A stretch of 64,000 nucleotides of DNA from Blastocladiella emersonii ATCC 22665. Lineage: Eukaryota > Fungi > Blastocladiomycota. This document shows positions 1 through 64,000 of this stretch, one piece after another. The position numbers and the translations under genes are program-made. Under the pieces are notes generated by a model. It searched no databases. It saw nothing but the letters and a program-made list of their open reading frames with translations, and was not told the DNA's origin. The stretch is taken from NCBI GenBank assembly GCA_025594325.1, contig JANHCV010000002.1, positions 1,674,001 to 1,738,000 of the forward strand, read 5' to 3'. The stretch's first letter is position 1, and each line of letters begins with the position of its first letter.

Positions 1-1886
1 GACGGGATCCAGATGAAAGAGTAGCTCTTGGCCGCGTCAAGGTACTCAATGCTCGAGAACTGAAGGAACTGGACATTGCCTTCAGCACGGCACCCGGTGA
101 CAAGCGACACTGCAATCATGTCCGTCATATTGTACAGCGCAAAGTTCACAGTGTGGGCTCCAGGGAGCGCGCCGTTTGCGTAGTAGCCCTTTGCATGGAC
201 GAGGTAGTAGCCACTGACAGGGGGTTTGACGCATCCATTGATCACAGACGTGAACGCGCCCGCTGTGGACTGGAACGCAAAGGTGGCCGGGCCCGTTGAT
301 GCTGTGCCGCCAATGATCTTGCCGCCCGTGGTCACTCCATTTGTAGAGCGGTGCTCGGCCTGAGCGACGTACCGGGTCGTGCCAGACCGCGAGTCAACGT
401 ACGCCTTGTTTGCCGCGTTGGTGCCTGCCACTGGAGCAAGGTCAAGGGTGAGCTGCCCTGTGAAGCGACCAGTGCCATTGACGCGGAACCTTTCTGTGCC
501 AAGCGTCGCCGAGCCCACGACCACATTGCCGCCACCTGCCACAAGGGAGACCCCGCCTGTGGTCGCAGACGCATTCTCAATGTTACCCGCCGCTGTGCAT
601 GCCAGGTTGCTTCGCAGTACGCCTGCCTGCTTAAAGTCGACGTACGTCAATGTATTGGCAGCCGAGTCAAAGACAAGGTTCGCGCTTGTGGCATTCCGGA
701 CCAGGACGTTGGGCACAGTCAGTTGCTTGCCAACTCCAAGACCACCAGCAATGGTGACTGCTCCAGTGCTTGATGTCAAACTGTCCGTCGTATTTGCAAA
801 GGCAAAGGCAGCGCCGAGTCCAAGGGTGGACTGGGGGAGCGTGCCAGTGACCGAGGCTGCGCTCACGGCCGTGACCTTGGCCGAGACGTCGGGGAGTCGT
901 GCCAGGTCAATGGTCCCTGCAAGCTTGGCCGAGTCAATGCCAGATGCCAGCTTGGCGTTGGTCAGGGTCCCGTTGGCGATGCGGGCAGGGTCAAGGATCC
1001 CAGTGAGCTTGACCGCCGACACGTCCGCGACCTTGGCGTCCGTGACTGCGCCTGCTGCCAGGTGGGCTGTTCCAATGGACCCGACGTTGAGCTTGCCCCC
1101 ATCAATGCCAGTTGCCAGCTTGGCGTTGGTCACGGCCGCGTCTGCCAGGACCAGGGAGCCAACCGTGCCTGCTGCCAGCTTGGACCCGTCGATGCCAGCT
1201 GCCACCTTGGCGTTGGATACAGCACCGTCTGCCAGGGCTCCCGTCCCAATAGTCCCTGCAACGAGCTTGGACCCAGACACAGACGCGACCTTGGCATCTG
1301 TGACTGCCAGGTCGATGAGAGCCACTGTGCCGACTGTGCCTGCCACGAGCTTGGACCCAGACACGGACGCGACCTTGGCATCAGTCACTGAGCCGTCTGC
1401 CAGGACCGAGGTCCCAACTGTGCCTGCCACGAGCTTGGACCCAGACACCGACGCGACCTTGGCATCAGTCACTGAGCCGTCTGCCAGAACCGAGGTCCCA
1501 ATGGCTGGGAGGTTGGACGCACTGAGTACGCCCACAACCTTGGACGCAGACACAGTGTCCAGCTGAGCATCAACGAGCTTGCCTGTGACCTGCCCTGCTG
1601 TAATCGTGGCGACCTTGTCGGCCGTGATGCTGGCTGGGAGCAGCTGTGCCGTACCAACCGACTTGACATAGAGCCCTGCTGCGCCCACGCCAAGGGTCTG
1701 GTTGTCGACCTTGGCCGACACAGTGGTCCCTGAGACTGCCACGCCAGGGCCAGCAACAGGTGTGCCAACCGTGGCGTACACGGCACTGATGGCCGCATCA
1801 ACGTAGGCCTTGGACACGTCCGGGACCCCCGTGGTAGACACGGTCAGAGACGCAGTACTTGAGACGTTAAAGATATTCTTGACCAT
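1..1886 (-). CDS. Viral fibre/spike-like protein, >620 aa, runs off the window edge; possible C1q-like C-terminal head
   Basis: Hand translation from ATG 1886: MVKNIFNVSS...SKAYVDAAI...; 28-aa repeats GTSVLADGSVTDAKVASVSGSKLVAGTV; STGAVTIAGGLGVGK; NKAYVDS; late VKPPVSGYYLVHAKGYY. Frame open to base 3. Absent from the ORF track because there is no stop. Confidence 0.8.
   Translation of the reverse strand, partial: MVKNIFNVSSTASLTVSTTGVPDVSKAYVDAAISAVYATVGTPVAGPGVAVSGTTVSAKVDNQTLGVGAAGLYVKSVGTAQLLPASITADKVATITAGQVTGKLVDAQLDTVSASKVVGVLSASNLPAIGTSVLADGSVTDAKVASVSGSKLVAGTVGTSVLADGSVTDAKVASVSGSKLVAGTVGTVALIDLAVTDAKVASVSGSKLVAGTIGTGALADGAVSNAKVAAGIDGSKLAAGTVGSLVLADAAVTNAKLATGIDGGKLNVGSIGTAHLAAGAVTDAKVADVSAVKLTGILDPARIANGTLTNAKLASGIDSAKLAGTIDLARLPDVSAKVTAVSAASVTGTLPQSTLGLGAAFAFANTTDSLTSSTGAVTIAGGLGVGKQLTVPNVLVRNATSANLVFDSAANTLTYVDFKQAGVLRSNLACTAAGNIENASATTGGVSLVAGGGNVVVGSATLGTERFRVNGTGRFTGQLTLDLAPVAGTNAANKAYVDSRSGTTRYVAQAEHRSTNGVTTGGKIIGGTASTGPATFAFQSTAGAFTSVINGCVKPPVSGYYLVHAKGYYANGALPGAHTVNFALYNMTDMIAVSLVTGCRAEGNVQFLQFSSIEYLDAAKSYSFIWIP
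1250..1500 (-). repeat. 84-bp (28-aa) tandem repeats in the fibre gene, with more degenerate copies to ~900
   Basis: ggacccagacac..gacgcgaccttggcatc recurs at ~1270, 1354 and 1438 (84-bp period). Confidence 0.85.
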
Positions 1887-1906
1887 GTTTAACCTTAAGC
1901 AACAGA

Positions 1907-2158
1907 ATGATTTCCAGCGACCATGACCTGAGCCTGGACGAGTGGCAGGAGCACCTCGCCGGGACCATGCCCGTGCCAAGCAGCTGGTACAGCAAGAGCG
2001 ACAAGGACAAGGCCAAGTGGCTACAGAAGCGCGACCGCAAGGCCAACCGGTACACGCACGTTGACGACGAGGCAGCGTGGGCAGAGCGGGTCAAGATCCG
2101 GATCTACAAGGCACTCAACGCCAAGCGCCGGGACCAGGGGGCAAATAGCACCGTCTGA
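1907..2158 (+). CDS. Viral hypothetical protein, 83 aa, basic
   Basis: Coding-like codon bias; divergent from the fibre gene across a 20-bp gap. Confidence 0.6.
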   Translation: MISSDHDLSLDEWQEHLAGTMPVPSSWYSKSDKDKAKWLQKRDRKANRYTHVDDEAAWAERVKIRIYKALNAKRRDQGANSTV

Positions 2159-2235
2159 GGGACAAAAGGCACCTGCCACGGGGAAAAAGGTACCGACAGG
2201 GGGACGTTTTATTTTCGGTCCATACAGTAACCATC

Positions 2236-3951
2236 ATGGGCCGAAGAACAGTACCAGAACTACTCGCAAGAGTGACCAAGGCAACCGACGGCCACATCAT
2301 GGCTGAGCGCCTTGCAGGGCAGAAGATCAAGGCGACCATTGATGGCCGCGAGTACACGTTCCCCAATGCCAAAGAGCTCCTCGACGTCTGGGTGCCTTAC
2401 ATCCTTGCCTTTGACTACAAGGTGATGCCCGAGAGCTATGCCAACGACTTTGGCCACAAACGAGGCGACTCGCTGTTCTACCTCAGGCACCAGGACGGCG
2501 TCACTGGGTACGAGGTCAAGGACCTCCAGGAGCACGTCCAAGATACGCTTAAAGCGTGGGAAGAGCACCAGGCAACGGGCAAGGTCACTTGAGTCCCAGT
2601 CACTCCACCAGCGGCAAGCCCCAGACCAGAGGCCCCCAAGTCGGCCACGGACAGCGACAGGGGCAGCAGCGAAGAAGAACGCGACGAGCTGGCAGAAGAG
2701 ATCTCACAAGCCCTGGACGTCATTGATGAGGACGCTGTACCGGACCACTTGCTCCCTGTGCCCGTCCGGCCAGTCATGCCCAAGCAGTACCCGGTCGAGG
2801 CCGGCGACTATGTTGGTCAAGACATTGACGAGTACGGCGCCATGATCCCTGGCCAGTACCTGATCCAGAATGACAATGACGGCGGCAACGACCCGCCCCC
2901 AAGGCTTGACGACAGCACCCGCGACCTTGTGGTCATGCCACCAAGCTACGGCCCGGACGTGGCACAGCGGCAAGGTGTGTACAACGAGGGTCACGTCCAC
3001 CCAGCCATGGACAAGGCACGCATGATCGAGGGCTCCAAGGACCTGCAGGTCTACAACCCCGAGCGGGCGCTGACAACCACGGACAACATGGAGGTCAACG
3101 TTGTCCAGAACTTTCAACAGTTTAACCAGTTCGTGTACAACAGCTACACGCAGCAGAACACGCAGAACGTCGACATGCGGCAGTTCATCACCCAGTACGA
3201 GAACAACTACTACAAGCAGAACGTGGACATGCGACAGCAGATCCTGGTCCAGTACAACAATGACCCGAACGTCATGGCCGCGCTCGAGCTCATTGCCTCG
3301 CAGTTTGCTGGGTCCCAGGTCATGCAGTTCCAGGCGTACCAGGCGCTCATTGAGCAGTCGGCGGCCGCTCAGGGACTGGCCATGGACGCATTTGCCAACC
3401 TTGCGTCCGGGATTGTGAACACGCTCCGAGCCGAACGCAACAACTTTGTCCGCCAGATTGACGCTGGCAACCGCGCGCTTGTGTCTGAGATTGCCACGGG
3501 CATGTCCTCTGCGCTCAGCAACCAGCAGGTGCTCATGAACCAGCTCGCAAGCGGCGTCCAGGGCGCGATCCAAGGGCAGACCCAGAGCAACAAGGCCATG
3601 ACCAAGACGCTCCAAGACCTTGGGTCCAAGCTGGACACGATCCCTGCACCCCAAGTCATTGTCCAGCCTGCTGACACAAGCGGCCTTGAGGCCATGATCA
3701 GGGAGCTGGCTGCGCAAAACAATTCTGGCGGTAGTTCTAAGAAGACCAACATGCTCCTCGAACAGATCCTCAAGCAGCTGGGCTACAAGAAGCCGACCAA
3801 CGCGAAGCTGTTCACAGACAAGCGGGCAGCGGGTAGCGGGCTGACAGCGCCCAAGATCCAGCGTCACCAGAAGATCCCTGAGCGGCCCGTCAAGCAGGTC
3901 TGCGAGACCCCAAAGCGCAGCAGCATTGTGCTTGACCTTGGCTGGGACTGA
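2236..3951 (+). pseudogene. Viral hypothetical ~570-aa protein with Q/N-rich coiled-coil C-half, split by an in-frame TGA at 2590-2592
   Basis: ORFs 2236-2592 and 2749-3951 are in the same frame; the reading continues GTC CCA GTC ACT (VPVTPPAASP...) directly after the TGA. Confidence 0.65.
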
Positions 3952-3977
3952 CGCCCTTTTTTGTTGGCAGTCTTTAA

Positions 3978-4776
3978 ATGTACAACATTGTTGCCATTGA
4001 CAACGGCTTTACGCGCAACGACGACGGCGAGCCGCTGCCAATCCCCAAGCACCTGTTCACCATGAACGTCATTGGCGCCAAGGGTCAGGGCAAGTCAATG
4101 CTGATCGCAAACATGGTCTGCTTCCCGCACTTTTACAAGGGCCAGTTTGACAACATCTGGGTCTTTAACCTGACGTTCCACGCTGACGACAAGTACGAGT
4201 ACATTGCCAGTCAACAGATCCTGCGACCGCCCAAGAAGGAGCGCAACGTGCTGGACCCCCAGGAGCGCGACCCGGACCGGCTCAAGATCAAGCCAGGGTG
4301 CATCGTCACAGACCCCGAGCAGTTCATCCCGACCCTGCTCAAGATGCGCCAGGACCTGACCAAGACATTCGAAGAGTCTGGCAAGAAGGCGCTCCAGGAC
4401 CAGCTGCTGATCATCGACAACGTGCTTGGGCTCAAGCTGCTGAGCCACAGAACGCTGACCAACTTTCTGTGCAACTCGCAGCACTTGAAGATCAGCTGCA
4501 TCATTGGCGTCCAGTGGTGGTGTGCCCTGCCCAAGACTCTGCGCATCAATTGCAGCTACAGCGTCGTCTACCCAATCTATGACAAGACCGAGGTCCAGAC
4601 GCTGCACAAGGAGATTGGGTCGCAGTTCGACCTCAAGGAGTTTGAGGCCATCATTGAACAGCTCCTTGACACGCGTACTGGCAACACAAAGCGACGCTTC
4701 CTGGGCGTCAACAAACCAGAACCCGCCCAAGTACCGGCTCGTAGACAGCTTCAGCAAGTGGATTGTGAAGCAGTAG
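3978..4776 (+). pseudogene. A32/FtsK-like viral genome-packaging ATPase, degenerate and frameshifted near 4710
   Basis: Walker A VIGAKGQGKS; Walker B LLIIDN (expected DD); NSQH (expected RH); LPKTLRIN. The natural-looking C-terminus NQNPPKYRLVDSFSKWIVKQ* is in another frame, ending at 4776. Confidence 0.85.
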
Positions 4777-4816
4777 ACTCTTGACTTCTTTTTGTTGCTG
4801 AGTCCTAAACTAAACC

Positions 4817-6037
4817 ATGTCCAGTACCAACGCCCAGTTCTCGCAGGTCCTGTCCAAGACTCTGCCTCCCGAGATGTTGTTCAACCTGCCCAAGGAGTCT
4901 GTCTATGCCGAGCGCCAGACCGTCCAGTTCACGGCTCAGGGCGGCCCCGAGTTTGCTCCTGGCAACAGCATCAGCGTCCTGCTCCCGCCGCGCGACAACA
5001 TGATGGACACGCACTGTACTTTCCTGCAGTTCTTGGCCAAGACCACGGACGCCAACGTCGCCTTCTGCGATGGTATCTTCAGCGTCATTGACCGTGTCCG
5101 CATCTACAGCGCGTCTGGTGCCCTACTCGAAGAGCTCCCGTACTACAACCTGCGTCAGTGCATCAAGGCCGATGTGACGGTCCCCCAGTACCTCAAGGAC
5201 TCGTGTCTTGGCGTGGCACAGGGCTACTTTGCGTCCGGCGCTGACAAGTTCGCTGTCTCGTCTGGGCTGCACCGGTACATGCTGCCCATCAAGTCCGCCC
5301 TGCTGGCGAACCAGAAGCACCTCCCAATGAAGTACACGGGCGGCATCTGCGTTGAGTTCACCCTTGCACCTGGCAGCGACGCTTGCGTGGTCAAGAACAA
5401 TGCGATCCTGGGCTACACAGTCAAGGACGTCTGCATCGTCTCGGACCTGATCAAGCTCAACGACCAGCAGATCGCAGTCATGAACGCGGCCTTCAAGAAG
5501 CAGGGCCTCAAGCTCTTTGGCACGACCTACAACCACCACTTCCTGAACTACTTGGTGCCCAACTTGACGCTCAACATCTCGGACCGCTCGGCCTCACAGA
5601 AAGACATCCTGCTGTCATTCCGCGACAATGCCGTGCTCAACGACAATGCCAAGGACTCGTTCCTTTGTGCCAAGACCATTACATCGTACCAGTTCAGCGT
5701 GGCCGGCTGACTCTTCCCTCAGCGACCCATCCGCTGTGACAACTACGCGTCCGAGGCGTTCGTTGAGCTGACCAATGCCTTCCATGGCCACGTCATTGGC
5801 GCTGGCCTCACAGTCGACAAGTTCAACGCGCCGGCCAAGGGTACCTTTGTTGTTGGCTGTGACCTCGAGTCGAGTCGCACCGTGGTCAGCGGCAACAAGT
5901 CTTGCAAGAGCCAGGCCGTGGACATGCAGGTGATCCTGACTTCGAGCGTGGCCCCAAACCAGCGCGTGGACGCCTTCATTGGCATCGACGTGGTCTACGA
6001 GTTCCTGCCAACCGGCGAGATCAACATCTACAAGTAA
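4817..6037 (+). pseudogene. Major capsid protein (double jelly-roll, PLV type), ~406 aa, with an internal TGA at 5708-5710
   Basis: FAPGNSISVLLP; GIFSVIDRVRIYSASGALLEELPYYN. After the TGA the frame continues LFPQRPI...FVVGCDLES...SG...FIGIDVVYEFLPTGEINIYK* (TAA 6035-6037). Confidence 0.85.
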
Positions 6038-6079
6038 CGGCCCTGTCCTTTCTTTTCTTGCGTAGAGTTAAACCCCGCC

Positions 6080-6346
6080 ATGATCTTCCGTAACCTCTGG
6101 ACCAACTTTAGCAATGTGCTCAGCCAGGTTGGGTCCTTTGTCAACAAACACATGCCGACCGTCCTCAAAGGCGTCAAGACTGTGTCCAAGTTCATTGAGC
6201 GGTCGCACAACCCCACCGTGAGCTCCATTGCGCAGATGGTGACCAAGGGCGCCAACCTTGCCCAAGACATTCACACCTGGTACAACCGACCAACAAGCGA
6301 GATCTTTGAGGCAGACGCTGACGACACGGGGGCAGCTGTACAATAA
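6080..6346 (+). CDS. Small viral protein, 88 aa, with an N-terminal amphipathic helix (adenovirus pVI-like, tentative)
   Basis: MIFRNLWTNFSNVLSQVGSFVNKHMPTVLKGVKTVSKF; lies between MCP and penton; has the shared upstream motif. Confidence 0.7.
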   Translation: MIFRNLWTNFSNVLSQVGSFVNKHMPTVLKGVKTVSKFIERSHNPTVSSIAQMVTKGANLAQDIHTWYNRPTSEIFEADADDTGAAVQ

Positions 6347-6364
6347 ATTGTTGTCTTTGTTTAA

Positions 6365-6849
6365 ATGTCCGAGTACAAGACGCTGACCATCTGCAGCCGC
6401 GACCTCAAGAACGGCATCCTGTACCTGCCACGACCCCTGTCCGTGCGCGGCGTCAAGGTCAACTTGGCGTACCTCTGCAACAGCTGGCACACGGTCAACT
6501 CCAAGGCCAACAAAGTGTACCTGACCCAGAGCCGTGGCGCGCTGACGTTCCCGGGCACCATCACCGTCCCTGATGGCAACTACACGGTCAAGACGTTCAC
6601 GGCCACGCTCAAGAGCCTGCTCAACAACGCGCCGTCGTCGTACCTCTGGCAGGGCACCTGGGACGTCCAGGTCGACTCGACTACCCAGAAGATGCGCCTG
6701 GCCAACGACACGGTTGACTTTACAATTGGAACAGGGACGGCGTCGCTGAACGTCCACATGGGCTTTGTTGGAGCGTATGGCTACAGCAAGGTCCAGTATG
6801 GGTTGGCGCTGGTCAACATCTCGCCCATCAACCTGCTTCACGTCTACTC
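6365..6849 (+). pseudogene. Minor capsid protein (penton), 5' part, interrupted by the retrotransposon
   Basis: LTICSRDL, LCNSWHTVN, VPDGNYT; ends ...LLHVYS at the TSD TACTC (6845-6849). Confidence 0.85.
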
Positions 6850-7023
6850 TGTAAGGTGCCGAGGGGGAGGGTCTTGTGCCACGAGGAATGACTAGCCGGA
6901 TAATGAAGGATTGTATCACGAATGACAAGAGAGAGGGAGAGCGAGGGCAACGCTCGGCTTATGAGGGACTGCGCCACCAGCCCGCGCCACCAGCCCGAGC
7001 CGTCGGATCACTGAACCGTGACA
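6850..7023 (-). repeat. 3' LTR (174 bp)
   Basis: tgtaaggtgcc...ccgtgaca; differs from the other LTR at one base (G6997 vs A12114). The polypurine tract GGAGGGGGAAGGGAGATAG (minus strand) is adjacent at 7024-7042. Confidence 0.97.
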
Positions 7024-10000
7024 CTATCTCCCCTTCCCCCTCCGCGGGTCGGGTTTTGACGGGTTCTGCGCGTGGAACTCGGCGAGCAGCTCGAGGTGCT
7101 TGAGGTTCGCGTACGGCTCCCAGGTGTTGTCGTCCTCGGGGCAGCCGTGCCACTTGAGCAGGTACTCGACGCTGCGGCCGACCTTGCGCGCGTCGCGGAT
7201 CGCCTCGACCGTCCACTCCTCGTGCCCGTTGACGGCGTACGGCGTTGGCGGCGGCAGCGCGCGGCCCGGGAACGCCTCCTCGTCGTGCTCGTCGATCGGC
7301 TTGATGAGCGAGACGTGGAACACGGGATGGACGCGCGCCATGGTCGGCGGCAGCTCGAGCTCGACGGCCGATTTCCGGATGAGGCGCACGATCTTGAGCG
7401 GCTCCGTGTACTTGGGCCCGAGCTTGGCCTTGGGCACGTTGACGCGCAGGTTCTTGGTGCTCAGCAGCACCATGTCGCCGACCTTGTAGTCGGGGCCCTC
7501 GCGGCAGCGGCGGTCAGCGTGCTTCTTGTACAGCTCCTTGGCGCGCTCGACCTTCTCGCGCAGCTTGCCCTGGACGTCGGCAATGCGCTCGGCCAGCGCG
7601 GCGGCTGACGGGACCCGATCCGACCGAACTGGCGCGGCCGAGAGCCGCGGGTCAAACGCGTAGTTGGCCTTGAACGGCGACATGCCCGTTGACTCGTTGA
7701 CCGTGTTGTTGATGGCCATCTCGGCGTACCGCAGCAGCTCGGCCCAGTTCGACTGGTCCTCGTTGGCGAACATGCGCAGGTACACCTCGAGGGTCTGGTT
7801 CATGCGCTCGGTCTGCCCGTCGGTCTGCGGGTGGTACGCCGTCGAGAGCTTGGCCTTGATCTCAAGCGACTCGCACATGGCCGACCAGAACCGCGACGTG
7901 AACTGCGACCCGCGGTCCGAGACGATGTCGTCGGGCAGCCCGTGCGGCCGCACCACGTGCTCGATGAAGGCGTCGGCGGTCGTGGCGGCCGTTGGGAGCG
8001 CGGCGAGCGGGATGAAGTGCGTCATCTTGGAGAACCGATCGACGACGACCATGATGCAGGTGTGACCCTTGCTGCGCGGCAGGTCCGTGATGAAGTCCAT
8101 GGAGATCGACGACCATGGCCGCGGCGGCGTGGGCAGCGGCTGCAGCTCGCCGTCAGGCCGGTGGCGCGGCACCTTGGCCCGCGCGCAGGTGAGGCACGAC
8201 TTGACGAACCGCTCGATCACCTTGCGCATCCCGGGCCACCAGTACGAGCGCGACACCTTCTCGATGGTGCGCTGGACGCCGAAATGACCGGCTACACGCG
8301 TCGCGTGCGCCTCCTCGATCACCCGGGTGCGCGCGACGCCTGACGGTACGTACAGCCGGTCGTCTCGCCAAACGAAGCCGTCGAGGTCCATGGTGAGCGA
8401 CGGGTGCTTGCCCGAGTTCCGCTGCATCGACTGCGCGAGCTCGTCCTCCGCCAGGCCGTCCCGAATCGCGGCGAGCACGTCGTCGCCCTGCGTGCCCGCG
8501 ACGAGCGGCGCGCTGGCCGCGGCCGTGGCGGCCACCGTGAGCGCCGACGCGGGAACGACAGCGCGGCCGAGCATCGGGTTGTCAAACAGCTCGTAGTCGG
8601 CGCGGCGCGACAGCGCGTCGGCGCGCCCGTTGATTGCGCCGGGCCGGTACGTGAACCGGAACGAAAACCGCTCGAGGAACAGTGCCCACCGCGCGTGCCG
8701 CTGCGACTCGACCGTCATGGTGCGAAAGTGCTCGAGGTTCTTGTGGTCCGTGTACACCTCGACCGGGTGCTGCGCGCCCTCGAGGTGGTGGCGCCAGATC
8801 TCGAACGCGACCTTGATGGCGAGCAGCTCCTTATCCAAGATGGGATAATTCAGCTCCGCCGCCTTGAGCGCGCGCGAGTGGAACGCGACCGGCCGCAGCG
8901 TGCCCTCGTTGTCGACCTGCGACAGGACGCACCCAATGGCGAAGTTGGACGCGTCGGCCTCGACAATGAACTGTTTTGAGGGGTCGGGGTGCGCGAGGAA
9001 CTGGTCGGACGCGAACCGCGTCTTGATGGCCGCAAAGGCCGCCGCCTCGGTGTCGCCCCACCGCCACGGCGTGTCCTTCTGCGTAAGACGGGTGAGCGGG
9101 ATGGTCAGTTCCGAGAACTCGGGGATGAAGCGGCGGTAGTAGTTGGCGAGGCCCAGGAACGCCTGCACCTCCTTGACCGTCCGTGGCGCGGGCCACTCGG
9201 TCACGGCGCGGACCTTGGCCGGGTCCATCTCGACGCCCTCGGTGGTCAGGATGTGGCCGAGGTACTCGACGCGCGTCACGTCGAATTCGCACTTCTCGAG
9301 CTTGACGTACAGCTTGTTGTCGGCGAGCCGCTGCAGCACCTCCTTGACGAGCGCCGTGTGCTCTTCGGGGTCCTCGCTGAAGATGAGGATGTCGTCCAGG
9401 TACACGAGAACGCCGCGGCGGTCGAGCAGGTCGCGGAACACGTCGTTGACAAACGCCTGGAACGCGGCCGGCGCGTTGGTCAGCCCGAACGGCATCACCA
9501 TCCATTCATAATGTCCGTAGCGCGTGCGGAACGCCGTCTTCCACTCGTCGCCCTCGCGGATGCGGACCAGGTTGTACGCGCCGCGCAGGTCGAACTTGGT
9601 GAAGATGCGCGCGCCCTGCACTTGGTTCATGAGCTCCGCGATGAGCGGCAGCGCGTAGCGGTTCTTGACCGTCAGCGCGTTGAGGCGGCGGTAGTCCACA
9701 CACATGCGGCGCGACCCGTCCTTCTTGGGCACGAACATGATCGGCGCGCCGGCTGGCGACCGCGATGGGCGGATGAAGCCGCGCGCGAGGTTCTCGTCGA
9801 TGGTCTTGCGCAGCTCCTCGAGTTCGGGCTGCGACAGGGCGTAGACGGGCAGGAACGGCACCTTGGCGCCCTCGACGAGCTCGATCTCGCAGTCGTACGG
9901 TCGGTGCGGCGGGAGCGCGGACGCCGCGGCGGCATCGAAGACGTGCGCCCACTTGAGGTACTTGGCGGGCAGCACGCGCTTCGGCGCCGCGTCATCTGGC

Positions 10001-10857
10001 GCCTCGGGCGGGCCGTGTGCCTCGTCCCACGCGAGCGGGTCGAGGTCGACGCGCGGTGCGACCGTGGCCACCGTGACGCGCTGGGCGGGCGGGCACCCGC
10101 AGCGACCAGTGCACGCGCCGTCAATCGCGACCGTGGCCGAGCGCGGATCCGGCTTCGCGCCGTTCGCGACCATCCATTCGAGTCCCATGATCACCGGAAA
10201 CGCGGGAGAGTCGACGACGAGGAAGCGCGCGACCGAGCAATGAAGGCACGGAATGTCGATGGCGCGACCCGCGTCTCCCACCACGCGCTTCTGCTTGGAC
10301 GCGTCGCCGGGAGGCACGACGCCGTCCGCGAACACGGTTTGGGATCCCGCGACCGCCGCGTGCAGGAACTCGGGCGACGTGACGGACACGGCCGCGTGCA
10401 CGTAATGCGAGATGTACTGGCGCTGGCCCGGCGCGGAACCGACGACACCGCGGAGGTCGATGCGACGCGCTAGGCGCTTCGGCACGAGCCCGGCCTGCTC
10501 GGCCACCCTGCGGCTGATCAGGTTAACCGGCGCGCCCGTGTCGAGCATCATGAACGTCGGGATCGGCGCCGTGCGGAGCCCTGGATGCGCGAGGAGCCCG
10601 CCGAGGTGCTGGTGGTCCTGCGCCATCTCTAGACGCACAAGTGCACCAAAGTACGCAGCAACAGATTTTCCATTAGTCTTCTTATCATTCATGTTTTGTT
10701 TCTTCTTTTTGTTCATTTTTTTCTTCTTGTCGGCGGGCACCGACATCTTATCCGCGGCGGCGGCCGCCGTGGCCATCGCCGTTGTACCACCCAAATCCGC
10801 AGGTTTTGGCTTCGAGGACGTCGCGGCCTGCTCCGCTACGCCCGACTGGCGTTTCCC
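7024..10857 (-). CDS. pol: Pol: aspartic protease, RT, RNase H, integrase and chromodomain
   Basis: LDTGA; YLDDILI; VEADAS; HHCC motif; MDFIT/SDRGSQF/QTERMN; GPKY; chromodomain EEWTVEAIRDARK...YLLKWHG...NTWEP. Confidence 0.97.
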   Translation of the reverse strand, partial: GKRQSGVAEQAATSSKPKPADLGGTTAMATAAAAADKMSVPADKKKKMNKKKKQNMNDKKTNGKSVAAYFGALVRLEMAQDHQHLGGLLAHPGLRTAPIPTFMMLDTGAPVNLISRRVAEQAGLVPKRLARRIDLRGVVGSAPGQRQYISHYVHAAVSVTSPEFLHAAVAGSQTVFADGVVPPGDASKQKRVVGDAGRAIDIPCLHCSVARFLVVDSPAFPVIMGLEWMVANGAKPDPRSATVAIDGACTGRCGCPPAQRVTVATVAPRVDLDPLAWDEAHGPPEAPDDAAPKRVLPAKYLKWAHVFDAAAASALPPHRPYDCEIELVEGAKVPFLPVYALSQPELEELRKTIDENLARGFIRPSRSPAGAPIMFVPKKDGSRRMCVDYRRLNALTVKNRYALPLIAELMNQVQGARIFTKFDLRGAYNLVRIREGDEWKTAFRTRYGHYEWMVMPFGLTNAPAAFQAFVNDVFRDLLDRRGVLVYLDDILIFSEDPEEHTALVKEVLQRLADNKLYVKLEKCEFDVTRVEYLGHILTTEGVEMDPAKVRAVTEWPAPRTVKEVQAFLGLANYYRRFIPEFSELTIPLTRLTQKDTPWRWGDTEAAAFAAIKTRFASDQFLAHPDPSKQFIVEADASNFAIGCVLSQVDNEGTLRPVAFHSRALKAAELNYPILDKELLAIKVAFEIWRHHLEGAQHPVEVYTDHKNLEHFRTMTVESQRHARWALFLERFSFRFTYRPGAINGRADALSRRADYELFDNPMLGRAVVPASALTVAATAAASAPLVAGTQGDDVLAAIRDGLAEDELAQSMQRNSGKHPSLTMDLDGFVWRDDRLYVPSGVARTRVIEEAHATRVAGHFGVQRTIEKVSRSYWWPGMRKVIERFVKSCLTCARAKVPRHRPDGELQPLPTPPRPWSSISMDFITDLPRSKGHTCIMVVVDRFSKMTHFIPLAALPTAATTADAFIEHVVRPHGLPDDIVSDRGSQFTSRFWSAMCESLEIKAKLSTAYHPQTDGQTERMNQTLEVYLRMFANEDQSNWAELLRYAEMAINNTVNESTGMSPFKANYAFDPRLSAAPVRSDRVPSAAALAERIADVQGKLREKVERAKELYKKHADRRCREGPDYKVGDMVLLSTKNLRVNVPKAKLGPKYTEPLKIVRLIRKSAVELELPPTMARVHPVFHVSLIKPIDEHDEEAFPGRALPPPTPYAVNGHEEWTVEAIRDARKVGRSVEYLLKWHGCPEDDNTWEPYANLKHLELLAEFHAQNPSKPDPRRGKGR

Positions 10858-11912
10858 GACGACGAGCGCGGGGGCGACGGGCAATCAGCCGCCTTGTGGC
10901 CGTAGCCCTTGCAGTTGTAGCACTTGATGTCGGTGAGGGCGCGGCCCTGGTGCGCCGCCGCCCGCTGCCGAATCGCGCCAACGTCCATGGCGTCCGGGTC
11001 CGGGACGAGCTCGGCCGCGACGCCCGTCGCCCCGCCCTCGTGCACCAGGAAGTGCTCGACCATCTTGTCGAAACGGTAGCCCTTGCGCAGCGAGGCGAAG
11101 GCCACGTCCGCGGCCAGCGGCGAGTTGCCGGCCGTGACCACCAGGTAGAACTGCATCGCCAGCTCGCTGAGCGCGCGGTAGCCTGCACCGGACGCGGTCT
11201 GGCGGAACTTGGAGACGAAATCGCGCGCCGGCATGGCGCCGCGCACGTACTTGAGGTTCTTGAGCTCGTGCGCGTACTCGGTCTCCGACTTCTCGGCCGG
11301 CTGCGTTGACTTGACGAGGGAGATGTAGGCGTTGAACGAGCCGTAGTCCTCAAACTTGGACCCGGCCATCGCCAGCTCCACGGCCTTGAGCACCTTGCCT
11401 GTCAGCTTGCCGTGGAAGTGCGCAATCTTGAACTTCTCCGGGACGTTGAACGTGAGCTGGAGGATGCTCTCGTACTGCGTGATGGCGCTCTTGACCTTGA
11501 AGTTGACGCCGTCAACCGAATTCATGCGCATCAGCGCGTGCATCGCGGCCGGCGTGAAGCCATCAACGCCCACGCCCGGCCCGCGCGCGCTGCTGACCTG
11601 GATGCTGTCGAGCTCGCCCTGCAGGATACCGTTGAGCGGCTGGCTCTGCTGCGTCTGCCGCAGCTCGACCTCGAGCGCATACGCGCGGCGCTCCGCCGTC
11701 TCGGCGCGCCGCTCGGCCGCGACCGCGCGGGCCTCGGTCGACACGCCCAGTTGCCAGTAGTCGCTGGCGACGTTGAGCGCGAGGAAGACGAGCTTGGCTT
11801 TGTCCTCGTACGGCATGACCAGGTCGCGCCACGGCGCGAGCTGGTACTCGGGGACAATGGCCGCAACGTCAAACGTCGCCAGCTTTTCGAGGAACTGTGC
11901 CGGCGTTATCAT
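10836..11912 (-). CDS. gag: Gag with a coiled coil and a C-terminal CCHC zinc knuckle
   Basis: KCYNCKGYGHKAADC near the C-terminus; first ATG inside the element at 11912 (MITPAQ). Confidence 0.9.
   Translation of the reverse strand: MITPAQFLEKLATFDVAAIVPEYQLAPWRDLVMPYEDKAKLVFLALNVASDYWQLGVSTEARAVAAERRAETAERRAYALEVELRQTQQSQPLNGILQGELDSIQVSSARGPGVGVDGFTPAAMHALMRMNSVDGVNFKVKSAITQYESILQLTFNVPEKFKIAHFHGKLTGKVLKAVELAMAGSKFEDYGSFNAYISLVKSTQPAEKSETEYAHELKNLKYVRGAMPARDFVSKFRQTASGAGYRALSELAMQFYLVVTAGNSPLAADVAFASLRKGYRFDKMVEHFLVHEGGATGVAAELVPDPDAMDVGAIRQRAAAHQGRALTDIKCYNCKGYGHKAADCPSPPRSSSGNASRA
10851..10857 (-). promoter_or_regulatory. Putative -1 ribosomal frameshift heptamer G GGA AAC joining gag and pol
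   Basis: X XXY YYZ pattern in the gag frame (S-G-N); a -1 slip gives G-K-R-Q-S of pol. Confidence 0.8.
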
Positions 11913-11955
11913 TTTGCCGTCGTGGAAGAAATCACCGCTCGGAGGGGGTTTTACG

Positions 11956-11964
11956 GTGATACAA
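11956..11964 (-). promoter_or_regulatory. Self-priming PBS (TTGTATCAC) complementary to GTGATACAA inside the LTR (12028-12036)
   Basis: Perfect 9-bp inverted match; no TGG tRNA-type PBS next to the 5' LTR. Confidence 0.65.
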
Positions 11965-11966
11965 AG

Positions 11967-12140
11967 TGTAAGGTGCCGAGGGGGAGGGTCTTGTGCCACG
12001 AGGAATGACTAGCCGGATAATGAAGGATTGTATCACGAATGACAAGAGAGAGGGAGAGCGAGGGCAACGCTCGGCTTATGAGGGACTGCGCCACCAGCCC
12101 GCGCCACCAGCCCAAGCCGTCGGATCACTGAACCGTGACA
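11967..12140 (-). repeat. 5' LTR (174 bp)
   Basis: Direct repeat of 6850-7023, followed by the TSD TACTC at 12141-12145. Confidence 0.97.
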
Positions 12141-12404
12141 TACTCGTGCAACCTTGGCACCTGGCTTGCGGACAACATGTACAGCGCGTATCCACAAGAC
12201 AACGGCGTACTTTGTAGCATCCACGTCACGCAACCCTTTGGCAGCTGGTTTGAGCATCGACCACACATGGGTGACTACTTTTGCTTTGACGCGCAGGGAC
12301 AGGCCCAGCAGATTGACTGTATTGACATTGACGTGGTAGACGAGAACCTGCGCTCTGTCAACTTTCTCGGCCAACCCTTCTACGTTGAGCTCGCGTTCAT
12401 CTGA
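12141..12404 (+). pseudogene. Minor capsid protein (penton), 3' part
   Basis: Continues in frame once the element is removed: YSCNLG...IDIDVVDENLRSVNFLGQPFYVELAFI*, a typical penton C-terminus. Confidence 0.85.
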
Positions 12405-12435
12405 CGTTGACTTTAATTGTTGTTGTACTGTAAAC

Positions 12436-12537
12436 ATGATCCTTGAGACGCTCCTTGTTGCCACCAACGCCCTGATCCTCGTAGCCAACCTGGCCATTGT
12501 CTGGTACACGAGCAAAGTATTCCGCGCCGTAGAGTAA
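12436..12537 (+). CDS. 33-aa single-pass membrane microprotein (viral)
   Basis: MILETLLVATNALILVANLAIVWYTSKVFRAVE*; preceded by the shared TGTTG-N8-TAAAC motif. Confidence 0.65.
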   Translation: MILETLLVATNALILVANLAIVWYTSKVFRAVE

Positions 12538-12545
12538 GCAACGAC

Positions 12546-12743
12546 ATGTGCTTTAAATTCTTTCTGCAAAGGCATAGTAAGACACAGGACAATGAATACT
12601 GGCTCTACTGCATCAACGCCCCGCGCACCTTCCACGAGCATCCCTTGGACTGGCCATCTGGGCCCCCAGTCGACAGCCAACTACACAGCCATCTGCGACG
12701 TGGCCCTGCCAGGTGCCAAGGTTGTGTACACTGTCTGCTTTGA
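12546..12743 (+). CDS. Small Cys/His-rich viral ORF, 65 aa, uncertain
   Basis: Follows the 33-aa ORF after 8 bp; ends CQGCVHC; no upstream motif. Confidence 0.35.
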   Translation: MCFKFFLQRHSKTQDNEYWLYCINAPRTFHEHPLDWPSGPPVDSQLHSHLRRGPARCQGCVHCLL

Positions 12744-12797
12744 ATAGATCCTTCAAGTTAACTTGGTTAGCTACCTTGAAGCCTTTACTGGTCGCTC

Positions 12798-12950
12798 TCA
12801 GACTACCCGGCGGTATGTGTACTTGTGCCCGCAGCACGGGTACACAACTTGGACCCACAGCAGCTCATTGTCGTAGACCCAGCTGGGAGCATTGTAGTGA
12901 TTGCATGGCGGCTTGGGCAGGGGGACGATCTCTTTGATACAGCCTTGCAT
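12798..12950 (-). CDS. 50-aa Cys-containing viral ORF
   Basis: MQGCIKEIVPLPKPPCNHYNAPSWVYDNELLWVQVVYPCCGHKYTYRRVV*; preceded by TGTTG-N8-TAATT. Confidence 0.55.
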   Translation of the reverse strand: MQGCIKEIVPLPKPPCNHYNAPSWVYDNELLWVQVVYPCCGHKYTYRRVV

Positions 12951-13180
12951 AATTACAGTAGTCCAACAAAGTTTAAATTGACAAACGCATTCAACGCACT
13001 TGGCATGACGTAGCAACGGGACACACTATGACATTGACATAAAGTAGAAATAAGGGGTGCTCCGCCCTGTCCAGGAAGCGTTGGCCAAGCGCCTCCCAGG
13101 CTGCTCCATGCTGGAGGTCTCCTTTCATGGTGGCCAGCCACTAATCAGAGTTCCAACACGGAGCAGGCATCATTGCTAAT

Positions 13181-13325
13181 ACTCATCGAACCACACAGCG
13201 CCAACACACCCAAAAGACTCATTGAACCACACAGCGCCAACACACCCAAAAGACTCATTGAACCACACAGCGCCAACACACCCAAAAGACTCATCGAACC
13301 ACACAGCGCCAACACACCCAAAAAG
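13181..13325. repeat. Tandem repeat, 4 x 36 bp
   Basis: actcat(c/t)gaaccacacagcgccaacacacccaaaag starting at 13181, 13217, 13253 and 13289; no spacers. Confidence 0.95.
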
Positions 13326-13692
13326 AGAGAGAGATAGGAATGGATCAAAGAGCACTGCATGGGTAGCTAATCCAAGCAGCGCCCACAATCCAGACCAAGA
13401 CAGGGGATAACCAAGTCATTGCCGTGCACATACAGATGACTCAGCAGATCCCAAGCCAAAGGAATAGGGAAGTGGCCACCCGCAATGTCGGCCATGCACC
13501 CATACCAGAAGCCTACTGTGAGCGTTGGGCGCATTGCAAAGATGGCCTATACAATCAGAGTAGGGCTTGAGGCAGTGAATCTGTGACATGGCTTTCATGG
13601 TGAGTGGCAAAGAGCAGCTCTCAGGGCAGGGGGAGTGGGGGGTTCTTATAGGGCCAGGGTTAGCGCTAAATCCTCAGGCACAGGGCCCTGAT

Positions 13693-13935
13693 CTGGCACC
13701 CCCGACGTGACCCCCCGCCTGACCCCCTGCCTGACCCCCCGCGTGACCCCTGCCTGACCCCAGACCTGACCCCCGCCCTGGCACCCCAGACCTGGCACCC
13801 TGACCTGGCACCCTGACCTGACCCCCCGACCTGGCACCCCAGACCTGGCACCCCAGACCTGGCACCCCAGACCCTCCATGACCCGGCACCCCTGACCTGG
13901 CACCCCAGACCTGGCACCCCAGACCCTCCATGACC
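13693..13935. repeat. C-rich minisatellite of ~12-bp (tgacccccc-cc) and 14-bp (acctggcaccccag) units
   Basis: Direct inspection. Confidence 0.9.
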
Positions 13936-14092
13936 TGCCACGCTGCCTTCCTGCTAAGACGCTGTCTGCTAAGACGCTCCTCTGCCTTTGACCTTGTACC
14001 TTGACCCTGTCCTGCCCAATACATTGATGCTGCTAAGGACGCTCCCCCGTCCTCAACCTCCCCCCCGTACCCTGACCTCTGTCTCTGACAAT

Positions 14093-14160
14093 CTCCACTT
14101 TCATGGCAAAAAAGGGTAGTGTATATGTATACCCTGTCGTAATATGCCATGAAAGTGGAG
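14093..14160. repeat. Hairpin with perfect 16-bp arms and an inner 6-bp stem
   Basis: ctccactttcatggca (14093-14108) / tgccatgaaagtggag (14145-14160); inner agggta/taccct. Confidence 0.9.
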
Positions 14161-14460
14161 GTTGGCGCGGTGAGTGGCTTCATAGCAGCCGCTTGCGGCA
14201 GGTGGTTGGGGACGGGCTTGGGGGTCAGGTCAGGGACCAGACCAGGGAACTCTGTCAGTGGGTAGCTGCAGCTGCGCTGCTCTTCGTCTCGCTGCGCTCG
14301 CTGGCCGCCGCCGACCGCTCGGGGTAAGCAATGGTCAGCCCAAGGGGTTGGTCAGGGACTGGCTTGGGGGTCAGGTCAAGGACTCACTCCTTGACCACTT
14401 GCCCCCTCCCTTCCACCCACCCTCCCGCCCACCTGCTTTGGCCTTCGGCCTCCGTCCGCG

Positions 14461-14639
14461 TGTCGTGTTCCCTAAGGGAACACGACATTTGAATCCGACA
14501 TATTATTAACCACCTGGGGTAAGCAACTGGGTCTCACGTGGTTACCCCAAGTGACTGCCACCAACCGCTCGGGGTAAGCAATTGGTCAGCCCGAGTGGCA
14601 GTGGGTCAGCCCATGTCGTATCCCTTAAGGGATACGACA
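14461..14639. repeat. Two related palindromes at the element end
   Basis: TGTCGTGTTCCC-TAA-GGGAACACGACA (14461-14487) and the perfect TGTCGTATCCCTTAAGGGATACGACA (14614-14639). Confidence 0.92.
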
Positions 14640-14895
14640 GCTGTTCCTCCACAGTACCAACCTTACAGATATTGGCGTCACGGCTCTGATTGAGCACCAG
14701 TCGCTGCGACTCATGGACTTGAATCTCGCCGGTTCTACGCTTAGCGACGCGACAATCAAGCTCGTTCTTGCGAGCATGCCAGAGACTCTACGCTGGGTCA
14801 GTTTGGCCAGCGTGACCGATTCTGCCACAGGCGAGCTGGTCGACGTCACGCAGTATCATCCCGGCCTGCATCCTGAGTTCATTTTGGACGATTAG
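14638..14895 (+). pseudogene. 3' fragment of a host LRR gene truncated at the viral junction
   Basis: QLFLHSTNLTDIGVTALI...MDLNLAGSTLS...LRWVSLASVTDSATGELVDV aligns with the C-termini of the LRR genes at 15241 and 22923. Confidence 0.75.
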
Positions 14896-15240
14896 ATTTG
14901 ATTACTTTTTGTTTAATATAACCAGTCACGGAGCGAATCGAGTGATACTGACGGTCGCCTGTTTAATTTGAATACTTCGCTGTAGCAAGCGCTCAACGCG
15001 TAGTTTAATACCTTGAGCATTACCGCCCCGAGCAGGCTGGCATGGGGCTGATTGGGGCCATGTTTACTAGGCGGTTGGTGATCCCTCTCGCAGCGGGGGA
15101 ATATTCGGATGCTGAGGAGAGCGACACGGCCGACGCTACGCGTCGCGCCACACAGCTGAGCTCCACAAGGCTCGCGTTGACCAACTCGTTGACCGACTCG
15201 TTGCGGCTTGCTCCTGGTGCGCCGCATGAAACCCACAAAA

Positions 15241-16745
15241 ATGAATCCAATGGAAACACAACTTGCTGCAATGCCACTGCCGGACATGGTTATTGATCGC
15301 ATTTTATGCTACTCCGTTTGGGCGAGTGACCCTAACAACTTCAACCAAATGGCTCAATACGGCTGCGTCTTGCTTCGCGACGCAGCTCCCTGCGCCCACC
15401 GCGCGATCCGGGAGCACCTACTCTCTGACTCCATGGACGAAGCCAGTGCGGCAGGGCTTTTGCGCGTCCTCGACATGTGGCGCCAGTCCAGGAAACCGCT
15501 TGTGTACTCTGCGCGCGCCATCACCGGCGCGGCATCGTTGTACAAGACACTCGACTGGTGGCGCCACTCCGGGCTTCCGCTTCCCGATTGTACTGTTGGG
15601 CGCATGGTTCAAGTCCACTTCAATGGGGATTGCTGCTACCTTTATCCGCGCGGTCGTGACAATTTTGTGCGTAAACACTCGCCTTGTGCACTTGAGTAAC
15701 CTGTTGAGACTCACTTTGCTCGATGCTGCCGCTTGTAATATAGCAACTTGAGCGCCACAACAGTCCACCCGGCGACGCCTTCATCGCTACGGTGCTTCCT
15801 GAAGTGCGCGGCGGCTGCGAAGATCCGGACTTGGTAGATTACAGTGGAGGGCGCATCACTACGTTGGGCGCAACTGCTCTCGCTGACGCCATGGCTGCAC
15901 CGTTCGCCAATGTTGAGTACATCACTTTCGAGTGCTGCGACATCACGTTCCCTGTTCTTTGCGCGCTGCGCGTGCCCAAGTCGGTCATCGAGCTCGATCT
16001 CAGCCATAACTGGATAAGCGAGGGCGCTGCCAACTTTGCCCAGGCGCACGACAATATCCCACCCTTTCCAGAGGACCTACGGGACCTTCACATTCAGCAC
16101 AACATTTTGGGGGATCCTCGGGACGTTGAGGTTCTGTTCCGCTCTCTGCCGCTGGTGCTAAATGCTCTCAATCTGAAGGGTACTCGCCTTGGTACCGATT
16201 ACACGCAGTTTCTCGCCCGCCACCTCCCACAATCGCTTGAAAGGTTGTATTTGTGCAACTGCCAGATTGGCTCGGAGGGCATGGAAGTGCTCGCACCTCG
16301 GCTTCCGCGCACTCTCAGCTCACTTGATTTATCCTCGAACGATATCACAGCAGTGGGTGCTGCGCATCTCGCCCAATTTTTCCCACCCTCGATTTTCAGC
16401 ATTACACTCAATCGAAACCCACTTGGCGACGAGGGAATCGCGACTCTCTCCAGGTGTTTATCAACGGTCACGCACTCAATCGACCTCTGCGACACGGCCA
16501 TGACCGAAGTTGGCGCCGCCGCGATCACCAAGAGCCTGCACCGGGGTCTGGCGTCACTTGATGTCGCTGGTGCAATGCTCAGTTACGAGGCTCTCAAGCG
16601 CGTATGTGAGCGCGTCCCAAAGCGCTTGTACTGGCTTGGAGTTTTCAACGTGATCGACCCCGAAACTGGTTGCCAAGTCGATGCCCCGCGGCTCGTCCGC
16701 GAGGTGAAGCCCACTTTTCGCCTCCTGTGTAGCGAGACTCCGTAA
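15241..16745 (+). CDS. LRR (RNI-like) protein with an N-terminal F-box-like/ankyrin-like 'LDWW..SGL' region; intron 15667-15743
   Basis: Exon 1 LPDMVIDRIL...LDWWRHSGL; GTGCGT...TAG intron joins RDNF to QLERHNSPPGDAF; LxxLxLxxNxI repeats. Confidence 0.8.
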
Positions 16746-17191
16746 TTGTTCCAGCGCCGAGTCTTGCGAGCGGCGCTAACTCAATAAGATGTTGATTTTC
16801 TGTCGTTGAACTTACTGGAAGATGAGAGGGGATGCGACGAGTCCCCTGCCGGATCTCAACTGGCGCGAGACACGCTTCGGGCGAATGTGAGACGCGTCGA
16901 TCAAACACGTGAGCCGTTTCCGCCGCATTTCCCCGCAACCCTCCAAACCAGCCTCCGAATCTTCCACAGTTTTGATCCGGTCTCGAAGAACGGACACCAT
17001 CCTTGGAACCACACTGAACCTTCTGCATGAAACGTCAGGAACGCGAGCAACGACGCACGGACCTTGCCCGAACCGTCGCAAGCTCCAGGGGCGGCGGCGC
17101 CACAACCCGCCCAAGCGCCTGGCTCGCCGTCGTCCTCACGGCCTTGTGCGGCCCCGCGCGAGTCCCCCGCTCCTTCTCACCGACGAAACGA

Positions 17192-18561
17192 ATGAAACTC
17201 TTAAACGACAACATGAAAACTTACGCCGCCGTCGTGGCCGTGCTGGCCTCCGTGATCCTGATCGCAGACGCTGCGCTCGGATCTCCGCTACCCAAGGGCG
17301 GTGGCGGTGGCCATGGAGGTGGTGGCAGCCACGGAAGCAGCGGCAGCGGCGGACACGGCGGCTCGAGCGGCGGTAGCAGCCCTGGAAGCGACATCTACGG
17401 ATGTACGAGTTTGCAACGATCCGCTCTTGTCATCGCTTGCTCACAGAACGTACCCCTGTAGCGCGCTACCCGCTCGTCTCGAGTGGTCCTGGCGGATACA
17501 GCGGATACTGGGTCCCGTCTCGCGTCTACTACGGGTCCAGCACGACGCGCACCGACTGCGTCTTCGTTTCCACGGGCGGGCGAGCCGACGACAGTACAAG
17601 CCAGCCAACGTGTTCGACCAAACCTCCCAACATGGCCGGATTCTACGTTGCCGGTGCTCTTGCCGTCGTGATGATGTTTTACACGTGCTTCAAGTGCAGC
17701 GCCAACAACGCTCAGCGCGAGGACTCGTCCAAGAAACGAGCCGACCAAGCCGCTGTGGCGGCAACGGAGGCGGGCTCGCTTGCGGTGCCGATCCACAACG
17801 CCTCAAGCGAGGCCGCCGCTCGGGCGCTTGACTATGTCCGCAACAACCCGCCGCGCCCGCTCGCGCTCGACGCGCAGATACTCAAACGCATGGCGTCGCC
17901 GGCTAACTGGTCGTTTGTGGTGCCGCCCGACCACGACGCGTTCGTGTCCATCGAGGACGGCACGCGCGTCACGCTGTTCGGCCAGCCCATCTCGCGCGCT
18001 GGGCTCGACACGGACCTCGCCATCGTGCCCAACCTCCCGCTGCCGCTCATAGCTACCGAACCACCTGCAACTGCTGACGCGACGGCGACGCCCGGACCAA
18101 CGACGCGCGCGATCCTGTACTTTGAGGTGACGGTCGTGAACATGGACCCGCAGACAACGGTTGCTGTTGGCCTCACGACCGCCCCGTGGCCAACGTTCCG
18201 CTTGCCAGGCTGGAACGCGTGGTCCGTCGGTTACCACAGCGACGACGGCCGCTGCTACTCGAGCGACGACGGCCAGGGCGTCGAGTACAGCAAGCCATAC
18301 CGCATCGACGACGTGATTGGCGTCGGCGTCAACACGGGCGACTGGTCCGTCTTCTTCACGCGTAATGGCGTCAAGCTCGCGACCGTGTCCAGCGCTCGCG
18401 TGCCAGCGCCTCGTCTCGCGGTTCACCCGGCCATCGGCGCCAATGGCCGCGCGAGCCTTGAGGTCAACTTTGGCACGTGGCCGTTCAAGTGGGAGCCCGC
18501 GAACGAGGGCCAGTTTGGGCTTGCGCTCGACGTGTTGCTGCGGTACTCTGTGAACGCGTAG
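17192..18561 (+). CDS. Signal peptide, Gly-rich segment, TM and SPRY/B30.2 protein (Ssh4/Ear1-like), copy 1; intron 17403-17461
   Basis: ILYFEVTV, VGYHSDDG, VIGVGVN, VFFTRNG, VNFG..PFKW. Start approximate (ATG near 17192 or 17213). Confidence 0.8.
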
Positions 18562-18790
18562 CGTTCTTGCACCATGGAGCTTTCGTTGCACCCAAAACTC
18601 GTTAGTGTAAAGCTTGAGCATGGTCGACGCGTCTTGCTCATCTGATCGATATCATGATGGTGGTCGGCAGTCGAGTGGCGGTGGCGGCGGTTAACGCCAC
18701 AGTCTCGTCCAAAAGTGGAGCGTGCGGCGAACCCCTCCCGCGCCGCAGAGCATGGGTTCGGCTCTCTCTCCCGCTCGATACGGCCGAATC

Positions 18791-21155
18791 ATGAAGCTAT
18801 TCCTACACTACGCCCATGCAATCTTGCTGGTCTTGACAGCGCTTCTTGCTGACTATGCCGTGGGATCGCCGATGCCCAATGGCGGCGGCGGCGGAGCCAG
18901 CGGCGGTGGGGACTCGGGCAGCAATAGCGGGAGCACTTCGTCGACTGGGTCGGGAAAGCGGTCCTTCAACTGGGCGACCCTGTGGGTCCTACTCGCGAGC
19001 ACAGCAGCAAACCGCGCATTTCTTAGAGCGAGAACACAGGCAAAAGCAGGCACTTTTTGAACAGGAAGAAGTTCTTATTTTTCTTAGCCCTTGGCAACGC
19101 CGCCATCTGGTGCCGCGAGCGGGCGATCCCGCCGCCAGCTCGCGCGCGCGAGATTAGGTCGGTCATGAGGATCCGAAACATGATGATTGCGGATTGCTTG
19201 CGCGCACCGGGTCGCGCTCCCGCGCTTCCGCTGCCGCCCCCGCTGCACCACTCGCGCGGGTAGGGTCCCTCCTCGAGCAGGGCCACCCGCCCGACACGCG
19301 CGCGCACCCCACCGACCCCGCCGCCCGCGACCCGCACAGCCAGCGGCAGCGACCCGCACACGCAACGGCGGCGGCCGTCCCAAAGATGGCGCGCCTTGCG
19401 CGAGCGGTCCGCTCGCGCGGTTGTTGAGGACGACGGCGGCGACGATCGCGAACTGGACCTGGACGTGTCAATGCAGACGCCGTGCTGGAGGACGATGGGC
19501 GAGGAGAGCGGTGAGTCGGCGATCCGAAGAGCGAGCTTGCGCGAGTAGATGGGGACGTACGTCAAGGATCACGAGCGGGTCGAGCGAGCTGGGACAGACG
19601 AGCGACGTGTCGCGGCGCGGAAGGCATCTACACGCAGAGGAGAACGCGATCCGTTAGCCGGCGGTCGTGGCGAGCGAGCGGTCGGCGGCGGGGCAGCGTA
19701 CCGTGAAGAACGCCTGGCGCGAGCGCGCACGGTTGCGAGGGAGTCCTGCTGTGACGTCTACATGGTTGGTGGTCAGCACGCGTGGCCGTCGTTTGGGACT
19801 CCATGAGGGCATGTACCACTCGAGCATCGTGGTGGGCGAGGGCGAGGTGAAGAGCGCGAGATGGGCGAGGGCCGCGGTCGGCTTTTATGTCCGTGGCCAG
19901 CGACCGAGGCGGGCAGCGGGGCAGGGCGCGCGGCGACCACACGGCCGTGGCCGTGCGCACGGATTTCGCAAAGGACCGGCGAAGGACCCCGGGCAAGCGG
20001 GCCGCGTTGCGTCACCGTGACGTGAAGGAGCAGGGCGCCCGAAGTCGCGCGCGCGCTCGCGCTCAAGCTGCCGCCGCGCCAGCCCGCGGGCGTTTCAGGC
20101 CGCGCCGCCTCGCGCAATTCACGCGCGCGACCGCCGCTGCGCACGCTAGGCACCTCAAAGGATATGGGCGGCCTTTCTCCGCCTTGCTCCGCCGCACGCG
20201 CCGCGGCGGCAGCGCTGCGCCCAGGCAGCTCCCCCTCACTTTTCTTAAGATTCTTACCTAAGGAAAGGGCCATCTGCTGCTGTGGAGCTTGGGTATCTGT
20301 TTGCTTGCTCAGTGCCCCTGCTGCGCCAATATCAGACGAAAGAAGAAGGGCGAGACTCAAGCTGAGCTCACAGCCGTTGGATCGCTCGCTGCGCCACTCC
20401 ACCACGCCTCGGGTGACGCTGCTGCTCGAGCCCTCGAGTTCGTGAGTGCTAATCCAGCTCGCGCACTCGCGATAGACGCGCCGCTGCTCGAGCTCATGGC
20501 GTCGCCAGAAAGCTGGTTGTTCACGGTCCCACCTGACCACGACGCGTTCGTGTCGATCGAGAACGGGACTCGCGTCACGCTGTTCAGCCAGCCGATTGAG
20601 CTCGTTGGTCTCGACACGGACCTCGCTATCGTCTCAAACCTACCGCTCCCGATGCTCCACGATCCAGACTCAAGCGTCTCTGCTTCGCGCTCCATCCTCT
20701 ACTTCGAGGTGACAGTCGCCGCCATGGACCCTCAGACGACAGTTGCCGTCGGCCTCACAACCGTCCCGTGGCCGACGTTCCGCCTTCCAGGCTGGAATGT
20801 GTGGTCGGTCGGCTACCACAGCGACGACGGCCGCGTGTTCTACCTGGACGACGGAAACGGCAGCAGCTATGGCAAGCCGTACCGCGTTGACGACGTCGTG
20901 GGCGTTGGCGTCAACACGGCTGATTGCACCGTGTTCTTCACTTGTAATGGCGTCAAGCTCGCGACTGTACCCGGCGCTCGCGTGCCCGCACCTCGCCTCG
21001 CCGTGCACCCTGCGATCGGCGCGGACAGCAAGTGCACGCTCGACGTCAACTTTGGCACGCGGCCGTTCAAGTGGGAGCCCGCCAACGAGGGGCAGTTCGG
21101 CTACGCAATCAACGAACTGCCGCGGTACAAGGCCGTGTCTGAAGCTGCATCATGA
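18791..21155 (+). pseudogene. SPRY membrane protein copy 2, split by a DNA transposon in its TM segment
   Basis: Removing 19000-20284 and one GAG restores ...NWATLWVLLASLGICLLAQCPCCAN... in frame with the SPRY ORF; ends LPRY. Confidence 0.8.
19000..20284. mobile_element. 1285-bp non-autonomous DNA transposon with CACAG termini and a 3-bp TSD (CMC/CACTA-like)
   Basis: Perfect 10-bp TIR CACAGCAGCA / TGCTGCTGTG plus ~40 bp of imperfect subterminal match; TSD GAG at 18997-18999 and 20285-20287; no recognisable transposase. Confidence 0.8.
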
Positions 21156-21360
21156 TTACCATCAAACTTTGTGATATACGCGTCAATCAATCCGTCTCCA
21201 TCGCATTCAACTGATCGAAGCTCCTGGGCCCACATGGCCGCTCCTCGCGCGCGCACGGACTTGGCCAACTTCGCCCGCAAGCGGGCGAACGCTTTTGGCT
21301 GCGTAGCGCCGCATCGGCTTCTTCTCCCTCAACGAACAGGTTCAAGCGATGTATTCAATC

Positions 21361-22592
21361 ATGAACGTTCGACAAGTAGCTACTCTCGTCCTTGCTTTGC
21401 CCTTGGCCGCGACGAGCAGCGCTGCATCGCCCTTGGCGACGGCGACAACGGCCCCGAGCGCCTGCGGCAACCAGTCCTCCAACATCTATGGAGGTACGAC
21501 GCGTTGTGGGATCGCTTGCGGCATCTGCGCCTCACTCACCGCCCTCTACTAGTCGATTACCCGTGTGTCTTGAACGGGCCCGGCGGTCGCACCGGGCGCT
21601 GGGTTCCCGCGCGGGCCTACTACGGGCCCGGAACGTCGCGCAACGACTGTGTGTTTGTGGACTCGAACGGACGCGCCGTCGATAACACCAGCAGGCGCAG
21701 GTGTCCCGCTGCTTACGACAGCAGCGTCGTCGTGTACCCGCTGCTCGCTGGCGTCGGCATTGCCCTGCTCCTCTTCTGCTTCAGATGCATGGCGAACCGC
21801 AGGCGGTCCGAAGCGGCGGCGGCGAGCGCGAAGCCGTTCGTGCCTGTCGGAACGGTTGGCGAGCTCGCAGCAGCTGCGCGAGCTGAAGCTGCGGCCCGCG
21901 CGATCTCGTTCTTGCACGACAACCCTGCAACTCCGCCCCTGCTCGACGCGGCTGATCTGGAGCGCATGGCGTCGTCCGACGGCTGGTCGTTTGATGCGCC
22001 GCTAGACCACGGCTCGGACGTCGCCGTCGCGAATGGGACGCGCGTGACGTTCTACAGTGGCGGCCGAGCGGACGCGCGCCGTGACAACAGCCTCGCCGTC
22101 GTGTCCAACCTCCCTATTCCGTGGATCGGCGAGTCCGGTGCGCGTGCGATCCTGTACTTCGAGGTGACGATCGCGGCCATCGACGTGCGCACCAGGATTG
22201 CTGTCGGTCTGACGACGGTTCCGTGGCCGTCGTACCGTTTGCCTGGTTGGAACGTGTGGAGCGTTGGATACCACAACGACGGCCGTGTCTACACCTGTGC
22301 TCCGGGCCAGGGCTTCGACTGCGGCGCGCCGTTCAAGGCTGGCGACGTGGTGGGCGTTGGCGTCGACACGACCAACGGATCCGTCTTCTTCACGCGCAAC
22401 GGGATCCTGCTCGAGGCCGACCGCGAGACCATGGCAACGGTCCCCGCACCGCGACTTGCGGTTCATCCAGCTATCGGCACTGACGGCCACGCGACCCTCG
22501 ATGTCAACTTTGGGACACGCCCGTTCAAGTGGAGTCCCGCGAACAAGGGCCAGTTTGGCTATGCGACGGATGTACCGCCGCAGTATTCATGA
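21361..22592 (+). CDS. SPRY membrane protein copy 3 with a C-terminal PPQY; intron 21494-21552
   Basis: MNVRQVATLVLALP signal peptide; NIYG|VDYPCV splice; SPRY motifs; ends DVPPQYS. Confidence 0.85.
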
Positions 22593-22922
22593 GCGAGCGA
22601 AGCGGATTTTGATACATTTGAAGTTTTGTGCTCTCAGCGCTAGTGCGTGCGTCCGTTTCTCCAAGCAAGGATAGATTTGGTCGCGCGCTCATGCTGCCTT
22701 GGGGCATTACTGAAGAAGGAGTGTGCGTAGATAGAGCTGTTGCCTCCGAGTCAGTGCTTCCTTTTTTTGGCTCTGTGGCGGCGGACCTTCGCTTCGACTC
22801 GTTCGAGTCGAAGTCGCGTTGATCAAACGCACGTGGGCAAGGCGACGCCACAACTCGCTGTGCAACGCCGCTTCCCTCGCTCTTCCCCCGCTCTCCCCCG
22901 CGCTCGCTCTGAAGCGCCGAAG

Positions 22923-24422
22923 ATGAAGCCAATGAAGAGTTTACTACATACAACGACTCTTCCCGACCTGGTTGTCGACCGCGTTCTGTGCTACGCCGTG
23001 TGGGCAACCGATCCCAACGACGTCAGAGAAATGCTGCAGTACAGCCGCGTCATGCTTCGCGAGGGAGCGCCTCGCGTCCACCGAGCGGTCCAGGACCACG
23101 TCTTGTCAATCTCCATGGACGAAGCGAGCGCAACGGATCGCTTGAATGTACTGGATGCGTGGCGCCGCTCCGGGAAGCCACTTGTCTACTCGGCCGGCGC
23201 TATCACCGATGCGGCCACGTCGTACACAACGCTTGACTGGTGGCGTCGGTCCGGGCTTGCTCTGCCCGAGTGCACGGTTAGTTCTATGACTGGGGTTCAC
23301 TTCAACGCGAAGTGCAGCGACGAGCTGGAGGCCGAGGAGGAAGTTGTACGATGCTGCGGTTCTCTGCTCGCACGATGGAATGGGAAAACTCACCCAGTGC
23401 TATACGGTCGTCTTAGGAACTCTATCGCCGTCCTAATCCGCCCGGAGACGCATTTCTCGAGTCTTCGGTGATTCCCGAAGTGCGCAACAACAAGCTTTGC
23501 GAGCGCACCGTATGGTGCGGCGGAATGCGCGTCACTGCATCCGGTGCATCCGCCCTCGCTTCCGCTATGGCCGAGTCAACCGCAATGGTCAAGTATATAG
23601 ATTTTACGTGTTGTGATCTCACGTTCCCGATTCTCTGCGCGTTGCGCCTCCCTCACTCGGTTCGCGGGGTCGAGCTCAACTTCAACTGGACGAGCGAGGG
23701 CGCCGCCAAACTTTCCCAGCAGCAGCAGCATGGCGCATCGCCGTTTCCGCGGAAATCGCGCCATCTCAGCATTCGGGACAATATTCTCGCGAGTCCCCGA
23801 GACGCCGAGATTTTGTTCCGCTCGTTTCCTCCGTCACTGCGGAGCCTCGATTTGTCGGGTACTCGCCTCGATAACGAGTATGATTGGGCATTCGCGCAAT
23901 GCCTCCCGCAACAGCTTGTGGATCTGGCGTTGAACAGCTGCCAATTGGGCTCGGCGGGCATCGAGGCGCTTGCGCCGCGCCTGCCGAAGACTCTCAGCAT
24001 CTTGAACTTGCCCAACAATGGAATCACTATCGAAGGCGTGACGCACCTCGCGCGACACTTCCCGCCGCACCTCGACATGATCGACCTTGGTTGGAACCCA
24101 CTCGGCGACGAAGGCCTCGCAGCTCTCTTGAAGGGCGTTGAAAAGAGCCTCAGATCGCTATACGTCGGAGAAGCCGGCCTTACCGAACTTGGCGTTCACG
24201 CGCTCATGGATTGTTTGCCCCTTCAGCTTTCATCACTGGATGTATCCGGCTCAACGCTCAGCCCTTCGGCGCTCGAACTCTTTTTTCGCCCGCCTGCCAA
24301 CGAGTTTGACTTGGCTCGGGCTCGCCAATGTAACCAATCCAGCCACTGGTGACCCGTTTGATGTGGCGCCCTTCCTCGCAACCAAGCGGCGCGGGCTTCA
24401 CGTGGACTTGGCTCAGCATTGA
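22923..24422 (+). CDS. LRR protein, paralogue of 15241; intron 23347-23416; +1 frameshift in a T6 run near 24281
   Basis: Collinear with the 15241 gene; the homologous C-terminus ARLPTSLTWLGLANVTNPATG is in the next frame. Confidence 0.75.
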
Positions 24423-24679
24423 TGAAGCGGTGCGGCGTGACAGTTTCTACAATTTTCCCCCAATAAGAGACGCGGTTTTGTGAGGCACACGTCGTTCCGC
24501 TCCTTCTCGCGCTAGGGCGCGTCGCGTGCTGTTTCAGGGACGTTCGCGTGGCGGCTGATTGAAACAAGTGGCGCAGCGCGGCTACGGATCGCTCCAAGCC
24601 AGTACAGGAACAACACGTCCGCCGACACCAGAGGTGTGGTCTCTGCAGCACGACCGCGCGTCGACAAGCACGCTCACGC

Positions 24680-24940
24680 CGAGTACAACATAGCCCGATA
24701 CCCCTGCGCCGCCGACGGTCCAAGCGGCAACAACGAAACTTGGGATTCCCGGTTGCATCAATTACGGGCTCCAGACCACGACTGCCTCCAACTCTGGCCC
24801 CGTCTTTCAGGCTTTGTGTGCAGTAGAAGCTGTAGCCGTGCTCGGGCTCTTGTATAGCTGCTTCAAGTGCAGCGCACGCGTCTCGCGGCAGAACAGGGCG
24901 GCGAGGAACAGGTTCGTCGCGACAATAACGCAAAAATCGT
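24680..24940 (+). pseudogene. Degenerate fourth paralogue of the SPRY membrane family (ectodomain/TM remnant)
   Basis: ARYPCAADGPSGNNETW and LLYSCFKCSA match RYPLVSSGPGGYSGYW and MFYTCFKCSA of copy 1; frames are broken and there is no SPRY domain. Confidence 0.55.
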
Positions 24941-25132
24941 CAGTTTCACTAGAACAGAACTCTCTTTTGATGTTGCATGTAGTTAAGTTAGTTGATTCAT
25001 AGATTCCGTGCTGATAGACAAGTGGAGGAGAGAGGGTTTGATCAGCTGATGGACGCGTCCGTCGAAACGCGTCGCTTCCGTTAGGTGGGCGAGCCTGAGC
25101 TCCACCTCCCGTGCCGTAACGCAGTCGCAACC

Positions 25133-26042
25133 ATGGATCCTGAAAAACCTGCTGAACTTGCACCTATTGATGGCAACGAGGCTGCTGCGCCGACCGAGGC
25201 CGCGGCCGCGCAGGCCGCAGCACCCGATTCCGGCGCCCCGACAGCTGAGCAGCCGCCAGCAGCCGCGGATGCCGCACCAGCACCCTCCGACTCGCAGCAG
25301 CAGCCGGCAGCAGCTGACCCGACTGCCGCTCCATCGGCGCCACCCCAAGCACTAGCGCCCGCCCCCGCTCCCGCGCCTGCCGCCGTGCCCAGCCTGTACC
25401 CCGAGGGCGTCGTGGTCGACGAGAAGCAGGTGCCGCTGTACAACAAGGTCAAGTCCATCTTCAAGGTCTTTGACAAGAGCAACTCGGGGTCGTGCGACAG
25501 TACGTTTCACTCGCCGCCTCCTGTTAACCGATCGCTGACCGTCTGCCCACCCAGTTCGCGAGGCAGGCACGATTCTCCGCGCGCTCGGCGTGTACCCGAC
25601 CGAGGCGAAACTCAAGGAGCTGATCATGGCCATCATGGACTCGACGCAGCCGACCATCATGACCTTCGAGCAGTTCATCAAGGTGACGTGGCCGCTCATT
25701 TCGACGCGGTCGTTCGCCGCCGACTCGGACGACCTGCTGTACCGCGCGTTCCTGGTACGCGAGTGGCTTGCCGCAGTATCGTGGTCGCTGACCCGTGCTC
25801 TCGTCGCACAGACCATCGACAAGGACAACCGCGGGTACATTGACGTGGACCAGCTCAAGAACCTGATGCAGACGCTGGGCGAGCCCATGACGGCCGAGGA
25901 GATGGAGGAGATGGTCACGTCGATCGGGATCAAGGAGGGCCACTTCTTCTACGGTACGCTCGGTGTGAGTCTACACGAGTCGCTTGCCGTCACTGACACT
26001 CGACACGCACGGCTAGAGGACTACCTCGCGCTTCTCGGATGA
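25133..26042 (+). CDS. EFCAB2: EF-hand protein DRC8/EFCAB2-like (dynein regulatory complex) with an Ala/Pro-rich N-terminus; 3 introns
   Basis: Spliced: FKVFDKSNSGSCDIREAGTILRALGVYPTE...LYRAFLTIDKDNRGYI...GEPMTAEEMEEM...YEDYL. Introns 25500-25554, 25755-25811, 25954-26016. Confidence 0.8.
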
Positions 26043-26367
26043 TTTCACTGCTACAAACCGTTCTGAATTGTCTCGTAAGAGCTCACCTGAGGGACATCTC
26101 CGCCATGAGGCACGCGTCGCGCTTGCCCGCATCCTCTCATCGCCCACCGTGGCCGCGGTCATGGCCATGGCCATGAGGCTGGGAGGCAGACAGCAGAGTC
26201 AGCGGTTCAGGCGACCAGCACGCCGCGACTAGCGACCGCGCCGAGCAGCACGTCGAGTCTCCTCGCGCTGCTCCGCGCGTCTCCTGAGGAGCTCTCCCCA
26301 GCGCTAGCGCTGAGCCACCATCAACGAATCCAACTCGATGCAACCCGTCTCTCTGCCCACCAACACC

Positions 26368-28056
26368 ATGAAATCGACGCTACGCGCCATCACGACCGCC
26401 GTCGCGCAGATTGGCAGCGTGCGGACGCCGACGCACAAGCGTGCCGCGTTCGCCGCGGCGCCCGACGCCGTGCGCGCGACGCTGCGCTTCGTGTCGGACC
26501 CGCGCGTCACGTTCGGCGTGACCCGTAAGGCCGCCGAGTCGGCGCTGCTGCGTGCGCCGCCCGCGCTGTTCGACGAGAGGCGGATCCCGGCGTCGCTCGA
26601 GCAGCTGCTGCGCGAGATGAACCAGGGCGGGTGGTCGGCCCGCAACGACCGCGACGCCATGCTGTCGAACCTCGCGCCCAAGTTCGACCTCGATGCGGAC
26701 GAGGTCGAGACGCTCGTCCGCCTGCTCGACCGTAACCTCAAGATCGGGCTCGGCCAGGCCATGTGGCGCGACCTCGCGGCCACGCCCGCCGAGCGCGCCG
26801 TGTTTGAGGAGAAGTTTGCGCTGAGTGTGCGCGGCGAGGTGAGTCCTCCGAGCAAGCCTGTGGCAGTTGCCGCGAAGCCTCAGTCCGCGGCCGGTACCGC
26901 GGCAGCGCCAACAGCGGCAGCCCCGAAGCCGGCAGCGGCGCCCACGCAGCAGCAGGCGCCCGGCCGCATCGAGCACTTTCCGGGCGTCGCGCTCGGGTAT
27001 CCGTTCAACGGCAAGCTCGAGCCGGGCGCGCGGTACCTCGTGTCGCGCAAGCTCGACGGCGTGCGCGTGATCGCCGTCGTGCACCGCCCGCCGCCCGACG
27101 CTCCCCCGTCCATCGAGTGCTACAGCCGCACGGGCAAGCCGCTGACGGTCCCGACGGGCGTTCTCGACGATCTCGGCCGCCTCGTCGCGCCGGGCGAGAC
27201 GCGCGTGTTCGACGGCGAGCTGTGCATTCCGGGCGACAGCGGCGACGCGGACCAGTTCGACACGGTGATTTCGAGCGTGCGCACGCTCGCCGCCGACAAG
27301 GTCAAGAAGAAGCGGCCGAAGAAGCGCGCGACGAGCGCCGACGACACGACCATCAGCTACTACGTGTTCGACGTGCTGTCGCTGCCCGAGCTCATGTCCC
27401 GCACGTCATCGCGCACGCTGGCCGAGCGGCTCGACGCGTTCACGGCCGAGGCGCGCACGCCGTCGCCGTGGCGCGTCGCCGAGCTGTCCAACACGGCGTA
27501 CGCGGTGCCCGCGTCCCCGACGACGACGCGCGTCAACCTCGTGACGCATCAGGTCGCGCAGTCGGAGCCCGACATCGCGTCGGCCATGTCGGCCGCGAGT
27601 AAGCACGCGTGGGAGGGCGTCATGGTGCGCCGCGACACTTTGTACCGCGGGACGCGGCACCGCGACGTCGGCAAGGTCAAGCGGTGGCAGGACGCCGAGT
27701 TTGTGGTCGAGGGCGTCGACGTCGACCCCAACATGACGCTGACGCAGAACATGTTCCCCGCCGCCATCCCCGGCGACATGCGCGCGTTCCTGCCCGGTCC
27801 GATCGACGTCTTGAACGGCGGTGGTGCCGTGACCGGCGTGCGGTTCCTCCGCGCGCTCACGGTGCGCACGAGCGACGGCGTCGCGGTCGCAGTCGGGTCC
27901 GGCATGACGCTGCGACAGCGGCTCGAGTGGGCCGCGCACCCGGACCGCATCGTCGGCCGCACCGTCACCGTGCGCTACTTTGAGCAGACCAAGGACGGCA
28001 GCCTGCGGTTCCCCTCGCTCAAGGCCGTGTTCGGGCCGCAGGGCCGCGACGTGTGA
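26368..28056 (+). CDS. ATP-dependent DNA ligase, compact T4/phage-like architecture, intronless
   Basis: Motif I SRKLDGVR; III FDGEL; IIIa YYVFD; IV WEGVMVR; V KVK; OB fold GSGMT...VRYFEQTKDGSLRFP. Alternative ATG at 26338. Confidence 0.9.
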   Translation: MKSTLRAITTAVAQIGSVRTPTHKRAAFAAAPDAVRATLRFVSDPRVTFGVTRKAAESALLRAPPALFDERRIPASLEQLLREMNQGGWSARNDRDAMLSNLAPKFDLDADEVETLVRLLDRNLKIGLGQAMWRDLAATPAERAVFEEKFALSVRGEVSPPSKPVAVAAKPQSAAGTAAAPTAAAPKPAAAPTQQQAPGRIEHFPGVALGYPFNGKLEPGARYLVSRKLDGVRVIAVVHRPPPDAPPSIECYSRTGKPLTVPTGVLDDLGRLVAPGETRVFDGELCIPGDSGDADQFDTVISSVRTLAADKVKKKRPKKRATSADDTTISYYVFDVLSLPELMSRTSSRTLAERLDAFTAEARTPSPWRVAELSNTAYAVPASPTTTRVNLVTHQVAQSEPDIASAMSAASKHAWEGVMVRRDTLYRGTRHRDVGKVKRWQDAEFVVEGVDVDPNMTLTQNMFPAAIPGDMRAFLPGPIDVLNGGGAVTGVRFLRALTVRTSDGVAVAVGSGMTLRQRLEWAAHPDRIVGRTVTVRYFEQTKDGSLRFPSLKAVFGPQGRDV

Positions 28057-28232
28057 GTGTCGCGCGCTCATCTGCGGGCGGAAGGTGCACGCGCCAAGGC
28101 CTTCCATGGGTGGTGGATGAGCGAGGAACACGCGCCGCGCCACTCGCCCACCCGCGATGATGGAGTCCGTGATCCGCTGCCTCTCCTCCCCTTTTCGGTC
28201 GGCCGCTGTGACATTGTCTAGTATATCCCATT

Positions 28233-29876
28233 ATGTATCTCACGCATCGACCTATCCGCTCCGTGGCACCGCGGCCACACCGCGCCGCCGCGCTCACCTT
28301 CTCCCTCCTCCTTCTCCTCGCGACCATCCTCACGCACCACCCCGCGTCGGCCGTGCGCTCGCTCATCCTCACCGTGCGGGATGACGTGTCGCACACGGCG
28401 GCGCTCGCGGCCGTCGCCGACTGGCAGTCGCGCCTGCCCGCCCCCTTCCGCGCGACTCTGCCGCCGCTGCCCATCGCGGTCTCCTCGTGGCGCGGCGCCG
28501 TGGTCAAGCTCGACGTGCCGACGGACGCCGACGCGCTCGTGGGCGCGGCCATGGGGCTCGCGCGCAGCGTGCTCGGCGACTGGATCGACGACGTCGAGCA
28601 CGACGCGGCGGTGCAGGCGCTCGGCGTCGTCCGGGGCAGGCAAGACGACCAGTGTATCGAGTCGCAGGAGCCCGTGGTCAACTGGGTACGCCGCGGCGCG
28701 CGTCGCGTCTCGCGGCCATCATCACTGACCCCCACTCCTCCCTTCGCTCCGCGCAGGCGCTCGCGCGGATCGCACAGCCGACGCTCCCGCTCGCGACCGC
28801 GTACACGTACCCGTGTCCGGTGAACGGGAGCGACGCGGTGGTGCCGACCAACTACGTGCTGGACACGGGGATCCAGATCAACCACACCGAGTTTGCGCCG
28901 GGCCGCGCGCGGTGGGGGGCGACGGTGCTCGAGGGCGCCAACGACGAGGACGAGAACGGCCACGGGACGTTTGTCGCGGGCCTGATCGGTGGCACCGATT
29001 TCGGCGTGTACAAGGCCGCGCAGCTCGTGGCGGTCCGCGTGCTCGACGCGAACGGGACCGGGTCCATGTCCGACGTGCTCAAGGGGCTCCAGTGGGTCGT
29101 CGAACAGCATAAGCCCGGGAACGTGTCGATTGTCAAGTACGTGGTCGTGCGCGGGGTGTGAGGGTGTAGGGCGAGGAACTGACGCGATCCATGTAGCATG
29201 TCGCTCGGCGGCACGTATAGCCGGTCCGTCAACCGCGCCGTGGACGCGGCCACGCAGGCCGGCGTCATCGTGACGGTCGCCGCGGGTACGGCTCCCGGTC
29301 GCCGTGACGCATCGACGCGCCGACTAACACGTCATCATCGTGTCCGCGCGCAGGCAACTCGGGCATCGACGCGTGCCTGTCGTCGCCGGCGAGCGCGTCC
29401 TCGGCCATCACGGTCGGCGCGACGGACCGCCAGGACAACCTCGCGTCGTTCTCGAACCGCGGCAGGTGTGTCTCGGTACGCCCTTCACCTCATCCCACAC
29501 TCCGCGCGACCCCGCCCCTAACCACCGTATGTAGCTCCTCGCGCCGGGCGTCGAAGTGACGTCGTCATGGATCGGCGCGTCGGGCAAGGACGCCAGGACG
29601 GCGTCGGGGACCTCGTTCGCGTCGCCCGTGGTCGCGGGCCTGATCGCCATGTACGCCAACAACGGCACGCTGGCGCCTCCCAACGCAACGGACGCACTGC
29701 TCGCGCGGTGGGGCCGCCCGCCCAAGGTGACGCGGGTGCGGCCGCAGGATAGCAGCGAGGAGGACGACGCCAAGGAGCTCCTTCGCGACCGCGCCGTCGA
29801 GGACGTGGTCAAGATCCCGCGCGATATCTTCTCGTCGTTCAGCCCGACGCCGAATCTGCTGGCCCAAGTCGGGTAG
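28233..29876 (+). CDS. Secreted subtilisin-like S8 (proteinase K family) protease; 4 introns
   Basis: Catalytic VLDTGI, NGHGT and SGTSFASP; oxyanion AAGN; introns 28686-28756, 29137-29196, 29286-29353, 29476-29534. Confidence 0.9.
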
Positions 29877-29956
29877 GAGGGTGGCGGTGATGGTGGCGGT
29901 CTAGTGTACATGTATTGAGATATGCGAGTAGGGGAGTAACAGGATGATGTGGTTGA

Positions 29957-31417
29957 TTACGGCTGGCTCTTGCGCGGCGCCGCGGGAGGCGCGGCCGCGG
30001 CCACGGCGGCGGCAGCGGCGGCGTGCTCCTGCTTGGCCTTGCGCTCGGCCTGGGCGGCGAGCTTGAGGTCCTTGGACTTGTTAGCTGCCTCGCGCTGGAG
30101 CTCGCGGCACGTGGCCTCGCAGGGGGACCCGCACTCGGCGTAGGACGCGTGCATGCGGCGGATGCCCTCGTCGGTGAGGTGGTGGAACAGGATGTCGTCG
30201 TCGCGGCACACCCACGACGCGAGGCGGGTGATGCGCTGGGGCTGGTTCGGGTCGATGAGCGGCTTGAACTTGGCGGAGTGGATCCAGTCGACGGGCGAGC
30301 CGGCGAGCCAGATGCCGAGCACCGCGTCCTCGTTGGGCAGCGGCTTGAGCCACCCGGCGCGCGCGTTGGTCGCGACCCACGACGCAATGTCGACGGACAG
30401 CAGGTAACCCGCGCCCGCCATGTACTGCGGGTAGACGGGGCTCGAGTACTCGGGGTTGGCCCACTTGCCCTTGAGCAGGCGCACGTTGTTGACGTACTTG
30501 TACCCGATCATGGTCTGGGTCGCGCGGTGCGTGTCGACGAGGCGCATCAGCTCGGGCACGTTGAACCACACGTCCGTGTCGGTCTTGAACACGAACCGCA
30601 GCGCCGGCCACGCCGCGCGGTTGTCGTGCACCCACTCGTGCAGCAGGACCATCTTGGCCGACAGCCCGCGGTAGCTCTCCTCGAAGTCGAGGAACACGAG
30701 GTCGCCCGTCGCCGCGTGCTCGGCGCGCAGCTCGGCGAGCGCCGACGCCGACAGGCCGCGGGTCCCGATGAAGAAGAAGAGCTGCGCCGAGGCGTTGGTC
30801 GCGGGCGCGGCGATGTGCGGCGACGCGTGGCGGTACTCGCGCAGCCACTTGCCCCACGTCGAGCGAACCACCTTGCGGTACGAGTTCTCCATGGCCGAGT
30901 AGCTCGACGGCACGACGACCAGCAGCGTCGTCGACGCGTCGGGCGTCAGGCCCGCGTACAGCGGGCCGCGTGGTGGCGCGGCGGGTGGCGCAGCGGGGGA
31001 CTCGTCGACCTCGTCGTCGGCCTCGTCGTCAGAGGAAGCGTCGGCCTGCTTGGCGTCCTTGGCGGCCGGCGCAGCAGCTGCTGGTGGCGCCTTGGTCGCA
31101 GCGGCGGCGGGGGTGGCCGATGGCGAGGCGGCAGCAGCGGGCGATGGCGTGGGGACAAGCGAGGCGGTCGCCTTGGCGTGGTGGGCGCCCACGGCGGCGG
31201 CGACAATGCCGTCCGCGACCACGGCGACCGGCGCCTTGGCGGCCGACGCAGCAGCAGCCGTAGAGCCGGCGGCGAGCAGCGGGTCCTCGGGGGTAGGCGC
31301 CGAGAGGCTCAGGTAGAGGAAGGCGCCGAGGACGAGCAGGCCGACGAGCAGCACACGGCGCGCGTTGATGCGGCCCGACGGCGACGCCGTGACCGAGCCT
31401 GGTGGCGGGAGGACCAT
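29957..31417 (-). CDS. GT31 beta-1,3-galactosyltransferase-like type II membrane protein
   Basis: N-terminal TM; FKTDTDVW; YPQYMAGAGYLLS; EDAVLG. Confidence 0.88.
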   Translation of the reverse strand: MVLPPPGSVTASPSGRINARRVLLVGLLVLGAFLYLSLSAPTPEDPLLAAGSTAAAASAAKAPVAVVADGIVAAAVGAHHAKATASLVPTPSPAAAASPSATPAAAATKAPPAAAAPAAKDAKQADASSDDEADDEVDESPAAPPAAPPRGPLYAGLTPDASTTLLVVVPSSYSAMENSYRKVVRSTWGKWLREYRHASPHIAAPATNASAQLFFFIGTRGLSASALAELRAEHAATGDLVFLDFEESYRGLSAKMVLLHEWVHDNRAAWPALRFVFKTDTDVWFNVPELMRLVDTHRATQTMIGYKYVNNVRLLKGKWANPEYSSPVYPQYMAGAGYLLSVDIASWVATNARAGWLKPLPNEDAVLGIWLAGSPVDWIHSAKFKPLIDPNQPQRITRLASWVCRDDDILFHHLTDEGIRRMHASYAECGSPCEATCRELQREAANKSKDLKLAAQAERKAKQEHAAAAAAVAAAAPPAAPRKSQP

Positions 31418-32472
31418 GGTGTTGATGCGTTGCGTCGCGGCGGGTAGTAGTGGTAGTAGCGTGGTGGACCCGCTCTATAGGAATGCGGCGACGTCGGGCA
31501 GCGGCGTCGCACACGCAGGCGGACGCAGGGATATCACTTGTACTTGAGCGCGGGGGAGCGGGAGCGCCCACGGCGGGCGTCCCCAGTCGGCAGCGGGCCC
31601 ACACAGCGCCCATCCCAGAGGCGGCGATTGCAAGCGGCGGGCAAGCGGCAGGGCGTCGCCGGCCTTCATTAAGCGGGCGTCAGGCGCACGTGCCTGGCGC
31701 TCCGCGGCGCCGGCGCCAGCGAGCGGCCGGCCAATCAGCGCGCGAGTGTCTCGCACCACGCGCGCTTGACGCGAGACGCGGTTTCGGGCACGCCGAGGGC
31801 GCCGCCGCCGGCAGTTTCGTGTACTTGAACCTCGACGCGGCGCGGGGTGGCGCAGCTCCGACCAAGGAGCGGCACCAGGTTGCGACTCGCGCGCGGCCAG
31901 CGTGGGTCGCGCTCGCATGGACTGGGCAAGTCCCACGCGCGACTGTTCGCACATGAACTGTGCGCGCACTCGTATCCCCGCCGGACTTGTCGTCGCGCCG
32001 CGGTCCCGTTGCTCCTCGTCACGCTCGCGCACCTGTCAACCCGCGCTCAACGACCACGGCACTTCAAGCCGTGAGTGAGCACAGGGAGAGAAAGCACGGT
32101 GGCGCGTGGGTCGCCGCACGCGGGCCTTCGATTGCGGCGAGCTTGGAAATAGCGGCGTCATCAACGCTCGCTGCTCGCGCATCGGAGGGGCTGCCTGGCG
32201 AGCGGCAGGGATCGACATCGGGGTGCGGTCGAGGCGGCCTTGTTCTCGCGGTGAAGTGCGGTGCGCAATCAAACCTGCGGTGAGTGCGGCAAGGTGGCGC
32301 CAGAACCCTTGGTGGCGCTCACTGGCCCGTGTCCATGGCCATGGCCACGCTGGGAAGGGAGGGGTTCCCACACCCTCCAGCACCCGCGCATTCTTTTTCA
32401 AGAACGAAGCGCACCCCGAGCCCGCTTGCTCTCTCCCGCACCTCCTTCACATCGAATTCATCCATCACCATC

Positions 32473-33241
32473 ATGACCAGTGCTCAAAGCGGCTCCGCGA
32501 TTTCTTACGGCCGGTGGCTCATCCACTTGCTCTTGCTGGTACGCTGTCATCGTCGCGTCTCGCTGAGGCGCCATGGTCTCACCATGCCCGCCGCGATTGA
32601 CCTCTCCAGGCCGTCTCGGTCGCCTCGCTGGTCCTCGTCGCGCTCGCGGTCGACCCGGCCATCAACGGACCAGCAACACCACCACCCAAGCCCGAGTCCG
32701 TCTTCCCCGCCTCCGAGGACGATGGCGCACCAAAGTCAGCCGTGCCCGTCTGGCTCATCGCCGTCATGTGCTCGTGGATCCTCGTCTACGTGCTGGACCT
32801 CGCCATCCACGTCCGGTACATTCTCGTCGAGATGCGCGGCCAGCTGACCATCGCGGTCCGCTCGTGGAAGGTCGCGTTCGCCGTGTACCTCGCAGTGACT
32901 GAGATCGTCTGGTTCGCCTACTCGAGCAAGTCGGAAGTGCTGCAGCCCAACCTGTTCATCTTCTGGCTCGCCAAGGACATGCTCATGGTACGCCTTCTTG
33001 ATGCTCTCAGCGCGGTACCGGTATGGATGCTGACGCCGTCCTTTCACCGCAGATGTTCCTCGCCATGTCACTCGTCTTCTCGCTCCCCTTCGACGCGTTC
33101 AACGCCATCGACGAGCGCACCGCGCGGCGCGACCGGCGCGCGGGCATTGAGGAAGGCCACGGCAACGTCGGCTCCCTGCACCCGAACGTCGTACCGCCAC
33201 CGAGCTACCAGGCCGTCGCTAGTTCGGCGTCCTCGTTCTGA
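32473..33241 (+). CDS. Small multi-pass membrane protein with a C-terminal PPSY motif; 2 introns
   Basis: GTACGC donors; splicing gives LLLL|AVSVASLVLV...WLAKDMLM|MFLAMSLV...VPPPSYQ. Confidence 0.65.
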
Positions 33242-33606
33242 GAAACCCCATGTGCAGCTGTCGTATATATATAGCTTGAACTTTCAACGAGAGTGAAAGT
33301 AACGGACCGGGATTCCAAACGTGCACCGCACACTCTCACTGGCATGCCAAGGCGAGCCGAGCGGACGCACCGAGCTCGAGAGCTCGCGGACGCGTTCGGT
33401 TATCTAGTGACTCGCGCGTGATGTGATTGATCGGCGGCTCATGTCTCGCGGCTCGCGCCTCCTCGCGCTGTTCCTCGCTTTCGCCACCACGCACACCAGT
33501 TCTCCAAGACGAGCGGGAAAGTCTCCACAAAAGAAATGTAATGACTATGTGAACATGAAAACTCAACGACAGCACACCGCGACCCGACCCCGCGCCGAGT
33601 CCCTAG

Positions 33607-36600
33607 TCATGCAGCGGCCGCGCCGACGAGCGAGTACGCCGGGTTGGTCGTGACCGAGAGCGTGCTCTTGCCGAACATCTTGCGCTTGGCGAGCTTGTAC
33701 AGCTCGGCGAACACCATGAAGATGAAGATGGACGCGGCGACGTAGCCCCACTCGTACCCGAACGGCGAGTGGATGAAGATGGCCGTGTTGACGACGGGGA
33801 TGTAAGGGAGCGGGACGACGAGGAAGAGCCCGAGCACGATCGCCCACAGGAGCACCTTGGCCTCGGCCCACTTGTACGAGAAGAGCGACCGGCGCGCGAA
33901 CCGGCAGTTGATGCCGTGGAACAGCAGCAGCAGCGACAGCGTCACGAACGCCACGGCGCGCGCGCGGAACACCACCTCGCACGTCTCCGAGAAGACCTTG
34001 TTGCACGACTTGCCCGGCGGCGGGATCAGCTGGCCGAGCGGGACCGTCGGGTGGATTAGCGCGACCAGCGAGAACACGACCAGCGTCAGCCCGCCCATCA
34101 CGGCGCCGTAGATGAAGGTGTCGGCCATGAGCTCGGGCGTGAAGGCGCCGTGCGTGCGCGGAGGCTGCAGCATCAGCTTGGGCGACGCGGGCTCGACGGC
34201 CAGCGCGAGCGCGATCGGCGACGACGTGATCAGGTTGATCCACAGGATCTGGATCGGCGACATGGGGAAGATGGGCGAGTTCTCGCCGTCCGAGAAGATG
34301 AGCCCGATGATCAGCGCGACCACCTCGGACACGTTGCCCGACAGCAGGTGCAGCGTGAACTTCTGGACGTTGGCGAAGATGCGGCGGCCCTGCGCGATCG
34401 CCTTGGCGATGGTCGCGAAACAGTCGTCGGTCAGCGTCACGTCCGACGCCTGCTTGGTCACGTCGGCGCCGCCGAGGCCCATGGCGATGCCCACGTCCGC
34501 GTTGGCGATGGCCGGCGCGTCGTTGACGCCGTCGCCCGTCATGGCGCAGTACTTGCCGCGGCGGTGCAGCGCCGCGATCATCTTGACCTTGGTCTCGGGC
34601 GAGCACCGCGCAATGACGAGCGGCAGCGTCTCGAGGGCGTCGACCTCGCCGTCCGACAGCGCGTCGAACTGGATCGACGTCATGACCATGCGGCGCTCGA
34701 GCTCGGTGCCGGGCAGTGCGTCCGCGGGGAGGATCTTGACCTGGCGCGCGATCGCGGCCGCCGTCGACGGGTGGTCGCCCGTGATCATGTGAACGATGAT
34801 CCCCGCGCGGTGGCACTCCTCGATCGCGCCCTTGGTCTCGGGCCGCGGCGGGTCCATGATCCCGAGCAGGCCGAGGAACACGAGATCATGCTCGTTGTGC
34901 TGGCGGTGGCCCGCGTCGTGCAGCTTCGGGTGCGCGGCCGCGAGCTCGTCGGCCGTCGGCGCTGACCCGACCAGGAAACTCGTGCACGGGATGCGGCGCA
35001 TCGCGAGCGCGAGCACGCGCAGCCCGCGGACCGCCATGGCGTCGGCCTGCGCCGTGACCGTGGTCGACGCGTACTCGGGCGTCATGGGCGCGGTCGACGC
35101 GCCGTCGGCGCGCAGGTACGCCGAGCACCGCGGCAGGATCGACTCGAGCCCGCCCTTGGAGAACATGACGAGGTCGCCCGACGCGCGCTCGTGGTAGATG
35201 ACCGACATGCGCTTGATGCTCGAGTCGAACGGGTACTCGGCAAAGAACGTGTACTGGTCGGCGAGCTTGGGCTTGGTGTACCCGTGGCGGTCGCCGACGA
35301 CGGCCAGCGCCACCTCGGTCGTGTCGCCCGACCCCACGTACGTGTCGCCGTCGAGCTGCACCGAGCACGTGTTGCACAGGCCGAAGAGCGTGAGGACCGG
35401 GCGCAGCGTGTCGAGCGAGAGGCCCTCGATGGCGCCGGCCTTGTTGAACGAGCCCGTGATCGTCACCGCCGTCTCCATGATCCAGCCCGCGACGGCCGAC
35501 ATCTTGCCCTCGGTCAGCGTGCCCGTCTTGTCCGAGCAGATGTGGTTGACCTGGCCGAGCGCCTCGAGCGACACGAGGCGGCGCACGATCGCCTTCTCCT
35601 TGGCCATGGTCGCCACCCCGAACGCCATGGTGATCGTCGTGACTGCCGGCAGACCCTCGGGCAGGATAGCGACAGCTGTGGCGATAGCATAGAGCAAAAC
35701 CTAACAGAGAAGGAGGTGCACCGCGTGGTCAGTATCTAGTGCGAGGAGGAGGGCATGGAGAGACGGACGACGAACCTGCGTGTTTCCGAAATCCCAGCGG
35801 TTGACCGCGAAGACGATGATGCCGAGGACGATCGCGACGCCGAGACAGACAAACATCATGTTCCTCATGGAGATCTCGAGCGGGGTCTTGGACGTGTTGG
35901 CGGCGCCGATAGCGACCTGCTTGGCGATCTTGCCGATCTCCGTGTCCATGCCGGTGGCGACGACGACACCGCGGCCGCGGCCGTAGGCGACCACGGTCGA
36001 CTTGAAGCACATGTTGATCTGGTCGCCGAGCGGGCAGGCGCCCTGCGCCGAGTCGTCGATCGGGTCCGTCTTCTTGCGGATCGCCATGGGCTCGCCCGTC
36101 AGCAGGGCCTCGTTGAGCGACAGGTTGACGGCCTCGACGACGCGCATGTCGGCGGGGACCTGGTCGCCCTCGATGAGCGCGACAATGTCGCCGGGCACAA
36201 TGTCGCCGGCGGGGATGATCTGCTGCACGCCGTCGCGGATCACGGTGGCGGTGGGCGAGCACAGCTGGCGCAGCGCCTCCATGGTCTTCTCCGACTTGTA
36301 CTCCTGGCGGAACCCGAGGCCCGTGTTGGTGACGATGACGACGACGAGCACGATGCCCTCGACCCAGTCCTTGGCGATGAGCGAGATGAGCAACGCGATG
36401 CCGAGCACGCCGTTCATCGGGTTGATCAGGTTGGCGAGGAACACCTTGAGCGCCGACGTGGTCTGCTCGTCGCCAAGCGAGTTGGGCCCGTACGCAGCGA
36501 GCCGGCGCGAGGCCTCGGCGGCCGTGAGACCGGCATCCGCGTCTACGGACGGGGGAGCGGGCGGGAGGGTTAGCGATCGTCCTTGCAAGGATCACGCGAG

Positions 36601-36791
36601 TGGGTAGCGGCGAGCGGCGAGGGCGAGGGCCGGGTGAGCGAGAGCGAAGTGGCGGCCGTACCGGACTCAAACTGCTGGAGCGCGACGGCGCAATCAAGGC
36701 GGTACGCCGTGTTCTTGCCCTCGGCGCCAGCGCCGAGGAGCGGGCGGGCCGCGTCCTTGCCGTTGTCGTTCTTCTTGATCGAGGCGGCCAT
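33607..36791 (-). CDS. ENA1: P-type IID Na+/K+ efflux ATPase (ENA); 2 introns
   Basis: LTGEP; PEGLP; ICSDKTGTLTEGKM; DPPR; MITGD; TGDGVNDAPA; ENA-type MAKEKAIVRRL. Confidence 0.9.
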
Positions 36792-38445
36792 GGGGTGGGA
36801 TCGTCGTCGAGCAAGAGGTGGAGGAGGTGTGGTGCGAAAGGGAAGGGATGGGTCGGATGGAGTTGGATCCAGATGGGCGCAGTCGGGAGGGAGAGCGCGT
36901 GTCCGTGGAAACTTCTGGAAGCGGGGGGGCGTGGGCGCATTTTATACCCGTGGGCGACCGGCGGGGGCAGCGCTGGGGCAGCGCGCGGCCATCGGCAATT
37001 TTTCTTGGCTCGGGCGGACCGCTCGTCCAATCGCGTGGCCGGGCGGGTGCGAGACGCGGCCCCCGCGCGGCTTGGGTAAGCACCGCGCGGCCATCGTCAT
37101 GCGAGCGTTCCGCTCGGCCGTGGCCGCGACGCAGGCCGCGACGCGCGAATTACAGTACGTCTCCCGCGCCCACCGCGCCCGCCGCAGCCCTGCCATCTCC
37201 CCCGCACCGGCCGCCGCCGCCTCGGTCATACAAGCCGACGCGCCGTGGATGGTGGCGACGACGAGGCTTTCCGGGCGTTGGCTTGACGGACACGTGTCCG
37301 CTTCCGGAAGGTTCGGCCGTTTCGGCTCATCTTCCAGGCGGCTTCGCGATGACGCCACGCGCCGCATGACCGCTTCTCGGCCTCGTCCAGCTTCTGGGCG
37401 CGCCGCGTGACCCGGGCGCACACTCAAGCCGCCACCCATCGACTCGAACGAGCGACCCAATCAGATGCACCGGCACTGGAGCCACCGCCGTCGCCGTCGC
37501 CACCGTGGCCTTGGCCGGCCAGAGTGCGCGGGCCGGAGGGGCTCGCCCTGTCATCTCGGCCTCGGCGCGAGGTGGATCCGGCCATCTCACGGCTACACTG
37601 CCCTCATGTCGGGGCCGGCGTGACCCTTGCCTCGGTTCTCAGCCTCTGCCACGGAGGACTGCGGACACGGGCTGCTGCGCACACGAATGCGCGCGGCCCG
37701 CGACGGTCAAACTTAGCCAGCCGAGCGCACGGGCCCGCGGCGCACGCCGCGTCACGGGCGGTGGTGCATGGCGCGGCGCGTGCCGATCGTCTTGCTGATC
37801 CCTGCCAAGCCCCAGACGTGACTGAATCGGACGACACGACGGCCGCGATAATCAACGTGCGCCGTGGCGCTGGCTTACTCGCTCGTGGCTGTAACTTGGC
37901 CATCACCCCGCTGGCTTGCGCGGGGCTCGCGCTTCTCGGCCGCTTCCAGTCGCGCCACGCACTCGCGTTGAGCTGGGCGCGAAGCCTGGCCGAACAGACC
38001 AGAGCATTGCTACCCAGCTTCGGGTCGGGTCGGGTCGGGCAGCGTCGGGTTATGCTTTGGCTGCAGGACTTGCATGACAGCGCGCTCGCTTCCACTCCCA
38101 CGAGGACCGACGAGCGACCAATTTCGTCCATGAGAACCGTGACGTGCGTCACGTCCAAGCGATCGGGGCGGCCATGGGCTGTATTTTGGGCTCGGGCCAC
38201 ACGTTCTCGCGACGCGCGGCACTCATCGCAGCCACGGCTGGTGGGGTTCCATCGGCGACCACCGCTCCGGTTCTCGCCCTCTTGGCGGCGCTCCCAAGCT
38301 TCTATAAAGCGACCATCGCGCTCGCTGCTCACACGCTCTGCGACCTCGCGTTCGTCCTCGTACCCTCGCGCGCCCGCCCCTCCATTCCGCCTTCCAGCTG
38401 GCCTGCGAACGCACCCACCCCCTCAACCACCCACCCCCCTTAACC

Positions 38446-40128
38446 ATGATCGACTCCATCCTCCAAATCACCGACATCAACCGCATCTCGCTCGCCATCG
38501 GCAGCTTCCTCCTCGTCTTCTGCGCTTTCTCTCTCCTGCTGCGCGAACGCCTCTACGTGAGCGAGACAACATGCTCGCTCCTCTTCGGCATCCTCATCGG
38601 CATCAACGGCCTCGGCCTCATTGACTCGGAAAAGTGGAACGACAAGCTCGTCGGCGAATTCATGTTCGAGGCGTGTCGCTTCCTCATCGCCATCCAGGTC
38701 CTCATCGCGGGCGTCGAGCTGTCGCCGCGCTACCTCTGGAACAAGCTGTCGTCCGTGTCGATGCTGCTCTTCGTGCTCATGACCATCAAGTGGCTGTTCA
38801 CCGGCCTCATCATCATGGTTATTCTCGGGTTTGGATTTGTACGTTCGCTCCCTCGTGCCGCGCCATCACGGTTCCGATCAGTCGGCTCACTCCACAACCA
38901 ACGGCTGTAGCTCGACTCGCTCATCATCGCGTCATGCGTCGCGCCCACCGACCCCGTCCTCGCTGCCTCCATCCTCAAGGGAAAATACGCGGAGAAGCAT
39001 GTCCCGCTGCACATTCGCGAGCTGCTCTCGGCCGAGTCGGGCGCCAACGACGGCCTCGGCTTCCCGTTCCTGTTCCTCGCCCTGTACCTCCGCACGTACC
39101 GTTCGCCCAAGGCCGCCATGGTTCGCTGGGTCTGGTACATTCTCGGCTACCAGATCGTTCTCAGCGTCATTCTCGGCGCCGTGATCGGGTTCGTCGCCAG
39201 CAAGATCCTCAGCGCCGCGCGCCGCAACAACTGGATCGATCGGCCGTCGCGTCTTTCCTACGGGATCTCGCTCTCGATCCTGTGCGTCGGCCTCGTCGGC
39301 ATCCTCGGGAGCGACGACCTCCTCGCCGCGTTCGTTGCGGGTAACGTGCTCAACTGGAACTCGAAGCTCGGCAAGGAAACGCACGGCGAAGCCGTGAACG
39401 ACACGCTTGACCAGCTTCTCACGCTCGCCTTCCTCGTGTTCTTCGGTGCCGTGTTCCCGTTCGCCGAGATCGCCAAGCTGTACGCCGGCTGGAAGCTGTT
39501 CCTGTTCTGCATGGCGGTGCTCTTCCTTCGCCGTCTGCCGTGGACCATCATGCTCTTCAAGTTCATCCCCGAGATCAAGTCGTTCGACGAGGCCGTGTTC
39601 GTCGGCTGGTTCGGGCCCATGGGCGTCTCGGGCCTCTTCTACGCGTACCTGCTCGAGCACGACAAGTCCACGCCCGCGCGCGTCCGCCGCGAGGTCGTCC
39701 CGCTCGTCTCGCTGCTCGTCCTGCTCTCCGTTATGTGCCATGGCCTGTCCATTGCCTCGCTCAAGCTCACGCGCAAGGTCGCCCGCGGCAACAACCCCAA
39801 GGACCTCGCGTCGGCCTTCTCCAACGCCGTGTTCCCCGCCAAGCCCGACCCGACGGCCTCGGGGGAGGTGGGCGGCAAGCACATGCACCACAAGTCGCAC
39901 GGCCACGGGCACCATGACGACGACGCGCGGTCCGACGACGGGTTCGGCGACCACGCGCACGGCCACGGTTTCCACGACCCGTACGCGGCCGGCCAGCGCA
40001 TCGACGCCCTGTCTCCGCAGCGCGTGAACCAGCCGCGTGTCTCGTCGGTGCCGCGCGCCGCGACCCAGTTTACTGCGCAGCACCAGCGCGAGCACGTCTC
40101 GATCCCGATTCGCACGGAGCGCCGATAG
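38446..40128 (+). CDS. NHA1: Na+(K+)/H+ antiporter, CPA1 Nha1/Sod2 family; intron ~38839-38910
   Basis: APTDPVLA; ESGANDGLGFPFL; GSDDLLAAF; GWFGPMG; His-rich tail. Confidence 0.9.
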
Positions 40129-40437
40129 TTTGGCCCGCCCGCGAGACTGTTTCGCGCCTGGCTGGCTGGTCCGCGGTCGCGTTTTCGTTGTCCCACATGT
40201 TCTTGTTCAATATTGTACACTTTGTTCGATTCCTAAAAATCTTCGATTCCTGAGCGACGTGAGCCGCGAGACATGCGAGACATGCGAGACGCGTTTAATA
40301 ATCATGTGACGTGCTTTTTCGCTGATCAGTCCGTCCACCCTCAGCTCCCGCTCCGCAAACCCTCACTTCAACCAACCACTTGTCACGAAAGCAAATGTAT
40401 ACTTATGCAAATTCCTGCACAACTCGACCAGAGCAGC

Positions 40438-43400
40438 TTAGCGACCGGGCCCGACCTCGCCCATGTTCGCGCGGCGGAACGGGCTGGCGGCCGAGGCGAG
40501 CGGGACCGGCGTCGACTCCTTGCTGAACGTCGACGGGTAGTCGGCGTCGTCGACCACGATCGACGCCGCGGCGGCGGCGGCGAGCGAGCGTTGCGACTCG
40601 ACCATGCGGTCGACGATCTTGAGGTCGGGCTCGAACCCGTCGAGCCCGTTGAGCCAGAACGTCTCCATGGTGCCCTTGCCCTTGATGGGCACCTCGCCGC
40701 GGCGCTCGAGGAGGAAGCACTTGCCCTCGGCGTCGGCGAGGCGCGAGTGGGCGGCCGCCGAGATGTGGATGCGGCTCGGCTCGCCCGTCGACTTCATGCG
40801 CGACGCCGTGTTGACCGTGTCGCCGAACAGGCAGTACCGCGAGCACTTCTTTCCGACGAGCCCCGCGACCACGCTGCCCGAGTGGATCCCGACCTTGAGC
40901 TTGAGCTCGAGGTCCGGGTTCGACCGGATCCGGATCTTGCCGATGGCGCGCGAGAAGTGCAGCGCGAGCTTGGCGATCTCGGCCGCGTGGTCGACGGTCG
41001 GGTCGGGGACGCCCGACACGCACACGTACGAGTCGCCGATCGTCTCGACCTTGTACACGTTGTACCCGAGGATGATCTCGTCGAAGACGCAGTACAGCGT
41101 GTCGAGCAGGTCGACGACGTCGAGCGCCGACGCCGTGTTGGTGATCTCGCCGAACCCCTCGATCTCGGTGAACATGATGGTCGCGTCGTCGAACGACTCG
41201 GGCGGGACCACCTCGCCGCGGATCATGCGCGGCGCAATCGACCGCGGCAGCATCGAGTGGATCAGGTCCGCCGACTTGGACCGCTCGCGCGCGAGCTGCT
41301 GGATCAGCGCCTCCATCTTGACGCGCTTGCGCTCGGCCTCGCGGTCGTTGGCCTCGCGCGCCGCCACCTCCTCGGTCAGGTCGCGCACGATCACCGTGAA
41401 CAGGTGCATGTCGTTCTCCTTGACCTCGGAAATGGACAGGTGCAGCGGGAACGCGGCGCCGTCGCGCTTGCGGCCCGTGACGGTGCGCCCGTGCCCGAGC
41501 ATGTACGTCTCGGACGTGAGGAAGGTCTGCATCTTGTCCATGGGGTCATCGATGCGCGCCGGCTGCAGCATCGCGACGTTGCGGCCGAGCACCTCGCCGG
41601 CCGAGTACCCGAAGATGGTCTCGGCGCGCGCGTTGAACCGCGTCAGCACGCCCTGCGGCGTGAGGTTGATGATCCCGTCGCCGACCGTCTCGAGGACCGA
41701 GTTCAGCGTCTTGCGCTCCATGAGCATCTTGTGCTCGGCCTGCAGGATGCTCTCCTCCATGGCGGCCTCCTTCTCCTGCGTCGCGCGCAGGTGCTCGAGC
41801 TCCTCCAGCTGCTCGTTCTTGAGCTGCCACGCGCGCGCCTTCTGCGCGTCCTTGAGCTCCTGCACCTGCGCCGCGATGCTCGACTCGAGCCGGTCGAACT
41901 CGGCCGCGTGCTGCCGCCGCTGCTCGACCAGCTCGTGCGCGTGGTGCGCGTGCAGGTCGAGGAGCTCGCGCCGCATGCGCTCGAGCGTCTGCTCGAGCCG
42001 CTCCTTCTCCTCCTGCGCGACGCGGTCCATGGCCTGGCCGCCCGCGAGCGGCGACGACGCCGACGACGCCGCCGCCTGCCCGGCCTTGCTGGCGCCCGCG
42101 GCGCCCGTGTACCCGCTGACGTTGGCCTCGTTGAGGATCTGCGCCGGGACGGCCGCGGCGGCCGGGTCGGGGCGCACCACCTCGTTCAGGATATTGGGCA
42201 TGAGCGGGACCGGCGGCGACTTGGGGTTCGGGTCAATGGAGCTGTGCAGCGGGATGTCCAGGAACTTGGTGATGGTAGTTTGCGGGTCCATGACGAGCGA
42301 CGTGAGGGCGCCGACGCGCGGGTCCGGGTCGTTGAAGAAGGTGGGGTCGAGCCCGGACTCGCGCTTAATCACGACCTTCCACTTACTAACGCGCGCCCAG
42401 CGCAGCTGGTCCTGGCGCTCGCGCACGAGCTCGGCGGCGGCCTTGTGGCGCGCCGCGACGTCGGCCATGTACTCGGCGTGCTTGAGCTGCAGCGTGACGC
42501 CGTCAAGCTGGAACTCGAGCTCGCCGATGGCCGACTCGCTGCGGTGCACGTCGCGGCGCTGGCGCTCCTGCAACTCCATGACCTCGCGCGCCTTGTACGC
42601 CTTGAGCGTGTGCGACTCCTCGAGCGCCTTGATCTGCAGGTCGAACATCTCCTTCATCTGGCGGATCTCGAGCGCCTGGGTGTCGCGGCGCTGCTCCGAC
42701 TTCTTCTTGTCGTACGCCTTGAAGTGGTTGATGCGGAACTGGAAGTCCTTGATGCGCTCCTGGCGCGCCTCGACCGACAGGTGCGCCGTCTCGAGGTTGA
42801 ACAGCTTGCGCTTGTCGTTGAGCTCGCGCTCCGACTGCTGCGAGAACTTCTTGCGCTTCTTGGTGTGCCGCGCCTCGACCTGCTGCAGGTACTCCTCGAA
42901 CGCCTGCCGGTGGTCGTCCAGCATCGCCTTGACCTCGGCGTCGATGCACTGCGCCTTGTCCTGCTCCCTGCGAGCGTGGATGGATCGGGGTCAGAGACGC
43001 GTCGGGTGAACTCAAGTCGAGCGAGAGAGACCGTACTGGATGATGATATCGCAGTTCTTGGCCGTGAAGTTCATGGTGGCCTGCAGCACCTCGCCGCGGC
43101 GGCGCGCCTCGCGCGAGGCCAGGACGGCCTTGAACGCGCGGTTCTCGCGCTGCACCTCCTGCTCCTGGCGCGCGCGGAGCCGCAGCAGCTCCTTTTCGTC
43201 CTGCTGCGCGAAGAAGGTCATCTCGGTCTACGCGTTTCGCGCGAGATCGTGAGTAACATGACCATGGACGACTGCGGGAGAGGGAAGCGCACCTTTTCGA
43301 GGCTCGAGACCATCGCCGCGGTCATGCGGACCTCCATCTTGTTGAGGTCGGTCCGCATCCCGTCGAACAGGCCCTTGACCGTGTTGTTCACGCGCTGGCG

Positions 43401-43697
43401 GAACTCCTTGGTCGCGTCGTTGCCGACGGCCACGGCCGGTGCCGTGCGGTTTGCGGCGGCATCGTTGGCCGTGACGTCCAGGTTCGAGCCGACCGCGGCA
43501 GGCGCACCCGCGAGGTCGGCGGAACTGCCGCCGCGAGCAAGATCGTCGGCCGACGGCTCACTGAACCTACACGATGAGGCGCGGTGAGCGGGATCAGGGT
43601 CGAGACTCGGATAGCGTCGCGGGACGTACTTGAGGTTGGTGCCCTTGCGGGCACCGGGCTTCGAGACGCCGCCGGACGCGGGCTTGAGTTGCGACAT
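40438..43697 (-). CDS. Soluble coiled-coil, PAS and class III guanylate-cyclase-like protein; several introns at the 5' end
   Basis: PAS GDGIINL..FNARAETIFGYSAGEVLGRNV; cyclase YKVETIGDSY, GIHSG, RYCLFGDTVNTASRM. Confidence 0.88.
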
Positions 43698-44652
43698 GTC
43701 GGGCCACGATCAAGTCGGTTTGTTTCGTGTGATCCGTAGCGAGGAGGTATGGGTCGGGAGAGGATGGATCGATGCGAAGTCGCGTCCTCGATGGGGGCAA
43801 CGAGCGGATCAGACGCGGGCCACGTTCATGTACAACTTCGAGAGAGGAAATCGAGTGTAGCGCCAACGCACCCACCTTTTATCGCGCGCGAAACTGGTTC
43901 AGGCCGATAGCGAGGATATCACCGATGGTCGTTGCGGATCGACGCTGCCCTGTTCTAGAACGGTGCGAGACGTGTTTCCACCCCGCCAGTGCGCGACGCG
44001 CGGTTCGTCGCCCCGAATCGGGGACGGCCTGTGTTGGGCCAGCTGGGCGACAGTGCCGAGTCCCATAATGACGCGAGGTAACCATGTGTCAGCTCCGCGT
44101 GCGCGTGGGAGACAAGCGTCGGCCATTATCGCGATGCACGCTGCCAAGCGAGCGAACCAGGTTGACCACGGCGCACGTCTCCCGCGCCTTCAACGTTTTC
44201 TTCCACGCGCTTACTCACGCGTCACCTATCGAGTGCGCGGGATTCGCTCCGGCACGACGCGTCTCGTACCGCGGTGGAGACATCGCGTGACCGCACACGT
44301 GATTGCTCGACGCGTCTCTCGTTCCGCCCGCGCGGCCGCCATCGCCCCGCCCGAACGGGGGCACGATCCCTGCCGGAGCGAAGACCGAGCTCTCTCAGTC
44401 CTGGGAGACGGCTCTGACAAATGCTAGCGTTGGCGTTGAGTCAGCGCTCCCACCGTCGTGAAAAGCTTGCCCAGAACTCGATTCGTGCCGCAACGTGCTC
44501 GTCGTTACGGATCGGATACGATCATCCAGCGCGCGATGGTGGTAGTTCGAACCATTGCTGATGTCTCCCCGAGCTTCAGCTGGTGGTGCACGCGTAGGAG
44601 ACATCCAAGAACGTCGCAAGCGTGACACAAAAACGTTGTTGGATACTATTAT

Positions 44653-45987
44653 TTACACGATACTGTTCGGCAGCTCATACCCGAGCAACTCGTTGCCGAC
44701 GTACTCGGCGATCGCGAGCGAGCTGGTGAGCCCGGGCGACTCGATCCCGATACAGTTGACCCAGTTCGGCATTCCCGCCCCCGCGCCGTCGCCGCCGTCC
44801 GCGCGGGCGACCCAAAAGTCCCGCGCGGGGACGCCGGGTCCCGACACCTTGGCGCGGATCCCGCAGTAGTCGTACGCGAGGTCGTCCTCGGGGACGCCGT
44901 CGAGGTACTCGGCGACGGCGCGGGCAAACTCGCCGCGCAGGTGCGACTCGGCGGCCTCGGCCAGCGGCGCGTAGTGTTCCCGTGCATCGCGCGGCAGCCA
45001 CTCGACACTGGGCCCGAACTTGGCGTCGCCCGCGAGGTCGACGGTCGCGTGGATCCCGAGCGAGGTCACGTTCGGGTCCGGGATCGGGTAGATGAGCCGC
45101 GAGACGCGGTGCACCGAGTTGTTGCGGCGCAGGCGGAAGTAGTGCCCGCGCGTCGGGTGCATGGCGAGGAGCGACGGGTGCGTCCAGTGCGCGTCGGCGG
45201 GTGGTGCGGCGGAGAGCGCGTCGGCGCCGTGGACCGCGGTGAAACCGAGCCGCTGGATGTGGTCGGACCACACGCCGGCGGCGTTGACGACGGCGCGCGT
45301 CGCGAGCGTCCACGCTTCCGCGCCATCGACGACGCGCAGGAGGTACCGCTCGGCGGCGGGGTCCCACTTGATCGCCTCGACGCGCGACCGCAGCGCGAGC
45401 TGGCCGCCGGCCTCCTCGAACACGCCGGCGACCGCGTCCATGTACTTGCACGCGGCGACGATCCCCGTCGACGGGCTCTCGAGGACGCGCGTGACGCGGC
45501 GCGCGAGGTTCGGCTGCGCCTGCCTCGCCTCGTCCACGGGCAGCCACGCGACGGGCACGCCGTGCTCCTTGGCGTGTTCCGCGATGGCGCGCAGCCGCGG
45601 CTCCCCGTCCTGCGTCGCGACGACCCACTTGCCGCACCGCGTGTGCGGGACACCGTGGGCGCGCGCGAACGCGTACATGAGCTCCTTGCCGCGCAGGCAC
45701 AGGCGCGTCTTGAGCGAGCCGCGCGGGTAGTAGAGCCCGGCGTGGATCACCTCCGAGTTGCGCGACGACGAGTGCAGGCCCGCGTGCGGTTCCTTTTCGA
45801 GGACCACAATGCCGCCGTCGGTCGACCGGCCGCTGCGCTGCGCGGACCGCGCGAGGTGCGCGCCGATGGCTAGGCCTACGGCGCCGCCGCCGATCACTGT
45901 CACGTCGGCGGTGGCGTCGGCCGCGGCCGCGGTGGTGGTGGAAAGAGCGCGGGAGAGCGCGCGCCGGGTTGCGAGGATGCGATACAT
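44653..45987 (-). CDS. L2HGDH: L-2-hydroxyglutarate dehydrogenase, mitochondrial
   Basis: Targeting-like N-terminus; IGGGAVG; SSRNSEVIHAGLYY; GIESPGLTSSLAIA. Confidence 0.92.
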   Translation of the reverse strand: MYRILATRRALSRALSTTTAAAADATADVTVIGGGAVGLAIGAHLARSAQRSGRSTDGGIVVLEKEPHAGLHSSSRNSEVIHAGLYYPRGSLKTRLCLRGKELMYAFARAHGVPHTRCGKWVVATQDGEPRLRAIAEHAKEHGVPVAWLPVDEARQAQPNLARRVTRVLESPSTGIVAACKYMDAVAGVFEEAGGQLALRSRVEAIKWDPAAERYLLRVVDGAEAWTLATRAVVNAAGVWSDHIQRLGFTAVHGADALSAAPPADAHWTHPSLLAMHPTRGHYFRLRRNNSVHRVSRLIYPIPDPNVTSLGIHATVDLAGDAKFGPSVEWLPRDAREHYAPLAEAAESHLRGEFARAVAEYLDGVPEDDLAYDYCGIRAKVSGPGVPARDFWVARADGGDGAGAGMPNWVNCIGIESPGLTSSLAIAEYVGNELLGYELPNSIV

Positions 45988-46290
45988 GGTGTCTATTTAT
46001 TTACATGAGCGGCGGCGGGTTGAAGAGAGAGGAGAGGGGAAAACGCGTCGTTCGCAACGAAAAAGCCACCCGGCGACGGGACGCGTGCGCGCGCGTGACC
46101 GCTGGATCCAGATCGAAACCGACTCGAAACCGGGCCGCTCCGCTGTCTGTCTCCTCGGCCGGTGCTTCGCCTCTTCGCTGCTGCCCCGACCTGTCCCTCC
46201 TTCCCGACAGACCAACGAATCTGCTACGCATCAACCCCACGGATCTACGGACACACGCACGCCCGGCACACCATCTCCACCACCGCAACC

Positions 46291-48459
46291 ATGTCGCTGT
46301 TCGAGGACGACGAGAACCTCGAGTTCACGTTCAACACCAAGTTCGTCGAGGAGTACGAGCGCAAGAAGAAGCGCGAGGAGCTGTCCAACCGTACGTGCGT
46401 CCCACCACTTCTCCGAATCGTTCCATCGCTGATCCGCTTCCCCCGCTCCGCAGTCCAGGAAAAGTACAAGGGCATCGATGACAAGAAGGCGCGCAAGCTC
46501 GCGGACCTGAAGCGCAAATACGGCAAGGACGTGGACGTGACGGACGCGCTCGACGACGACGACGAGCACGCGACGCGCGACGCCGGGTCCGACGACTCGG
46601 ACGCGTCGTCGTCCGAGGAGGAGGACGAGGTCGGCGAGCTCGTGACGCCCGAGGTGGACGCGCAGATCCTCAAGACGCTGACCATGATCCGCAAGCGCGA
46701 CCCGGCCGTGTACCAGCCCGACACCCAGTTCTTCTCGCCGGCGATGCTCGAGAAGACCCAGGCCGAGTGGAAGGCCAAGCAGCGCGAGCTCAAGCAGCAG
46801 GCGAAAAAGGTCACGCTCAAGGACCTCGAGCGCGAGCAGGTCCTGCGCGGTATCACGGACGTCGAGGCCGCGGGTGAGCAGGAGCTCGCGGCCATCCGCG
46901 GCGAGCTGTCGCACGTCGAGCAGCTGGCCAAGGTCAAGGAGGAGTTCAAGTCGGCCGCGTTCGGCGACGACGGCGCCGCGGCTGGTGCCGGGTCGGACGA
47001 TGACGACGACGACGGCCTGTTCACGTCGATCGTCAAGTCGGACGAGATGCTCGCCAAGGAAGAAGAGGACTACAAGTCGTTCCTGCTCGAGTCCATGGCC
47101 AAGGCGGGCGGCGAGGGGTACCTCGAGGTGTGGCAGCAGCACACGGGGCAGGACGAGGAGCCCAAGGACGCCAACGAGCAGTTCCTCATCGATTTCGTCC
47201 TCAACCGCGGCTGGATCGACAAGGAGGACAAGAAGCAGGGCCCCGCGCTGTGGGAGGGCGACGCGGCGCACCCGGTGGTGCCCGAGGTGGACACGGACGA
47301 GGACGAGGCGACGCTCGACGCCATTGACAGCTTCGAGCACAAGTACAACTTCCGGTTCGAGGAGGCGGGCGCGCTCGGGACCGAGGTCGGGATCACGACG
47401 CACGCGCGCACGGTGCCCGAGTCGGTGCGGCGCAAGGAAGACAAGCGCAAGCGCGAGCGCGAGGCGCGCAAGGCGCGCAAGGAGGCCGAGAAGATGCAGA
47501 AGCAGGAAGAGCTCAAGCGGCTCAAGAACCTCAAGCGCGACGAGGTGCTGGCCAAGCTGCGCGAGATCAAGGAGATCACGGGCAACGACGAGGTCGGGTT
47601 CGACGAGGTGGACCTCGAGGCCGAGTTCGACCCCGACCAGTGGGACCAGAAGATGACCACCGTCTTCGACGACTCGTTCTACGCGGCCGAAGACGCGGGC
47701 ATGAAGCCCGAGTGGGACGACGATATCGACATTGACGACCTCGTCGCGCCCGAGGACAAGGCGTCCATGGCCGAGGCCGCGGCGGCCGCGCGCGCTGCGG
47801 CAGCCGCACCACCAGCACCGGTCGCGGCGGTCGACGACACCGAGTCCAAGAACAAGAAGAAGAAGAAAAAGCGCAAGAAGTTTGACGACGACGACGAGGA
47901 CGATTTCATCGAGGTGCCCGACGCCGACGCCATGGACGCCGAGCCCGTGGTCGCGGCGCCCGCGTCGCGCAAGCAGCAGCAGCAGCAGGCGGCCGCTACG
48001 GCCGCGGCACCAGCACCGGCGGCGGCCTCGAAGCGCGCCGTGTCGGCCGAAGAGCAGGCGGCGCTCGACGACCTGTACAAGCTCGACTACGAGGACATTG
48101 TGGGCGGGATCCCCGTGCGGTTCCGGTACCGCGAGGTGCGCCCCGCGTCGTACGGTCTGTCGGTCGAGGACATCTTCGAGGCGGACGACGCGGACCTCAA
48201 CCAGTACGTGTCGCTCAAGAAGCTGGCGCCGTTCCGCGAGCCGGAGCGCGAGGAGCGCGACCTCAAGAAGTACTCGGGCAAGCACCGGGTCAACGAGTTC
48301 CGCAAGAAGCTGCAGGAGAAGAAGCGCGCGCTGCTGAGCGGCGTGTCGGCGTACCAGGACCAGCAGCAGTCTGGCAGCAACAGCGCCGAGGACCGGCTCG
48401 CGGCGTACCAGCCGACGACCAAGCGCAACTCCAAGAAGCGGCGGAAGAACGACGAGTAG
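46291..48459 (+). CDS. KRI1: KRI1 (40S ribosome biogenesis); intron 46391-46453
   Basis: KFVEEYERKKKREEL; EHKYNFRFEE; ELKRLKNLK; LDYEDIVG..RFRYREV. Confidence 0.93.
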   Translation: MSLFEDDENLEFTFNTKFVEEYERKKKREELSNRTCVPPLLRIVPSLIRFPRSAVQEKYKGIDDKKARKLADLKRKYGKDVDVTDALDDDDEHATRDAGSDDSDASSSEEEDEVGELVTPEVDAQILKTLTMIRKRDPAVYQPDTQFFSPAMLEKTQAEWKAKQRELKQQAKKVTLKDLEREQVLRGITDVEAAGEQELAAIRGELSHVEQLAKVKEEFKSAAFGDDGAAAGAGSDDDDDDGLFTSIVKSDEMLAKEEEDYKSFLLESMAKAGGEGYLEVWQQHTGQDEEPKDANEQFLIDFVLNRGWIDKEDKKQGPALWEGDAAHPVVPEVDTDEDEATLDAIDSFEHKYNFRFEEAGALGTEVGITTHARTVPESVRRKEDKRKREREARKARKEAEKMQKQEELKRLKNLKRDEVLAKLREIKEITGNDEVGFDEVDLEAEFDPDQWDQKMTTVFDDSFYAAEDAGMKPEWDDDIDIDDLVAPEDKASMAEAAAAARAAAAAPPAPVAAVDDTESKNKKKKKKRKKFDDDDEDDFIEVPDADAMDAEPVVAAPASRKQQQQQAAATAAAPAPAAASKRAVSAEEQAALDDLYKLDYEDIVGGIPVRFRYREVRPASYGLSVEDIFEADDADLNQYVSLKKLAPFREPEREERDLKKYSGKHRVNEFRKKLQEKKRALLSGVSAYQDQQQSGSNSAEDRLAAYQPTTKRNSKKRRKNDE

Positions 48460-50499
48460 GTAGGTGGTGGTCGTGTGGTGGTTTGGCTGTGCTCGCTCGT
48501 GTCCCCCTCTCTAGTCTCGTATTATTTATCTATCGCGTGTGCATATATCCATCCAACTGCTTGGCCGTGAAGAGCGTGGGATCGAGTGCGCCCAAAGCAT
48601 CCAGTGGGTGCGAGCCCTGCGCGTCCGCGTGCGCGCGTGGCGCGGCGCGTTCGCACGGCCCCGCGCCCGCTCGCACGAGCCTGGGCCGCGGCAGCACGAA
48701 CGGGCGGCCCGCGGTCTCTGGCAGGGAGCGAGAGCGGCATCGAGGGCGCGGCGCAGCGCCGACGGCGGGCCGCGGCCGCAAGGCGGAGTCCCGACCCGCG
48801 GGACACGGCGATCGCAGGCCCCCGCGGACCGCCAGGTCGCCGACGGCCGCGGCTCCGCCAACGGTCCGACCCGCGAGGCAGCTCCTGCACCGGGTCCAGG
48901 CGTCCCGCGCTCGCACGGACGCGTGCGCGCGCGGGCGTGCGAGTGCTGCGCGAGCGTGGCGACCTGCCTCGCGCCGCCAACGTCGCCGCGCGGTGATTGA
49001 TCAATGATCGCGCGCCGTGCGCGAGAAGAGGAAGAAGAAGCAAACCGCCTCCGACCGGGCGCCTGCTCCGAACGAGGGAACCGCGCGGATCGGGCCAGCG
49101 TGGGGAGCGAGGAGGAGCGGCGGGGGAGGGAGGCGAGCGGCGGAGGCGGAGACACCAGGTCGACGCGCCCCCTCTTCCCGCGAAAGTGCCCCATACACGC
49201 GAGGCGGCGCCGTGTCGCGCGACAGGACGGACACGAGGGAAGGGGAGGGCAGGGAGGAGCAGAAGCCGTTGGGAAGTCGCCGCGCGGCGGCGGCGGCGGC
49301 GGCGGCGGCAGCGCCTCGACCACGGCGGCCCCGCTCGCTTGGCGCGCTGTGCACTCGACGAATGCGGCGGCGGCGGCCCTTGTTCATGTCCGCGCTCCTC
49401 CCCCTCCTCCGCCGACCCGGTTGCGGCCCTCCCTCGGCCAAGGCACTCGCCACTTGTTGCAAATTGCTCGCTCGCTCGCGCACGGGTCAAGCGCCGCTGC
49501 TGCTGCCACGAACCTCCTGCCTCGCTGCTCCGTCCACTTCCGGAATTGGCGCCGAGCGACGTCTCTGTGCCACACCGACCCGCGACCCCCGACCCGCGAC
49601 CGCCCAGGCGTATCAGCCGTTCGCCGGTCTGGTGGCGATCAACCCAACCCGCGGCGCCGGCACCGACACGCACTCCTCCCTCGCACTCGCATCCACACAC
49701 TCTGCGGACGCTGCCCTAGAGCGCACCTGCCGCCTGTCCCTAGACATCGCCGCCTGCCGCACGCGCGCCAACCGCCCGAACCCCCGCGCACGAGCGCACA
49801 AGCCGGCGGCCCAGCGTGGGATCATCGCGCATCCCACCACCGCGGCGCTCGCGCCCCCACGCTCTCTCCTTCCCCTCGCCCGCCCGCCCGCCCGCCCACC
49901 CGACGCCGCGGCCGCCCTCGCTCGGCCCGCCGGTGCGCATCGGCTGTCCGCGTGGCTCGCGTCGATCGATTGTTCCGCCGCCGCGCCCGCGACCTGCCAG
50001 CCCTCGCCGCGCGCACACGCTCGCGGCCCGTTGCTGCCGCCGCTCGCTCCTTGGTTCGCTCGCTCGCCCGCCCGCTTCCCTCGCTCCCTCCCTCGCCGCG
50101 CTCCGTTCTCGTGCACTGTGCACTGTGCACGCAATTCGGTGCTGCTGCTCCGATCCATCCCACCCGCCCTCCGCCCGCGCCCCGGCCATGCGCCGCCCCA
50201 GCTGCAGCCCCAGCTGCAACCGCGGCTCCAGCGCTGAGCGTTGCGGTCCAAGGTCCAGCCCACCCTGCCCCGACCTCCACGGCCCTCTCTGCGCTCCCTG
50301 TCCGCCACCTCTGCTTCCCTTGGCTCCAGGTCACCAAGGCGCAGATCTGCGCCCGACGCCGCGGACCGCGCTTGCGTCCGACCTTGCGGGCCACGCGGCT
50401 CCTCGGCGTTCCGCCCCGCGCGCCGTCAGCGTCTCGGCGCGCCTCGATCACCCCCCGCCGCGCTCCCATCGCGATACCGCGCGCGGCCCACCGCCGTCC

Positions 50500-52080
50500 A
50501 TGCATGCACTCGACCAGCCGCGCACTTGCCGCAACCGCACCGCCGCGCCGCGCCAACTGCTCGCCCACGCCCTGCTGCTGCTCGCCGCTGTGTTCGCCGG
50601 CGCCCTCCCGGCGCTCGTCCTCGCCGCGCCCGCCCCGCACGCGCTGCCTCGCTCGCCCGCCAACGAGGCCACACTCGCCTCGGCCTCGTCCCAGTCGGTC
50701 GCCTTCCTCGGCCTCGCCGCCCACGAACCCGCCATCATCATGCCGGATACAGACACGTCCTCCACGACGACGGCGAGCGAAGTCGTCGAGATCGTGTCGG
50801 ACGCGCTCATCGCCATCGCCTACTTCACGATCCCGTGCATGATCTACTACTTCCAGCGCGCGCTGTCGTCGCGGTTCCCGCTCACCTGGGTCCTGTGGCT
50901 GTTCGACGCCTTCATCGTCGGGTGCGGCCTGACCCACGCCGTCCGCATCGTGCCCGGCCACCCGCCCGCGCTCCTCCTCGCACTCAAGGTCATCACCGCG
51001 CTCGTCTCGCTCGGCACCGCCGCCGTCCTCATCCGCATCATGCCCCTCGTCCTCCTCTACCCGGCCCGCGTCGCGCGACTCGAGCAGGAGCTCGGCCGGT
51101 TTGTCCGCCGCGACCACGCTTCGCAGTTCGGCGACGCCTGGTCCGACGCGCTCCGCCACCTCGTCGCCATGCTCCACGTCGCCGTCACCTCGGGCGCGGG
51201 GTCCTCGGACGCTGCCGCGGCGGCGGCGGGCACGCTGGTCCGTGCTGGTGCGGCGAAATCGCACGACGACCACCCGACCGGCGGCAGCGACGACCGGCCG
51301 TCCGCGACCACCGTCACGCTGCACGCCATCTTCGATACGGCCGCCGCCGAGCTGCTCAAGTGCTTCCCGCGCTACTCCTCGGTCCTCGTCTTTGTCCCGC
51401 GCACCCTCGCCCCGCACTCGGGCCTGACCTCGGTCTCGGCCGCGACCCAGCTCCTGTGCGTCGCCGAGGCCCACCACGCGGCCGGCAGCTCCGCCGCCGC
51501 CAGCTCGCCCCCCGCGACCAACTCGGATTTCACGAGCCCGGCCGCTGCGCGATCACATCTCGCATCATCCTACCACCACGAGCACCGCGGGCACGCCCAC
51601 CAGCACCGCCGGTTCGCCGCCACTACCATCGACCTCGCGGAACACACGGTCGGGTCGATCCTCAACCAGGGCAGCGCCGTCAAGCTGTCGACCGTCGACC
51701 TGACGCGCTTGCTCGGCGGCGCCCGGTTCTCGAGCGCCGTCGCCATGCGGCTCGCCGTCGGGAACGATGTCGGGTTTGTCATGCTCTGCGCCGAGGACGA
51801 GTCGTACGTTTTTTTTTTCTCGCTAAGCCGTGACCGTACCCACAGCTGACTCGACCCATCGTACAGTGCGCTCCACATGTCCGTCGCCGAGGTCGCGCTG
51901 CAGCACGACGCCGTGGTGCAAGTCCAGCTCGCGCTCGACCTCGCCACGTCAGCCGCGCACCGCGCGCGCCTCGAGTCGCAGGTCCGCGACCTCCGCCGGG
52001 ACGTGTCGTCCGCGGCGCGCGAGGTGGATGCGGCGCGCAACCACGTCAAGGAAGTCTCGGCCTTCGTCGCCGTGACGTCG

Positions 52081-52115
<35 letters not shown>

Positions 52116-55082
52116 GTTCGTCGACGTGCTGCTCGAGGACACGTCGCTGACCGCCGACATGCGCGAGGCGCTCGAGACGGTGCTCATGTCGGCCAACCTG
52201 CTCATGAACCTCGTCAACAACATCCTCGACCTCGCCAAGCTCGAGCACCAGGGGTCCCTGACGTTGTCAGCCTCGCCCTTCTCGGTCCGCGGGTGTATCG
52301 AGAGCTGTATCGATCTCATTGCCCAGCGCATCGAGCACCTCGACGTCGCACTCAACTATATCGTCGCCCCCGACGTTCCCGACGCCGTCGTTGGCGACCG
52401 CACCCGCATCACCCAGGTCCTCGCCAACCTCATGTCCAACTCGGCCAAGTTCACCGAGCACGGCGAGATCTACGTCGTCGTGTCCCGCAACCCCGTCGTG
52501 TTCCCCAACGCCGCAGCGTACCGCTACCACCGCTGCCTCGACTTCACCCCCGGCGCGCGCGCCGCTGCCGCTGCCGCGGCTGCCGCGGCTGCGGATGCGG
52601 CCGGCTCGGACGGCTCGGATGAAGACGAGGCCGCGGGCGGTGGGCCGCGCCCGATCCCGCGCTCCGTGTCGTCGAGCTTCTCGCCGTTCCACGCCGCGAC
52701 CGCCAGCAGCAGCAAGCCCGTGCTGCTCCCGCCCGCGAACCGGCGCCACGTGTCGTCGTCGACGGCCGTCCCGCGCACCATCCGCGAAGCCGACGACGCC
52801 ACCACGCCGCTGCTTGACTCGTCGACGTCGGCGTCGTCGCTCGCCACGCTGACTGCTGGCGCCGGCGCCGACGCGCGGCTACCCGGCAAGGACCTCGCGG
52901 GGCAGCCGACGCCCGTGCAGCGGCGCCGCAGCGTGTCCATGTTCCCCGCGTTCCCCGTCCCGTTCCACGGATCCGGGACCCGGACGACGTCCCCGCCGCT
53001 CGCCTCGCTGTCGTCCAACCCCGCCCCGCTCCCGGACGGCGCGTACCTGTACTTTTACGTCGCCGACACGGGCTCCGGGATCGGCGACGCCGCCATGCAC
53101 CGCCTGTTCGAGCGTTTCGCGCAGGGCGCCGACACCGCGGCCGCGCTCGGCGACCTCCCGTCACCCGCCGTGGCGGCGCCCGCTGCCGCCGGTCTGCATG
53201 CGGCGCAGCGCGCGCACGGCACCGGGCTCGGACTCAGCATCTCGGCCAAACTCGTCGAGCTCCACCACGGGCGCATCTGGGTCCAGTCCGCCCCCGGCGT
53301 CGGGTCCATTTTCGGGTTCGCGCTGCCCATCGACGCGGCCGGGTCGCCGCCACGGATCGGGGGCGCGGCGCCCGTGCCGACCGCGGCGTCGCCGAGTGTG
53401 GGAGGTGGTGCAGGCCAGCGGGCGGCCGCCGTCCCGCTCGCCCCGCCACGGCCCGCGGTGTCGGTCAACCTCGACGAAGTCTCGGGCCTGCTGCGGCCGA
53501 TCGACACGGCAGCGGCGGCCGCGCGCGCTGACGTGGCCGGGAACACGCCGCCCGCGACGGCGCTGCTGATGCAGCCGACACCGACACCCAGTGCGCCGCT
53601 CGACGTCCTCGTCGTCGCGCCCGCGGGCAACGCGACGCGGCACGCGCTGACGAGCATGGTGCACCACTACGGCGCCGCGTGCTGGCCGCACACATCGGCA
53701 CGGGACGCGTTACGCACCGCGCACCGTCTCGCGCTCATGTCGCCGAGCTCGGGGACGTCGAGCGCGGGGCCACGGCGCATGGTGTTCCTCATGTACGACG
53801 TCATGGGCCCGTTCCGCCCGACCCCCACCGCCCCGCAGGGCGGGAGCCACACGGCGGCGGGCGGCCCCGCGACCCCGCTCCGCATCACGCACGGCGTCAA
53901 GTGCAAGTCGGCGCGGTCCATGGCCGCGGACCTCCGCGTGCTCCGCGACGTGGCGCCCGTCGTCCTCGTCGTCCCGCGCGGCACGGTCGCGACGACTGCC
54001 GCCCGCGCGCCGAAGCCGTATAACCCCGACACGCCCATCGCGGACTTGCTGGTGCGGAAACCCATCAAGGCCGCCGCGCTGCACCGTGCCCTTGACCGCG
54101 CTGGCGCGCTCGTCGAGGCTGGGTGGCCGCCCGCGGCGGTGGTCGAGGTGGCGAGGAGCGAGGCGGTCGCGACGCCGTACGGCGGGATGCCGAACGGTGA
54201 CGTCGCGCCCGCAGCGAGAGAGATCCCGACGACGCCGGAGCCGCGCGTTGCGCCGGGCCCGCTGGACGGCGCGGTGGTGCAGGGCGGCGCGGCGGTAGCG
54301 GTGACCAAGACGATGCTGGCGTCAACTTCCTCCTCCTCCTCAACATCGGGCACCGCATGCCTCTCGACGACAACAACAGTAACCGCCAGCACCTGCCCTG
54401 CACCGCCGGCGTGGCAAGACCAGTCGGTCCTGATCGTCGACGACGACCCGATCAACCGCAAGGTGGCGATGCGGCTCATGGCGAGCGCGGGCGTGCGCGG
54501 GACCGTGGCCACGGCGAGCAACGGGCGCGAGGCGCTCGACCGGCTCAAGGCCGAGCCCGACCAGTTCCAGGTCGTGTTCATGGACGTGTCGATGCCTGTC
54601 TTGGTACGTTCGCAATGATTTCGTTGCGCGCTCGACGGCTTGAGACTAACTGCGTGTTTTGCGTGTAGGGTGGACTCGAAGCGACGCAGGAACTCCGCCG
54701 GCGCGAACTCGACTCGCTCGCCGGCTCCTCCGAGCCCAACGGCCACGCCGCCGCGTCCGCGGCTTCCCCGCTTCTCCTTCGCCCACCACCAGGGCGGTTC
54801 GCGGGCGACAGCGACGATGACGACGACGCGTCCCCGTCGCCACCACCATCCTCCCCGCCGCAGCCCCTTGGCCGCCCGCACCAGTGGGTGTGCGCCATGA
54901 CGGCGTCGGCGCTGCCCGAGGAGCGCGACGCGTGCCTGCAGGCCGGCATGGACGATTTCATCTCCAAGCCCATCAAGAAGGACGCGGTCGCGGCCGCCAT
55001 GCAGCGCGCGCTCGCGGCGCGGAACCGGCGAGGAGGCGGGTCGGCGGTCGCGCTCGCGGCGTCCGCGGCCGAGAACGGGTGA
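50500..55082 (+). CDS. Ethylene-receptor (ETR1)-like hybrid histidine kinase; introns 51804-51866 and 54604-54668
   Basis: EBD SDALIAIAYFTIP...FIVGCGLTH; H-box SHELRTP; N, G1 and G2 boxes; receiver VDDD/FMDVSMP/SKP. Confidence 0.9.
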
Positions 55083-55190
55083 CGCTGAGAAGTATATTCG
55101 CGCAGTGCGCACAGCAGCAGCACAGGAGTAGAAGATGTTGGTGATGGTGATCAATGATAGTCCTATTATTTCCTTCACAACTACGCCGTT

Positions 55191-56444
55191 CTACACCTCC
55201 TCGTCGTGCTCGTCGCTCCACTCGTCGCTGCTATCGTCGTCGCTATCGCGGCCGTCGCCAAAGAAGCCGGGCATCAGCAGCTGCGCGAAATTGGGCTGCG
55301 GCTCGTACCCGCTCGACGCCATCCACGCGTCCTCCCACGCGTCGGCGAGCGCGTCCTGGTCGATCTCGTCGCTGTCGCTGTCGCTCGCGTCGCTGTCCAT
55401 CGGATCGTCCTCGTCGTCGTCGTCGTTGAGCGGCTCGGAGCTGACCACGGACATGGCGTCGGACCCGACGGACCCCTCGTCATCACCGGAACCCTCGTCG
55501 CCGCTCTCGAGGTGGCCCTGGAGGACGACGAGGTTGCGCTTGGCCTTGAGCATCGCGACCTCCTCGGCGGGCAGCACGACGTTATAGCACCCGCGGACGT
55601 CGAGTTCCGCGAGCCTCGCGCACCCCTCGATCACGGCGCGCACGCCCGCTTCCGTCACGTCTTCCGCGCCCGCCACGTCGAGCACGCACAGCCGCGGACA
55701 CCGCGCCGCGAGCCACCGCAGCGCCTCGTCCGACACGTCGGGCCCGGCGCTCAGCCGGCACTCCTCGATCCCGCGGCAGTAGTGGAACAGCGCGTGCAGG
55801 CCCGACTGCGTGATGCGCGTGCACCCCTCGAGGTCGATGCGGCGGAGTTGCGTGGATGCGCCGCGGGCGACGGCTTGCAGCGTCGAGTCGTGCAGGTTGT
55901 CGGTCGTGTTCAGGTCCCACACCTGCGCGAACGTCGCCAGGTTGATGTGCGCGAACGGCGGCGGGGTGTCGGGCGACGTGTCCATGGCATCATCGTCGTT
56001 GTCGGTCGGCGGAGCCGGGGCGAGCCGCCGCGCGGCCTCGACGGCCCGCGCGAGCCGCTCAATGTCGACAAACACCCGCGGCAGGGTCTCCCAGCGGCCG
56101 ACGAGGCTGGCGAGCGAGAAGGTGCGGAGGTGCGCGAGGAGGCGGAACCTTGGCCTGCCGGGGGCCACGTCAGCGGCGACCCTGGTGCGGTCGAGGTCCT
56201 CGTCCACAAACTGCGTGCCGTCGAGCCGCCCGAGGGCGTCGAGCCCGGCGTCCTCGGTGATGGTCCGCACGTAGAGCGCGAGCTTGCGCGCGCTCGTGAT
56301 CCGCGGCGCAGCGTACAGCAGCGGCGTGCAGTTTGTGTAGAGCGCGCGGCACGTCCGCGCCAGCGCGCCGATGTTGTTGTCGCACGCGGCGGCGATGGAG
56401 GCGAGGAGTTCGGCGGGTATTCTTTCCAGGGTGGATGATTGCAT
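55191..56444 (-). CDS. F-box/LRR (FBXL-like) protein with an acidic tail
   Basis: LERIPAELLASI F-box-like start; LRRIDLEGCTRIT-type Cys-LRRs. Confidence 0.8.
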   Translation of the reverse strand: MQSSTLERIPAELLASIAAACDNNIGALARTCRALYTNCTPLLYAAPRITSARKLALYVRTITEDAGLDALGRLDGTQFVDEDLDRTRVAADVAPGRPRFRLLAHLRTFSLASLVGRWETLPRVFVDIERLARAVEAARRLAPAPPTDNDDDAMDTSPDTPPPFAHINLATFAQVWDLNTTDNLHDSTLQAVARGASTQLRRIDLEGCTRITQSGLHALFHYCRGIEECRLSAGPDVSDEALRWLAARCPRLCVLDVAGAEDVTEAGVRAVIEGCARLAELDVRGCYNVVLPAEEVAMLKAKRNLVVLQGHLESGDEGSGDDEGSVGSDAMSVVSSEPLNDDDDEDDPMDSDASDSDSDEIDQDALADAWEDAWMASSGYEPQPNFAQLLMPGFFGDGRDSDDDSSDEWSDEHDEEV

Positions 56445-56644
56445 GGCAGTATGGTTTTGAAGCGTGTGTGGGCGGAGGAGAGAGGGAGGCGCTGAGGTGA
56501 GTGAGGGGAGGGAGTGTGGCGCGGTTCGGGCGAGGATCGGCCGCGCGGCTCAGGTGATGCGTTGCCACGACGAGTCCAGCGATGGGATGGGATGGATGAC
56601 AGATGCTATATTATAGTGTACAGGTACGAAGAATCGCCACCAGT

Positions 56645-57930
56645 CTAGTTGGCGGCGGATCCCTCCGCAGCGGCGGGCGCGGCAGCCGCCGCCTCGCCCC
56701 CCTCCTCCGCCTGTGCCTTCTTCTTGGCGTCCATGCGGGCCTTGACGACGGCGAGGACCGAGTCGAAGCTGAAGTCGTTGGGCGACGTGTACATCTGCTC
56801 GACGAGGGAGAACTCGTCGTTGACGTAAAAGTTGCGCATGCCCTGGGTCAGGCGCTTGGCCGTCTCGAGCGGGCACTGCTTGGTGTCGCCCTCGCCGTGG
56901 ACCAGCACAATGCCCTTGGACTCCATGAGGTCCGTGTAGTAGGTCAGCGTCAGCAGCACGGGCGCCTCGCCGCCGTGCGTCTTGTACGCCAGCAGCGACG
57001 TGAAGAAGGTCTGGTGGCCCTCGTGCTGCATCAGGTAGTTTTCCGCGTCCTCGCCGCGGAAGACGGGCAGGACAAACTAGATGACGAGTGCGTGGTGAGT
57101 GGCCGGGACGATCGCGGGTAGTGAGAGGGGGATAGCGCACCATGGGGTACTTCTTGGCGCGCGCGTGCAGCGTCAGGTACACGTCGCGCGGGATCACGGC
57201 GCTGATGTTGTCGTGGTTGGCGTGGAACCCGACCCACAGCTTCTCGATGACCTCGGCCGACTCGTCCTTGAGCTTGTCGAGGTGCATAATGTCCTTGAGC
57301 GGCTACACTCGTCGGGGAGGCGCGGACGTCGGTGCTCGCGATCGAGGGAGCGCACACGTGGAAGCCGGAGCCGTACCTTGACGTGCGGGGGCAGCGTGCT
57401 GCTCGCGATACTCGACGCGAGCTTGGCGGCCTCGGCCTTCTCCTCCTCGATGGCGCGCTTGAGCGCCTCCTTCTCCTCGAGCGTGCGGCGCTGCTTGTAC
57501 GCGTCCATCATCTCCTGCACCGAGCTGAAGCCCTGGCTACACGGCAGAAACCCGATTGCGGGGTCATAATCCGGCCAAGGGGTCGGCCGCACGACGACAG
57601 CACACGTACGACTTGGCGCGCTCGAGCAGCTTCTCGGCATACTTTGCCTCAAAGTCGGGCGGCGGCGCTACGAGGTCAATATGAGCCGGAGACGTCCCGC
57701 GAGCGTGCGAGTTCAAGTCGGTGCATGGGGTTAGAAGACTGCATCAGGCCAGATCACAGCAAGAAGTTGTAGCGGGTCTTACCCGAGTAGCTCCGGCGCG
57801 AGTCGGCCGCGGCCTCGACGGTCGTGGACGTCGGCGGCGGGGCCACCGAGACGCCGGCGAGCGCGGCGGCGTTGCGGCTGGCAATGGTGCGCAGCGAGGC
57901 GCGGGTGAGGAAGGTCGAGGTGCGCAGCAT
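56645..57930 (-). CDS. ATP11: ATP11 mitochondrial F1-ATPase assembly factor; ~4 introns
   Basis: MTS MLRTSTFL; AKYAEKL; KDIMHLDKL..IEKLW; KYPMFVLPV; TSLLAYK..A; DLMESKGIVL. Confidence 0.88.
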
Positions 57931-58476
57931 CTGTTGGGCCTGGTCGGTGATGCCAGGAGCGGCGGGGACGGACTGCGCGAGCTCCTGCTTCTTGGTCGGC
58001 TTCTGCAGCTTCTTGCCGTGGTTTCGCTTGGGCGGCATCGTGGTCTGCGCGGGTCGCGGTGCAGGGTGGGAGGGAGCGCCGAGGGACCGGCCGCGACTTG
58101 CAGCAGCGATCAACGCTGCAGCCCAGTCAGCCCAGCAGCACGCCACTCCCATCACTCGCCGCCGCGATCAGCGATCCGCGTGTGTGGCGCGGCGCGAAAC
58201 TCGGTACGCGACGGTTCCCGGTAAGGCGTGGGCGCGACACACGCAGCGACGCGACACGCTCTCGCACCCGCCCCGGCTCTCCGTCTCCCGCGGCCGCCGT
58301 CTTTGTCGCGCAGCGCACGCGCCGTGACGGGCGCCATCGCGCAGCTGCGGTGCGCCGATACTCCTCACCGGACCGCCCTCGACCAATCTTCATGGCACCC
58401 AGGTGCAGATCGCTACGCGCACCCACACACATGTTGCAAAACGACCGCTGCTTGAGCGCTGCCGCACCATGACACC

Positions 58477-60423
58477 ATGAATCGAGTCCACAACCTCCGA
58501 AAAGCGCAGAGTGAGCTCAGCAATGCACCCGGATCACACTCGCTGCCGACGCGCGCCGAGCCCGCGCTGCTGTCGACCGCCACGAGCGCGTCCAACGCGC
58601 CGCTGCTCGGCCGCGCCGGCCCATCCACGTCGTCGGCCGTGCTCGTGCCACCACGAAGCGAGGCGAGGTCGTCGCTGCTCTCGCCGCCCAATTCGGCAAA
58701 CACGTCGCCCGACAACTCGGCGGGCGCGCCGCTGCTCCGATCGCTGGGCACCCCGCCGATTCCGTCGGCGACGTCGATTGCGCTCGCCACCACCCCGCCG
58801 ACCCCTCCCGCGCAGCCGCCGCCACCATCGCCACCTCCACCAACCAACCTCCTCGTGCGATGGTACCGCGCCGCGTGCGGGTTCCAGGTGATGCCGCGGT
58901 CGCGGTTCCAGGAGGTGCAGGAGGCCGGCATGATCGCTGTCTCGCTGGCGCAGGTCGCGCTCGTGCCCATCGAGATCGCGTTCCAGGCGAGCGCGCTGCC
59001 GGGTCTCCGCGGCCTGATCGTGCGGTTCATTGTCCTCGCCTACAACCTGTTCGACATCTGGCTGCAGTTCCGCACCGCGTACTACGACAAGCAGGGCAAG
59101 CTGGTCACGGACCGCGCGACCATCGCCGCGCGGTACCGGCGGAACGGCCTGCCCTACCACGTCCTCGCGTGCATCCCGTTCGACGCGCTCGTGTACCCGT
59201 TCACGGCCGAGTCGGGACCGCGCTACGCCCGCCTCGGGTGCATGTTCCACCTGTACCGCTGGTACCGGCTCATGGCCGACCGCGGCAAGTCGCTGCAGGC
59301 GAAACCCGCGTCGACGCTCGCTATCGCCGCCTTCTTTGTGCTACAAGGTTTGCACTGGTGCACGTGCATCTGGTGGTTCCTCCAGGTCCTCGAGCAGGAC
59401 GACCCCGTGTCGTGGGTCCGCAAGGAGGTCCCCATCGACCTGTACGGCGACGCGGCGCACCCGGCACCGAGTATCGCCGTCAAGTACCTCTACGTCCTCG
59501 CCTTCACGCTCAACGGTACGTTCGCCTCGGAGACGCGGGTTGTGTGAGCAGCCGGCTAACGCGGGCTATCGCGCCAGTCATCAGCGCGCCCGGATACGGC
59601 ATCTTCAAGTCGTACAGCATCACCGAGATCGCCATGTCGCTCGCCTTCAACCTGACGGGCACCGCCGCCGTGGCCATCTACCTCGTACGCTCACTCCCTC
59701 GCCAACGCTGCTCCATCGCCGCCGCCGCCGCTAACCGTCCACGCATAGGCCTCGTTCATCTCGGTCCTCACCAACAAGCTCACGGTCCAGACTGAGATGG
59801 AGCAGCAGGTACAGACCGTCCTAGACTACATGCGCGACCACCAGCTGCCGCCGGACCTGCAGGACCGCGCCATCGAGTACTACCGCCTGATCTGGCGGCT
59901 GCACCAGGGCCGCGACACGGGCAACGTGCTCGTCGAGCTCCCCGGCTGCATGCGCGGCGAGATCGCCCTGCAGGCGTGCGGCGCCGCGCTACGACTCGTC
60001 CCCATGTTCGCCACCGCCTCGGAACCCTTTCTCCGCCTGATCGCGACGCGGTGCCAGGAACGCGCCTTCATCGCGGGCGAGTACATCATCCGGCGCGGCG
60101 AGAAGGGCACCGAGATGTACCTCCTGCACCGCGGCCGCGCCGATATCGTGTCCGACGACCTGGCCAAGGTCTGGGCCACGCTGCACGGGGGGTCGTTCTT
60201 TGGCGAGATCGCCCTGTTCGCGAACCTGCCAAGGACGGCGAACGTCGTCACGCAGACCGTGTGCCACCTCTTTGTCCTCCACCGCGCCGACCTGACCGAG
60301 GTCCTGCGCGGGTTCCCGCAGGAGGAGCGCGAGATCGCGGGGCAGGTCGCGGACCGGCTCGCCAAGCTCGCGGCTGCCGATAGCCAACGACGAGTGCCGG
60401 CGCCGGCCCGGCCAGCGAGATGA
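58477..60423 (+). CDS. Cyclic-nucleotide-gated/KCNH-like 6-TM cation channel with CNBD; 2 introns
   Basis: DIWLQFRTAY; pore ..PGYG; C-linker DYMRDHQLPPDLQDRAIEYY; CNBD FFGEIALFANLPRTANV. Confidence 0.88.
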
Positions 60424-60486
60424 ATAGATGCAAAACTGATACCATTTACACATATACCACTAGACTAGATACAACCCACCGCCCAA

Positions 60487-62088
60487 TCAGTGCGCGTCCT
60501 CGGCCTGGAACGGCCCGTCCCACGTGTCGAGCCGCGCGCACACCATGTACGGCTTGTCGTGCAGCAGGTCCTGGACCGCGTACCACCGCGCGTTGTGCGG
60601 GCGGTAGTCAGCGCCCTCGGCGTGGAACCACGCGAGCGACTTGCCGTCGCCGCCGTCGGGGACAAAGTACGGCAGGAACCCGCCCGGGTACGGCGTGCGC
60701 GCGTGGCTCTCCGTGTCCTCGGCCGCGATCGTGCCCCACACCTCGCCGCGGTAGATGGCCACGGTGCCGTCGTCGCGCAGCAGGCCCAGCATGCTCACGA
60801 ACAGCGCGCGCGACCCGGCGTACCGGTCGAGCGACCCCGCCCACCGGATGTGCGTCCCCGTGTACTCGGCGGCGGCGTCCGGGATCTCGAGCGACGTGTC
60901 ATCGCAGATCACGCCCGCGCCCACCGACGTCGCCTTGTACCGCATGATCGTGATCGGGTCCGACGCGGGCTCCGGCATGTCGCGCGTGTCGACCGTCAGC
61001 GACGCCACGTGCGGCGCCAGGTACCACCCGAACTCGGCCTGCTTGAGCTTGTTGCTCGTGTTGACGCGCAGGTGCGCCGTCGACCACCGCGGGTGCACCG
61101 CGTGGTACAGCTGCGGGAGCGTGTACTCGGTCGCGGCCGTGGTGACCGCGGGGTCGGTGCTGAGCAGCGTCACGGTCGGGGCGGGCGGCGAAGCGGCCGT
61201 CGAGTAGACCTGGACATCGAGCGTGTGCTCGCCGCCGTGGATCGCGGCGAGGACCGACGGAAGGAACTTGAGCGTCGCGTCAATGTTCTTGCGGTCGTCG
61301 TCGCTGAACTTGCACAGCGTCGCCGCACCGCCGTTGGCCTCGGCCGCGAACCGCCGGAACAGCGACGACAGCAGCACCGCCTTGAACGTGGACCAGTGCG
61401 TGTGCGGCGGGCCGGGCAGCTGCAGCTGGGCGGCGGATTCGGCGGGGAACGACGCTGCGAACCGCTCGGCGAACCCGGCGTGCGCCACGGGCCAGATGCG
61501 GCTGACGTGCGGGACCGCGGGCAGCAGGCCGAGCCGGTGCAGGAACGTCAGGCCCGCGTGGATCGTCTCGGGCCGGTGCAGCCGCGCCGTCACGATCCAC
61601 ACGTTGTCCGGGTCCGTCGCCAGCGCGTGCACGAGCTCGGACCACAGCGGGCCCTGCCACGCGTACTGGTTGCGCGGCGGGAGGTCGGTGCCGTTGGCGT
61701 TGGCGTGGTCGGGTTCGGGTTCGGGTTCGGGTGCCGCGGGGAAGGTCGTAGCGTCGGTCGTGATGCCGAGGGCAGCGCACAGGTCGCGGAGATAGTACGA
61801 CGGCGTGCCCGGCGCGGCGTCGGCGGGCAGCTCGGCAAACTCGAGCAGCGAGTCGGGGAACCGGACGTGGTACGCGGCGAGGTCGCGCAGTGCGCGTTGC
61901 TCGTCCGACTTGAGCACGGCGTACGCGCCCGTCGAGATGCGGAACGGCTCGCCCGCGGCGTTGAACAGCAGGATCGGCGTCGGCATATGGAAAACATTGT
62001 CGTCGAAGTCGAACAGGTGCATCACGCGGCCGTACGGCCCGCGGCCCGCCGGCACGTCGCGGTAGGTCGGCGGCGAAGAGAGTTTCAT
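60487..62088 (-). CDS. HAD-like phosphatase fused to a Ham1/ITPase-like pyrophosphatase, intronless
   Basis: N-terminal LFDFDDNVFHMPT, IVTAR, FSDDD; C-terminal NTSNKLKQAEF, RYKA, DDTSL, YRGEVWGTI, FLPYFVP, NAR. Confidence 0.75.
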   Translation of the reverse strand: MKLSSPPTYRDVPAGRGPYGRVMHLFDFDDNVFHMPTPILLFNAAGEPFRISTGAYAVLKSDEQRALRDLAAYHVRFPDSLLEFAELPADAAPGTPSYYLRDLCAALGITTDATTFPAAPEPEPEPDHANANGTDLPPRNQYAWQGPLWSELVHALATDPDNVWIVTARLHRPETIHAGLTFLHRLGLLPAVPHVSRIWPVAHAGFAERFAASFPAESAAQLQLPGPPHTHWSTFKAVLLSSLFRRFAAEANGGAATLCKFSDDDRKNIDATLKFLPSVLAAIHGGEHTLDVQVYSTAASPPAPTVTLLSTDPAVTTAATEYTLPQLYHAVHPRWSTAHLRVNTSNKLKQAEFGWYLAPHVASLTVDTRDMPEPASDPITIMRYKATSVGAGVICDDTSLEIPDAAAEYTGTHIRWAGSLDRYAGSRALFVSMLGLLRDDGTVAIYRGEVWGTIAAEDTESHARTPYPGGFLPYFVPDGGDGKSLAWFHAEGADYRPHNARWYAVQDLLHDKPYMVCARLDTWDGPFQAEDAH

Positions 62089-62317
62089 TGCAAGTGCGTG
62101 GGGTCTAGAACGGATTGAGGGTGAGGGAGAGATAGGGTGGAAAGGGCGATCGGCGAGCAAGCTTTTTGAGTGCGAGACATTTTCGATCAGTCGTGTGAGT
62201 CTCACATGATTTCGCGTCACGTCCACGTCGGTTCGCGTCTCCGTCGCGTCAGACCCACCTCATCCCGAGGCGGGTAGCACCTGAGGCGAGCCTAATTTAG
62301 AAGCGCCAGTTATTGCA

Positions 62318-64000
62318 ATGAATCGATCGTACACGCCGCCGCGGCAGTGGCAGCTGAAATGCCCCAAGGAGCTCGAGGAGGACCTGCACGCCGCGCTGCA
62401 GCTCCGGCTGTTCATCGTGCAGGAGTTTGGGCCCCTCAAGTTTGCCGTCCGCGACGGCGAGGGACAGGTGTTCCACGTCGTCCTCGGGTCCGTCAATGGA
62501 TGACCGCATCGTCAGGCGAGTGAGTAGTTGACGTCTTGCTGCCTGGTTAGCACGCAGCACCAGTGTTCGTGCATCACGGAGGCCAGTAAAGAGGCCTCAT
62601 GTAAGTTGCTCTGCCGCCACATCATCTGGTCGCTGCATCGGCGGCTTCGGATCGCCGAGTCCTCGCCGCTGCTGTACCAGAGCGGGCTCGCCGAGCACGA
62701 GCTGTCGCGATTGACCGTTCCCTCGGGCGGTGTCGTGAGGTAAGCTAACTGCCTCGAGCGGCTTCATTCTTTGACTGACCGAGTGCTATCCCGGACGTAG
62801 GAAGGGCAAGGCGAGAGCTACCTCGGCCTCGAAGAGCAAGTCGAGTTCGGTGCAGCAAAAGCCCATCACCGAGGACGATGTGTGGTACGGCCGACTAAAG
62901 AGTCGTCTCGCGCAGTGGCATCTTGACTCACGCAGGGCTTGCCGAGTGTAGCCCGATCTGCCAGGAGACGTTCGTGAGCAGCACCACGCCCGTATGCTAC
63001 TGCCGCGGGAGCTGCGGCAACAACGTCCACGTCCCGTGCATGAAGCTCGTCGCCGAGCACCAGGTCAAGGCCATGGGCCGCGAAACGGTCGCTTGTCCGG
63101 TACGGCTGTCGATTCTGTCGTTGGTGGCACCAACAATTGAGCTCGCTTTGTTCGTCCGTGTAGTTGTGCCGCGCCGACTTCGGTCCCATCGAGGAGCTCG
63201 AGCAGCTCGACAAGGACTGGGAGCGCGAGCGCCGCGCGCAGACCATGAACAAGCGCACCAGCAAGACCGTCGCCCGGCTGCACGTCGGCGTCTACTGCCG
63301 CGGGTGCAGCTCGGCTGTCCGCGGCCGCTGCTATCGATGCACTGAGTGTGAGGTACATCTCTGTCTTGCTGTTGAACCATGCCACAACTGACCAACGTCA
63401 ACATGGTAGTCGTACGCGCTGTGCTCTGGGTGCTTTGACGATGGTCTCCACCGCGAGCATCCGTTCCAGTTCAAGGACGACCCCAAGGCGCCGTTCTGGG
63501 CCGTCGCTACGCGATGTACGTTTTCGAAGTCGGCCACGCGTTGCCTCGCACCGCTCACTCTCCGCACTGCGGCATTTTAGATCTCAAACCCGAGTTGTCC
63601 GAGTCCGAAGCCGCGGCGCTGCAGGTGCGTCGATCCTCATTCGTGGTCGGTGGTCGATGGTTGAGGCACTAACCACTCTTCCGTATAGTCTCGAGACCTC
63701 ACGGACGCCGACTACCAGGTGCTCACGAGCCTCGACCAGCCCAAGTCGATCCAGGGCTACCCGCGCCTGCACGCCGTGAACACGCTCCCGCTCATTCAGA
63801 TCCCGCGCTCCATGGGTCCTGCCGCCGACGGTTCCGACAGCAACACGAGCCAATGCCACGTCTGCCTAGCTGATCTCGTGGCCGGCGAGACGGTTCGCCG
63901 ACTGCCCTGCTCGCACTCTCGCTTCCACCACGACTGCGTCGACCGCTGGCTCATCCAGAACTCGACCCGCTGCCCCGAGTGTTCCGAGCACGTCCTCATC
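62318..64000 (+). CDS. ZSWIM2: ZSWIM2/MEX-like E3 ligase (SWIM, RING, ZZ, RING); multi-intron; runs to the window edge
   Basis: CSC...CRHIIW; CPICQE...CGNNVHVPC; HVGVYCRGC...YRCTEC; [26 protein letters not shown]. Confidence 0.85.

Follow-up and report, generated by a model that had tools for sequence, protein, structure and literature searches.

Gene content and organization of the integrated element

The window analyzed here is a stretch of 64,000 nucleotides (64 kb) from Blastocladiella emersonii, and in its bases 1–14639 it contains the right part of a Polinton-like virus (PLV) integrated in the genome. The viral gene set and its order, read directly from the DNA, comprise a fibre, an A32 packaging ATPase, a major capsid protein (MCP), an amphipathic peptide, a penton and small ORFs; the element ends in a palindromic tip, and no introns interrupt the viral ORFs. 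An earlier note on this DNA had described an intronless module of fibre, ATPase, MCP, peptide, penton and microproteins in an apparent zoosporic fungus; every named part was recovered in its place, uninterrupted by introns, and the host is indeed a zoosporic fungus. The span that it assigned to the virus holds for the viral parts and the terminus but contains an overlooked Ty3/Gypsy retrotransposon at 6850–12140 (36% of the span), leaving a viral share of about 9.3 kb out of 14.6 kb. Compared with a PLV genome of ~15–40 kb with terminal inverted repeats, the visible 9.3 kb is the right portion only, and no polymerase such as pPolB, no helicase, no integrase such as rve and no adenain-type cysteine protease was found in it, nor was a target duplication of the element seen.

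At the left edge, a fibre-like protein (3–1886, minus strand) matches PF09327 with 40.1 bits (cut-off 22) as well as tail fibre PHROGs. Its 628 visible amino acids run from 1886 to the window start, and sister copies extend 19 residues further; judged by eye, the protein likely consists of a repeat shaft and a C1q-type head. It is followed on the plus strand by a basic 83-aa ORF without credible match (1907–2158) and by a 571-codon ORF without assignment (2236–3951), which is broken by a TGA at 2590 and whose product has an acidic N-terminal part and a helical, Q/N-rich middle. The packaging ATPase (3978–4776, plus strand) scores above the cut-off of Pfam Pox_A32 (PF04665), providing the A32-type ATPase expected of PLVs in the broad sense. 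This copy is broken by a one-base insertion near 4713 and by residue changes in the Walker A and Walker B motifs. The genome holds 13 full-length ATPase gene models.

The MCP gene (4817–6037, plus strand; 406 codons) carries a TGA at 5708–5710. Read-through or a special genetic code was rejected as an explanation, as sister copies have sense codons at this stop and other contigs have C at 5708. The fold was predicted from an intact sister copy (P0015, 96% identical), with an alignment seeded with PLV capsids picked by motif, and the resulting model (pLDDT 71.4, pTM 0.76) forms a double jelly roll, as the earlier note had proposed. The best Foldseek match of this model is the PBCV-1 capsid (E 2.6e-16, TM 0.60), to a chain of which VIA aligned 333 residues with Z 23.6 and rmsd 3.3. 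In the VIA ranking, rows 1–16 are all viral capsid or scaffold proteins, with NCLDV capsids at Z 19–24, the Sputnik MCP at 18.0 and the mavirus MCP at 17.6, and row 17 drops to Z 7.5. An earlier model, built on an alignment of five close copies, reached a pLDDT of 33.8 and gave weak capsid hints that were set aside. At the sequence level, a profile of relatives without fungal rows matches residues 1–280 of the window MCP, which lie outside the motif used to select these relatives, at 51.5 bits (best shuffle, 2.8), whereas the C-terminal third alone gives 5.3 bits, that is, no match. Sequence searches of Pfam, PHROGs and PDB with the MCP returned no match. Ten full-length MCP gene models are present in the genome.

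Between the MCP and penton genes lies an ORF for an 88-aa amphipathic peptide (6080–6346, plus strand), the hydrophobic moment of which (0.51 versus 0.27 in shuffles) was matched by none of 2000 shuffled sequences; it is likely an internal membrane-active capsid protein. The predicted penton, or minor capsid protein, is encoded in two parts on the plus strand, a 5' part at 6365–6849 and a 3' part at 12146–12404, which are joined in sister copies, and there are contigs that continue directly from the first part into the second. The 5' part scores 50.7 bits on the relatives' profile, and the 3' part alone 1.4 bits, below shuffles. Searches with the family profile hit P1v1, a penton variant of PBCV-1 (E 1.8e-5), and, less closely, the EhV-201 penton (E 0.052), so that, by family profile, a putative single-jelly-roll penton stands beside the MCP, as in PLVs. 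Further downstream on the plus strand are a 33-aa ORF (12436–12537), the product of which has one predicted membrane helix, and overlapping 65-aa and 51-aa ORFs (12546–12747), which are possibly one frameshifted gene. Among the fetched metagenome relatives, no counterparts of the 83-aa, 571-aa, 88-aa and small ORFs were found.

The penton is interrupted by a recent insertion of a Ty3/Gypsy chromovirus (6850–12140, minus strand), a passenger that does not belong to the virus. Its LTRs (6850–7023 and 11967–12140) differ at one of 174 positions, its gag and pol genes occupy 10836–11912 and 7024–10776, respectively, and it is flanked by a 5-bp target duplication, TACTC, at 6845–6849 and 12141–12145.

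Terminal palindromes and the host junction

The coding part is followed by a non-coding end region (13178–14400) with a 36-nt tandem repeat (13178–13357), short C-rich repeats (13686–13945) and an imperfect inverted repeat (14089–14164). Beyond it lie two perfect palindromes, an inner one of 27 nt (14461–14487) and a terminal one of 26 nt (14614–14639). The inner palindrome is a variant of the terminal one in which the differences are mirrored between the two arms. Their 13-bp arms are the longest within the 64 kb (runner-up, 10 bp), and none of 300 simulated sequences reached this length. In view of the central TTAA, a piggyBac-like end was considered and dropped, because the arms of piggyBac ends are oriented the other way. 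No perfect palindrome of at least 12 bp was found in metagenome loci L001–L065, whose ends may be missing.

The terminal palindrome ends with CA-3' exactly where host DNA begins, namely, the 3' remnant of an LRR gene (14640–14895, plus strand). This remnant encodes 84 C-terminal residues in the frame from 14641 and is 41% identical to a paralogue at 23525 over 39 aligned columns (E 3e-5), in agreement with the earlier view of a structured terminus that cuts a host LRR gene. A contig at single-copy depth spans 14611–17000 with zero differences in two runs and 14611–15426 in a third, although its viral side of 29 nt falls short of the 31-nt bridge rule; in two runs, a second contig departs from the element at 14639 and continues into another flank. 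The final 80 nt of the element have 2.3–3.1 times the coding depth. With the right 9.3 kb in view, this is a weak hint of the inverted repeats of broad-sense PLVs, since summed contig depth overcounts with short contigs and is no copy number.

A chimeric assembly or contamination by a free virus might be suspected from a GC content below that of the host and from short-read contigs that come from one sample. As far as these contigs show, however, the junction is not chimeric, being crossed at single-copy depth. Copies also lie on 12 megabase-sized HiFi contigs, the assembly being based on HiFi reads according to the available text of its report (PMC9730499), and the element contains a host-type retrotransposon with its target duplication and shows host-type CpG decay. 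This explanation is thus largely refuted and retains a negligible probability.

Copies, subfamilies and decay in the Blastocladiella emersonii genome

Gene tags (20 for the ATPase and four additional ones for the MCP) mark no fewer than 24 copies, a directly counted lower bound, spread over 12 contigs of 1.07–2.84 Mb, and several of the copies are clustered. In three runs of one sample, the summed contig depth of the element was 19–33 times that of the single-copy flank, a ratio that does not translate into a number of copies. In the genome annotation, the copies appear as hypothetical fungal genes carrying false introns. At least three subfamilies with 82–87% MCP identity have kept the 406-residue frame and the gene order, and many copies retain full-length capsid and ATPase frames. 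Of the 18 differences between the window MCP and the sister majority, 15 are compatible with C-to-T changes at CpG, and the observed-to-expected CpG ratio is 0.83 in the viral genes versus 1.31 in the host, a pattern that points to likely silencing by host CpG methylation. The copy in the window is a dead, decayed PLV remnant.

Many near-identical copies that differ mainly by C-to-T decay, the proximity of several gene-tagged copies, and the lack of a close relative in metagenomes and viral contigs could also indicate a capsid-bearing transposon, that is, a single old infection followed by Maverick-like intragenomic spread, with capsid genes as passengers and no present particle stage. On the other hand, full-length models remain for both MCP and ATPase, and the conservation of the full MCP frame and gene order across subfamilies suggests that the capsid was under selection until recently; we regard this scenario as rather improbable. 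The preferred reading, to which we assign a probability of about three in four, is that of a PLV-type dsDNA virus, integrated and decayed, whose predicted capsid fold is the double jelly roll and which occupies no fewer than 24 loci, likely integrated through its palindromic CA tip and likely silenced by CpG methylation.

Candidate late promoter and proposed life cycle

A shared motif, TSTTG-N8-TAAA, was found upstream of the fibre gene (1888–1904, minus strand) and, on the plus strand, at 3962, 4793, 6056, 6349 and 12418. All six matches in the 64 kb are located immediately 5' of viral start codons, versus 0.05 expected, an expectation computed with the motif defined after inspection. The motif is a candidate late promoter that would allow co-expression of six structural-region genes. 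Among relatives, TAAA is present at the start codon of 10 out of 20 MCP genes and 15 out of 18 penton genes.

The capsid model draws on PRD1, adenovirus and NCLDV biology. MCP trimers and penton pentamers would assemble into an icosahedral shell carrying fibres at its vertices, into which the ATPase would pump DNA, and the amphipathic peptide may breach the membrane of the wall-less zoospore. The free genome would be linear with inverted repeats and tips folding back, and a retroviral-type (rve) integrase would connect it by its CA-3' end with host DNA, so that the 26-bp palindrome stays at the point of insertion. This integrase and a helicase/primase-type replication gene would be encoded in the left part, beyond the window. 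The nearest relatives found, the Spizellomyces punctatus group, encode protein-primed polymerase B and VLTF3, and fold-back priming is disfavoured if that polymerase is also present here.

The fixed spacing of the TAAA-ending motif before six start codons, which resembles NCLDV late initiators, together with VLTF3 and frequent start-codon TAAA in relatives and a copy number as high as in other helper-dependent elements, would fit a virophage-like parasite, the copies of which are activated by infecting Mycodnaviridae, express late genes via the helper RNA polymerase and protect the fungal population. Giant-virus infection of Blastocladiomycota is described in the available parts of PMC13533422, but Blastocladiella is unnamed in its main text and readable supplements (six are unreadable). 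Moreover, the GC content of the viral part (58–59%) is close to that of the host, and a common motif could equally bind a nuclear host or viral factor, leaving helper dependence unlikely in our estimate. Somewhat less probable still is a broader proposal, by which a separate Blastocladiomycota PLV lineage with dozens of copies includes intact members that make particles via the late promoter upon giant virus infection or demethylation.

If true, fungi would have a small dsDNA virion and an antiviral defence of the virophage type. To our knowledge, dsDNA viruses in this size range have not been isolated from any fungus, and a 2026 preprint (10.1101/2025.04.19.649669) states that class I viruses have yet to be isolated from fungi. 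Blastocladiella emersonii is a model fungus that can be cultured and has a long-read genome, which makes activation, helper dependence, end structure and silencing directly testable and the species a good place to seek small DNA virus particles in fungi.

Comparison with known Polinton-like elements

Closest among the relatives found are freshwater PLVs belonging to the S. punctatus group, with just 20–25% MCP identity (41 metagenomic rows). Among the metagenome loci of relatives, 49 out of 55 have an MCP match, of which 20 also have a penton and 19 an ATPase match. Word-indexed protein searches, metagenomes and viral contigs yielded no close relative outside the Blastocladiella emersonii genome, exact-peptide-pattern scans and phage records yielded none at all, and in viral contigs a strict motif gave no loci and a looser one gave nine, all unrelated. 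Since the nearest MCPs found are this distant, below the 30% identity used as MCP cluster threshold (bioRxiv 10.64898/2026.06.19.733378), the element looks like a PLV lineage of its own, separate from the S. punctatus group, an isolation that rests on word-indexed searches. The suggestion of an undescribed fungal PLV thus stands as regards the lineage, but PLVs have already been published from zoosporic fungi, Allomyces among them (PMC7805220; bioRxiv 10.64898/2026.06.19.733378). No report of Blastocladiella PLVs was found in the literature, although preprint supplements may contain some. Earlier fungal PLVs were single elements or gene matches, whereas here there are two dozen or more copies in several subfamilies.

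The S. punctatus group, MCP cluster PC_0050 (Bellas and Sommaruga 2021, PMC7805220), has pPolB and, in about half of its members, chitinase. It shares with the present element a colinear MCP, a homologous penton and A32 ATPase, fibre genes and a known zoosporic-fungus host. In contrast, the MCP has 406 aa here versus ~530–560 and, in an unrooted tree, forms a long branch separate from the group, an amphipathic peptide gene separates MCP from penton, the ATPase immediately precedes the MCP, chitinase and VLTF3 are absent from the visible part, and the element is multi-copy in its genome. As the search motif was tuned to this group, it is not necessarily the nearest one.

In Allomyces macrogynus, of the same phylum, MCP, ATPase and helicase genes of PLVs are listed in the consulted part of PMC7805220, and A32 ATPases were reported from chytrids (bioRxiv 10.64898/2026.06.19.733378). 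These elements likewise represent PLV morphogenesis genes integrated in zoosporic fungi; Allomyces proteins were not among the word-indexed search matches, and the Allomyces element could conceivably belong to the same lineage.

With regard to the ends, the closest parallel comes from Halocafeteria seosinensis, with its palindrome-ended virophages and PLV subtype 4, for which hairpin priming was proposed and which are linked to rve integrases and to replication genes other than pPolB (bioRxiv 10.64898/2026.07.28.741278). Both systems have nested transposons and a palindrome at the extreme end of the integrated element, here at the right end; the palindrome is 26 nt long versus 52 nt in Halocafeteria subtype 5, and the present element adds an inner second palindrome and a fungal host.

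Gene content of the integrated element

Three layers were distinguished at the left of the window: a viral gene block and a retrotransposon within the first 14,639 bases, then host DNA from position 14640. The viral block (~9.3 kb) is compact and intron-free, with a GC content of 52–59% versus 67% in the host. It comprises a minus-strand fibre gene (scoring above the cut-off for Pfam PF09327 and matching tail-fibre PHROGs), an 83-aa ORF, a 571-codon ORF with an internal TGA, an A32 ATPase, the major capsid protein gene (MCP; 4817–6037, 406 codons, with an internal TGA), an 88-aa amphipathic peptide whose hydrophobic moment was reached by none of 2000 shuffles, a penton gene and three small ORFs. 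All parts of the intron-free module described in the earlier note are thus present, and we put the probability that the element is an endogenous virus of the Polinton-like (PLV) type at about 0.93.

The penton gene is interrupted at 6850–12140 by a Ty3/Gypsy chromovirus, which encodes gag and a 1,250-aa pol (RT, RNase H, integrase, chromodomain) and is flanked by a TACTC target duplication; its LTRs, 174 nt each, are one base apart. The chromovirus is intact and recent, and LTR copies with different flanks among the contigs indicate a multi-copy family. The earlier note, which assigned 1..14639 to the virus, does not mention it. The right-hand end proposed there coincides with the host junction. 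Since it carries stops in two genes, an ATPase frameshift with altered Walker motifs and the split penton, the window copy is non-functional.

Capsid proteins and relatives

An MCP model built from close copies alone was poor. Relatives were sought starting from a capsid sequence, seen in the supplement of PMC7805220, that resembles the window MCP by eye; a motif common to both was used to scan metagenomes. Among the 55 loci found, 49 have an MCP match, and of these 20 have a penton match and 19 an ATPase match. Thirty proteins from six loci gave matches to polymerase B (three), chitinase (three), VLTF3 (two) and A32 (one), which assigns the loci to the Spizellomyces punctatus group of PLVs. 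One metagenomic PLV contig (L039:1589–5338) carries two adjoining, divergent MCP genes of the same capsid family. Penton or ATPase matches on contigs under Flavobacterium and Microcoleus genome records (L066, L068) are likely mis-binned viruses.

A control profile from 41 metagenomic rows alone scored 51.5 bits on residues 1–280 of the window MCP, which exclude the selecting motif (top score among 500 shuffles, 2.8; 355 reported), and only 5.3 bits on residues 299–406. The structure prediction suggested in the earlier note, made for an intact sister copy with a 45-row alignment (pLDDT 71.4, pTM 0.76), resembles the capsid proteins of PBCV-1, iridovirus, Sputnik, mavirus and PRD1 (Foldseek best E 2.6e-16; structural Z 23.6). 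A profile built for the penton, in which 19 of 23 rows are metagenomic, matches PBCV-1 P1v1 (E 1.8e-5). When 43 of the 45 rows are placed in an unrooted tree, the four fungal copies share a single long branch that lies outside the S. punctatus group. As the reference set is biased by motif selection, that group need not be the nearest one known.

Copies in the Blastocladiella genome

Word-indexed searches of 5.8 billion proteins gave seven clusters for the MCP (from 5,163 candidates) and three for the ATPase (from 116), all from B. emersonii ATCC 22665, as well as 11 for the fibre head (from 1,384), seven of which are assigned to this strain. Two public gene models mirror the lesions of the window copy itself. 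Copies of the element, of which the earlier note had proposed to look for intact ones, occupy at least 24 loci on 12 contigs of 1.07–2.84 Mb (20 ATPase gene tags plus four MCP tags without an adjoining listed ATPase). This is a lower bound, since the matches listed comprise 15 of the 26 members of the largest cluster. By gene tags, the order fibre, ATPase, MCP, penton is conserved. In short-read contigs (four runs, single sample), summed depth over the element is 19–33x that of the flank in the three runs with usable flank depth, which is not a copy number. An intragenomic transposon life for these copies appears unlikely. Four public models (P0005, P0011, P0027, P0051) join separate viral genes via false introns and are labelled hypothetical fungal proteins.

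Upstream motif and sequence decay

The motif TSTTG-N8-TAAA occurs six times in the 64 kb, each time immediately 5' of the start of a viral gene (fibre, ATPase, MCP, peptide, penton and a 33-aa ORF), against an expectation of 0.05 and 0 of 100 shuffles, the motif having been defined after inspection. Its exact form precedes none of 38 starts in relatives, 25 of which have TAAA at the start codon.

Of 18 differences between the window MCP and the majority of its sister copies, 15 are consistent with C-to-T change at CpG, as are 7 of the 12 that separate the window ATPase from one sister. Depletion of CpG is seen in the viral part, not in the retrotransposon or the host; we infer methylation of the copies.

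Terminus and host junction

The element ends in a perfect 26-nt palindrome terminating in CA, with a 27-nt variant 153 nt inward; the differences between the two palindromes are symmetric, recurring on each arm. Depth over the final 80 nt is 2.3–3.1x coding depth, a weak hint of inverted repeats. The host sequence from 14640 encodes an 84-residue LRR C-terminus in a frame open from the junction, bearing out the proposed cut host gene. A contig spanning 14611–17000 shows zero differences at single-copy depth in two runs, its viral side of just 29 nt falling slightly below our rule for counting a bridge. An artefact is very improbable. A second contig (two runs) departs from the element at 14639 into other-strand sequence resembling window 15623, which belongs to a repeated host gene family. 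A second viral copy seems to have inserted into another F-box/LRR-like member, which may reflect target bias or simply a large family.

Repeated F-box/LRR-like host genes lie at 14640–16745 and 22920–24352. Other genes include three tandem membrane-protein paralogues with a SPRY domain (17401–18561, 20496–21155, 21234–22592; Pfam on two), an ATP-dependent DNA ligase of the compact type (572 aa, intronless, with an OB domain, PF14743; 26338–28056), a Ham1/ITPase domain fused to an unassigned N-terminal region HAD-like by eye (60487–62088, minus strand), and a PAS-guanylate cyclase (40438–42924, minus) and hybrid histidine kinase (51877–54618, plus), ordinary for B. emersonii.

Proposed life history and comparison with known elements

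The element probably derives from a linear, integrating dsDNA virus that later decayed. Its icosahedral capsid would be filled by the packaging ATPase, the fibre would serve attachment, the amphipathic peptide could aid entry, and the late genes would be expressed together. We give even odds to the steps in which a CA-ended tip folds back and an rve integrase inserts it; methylation, decay and chromovirus insertion would have followed integration. A helper-dependent, virophage-like life is compatible with the anatomy but rather doubtful.

The earlier note had suggested an undescribed fungal PLV lineage. PLVs of zoosporic fungi are already in print for Spizellomyces and Allomyces (PMC7805220), and chytrid A32 ATPases have been reported (bioRxiv 10.64898/2026.06.19.733378); a 2023 protist survey left fungi out. 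We found no published report of a Polinton in Blastocladiella, though preprint supplements or subscription papers could list one: none of the main texts checked names the genus, the records retrieved for Blastocladiella with virus and capsid were unrelated, and the main text on the HiFi assembly (21 contigs; PMC9730499) does not mention viruses. The value of the element lies in its copy number, divergence and testable host. Its MCP is only 20–25% identical to those of the S. punctatus group, and its palindromes are of the kind that a preprint describes for Halocafeteria elements. That preprint associates such palindromes with rve integrases and with non-pPolB replication, and suggests priming from hairpins.
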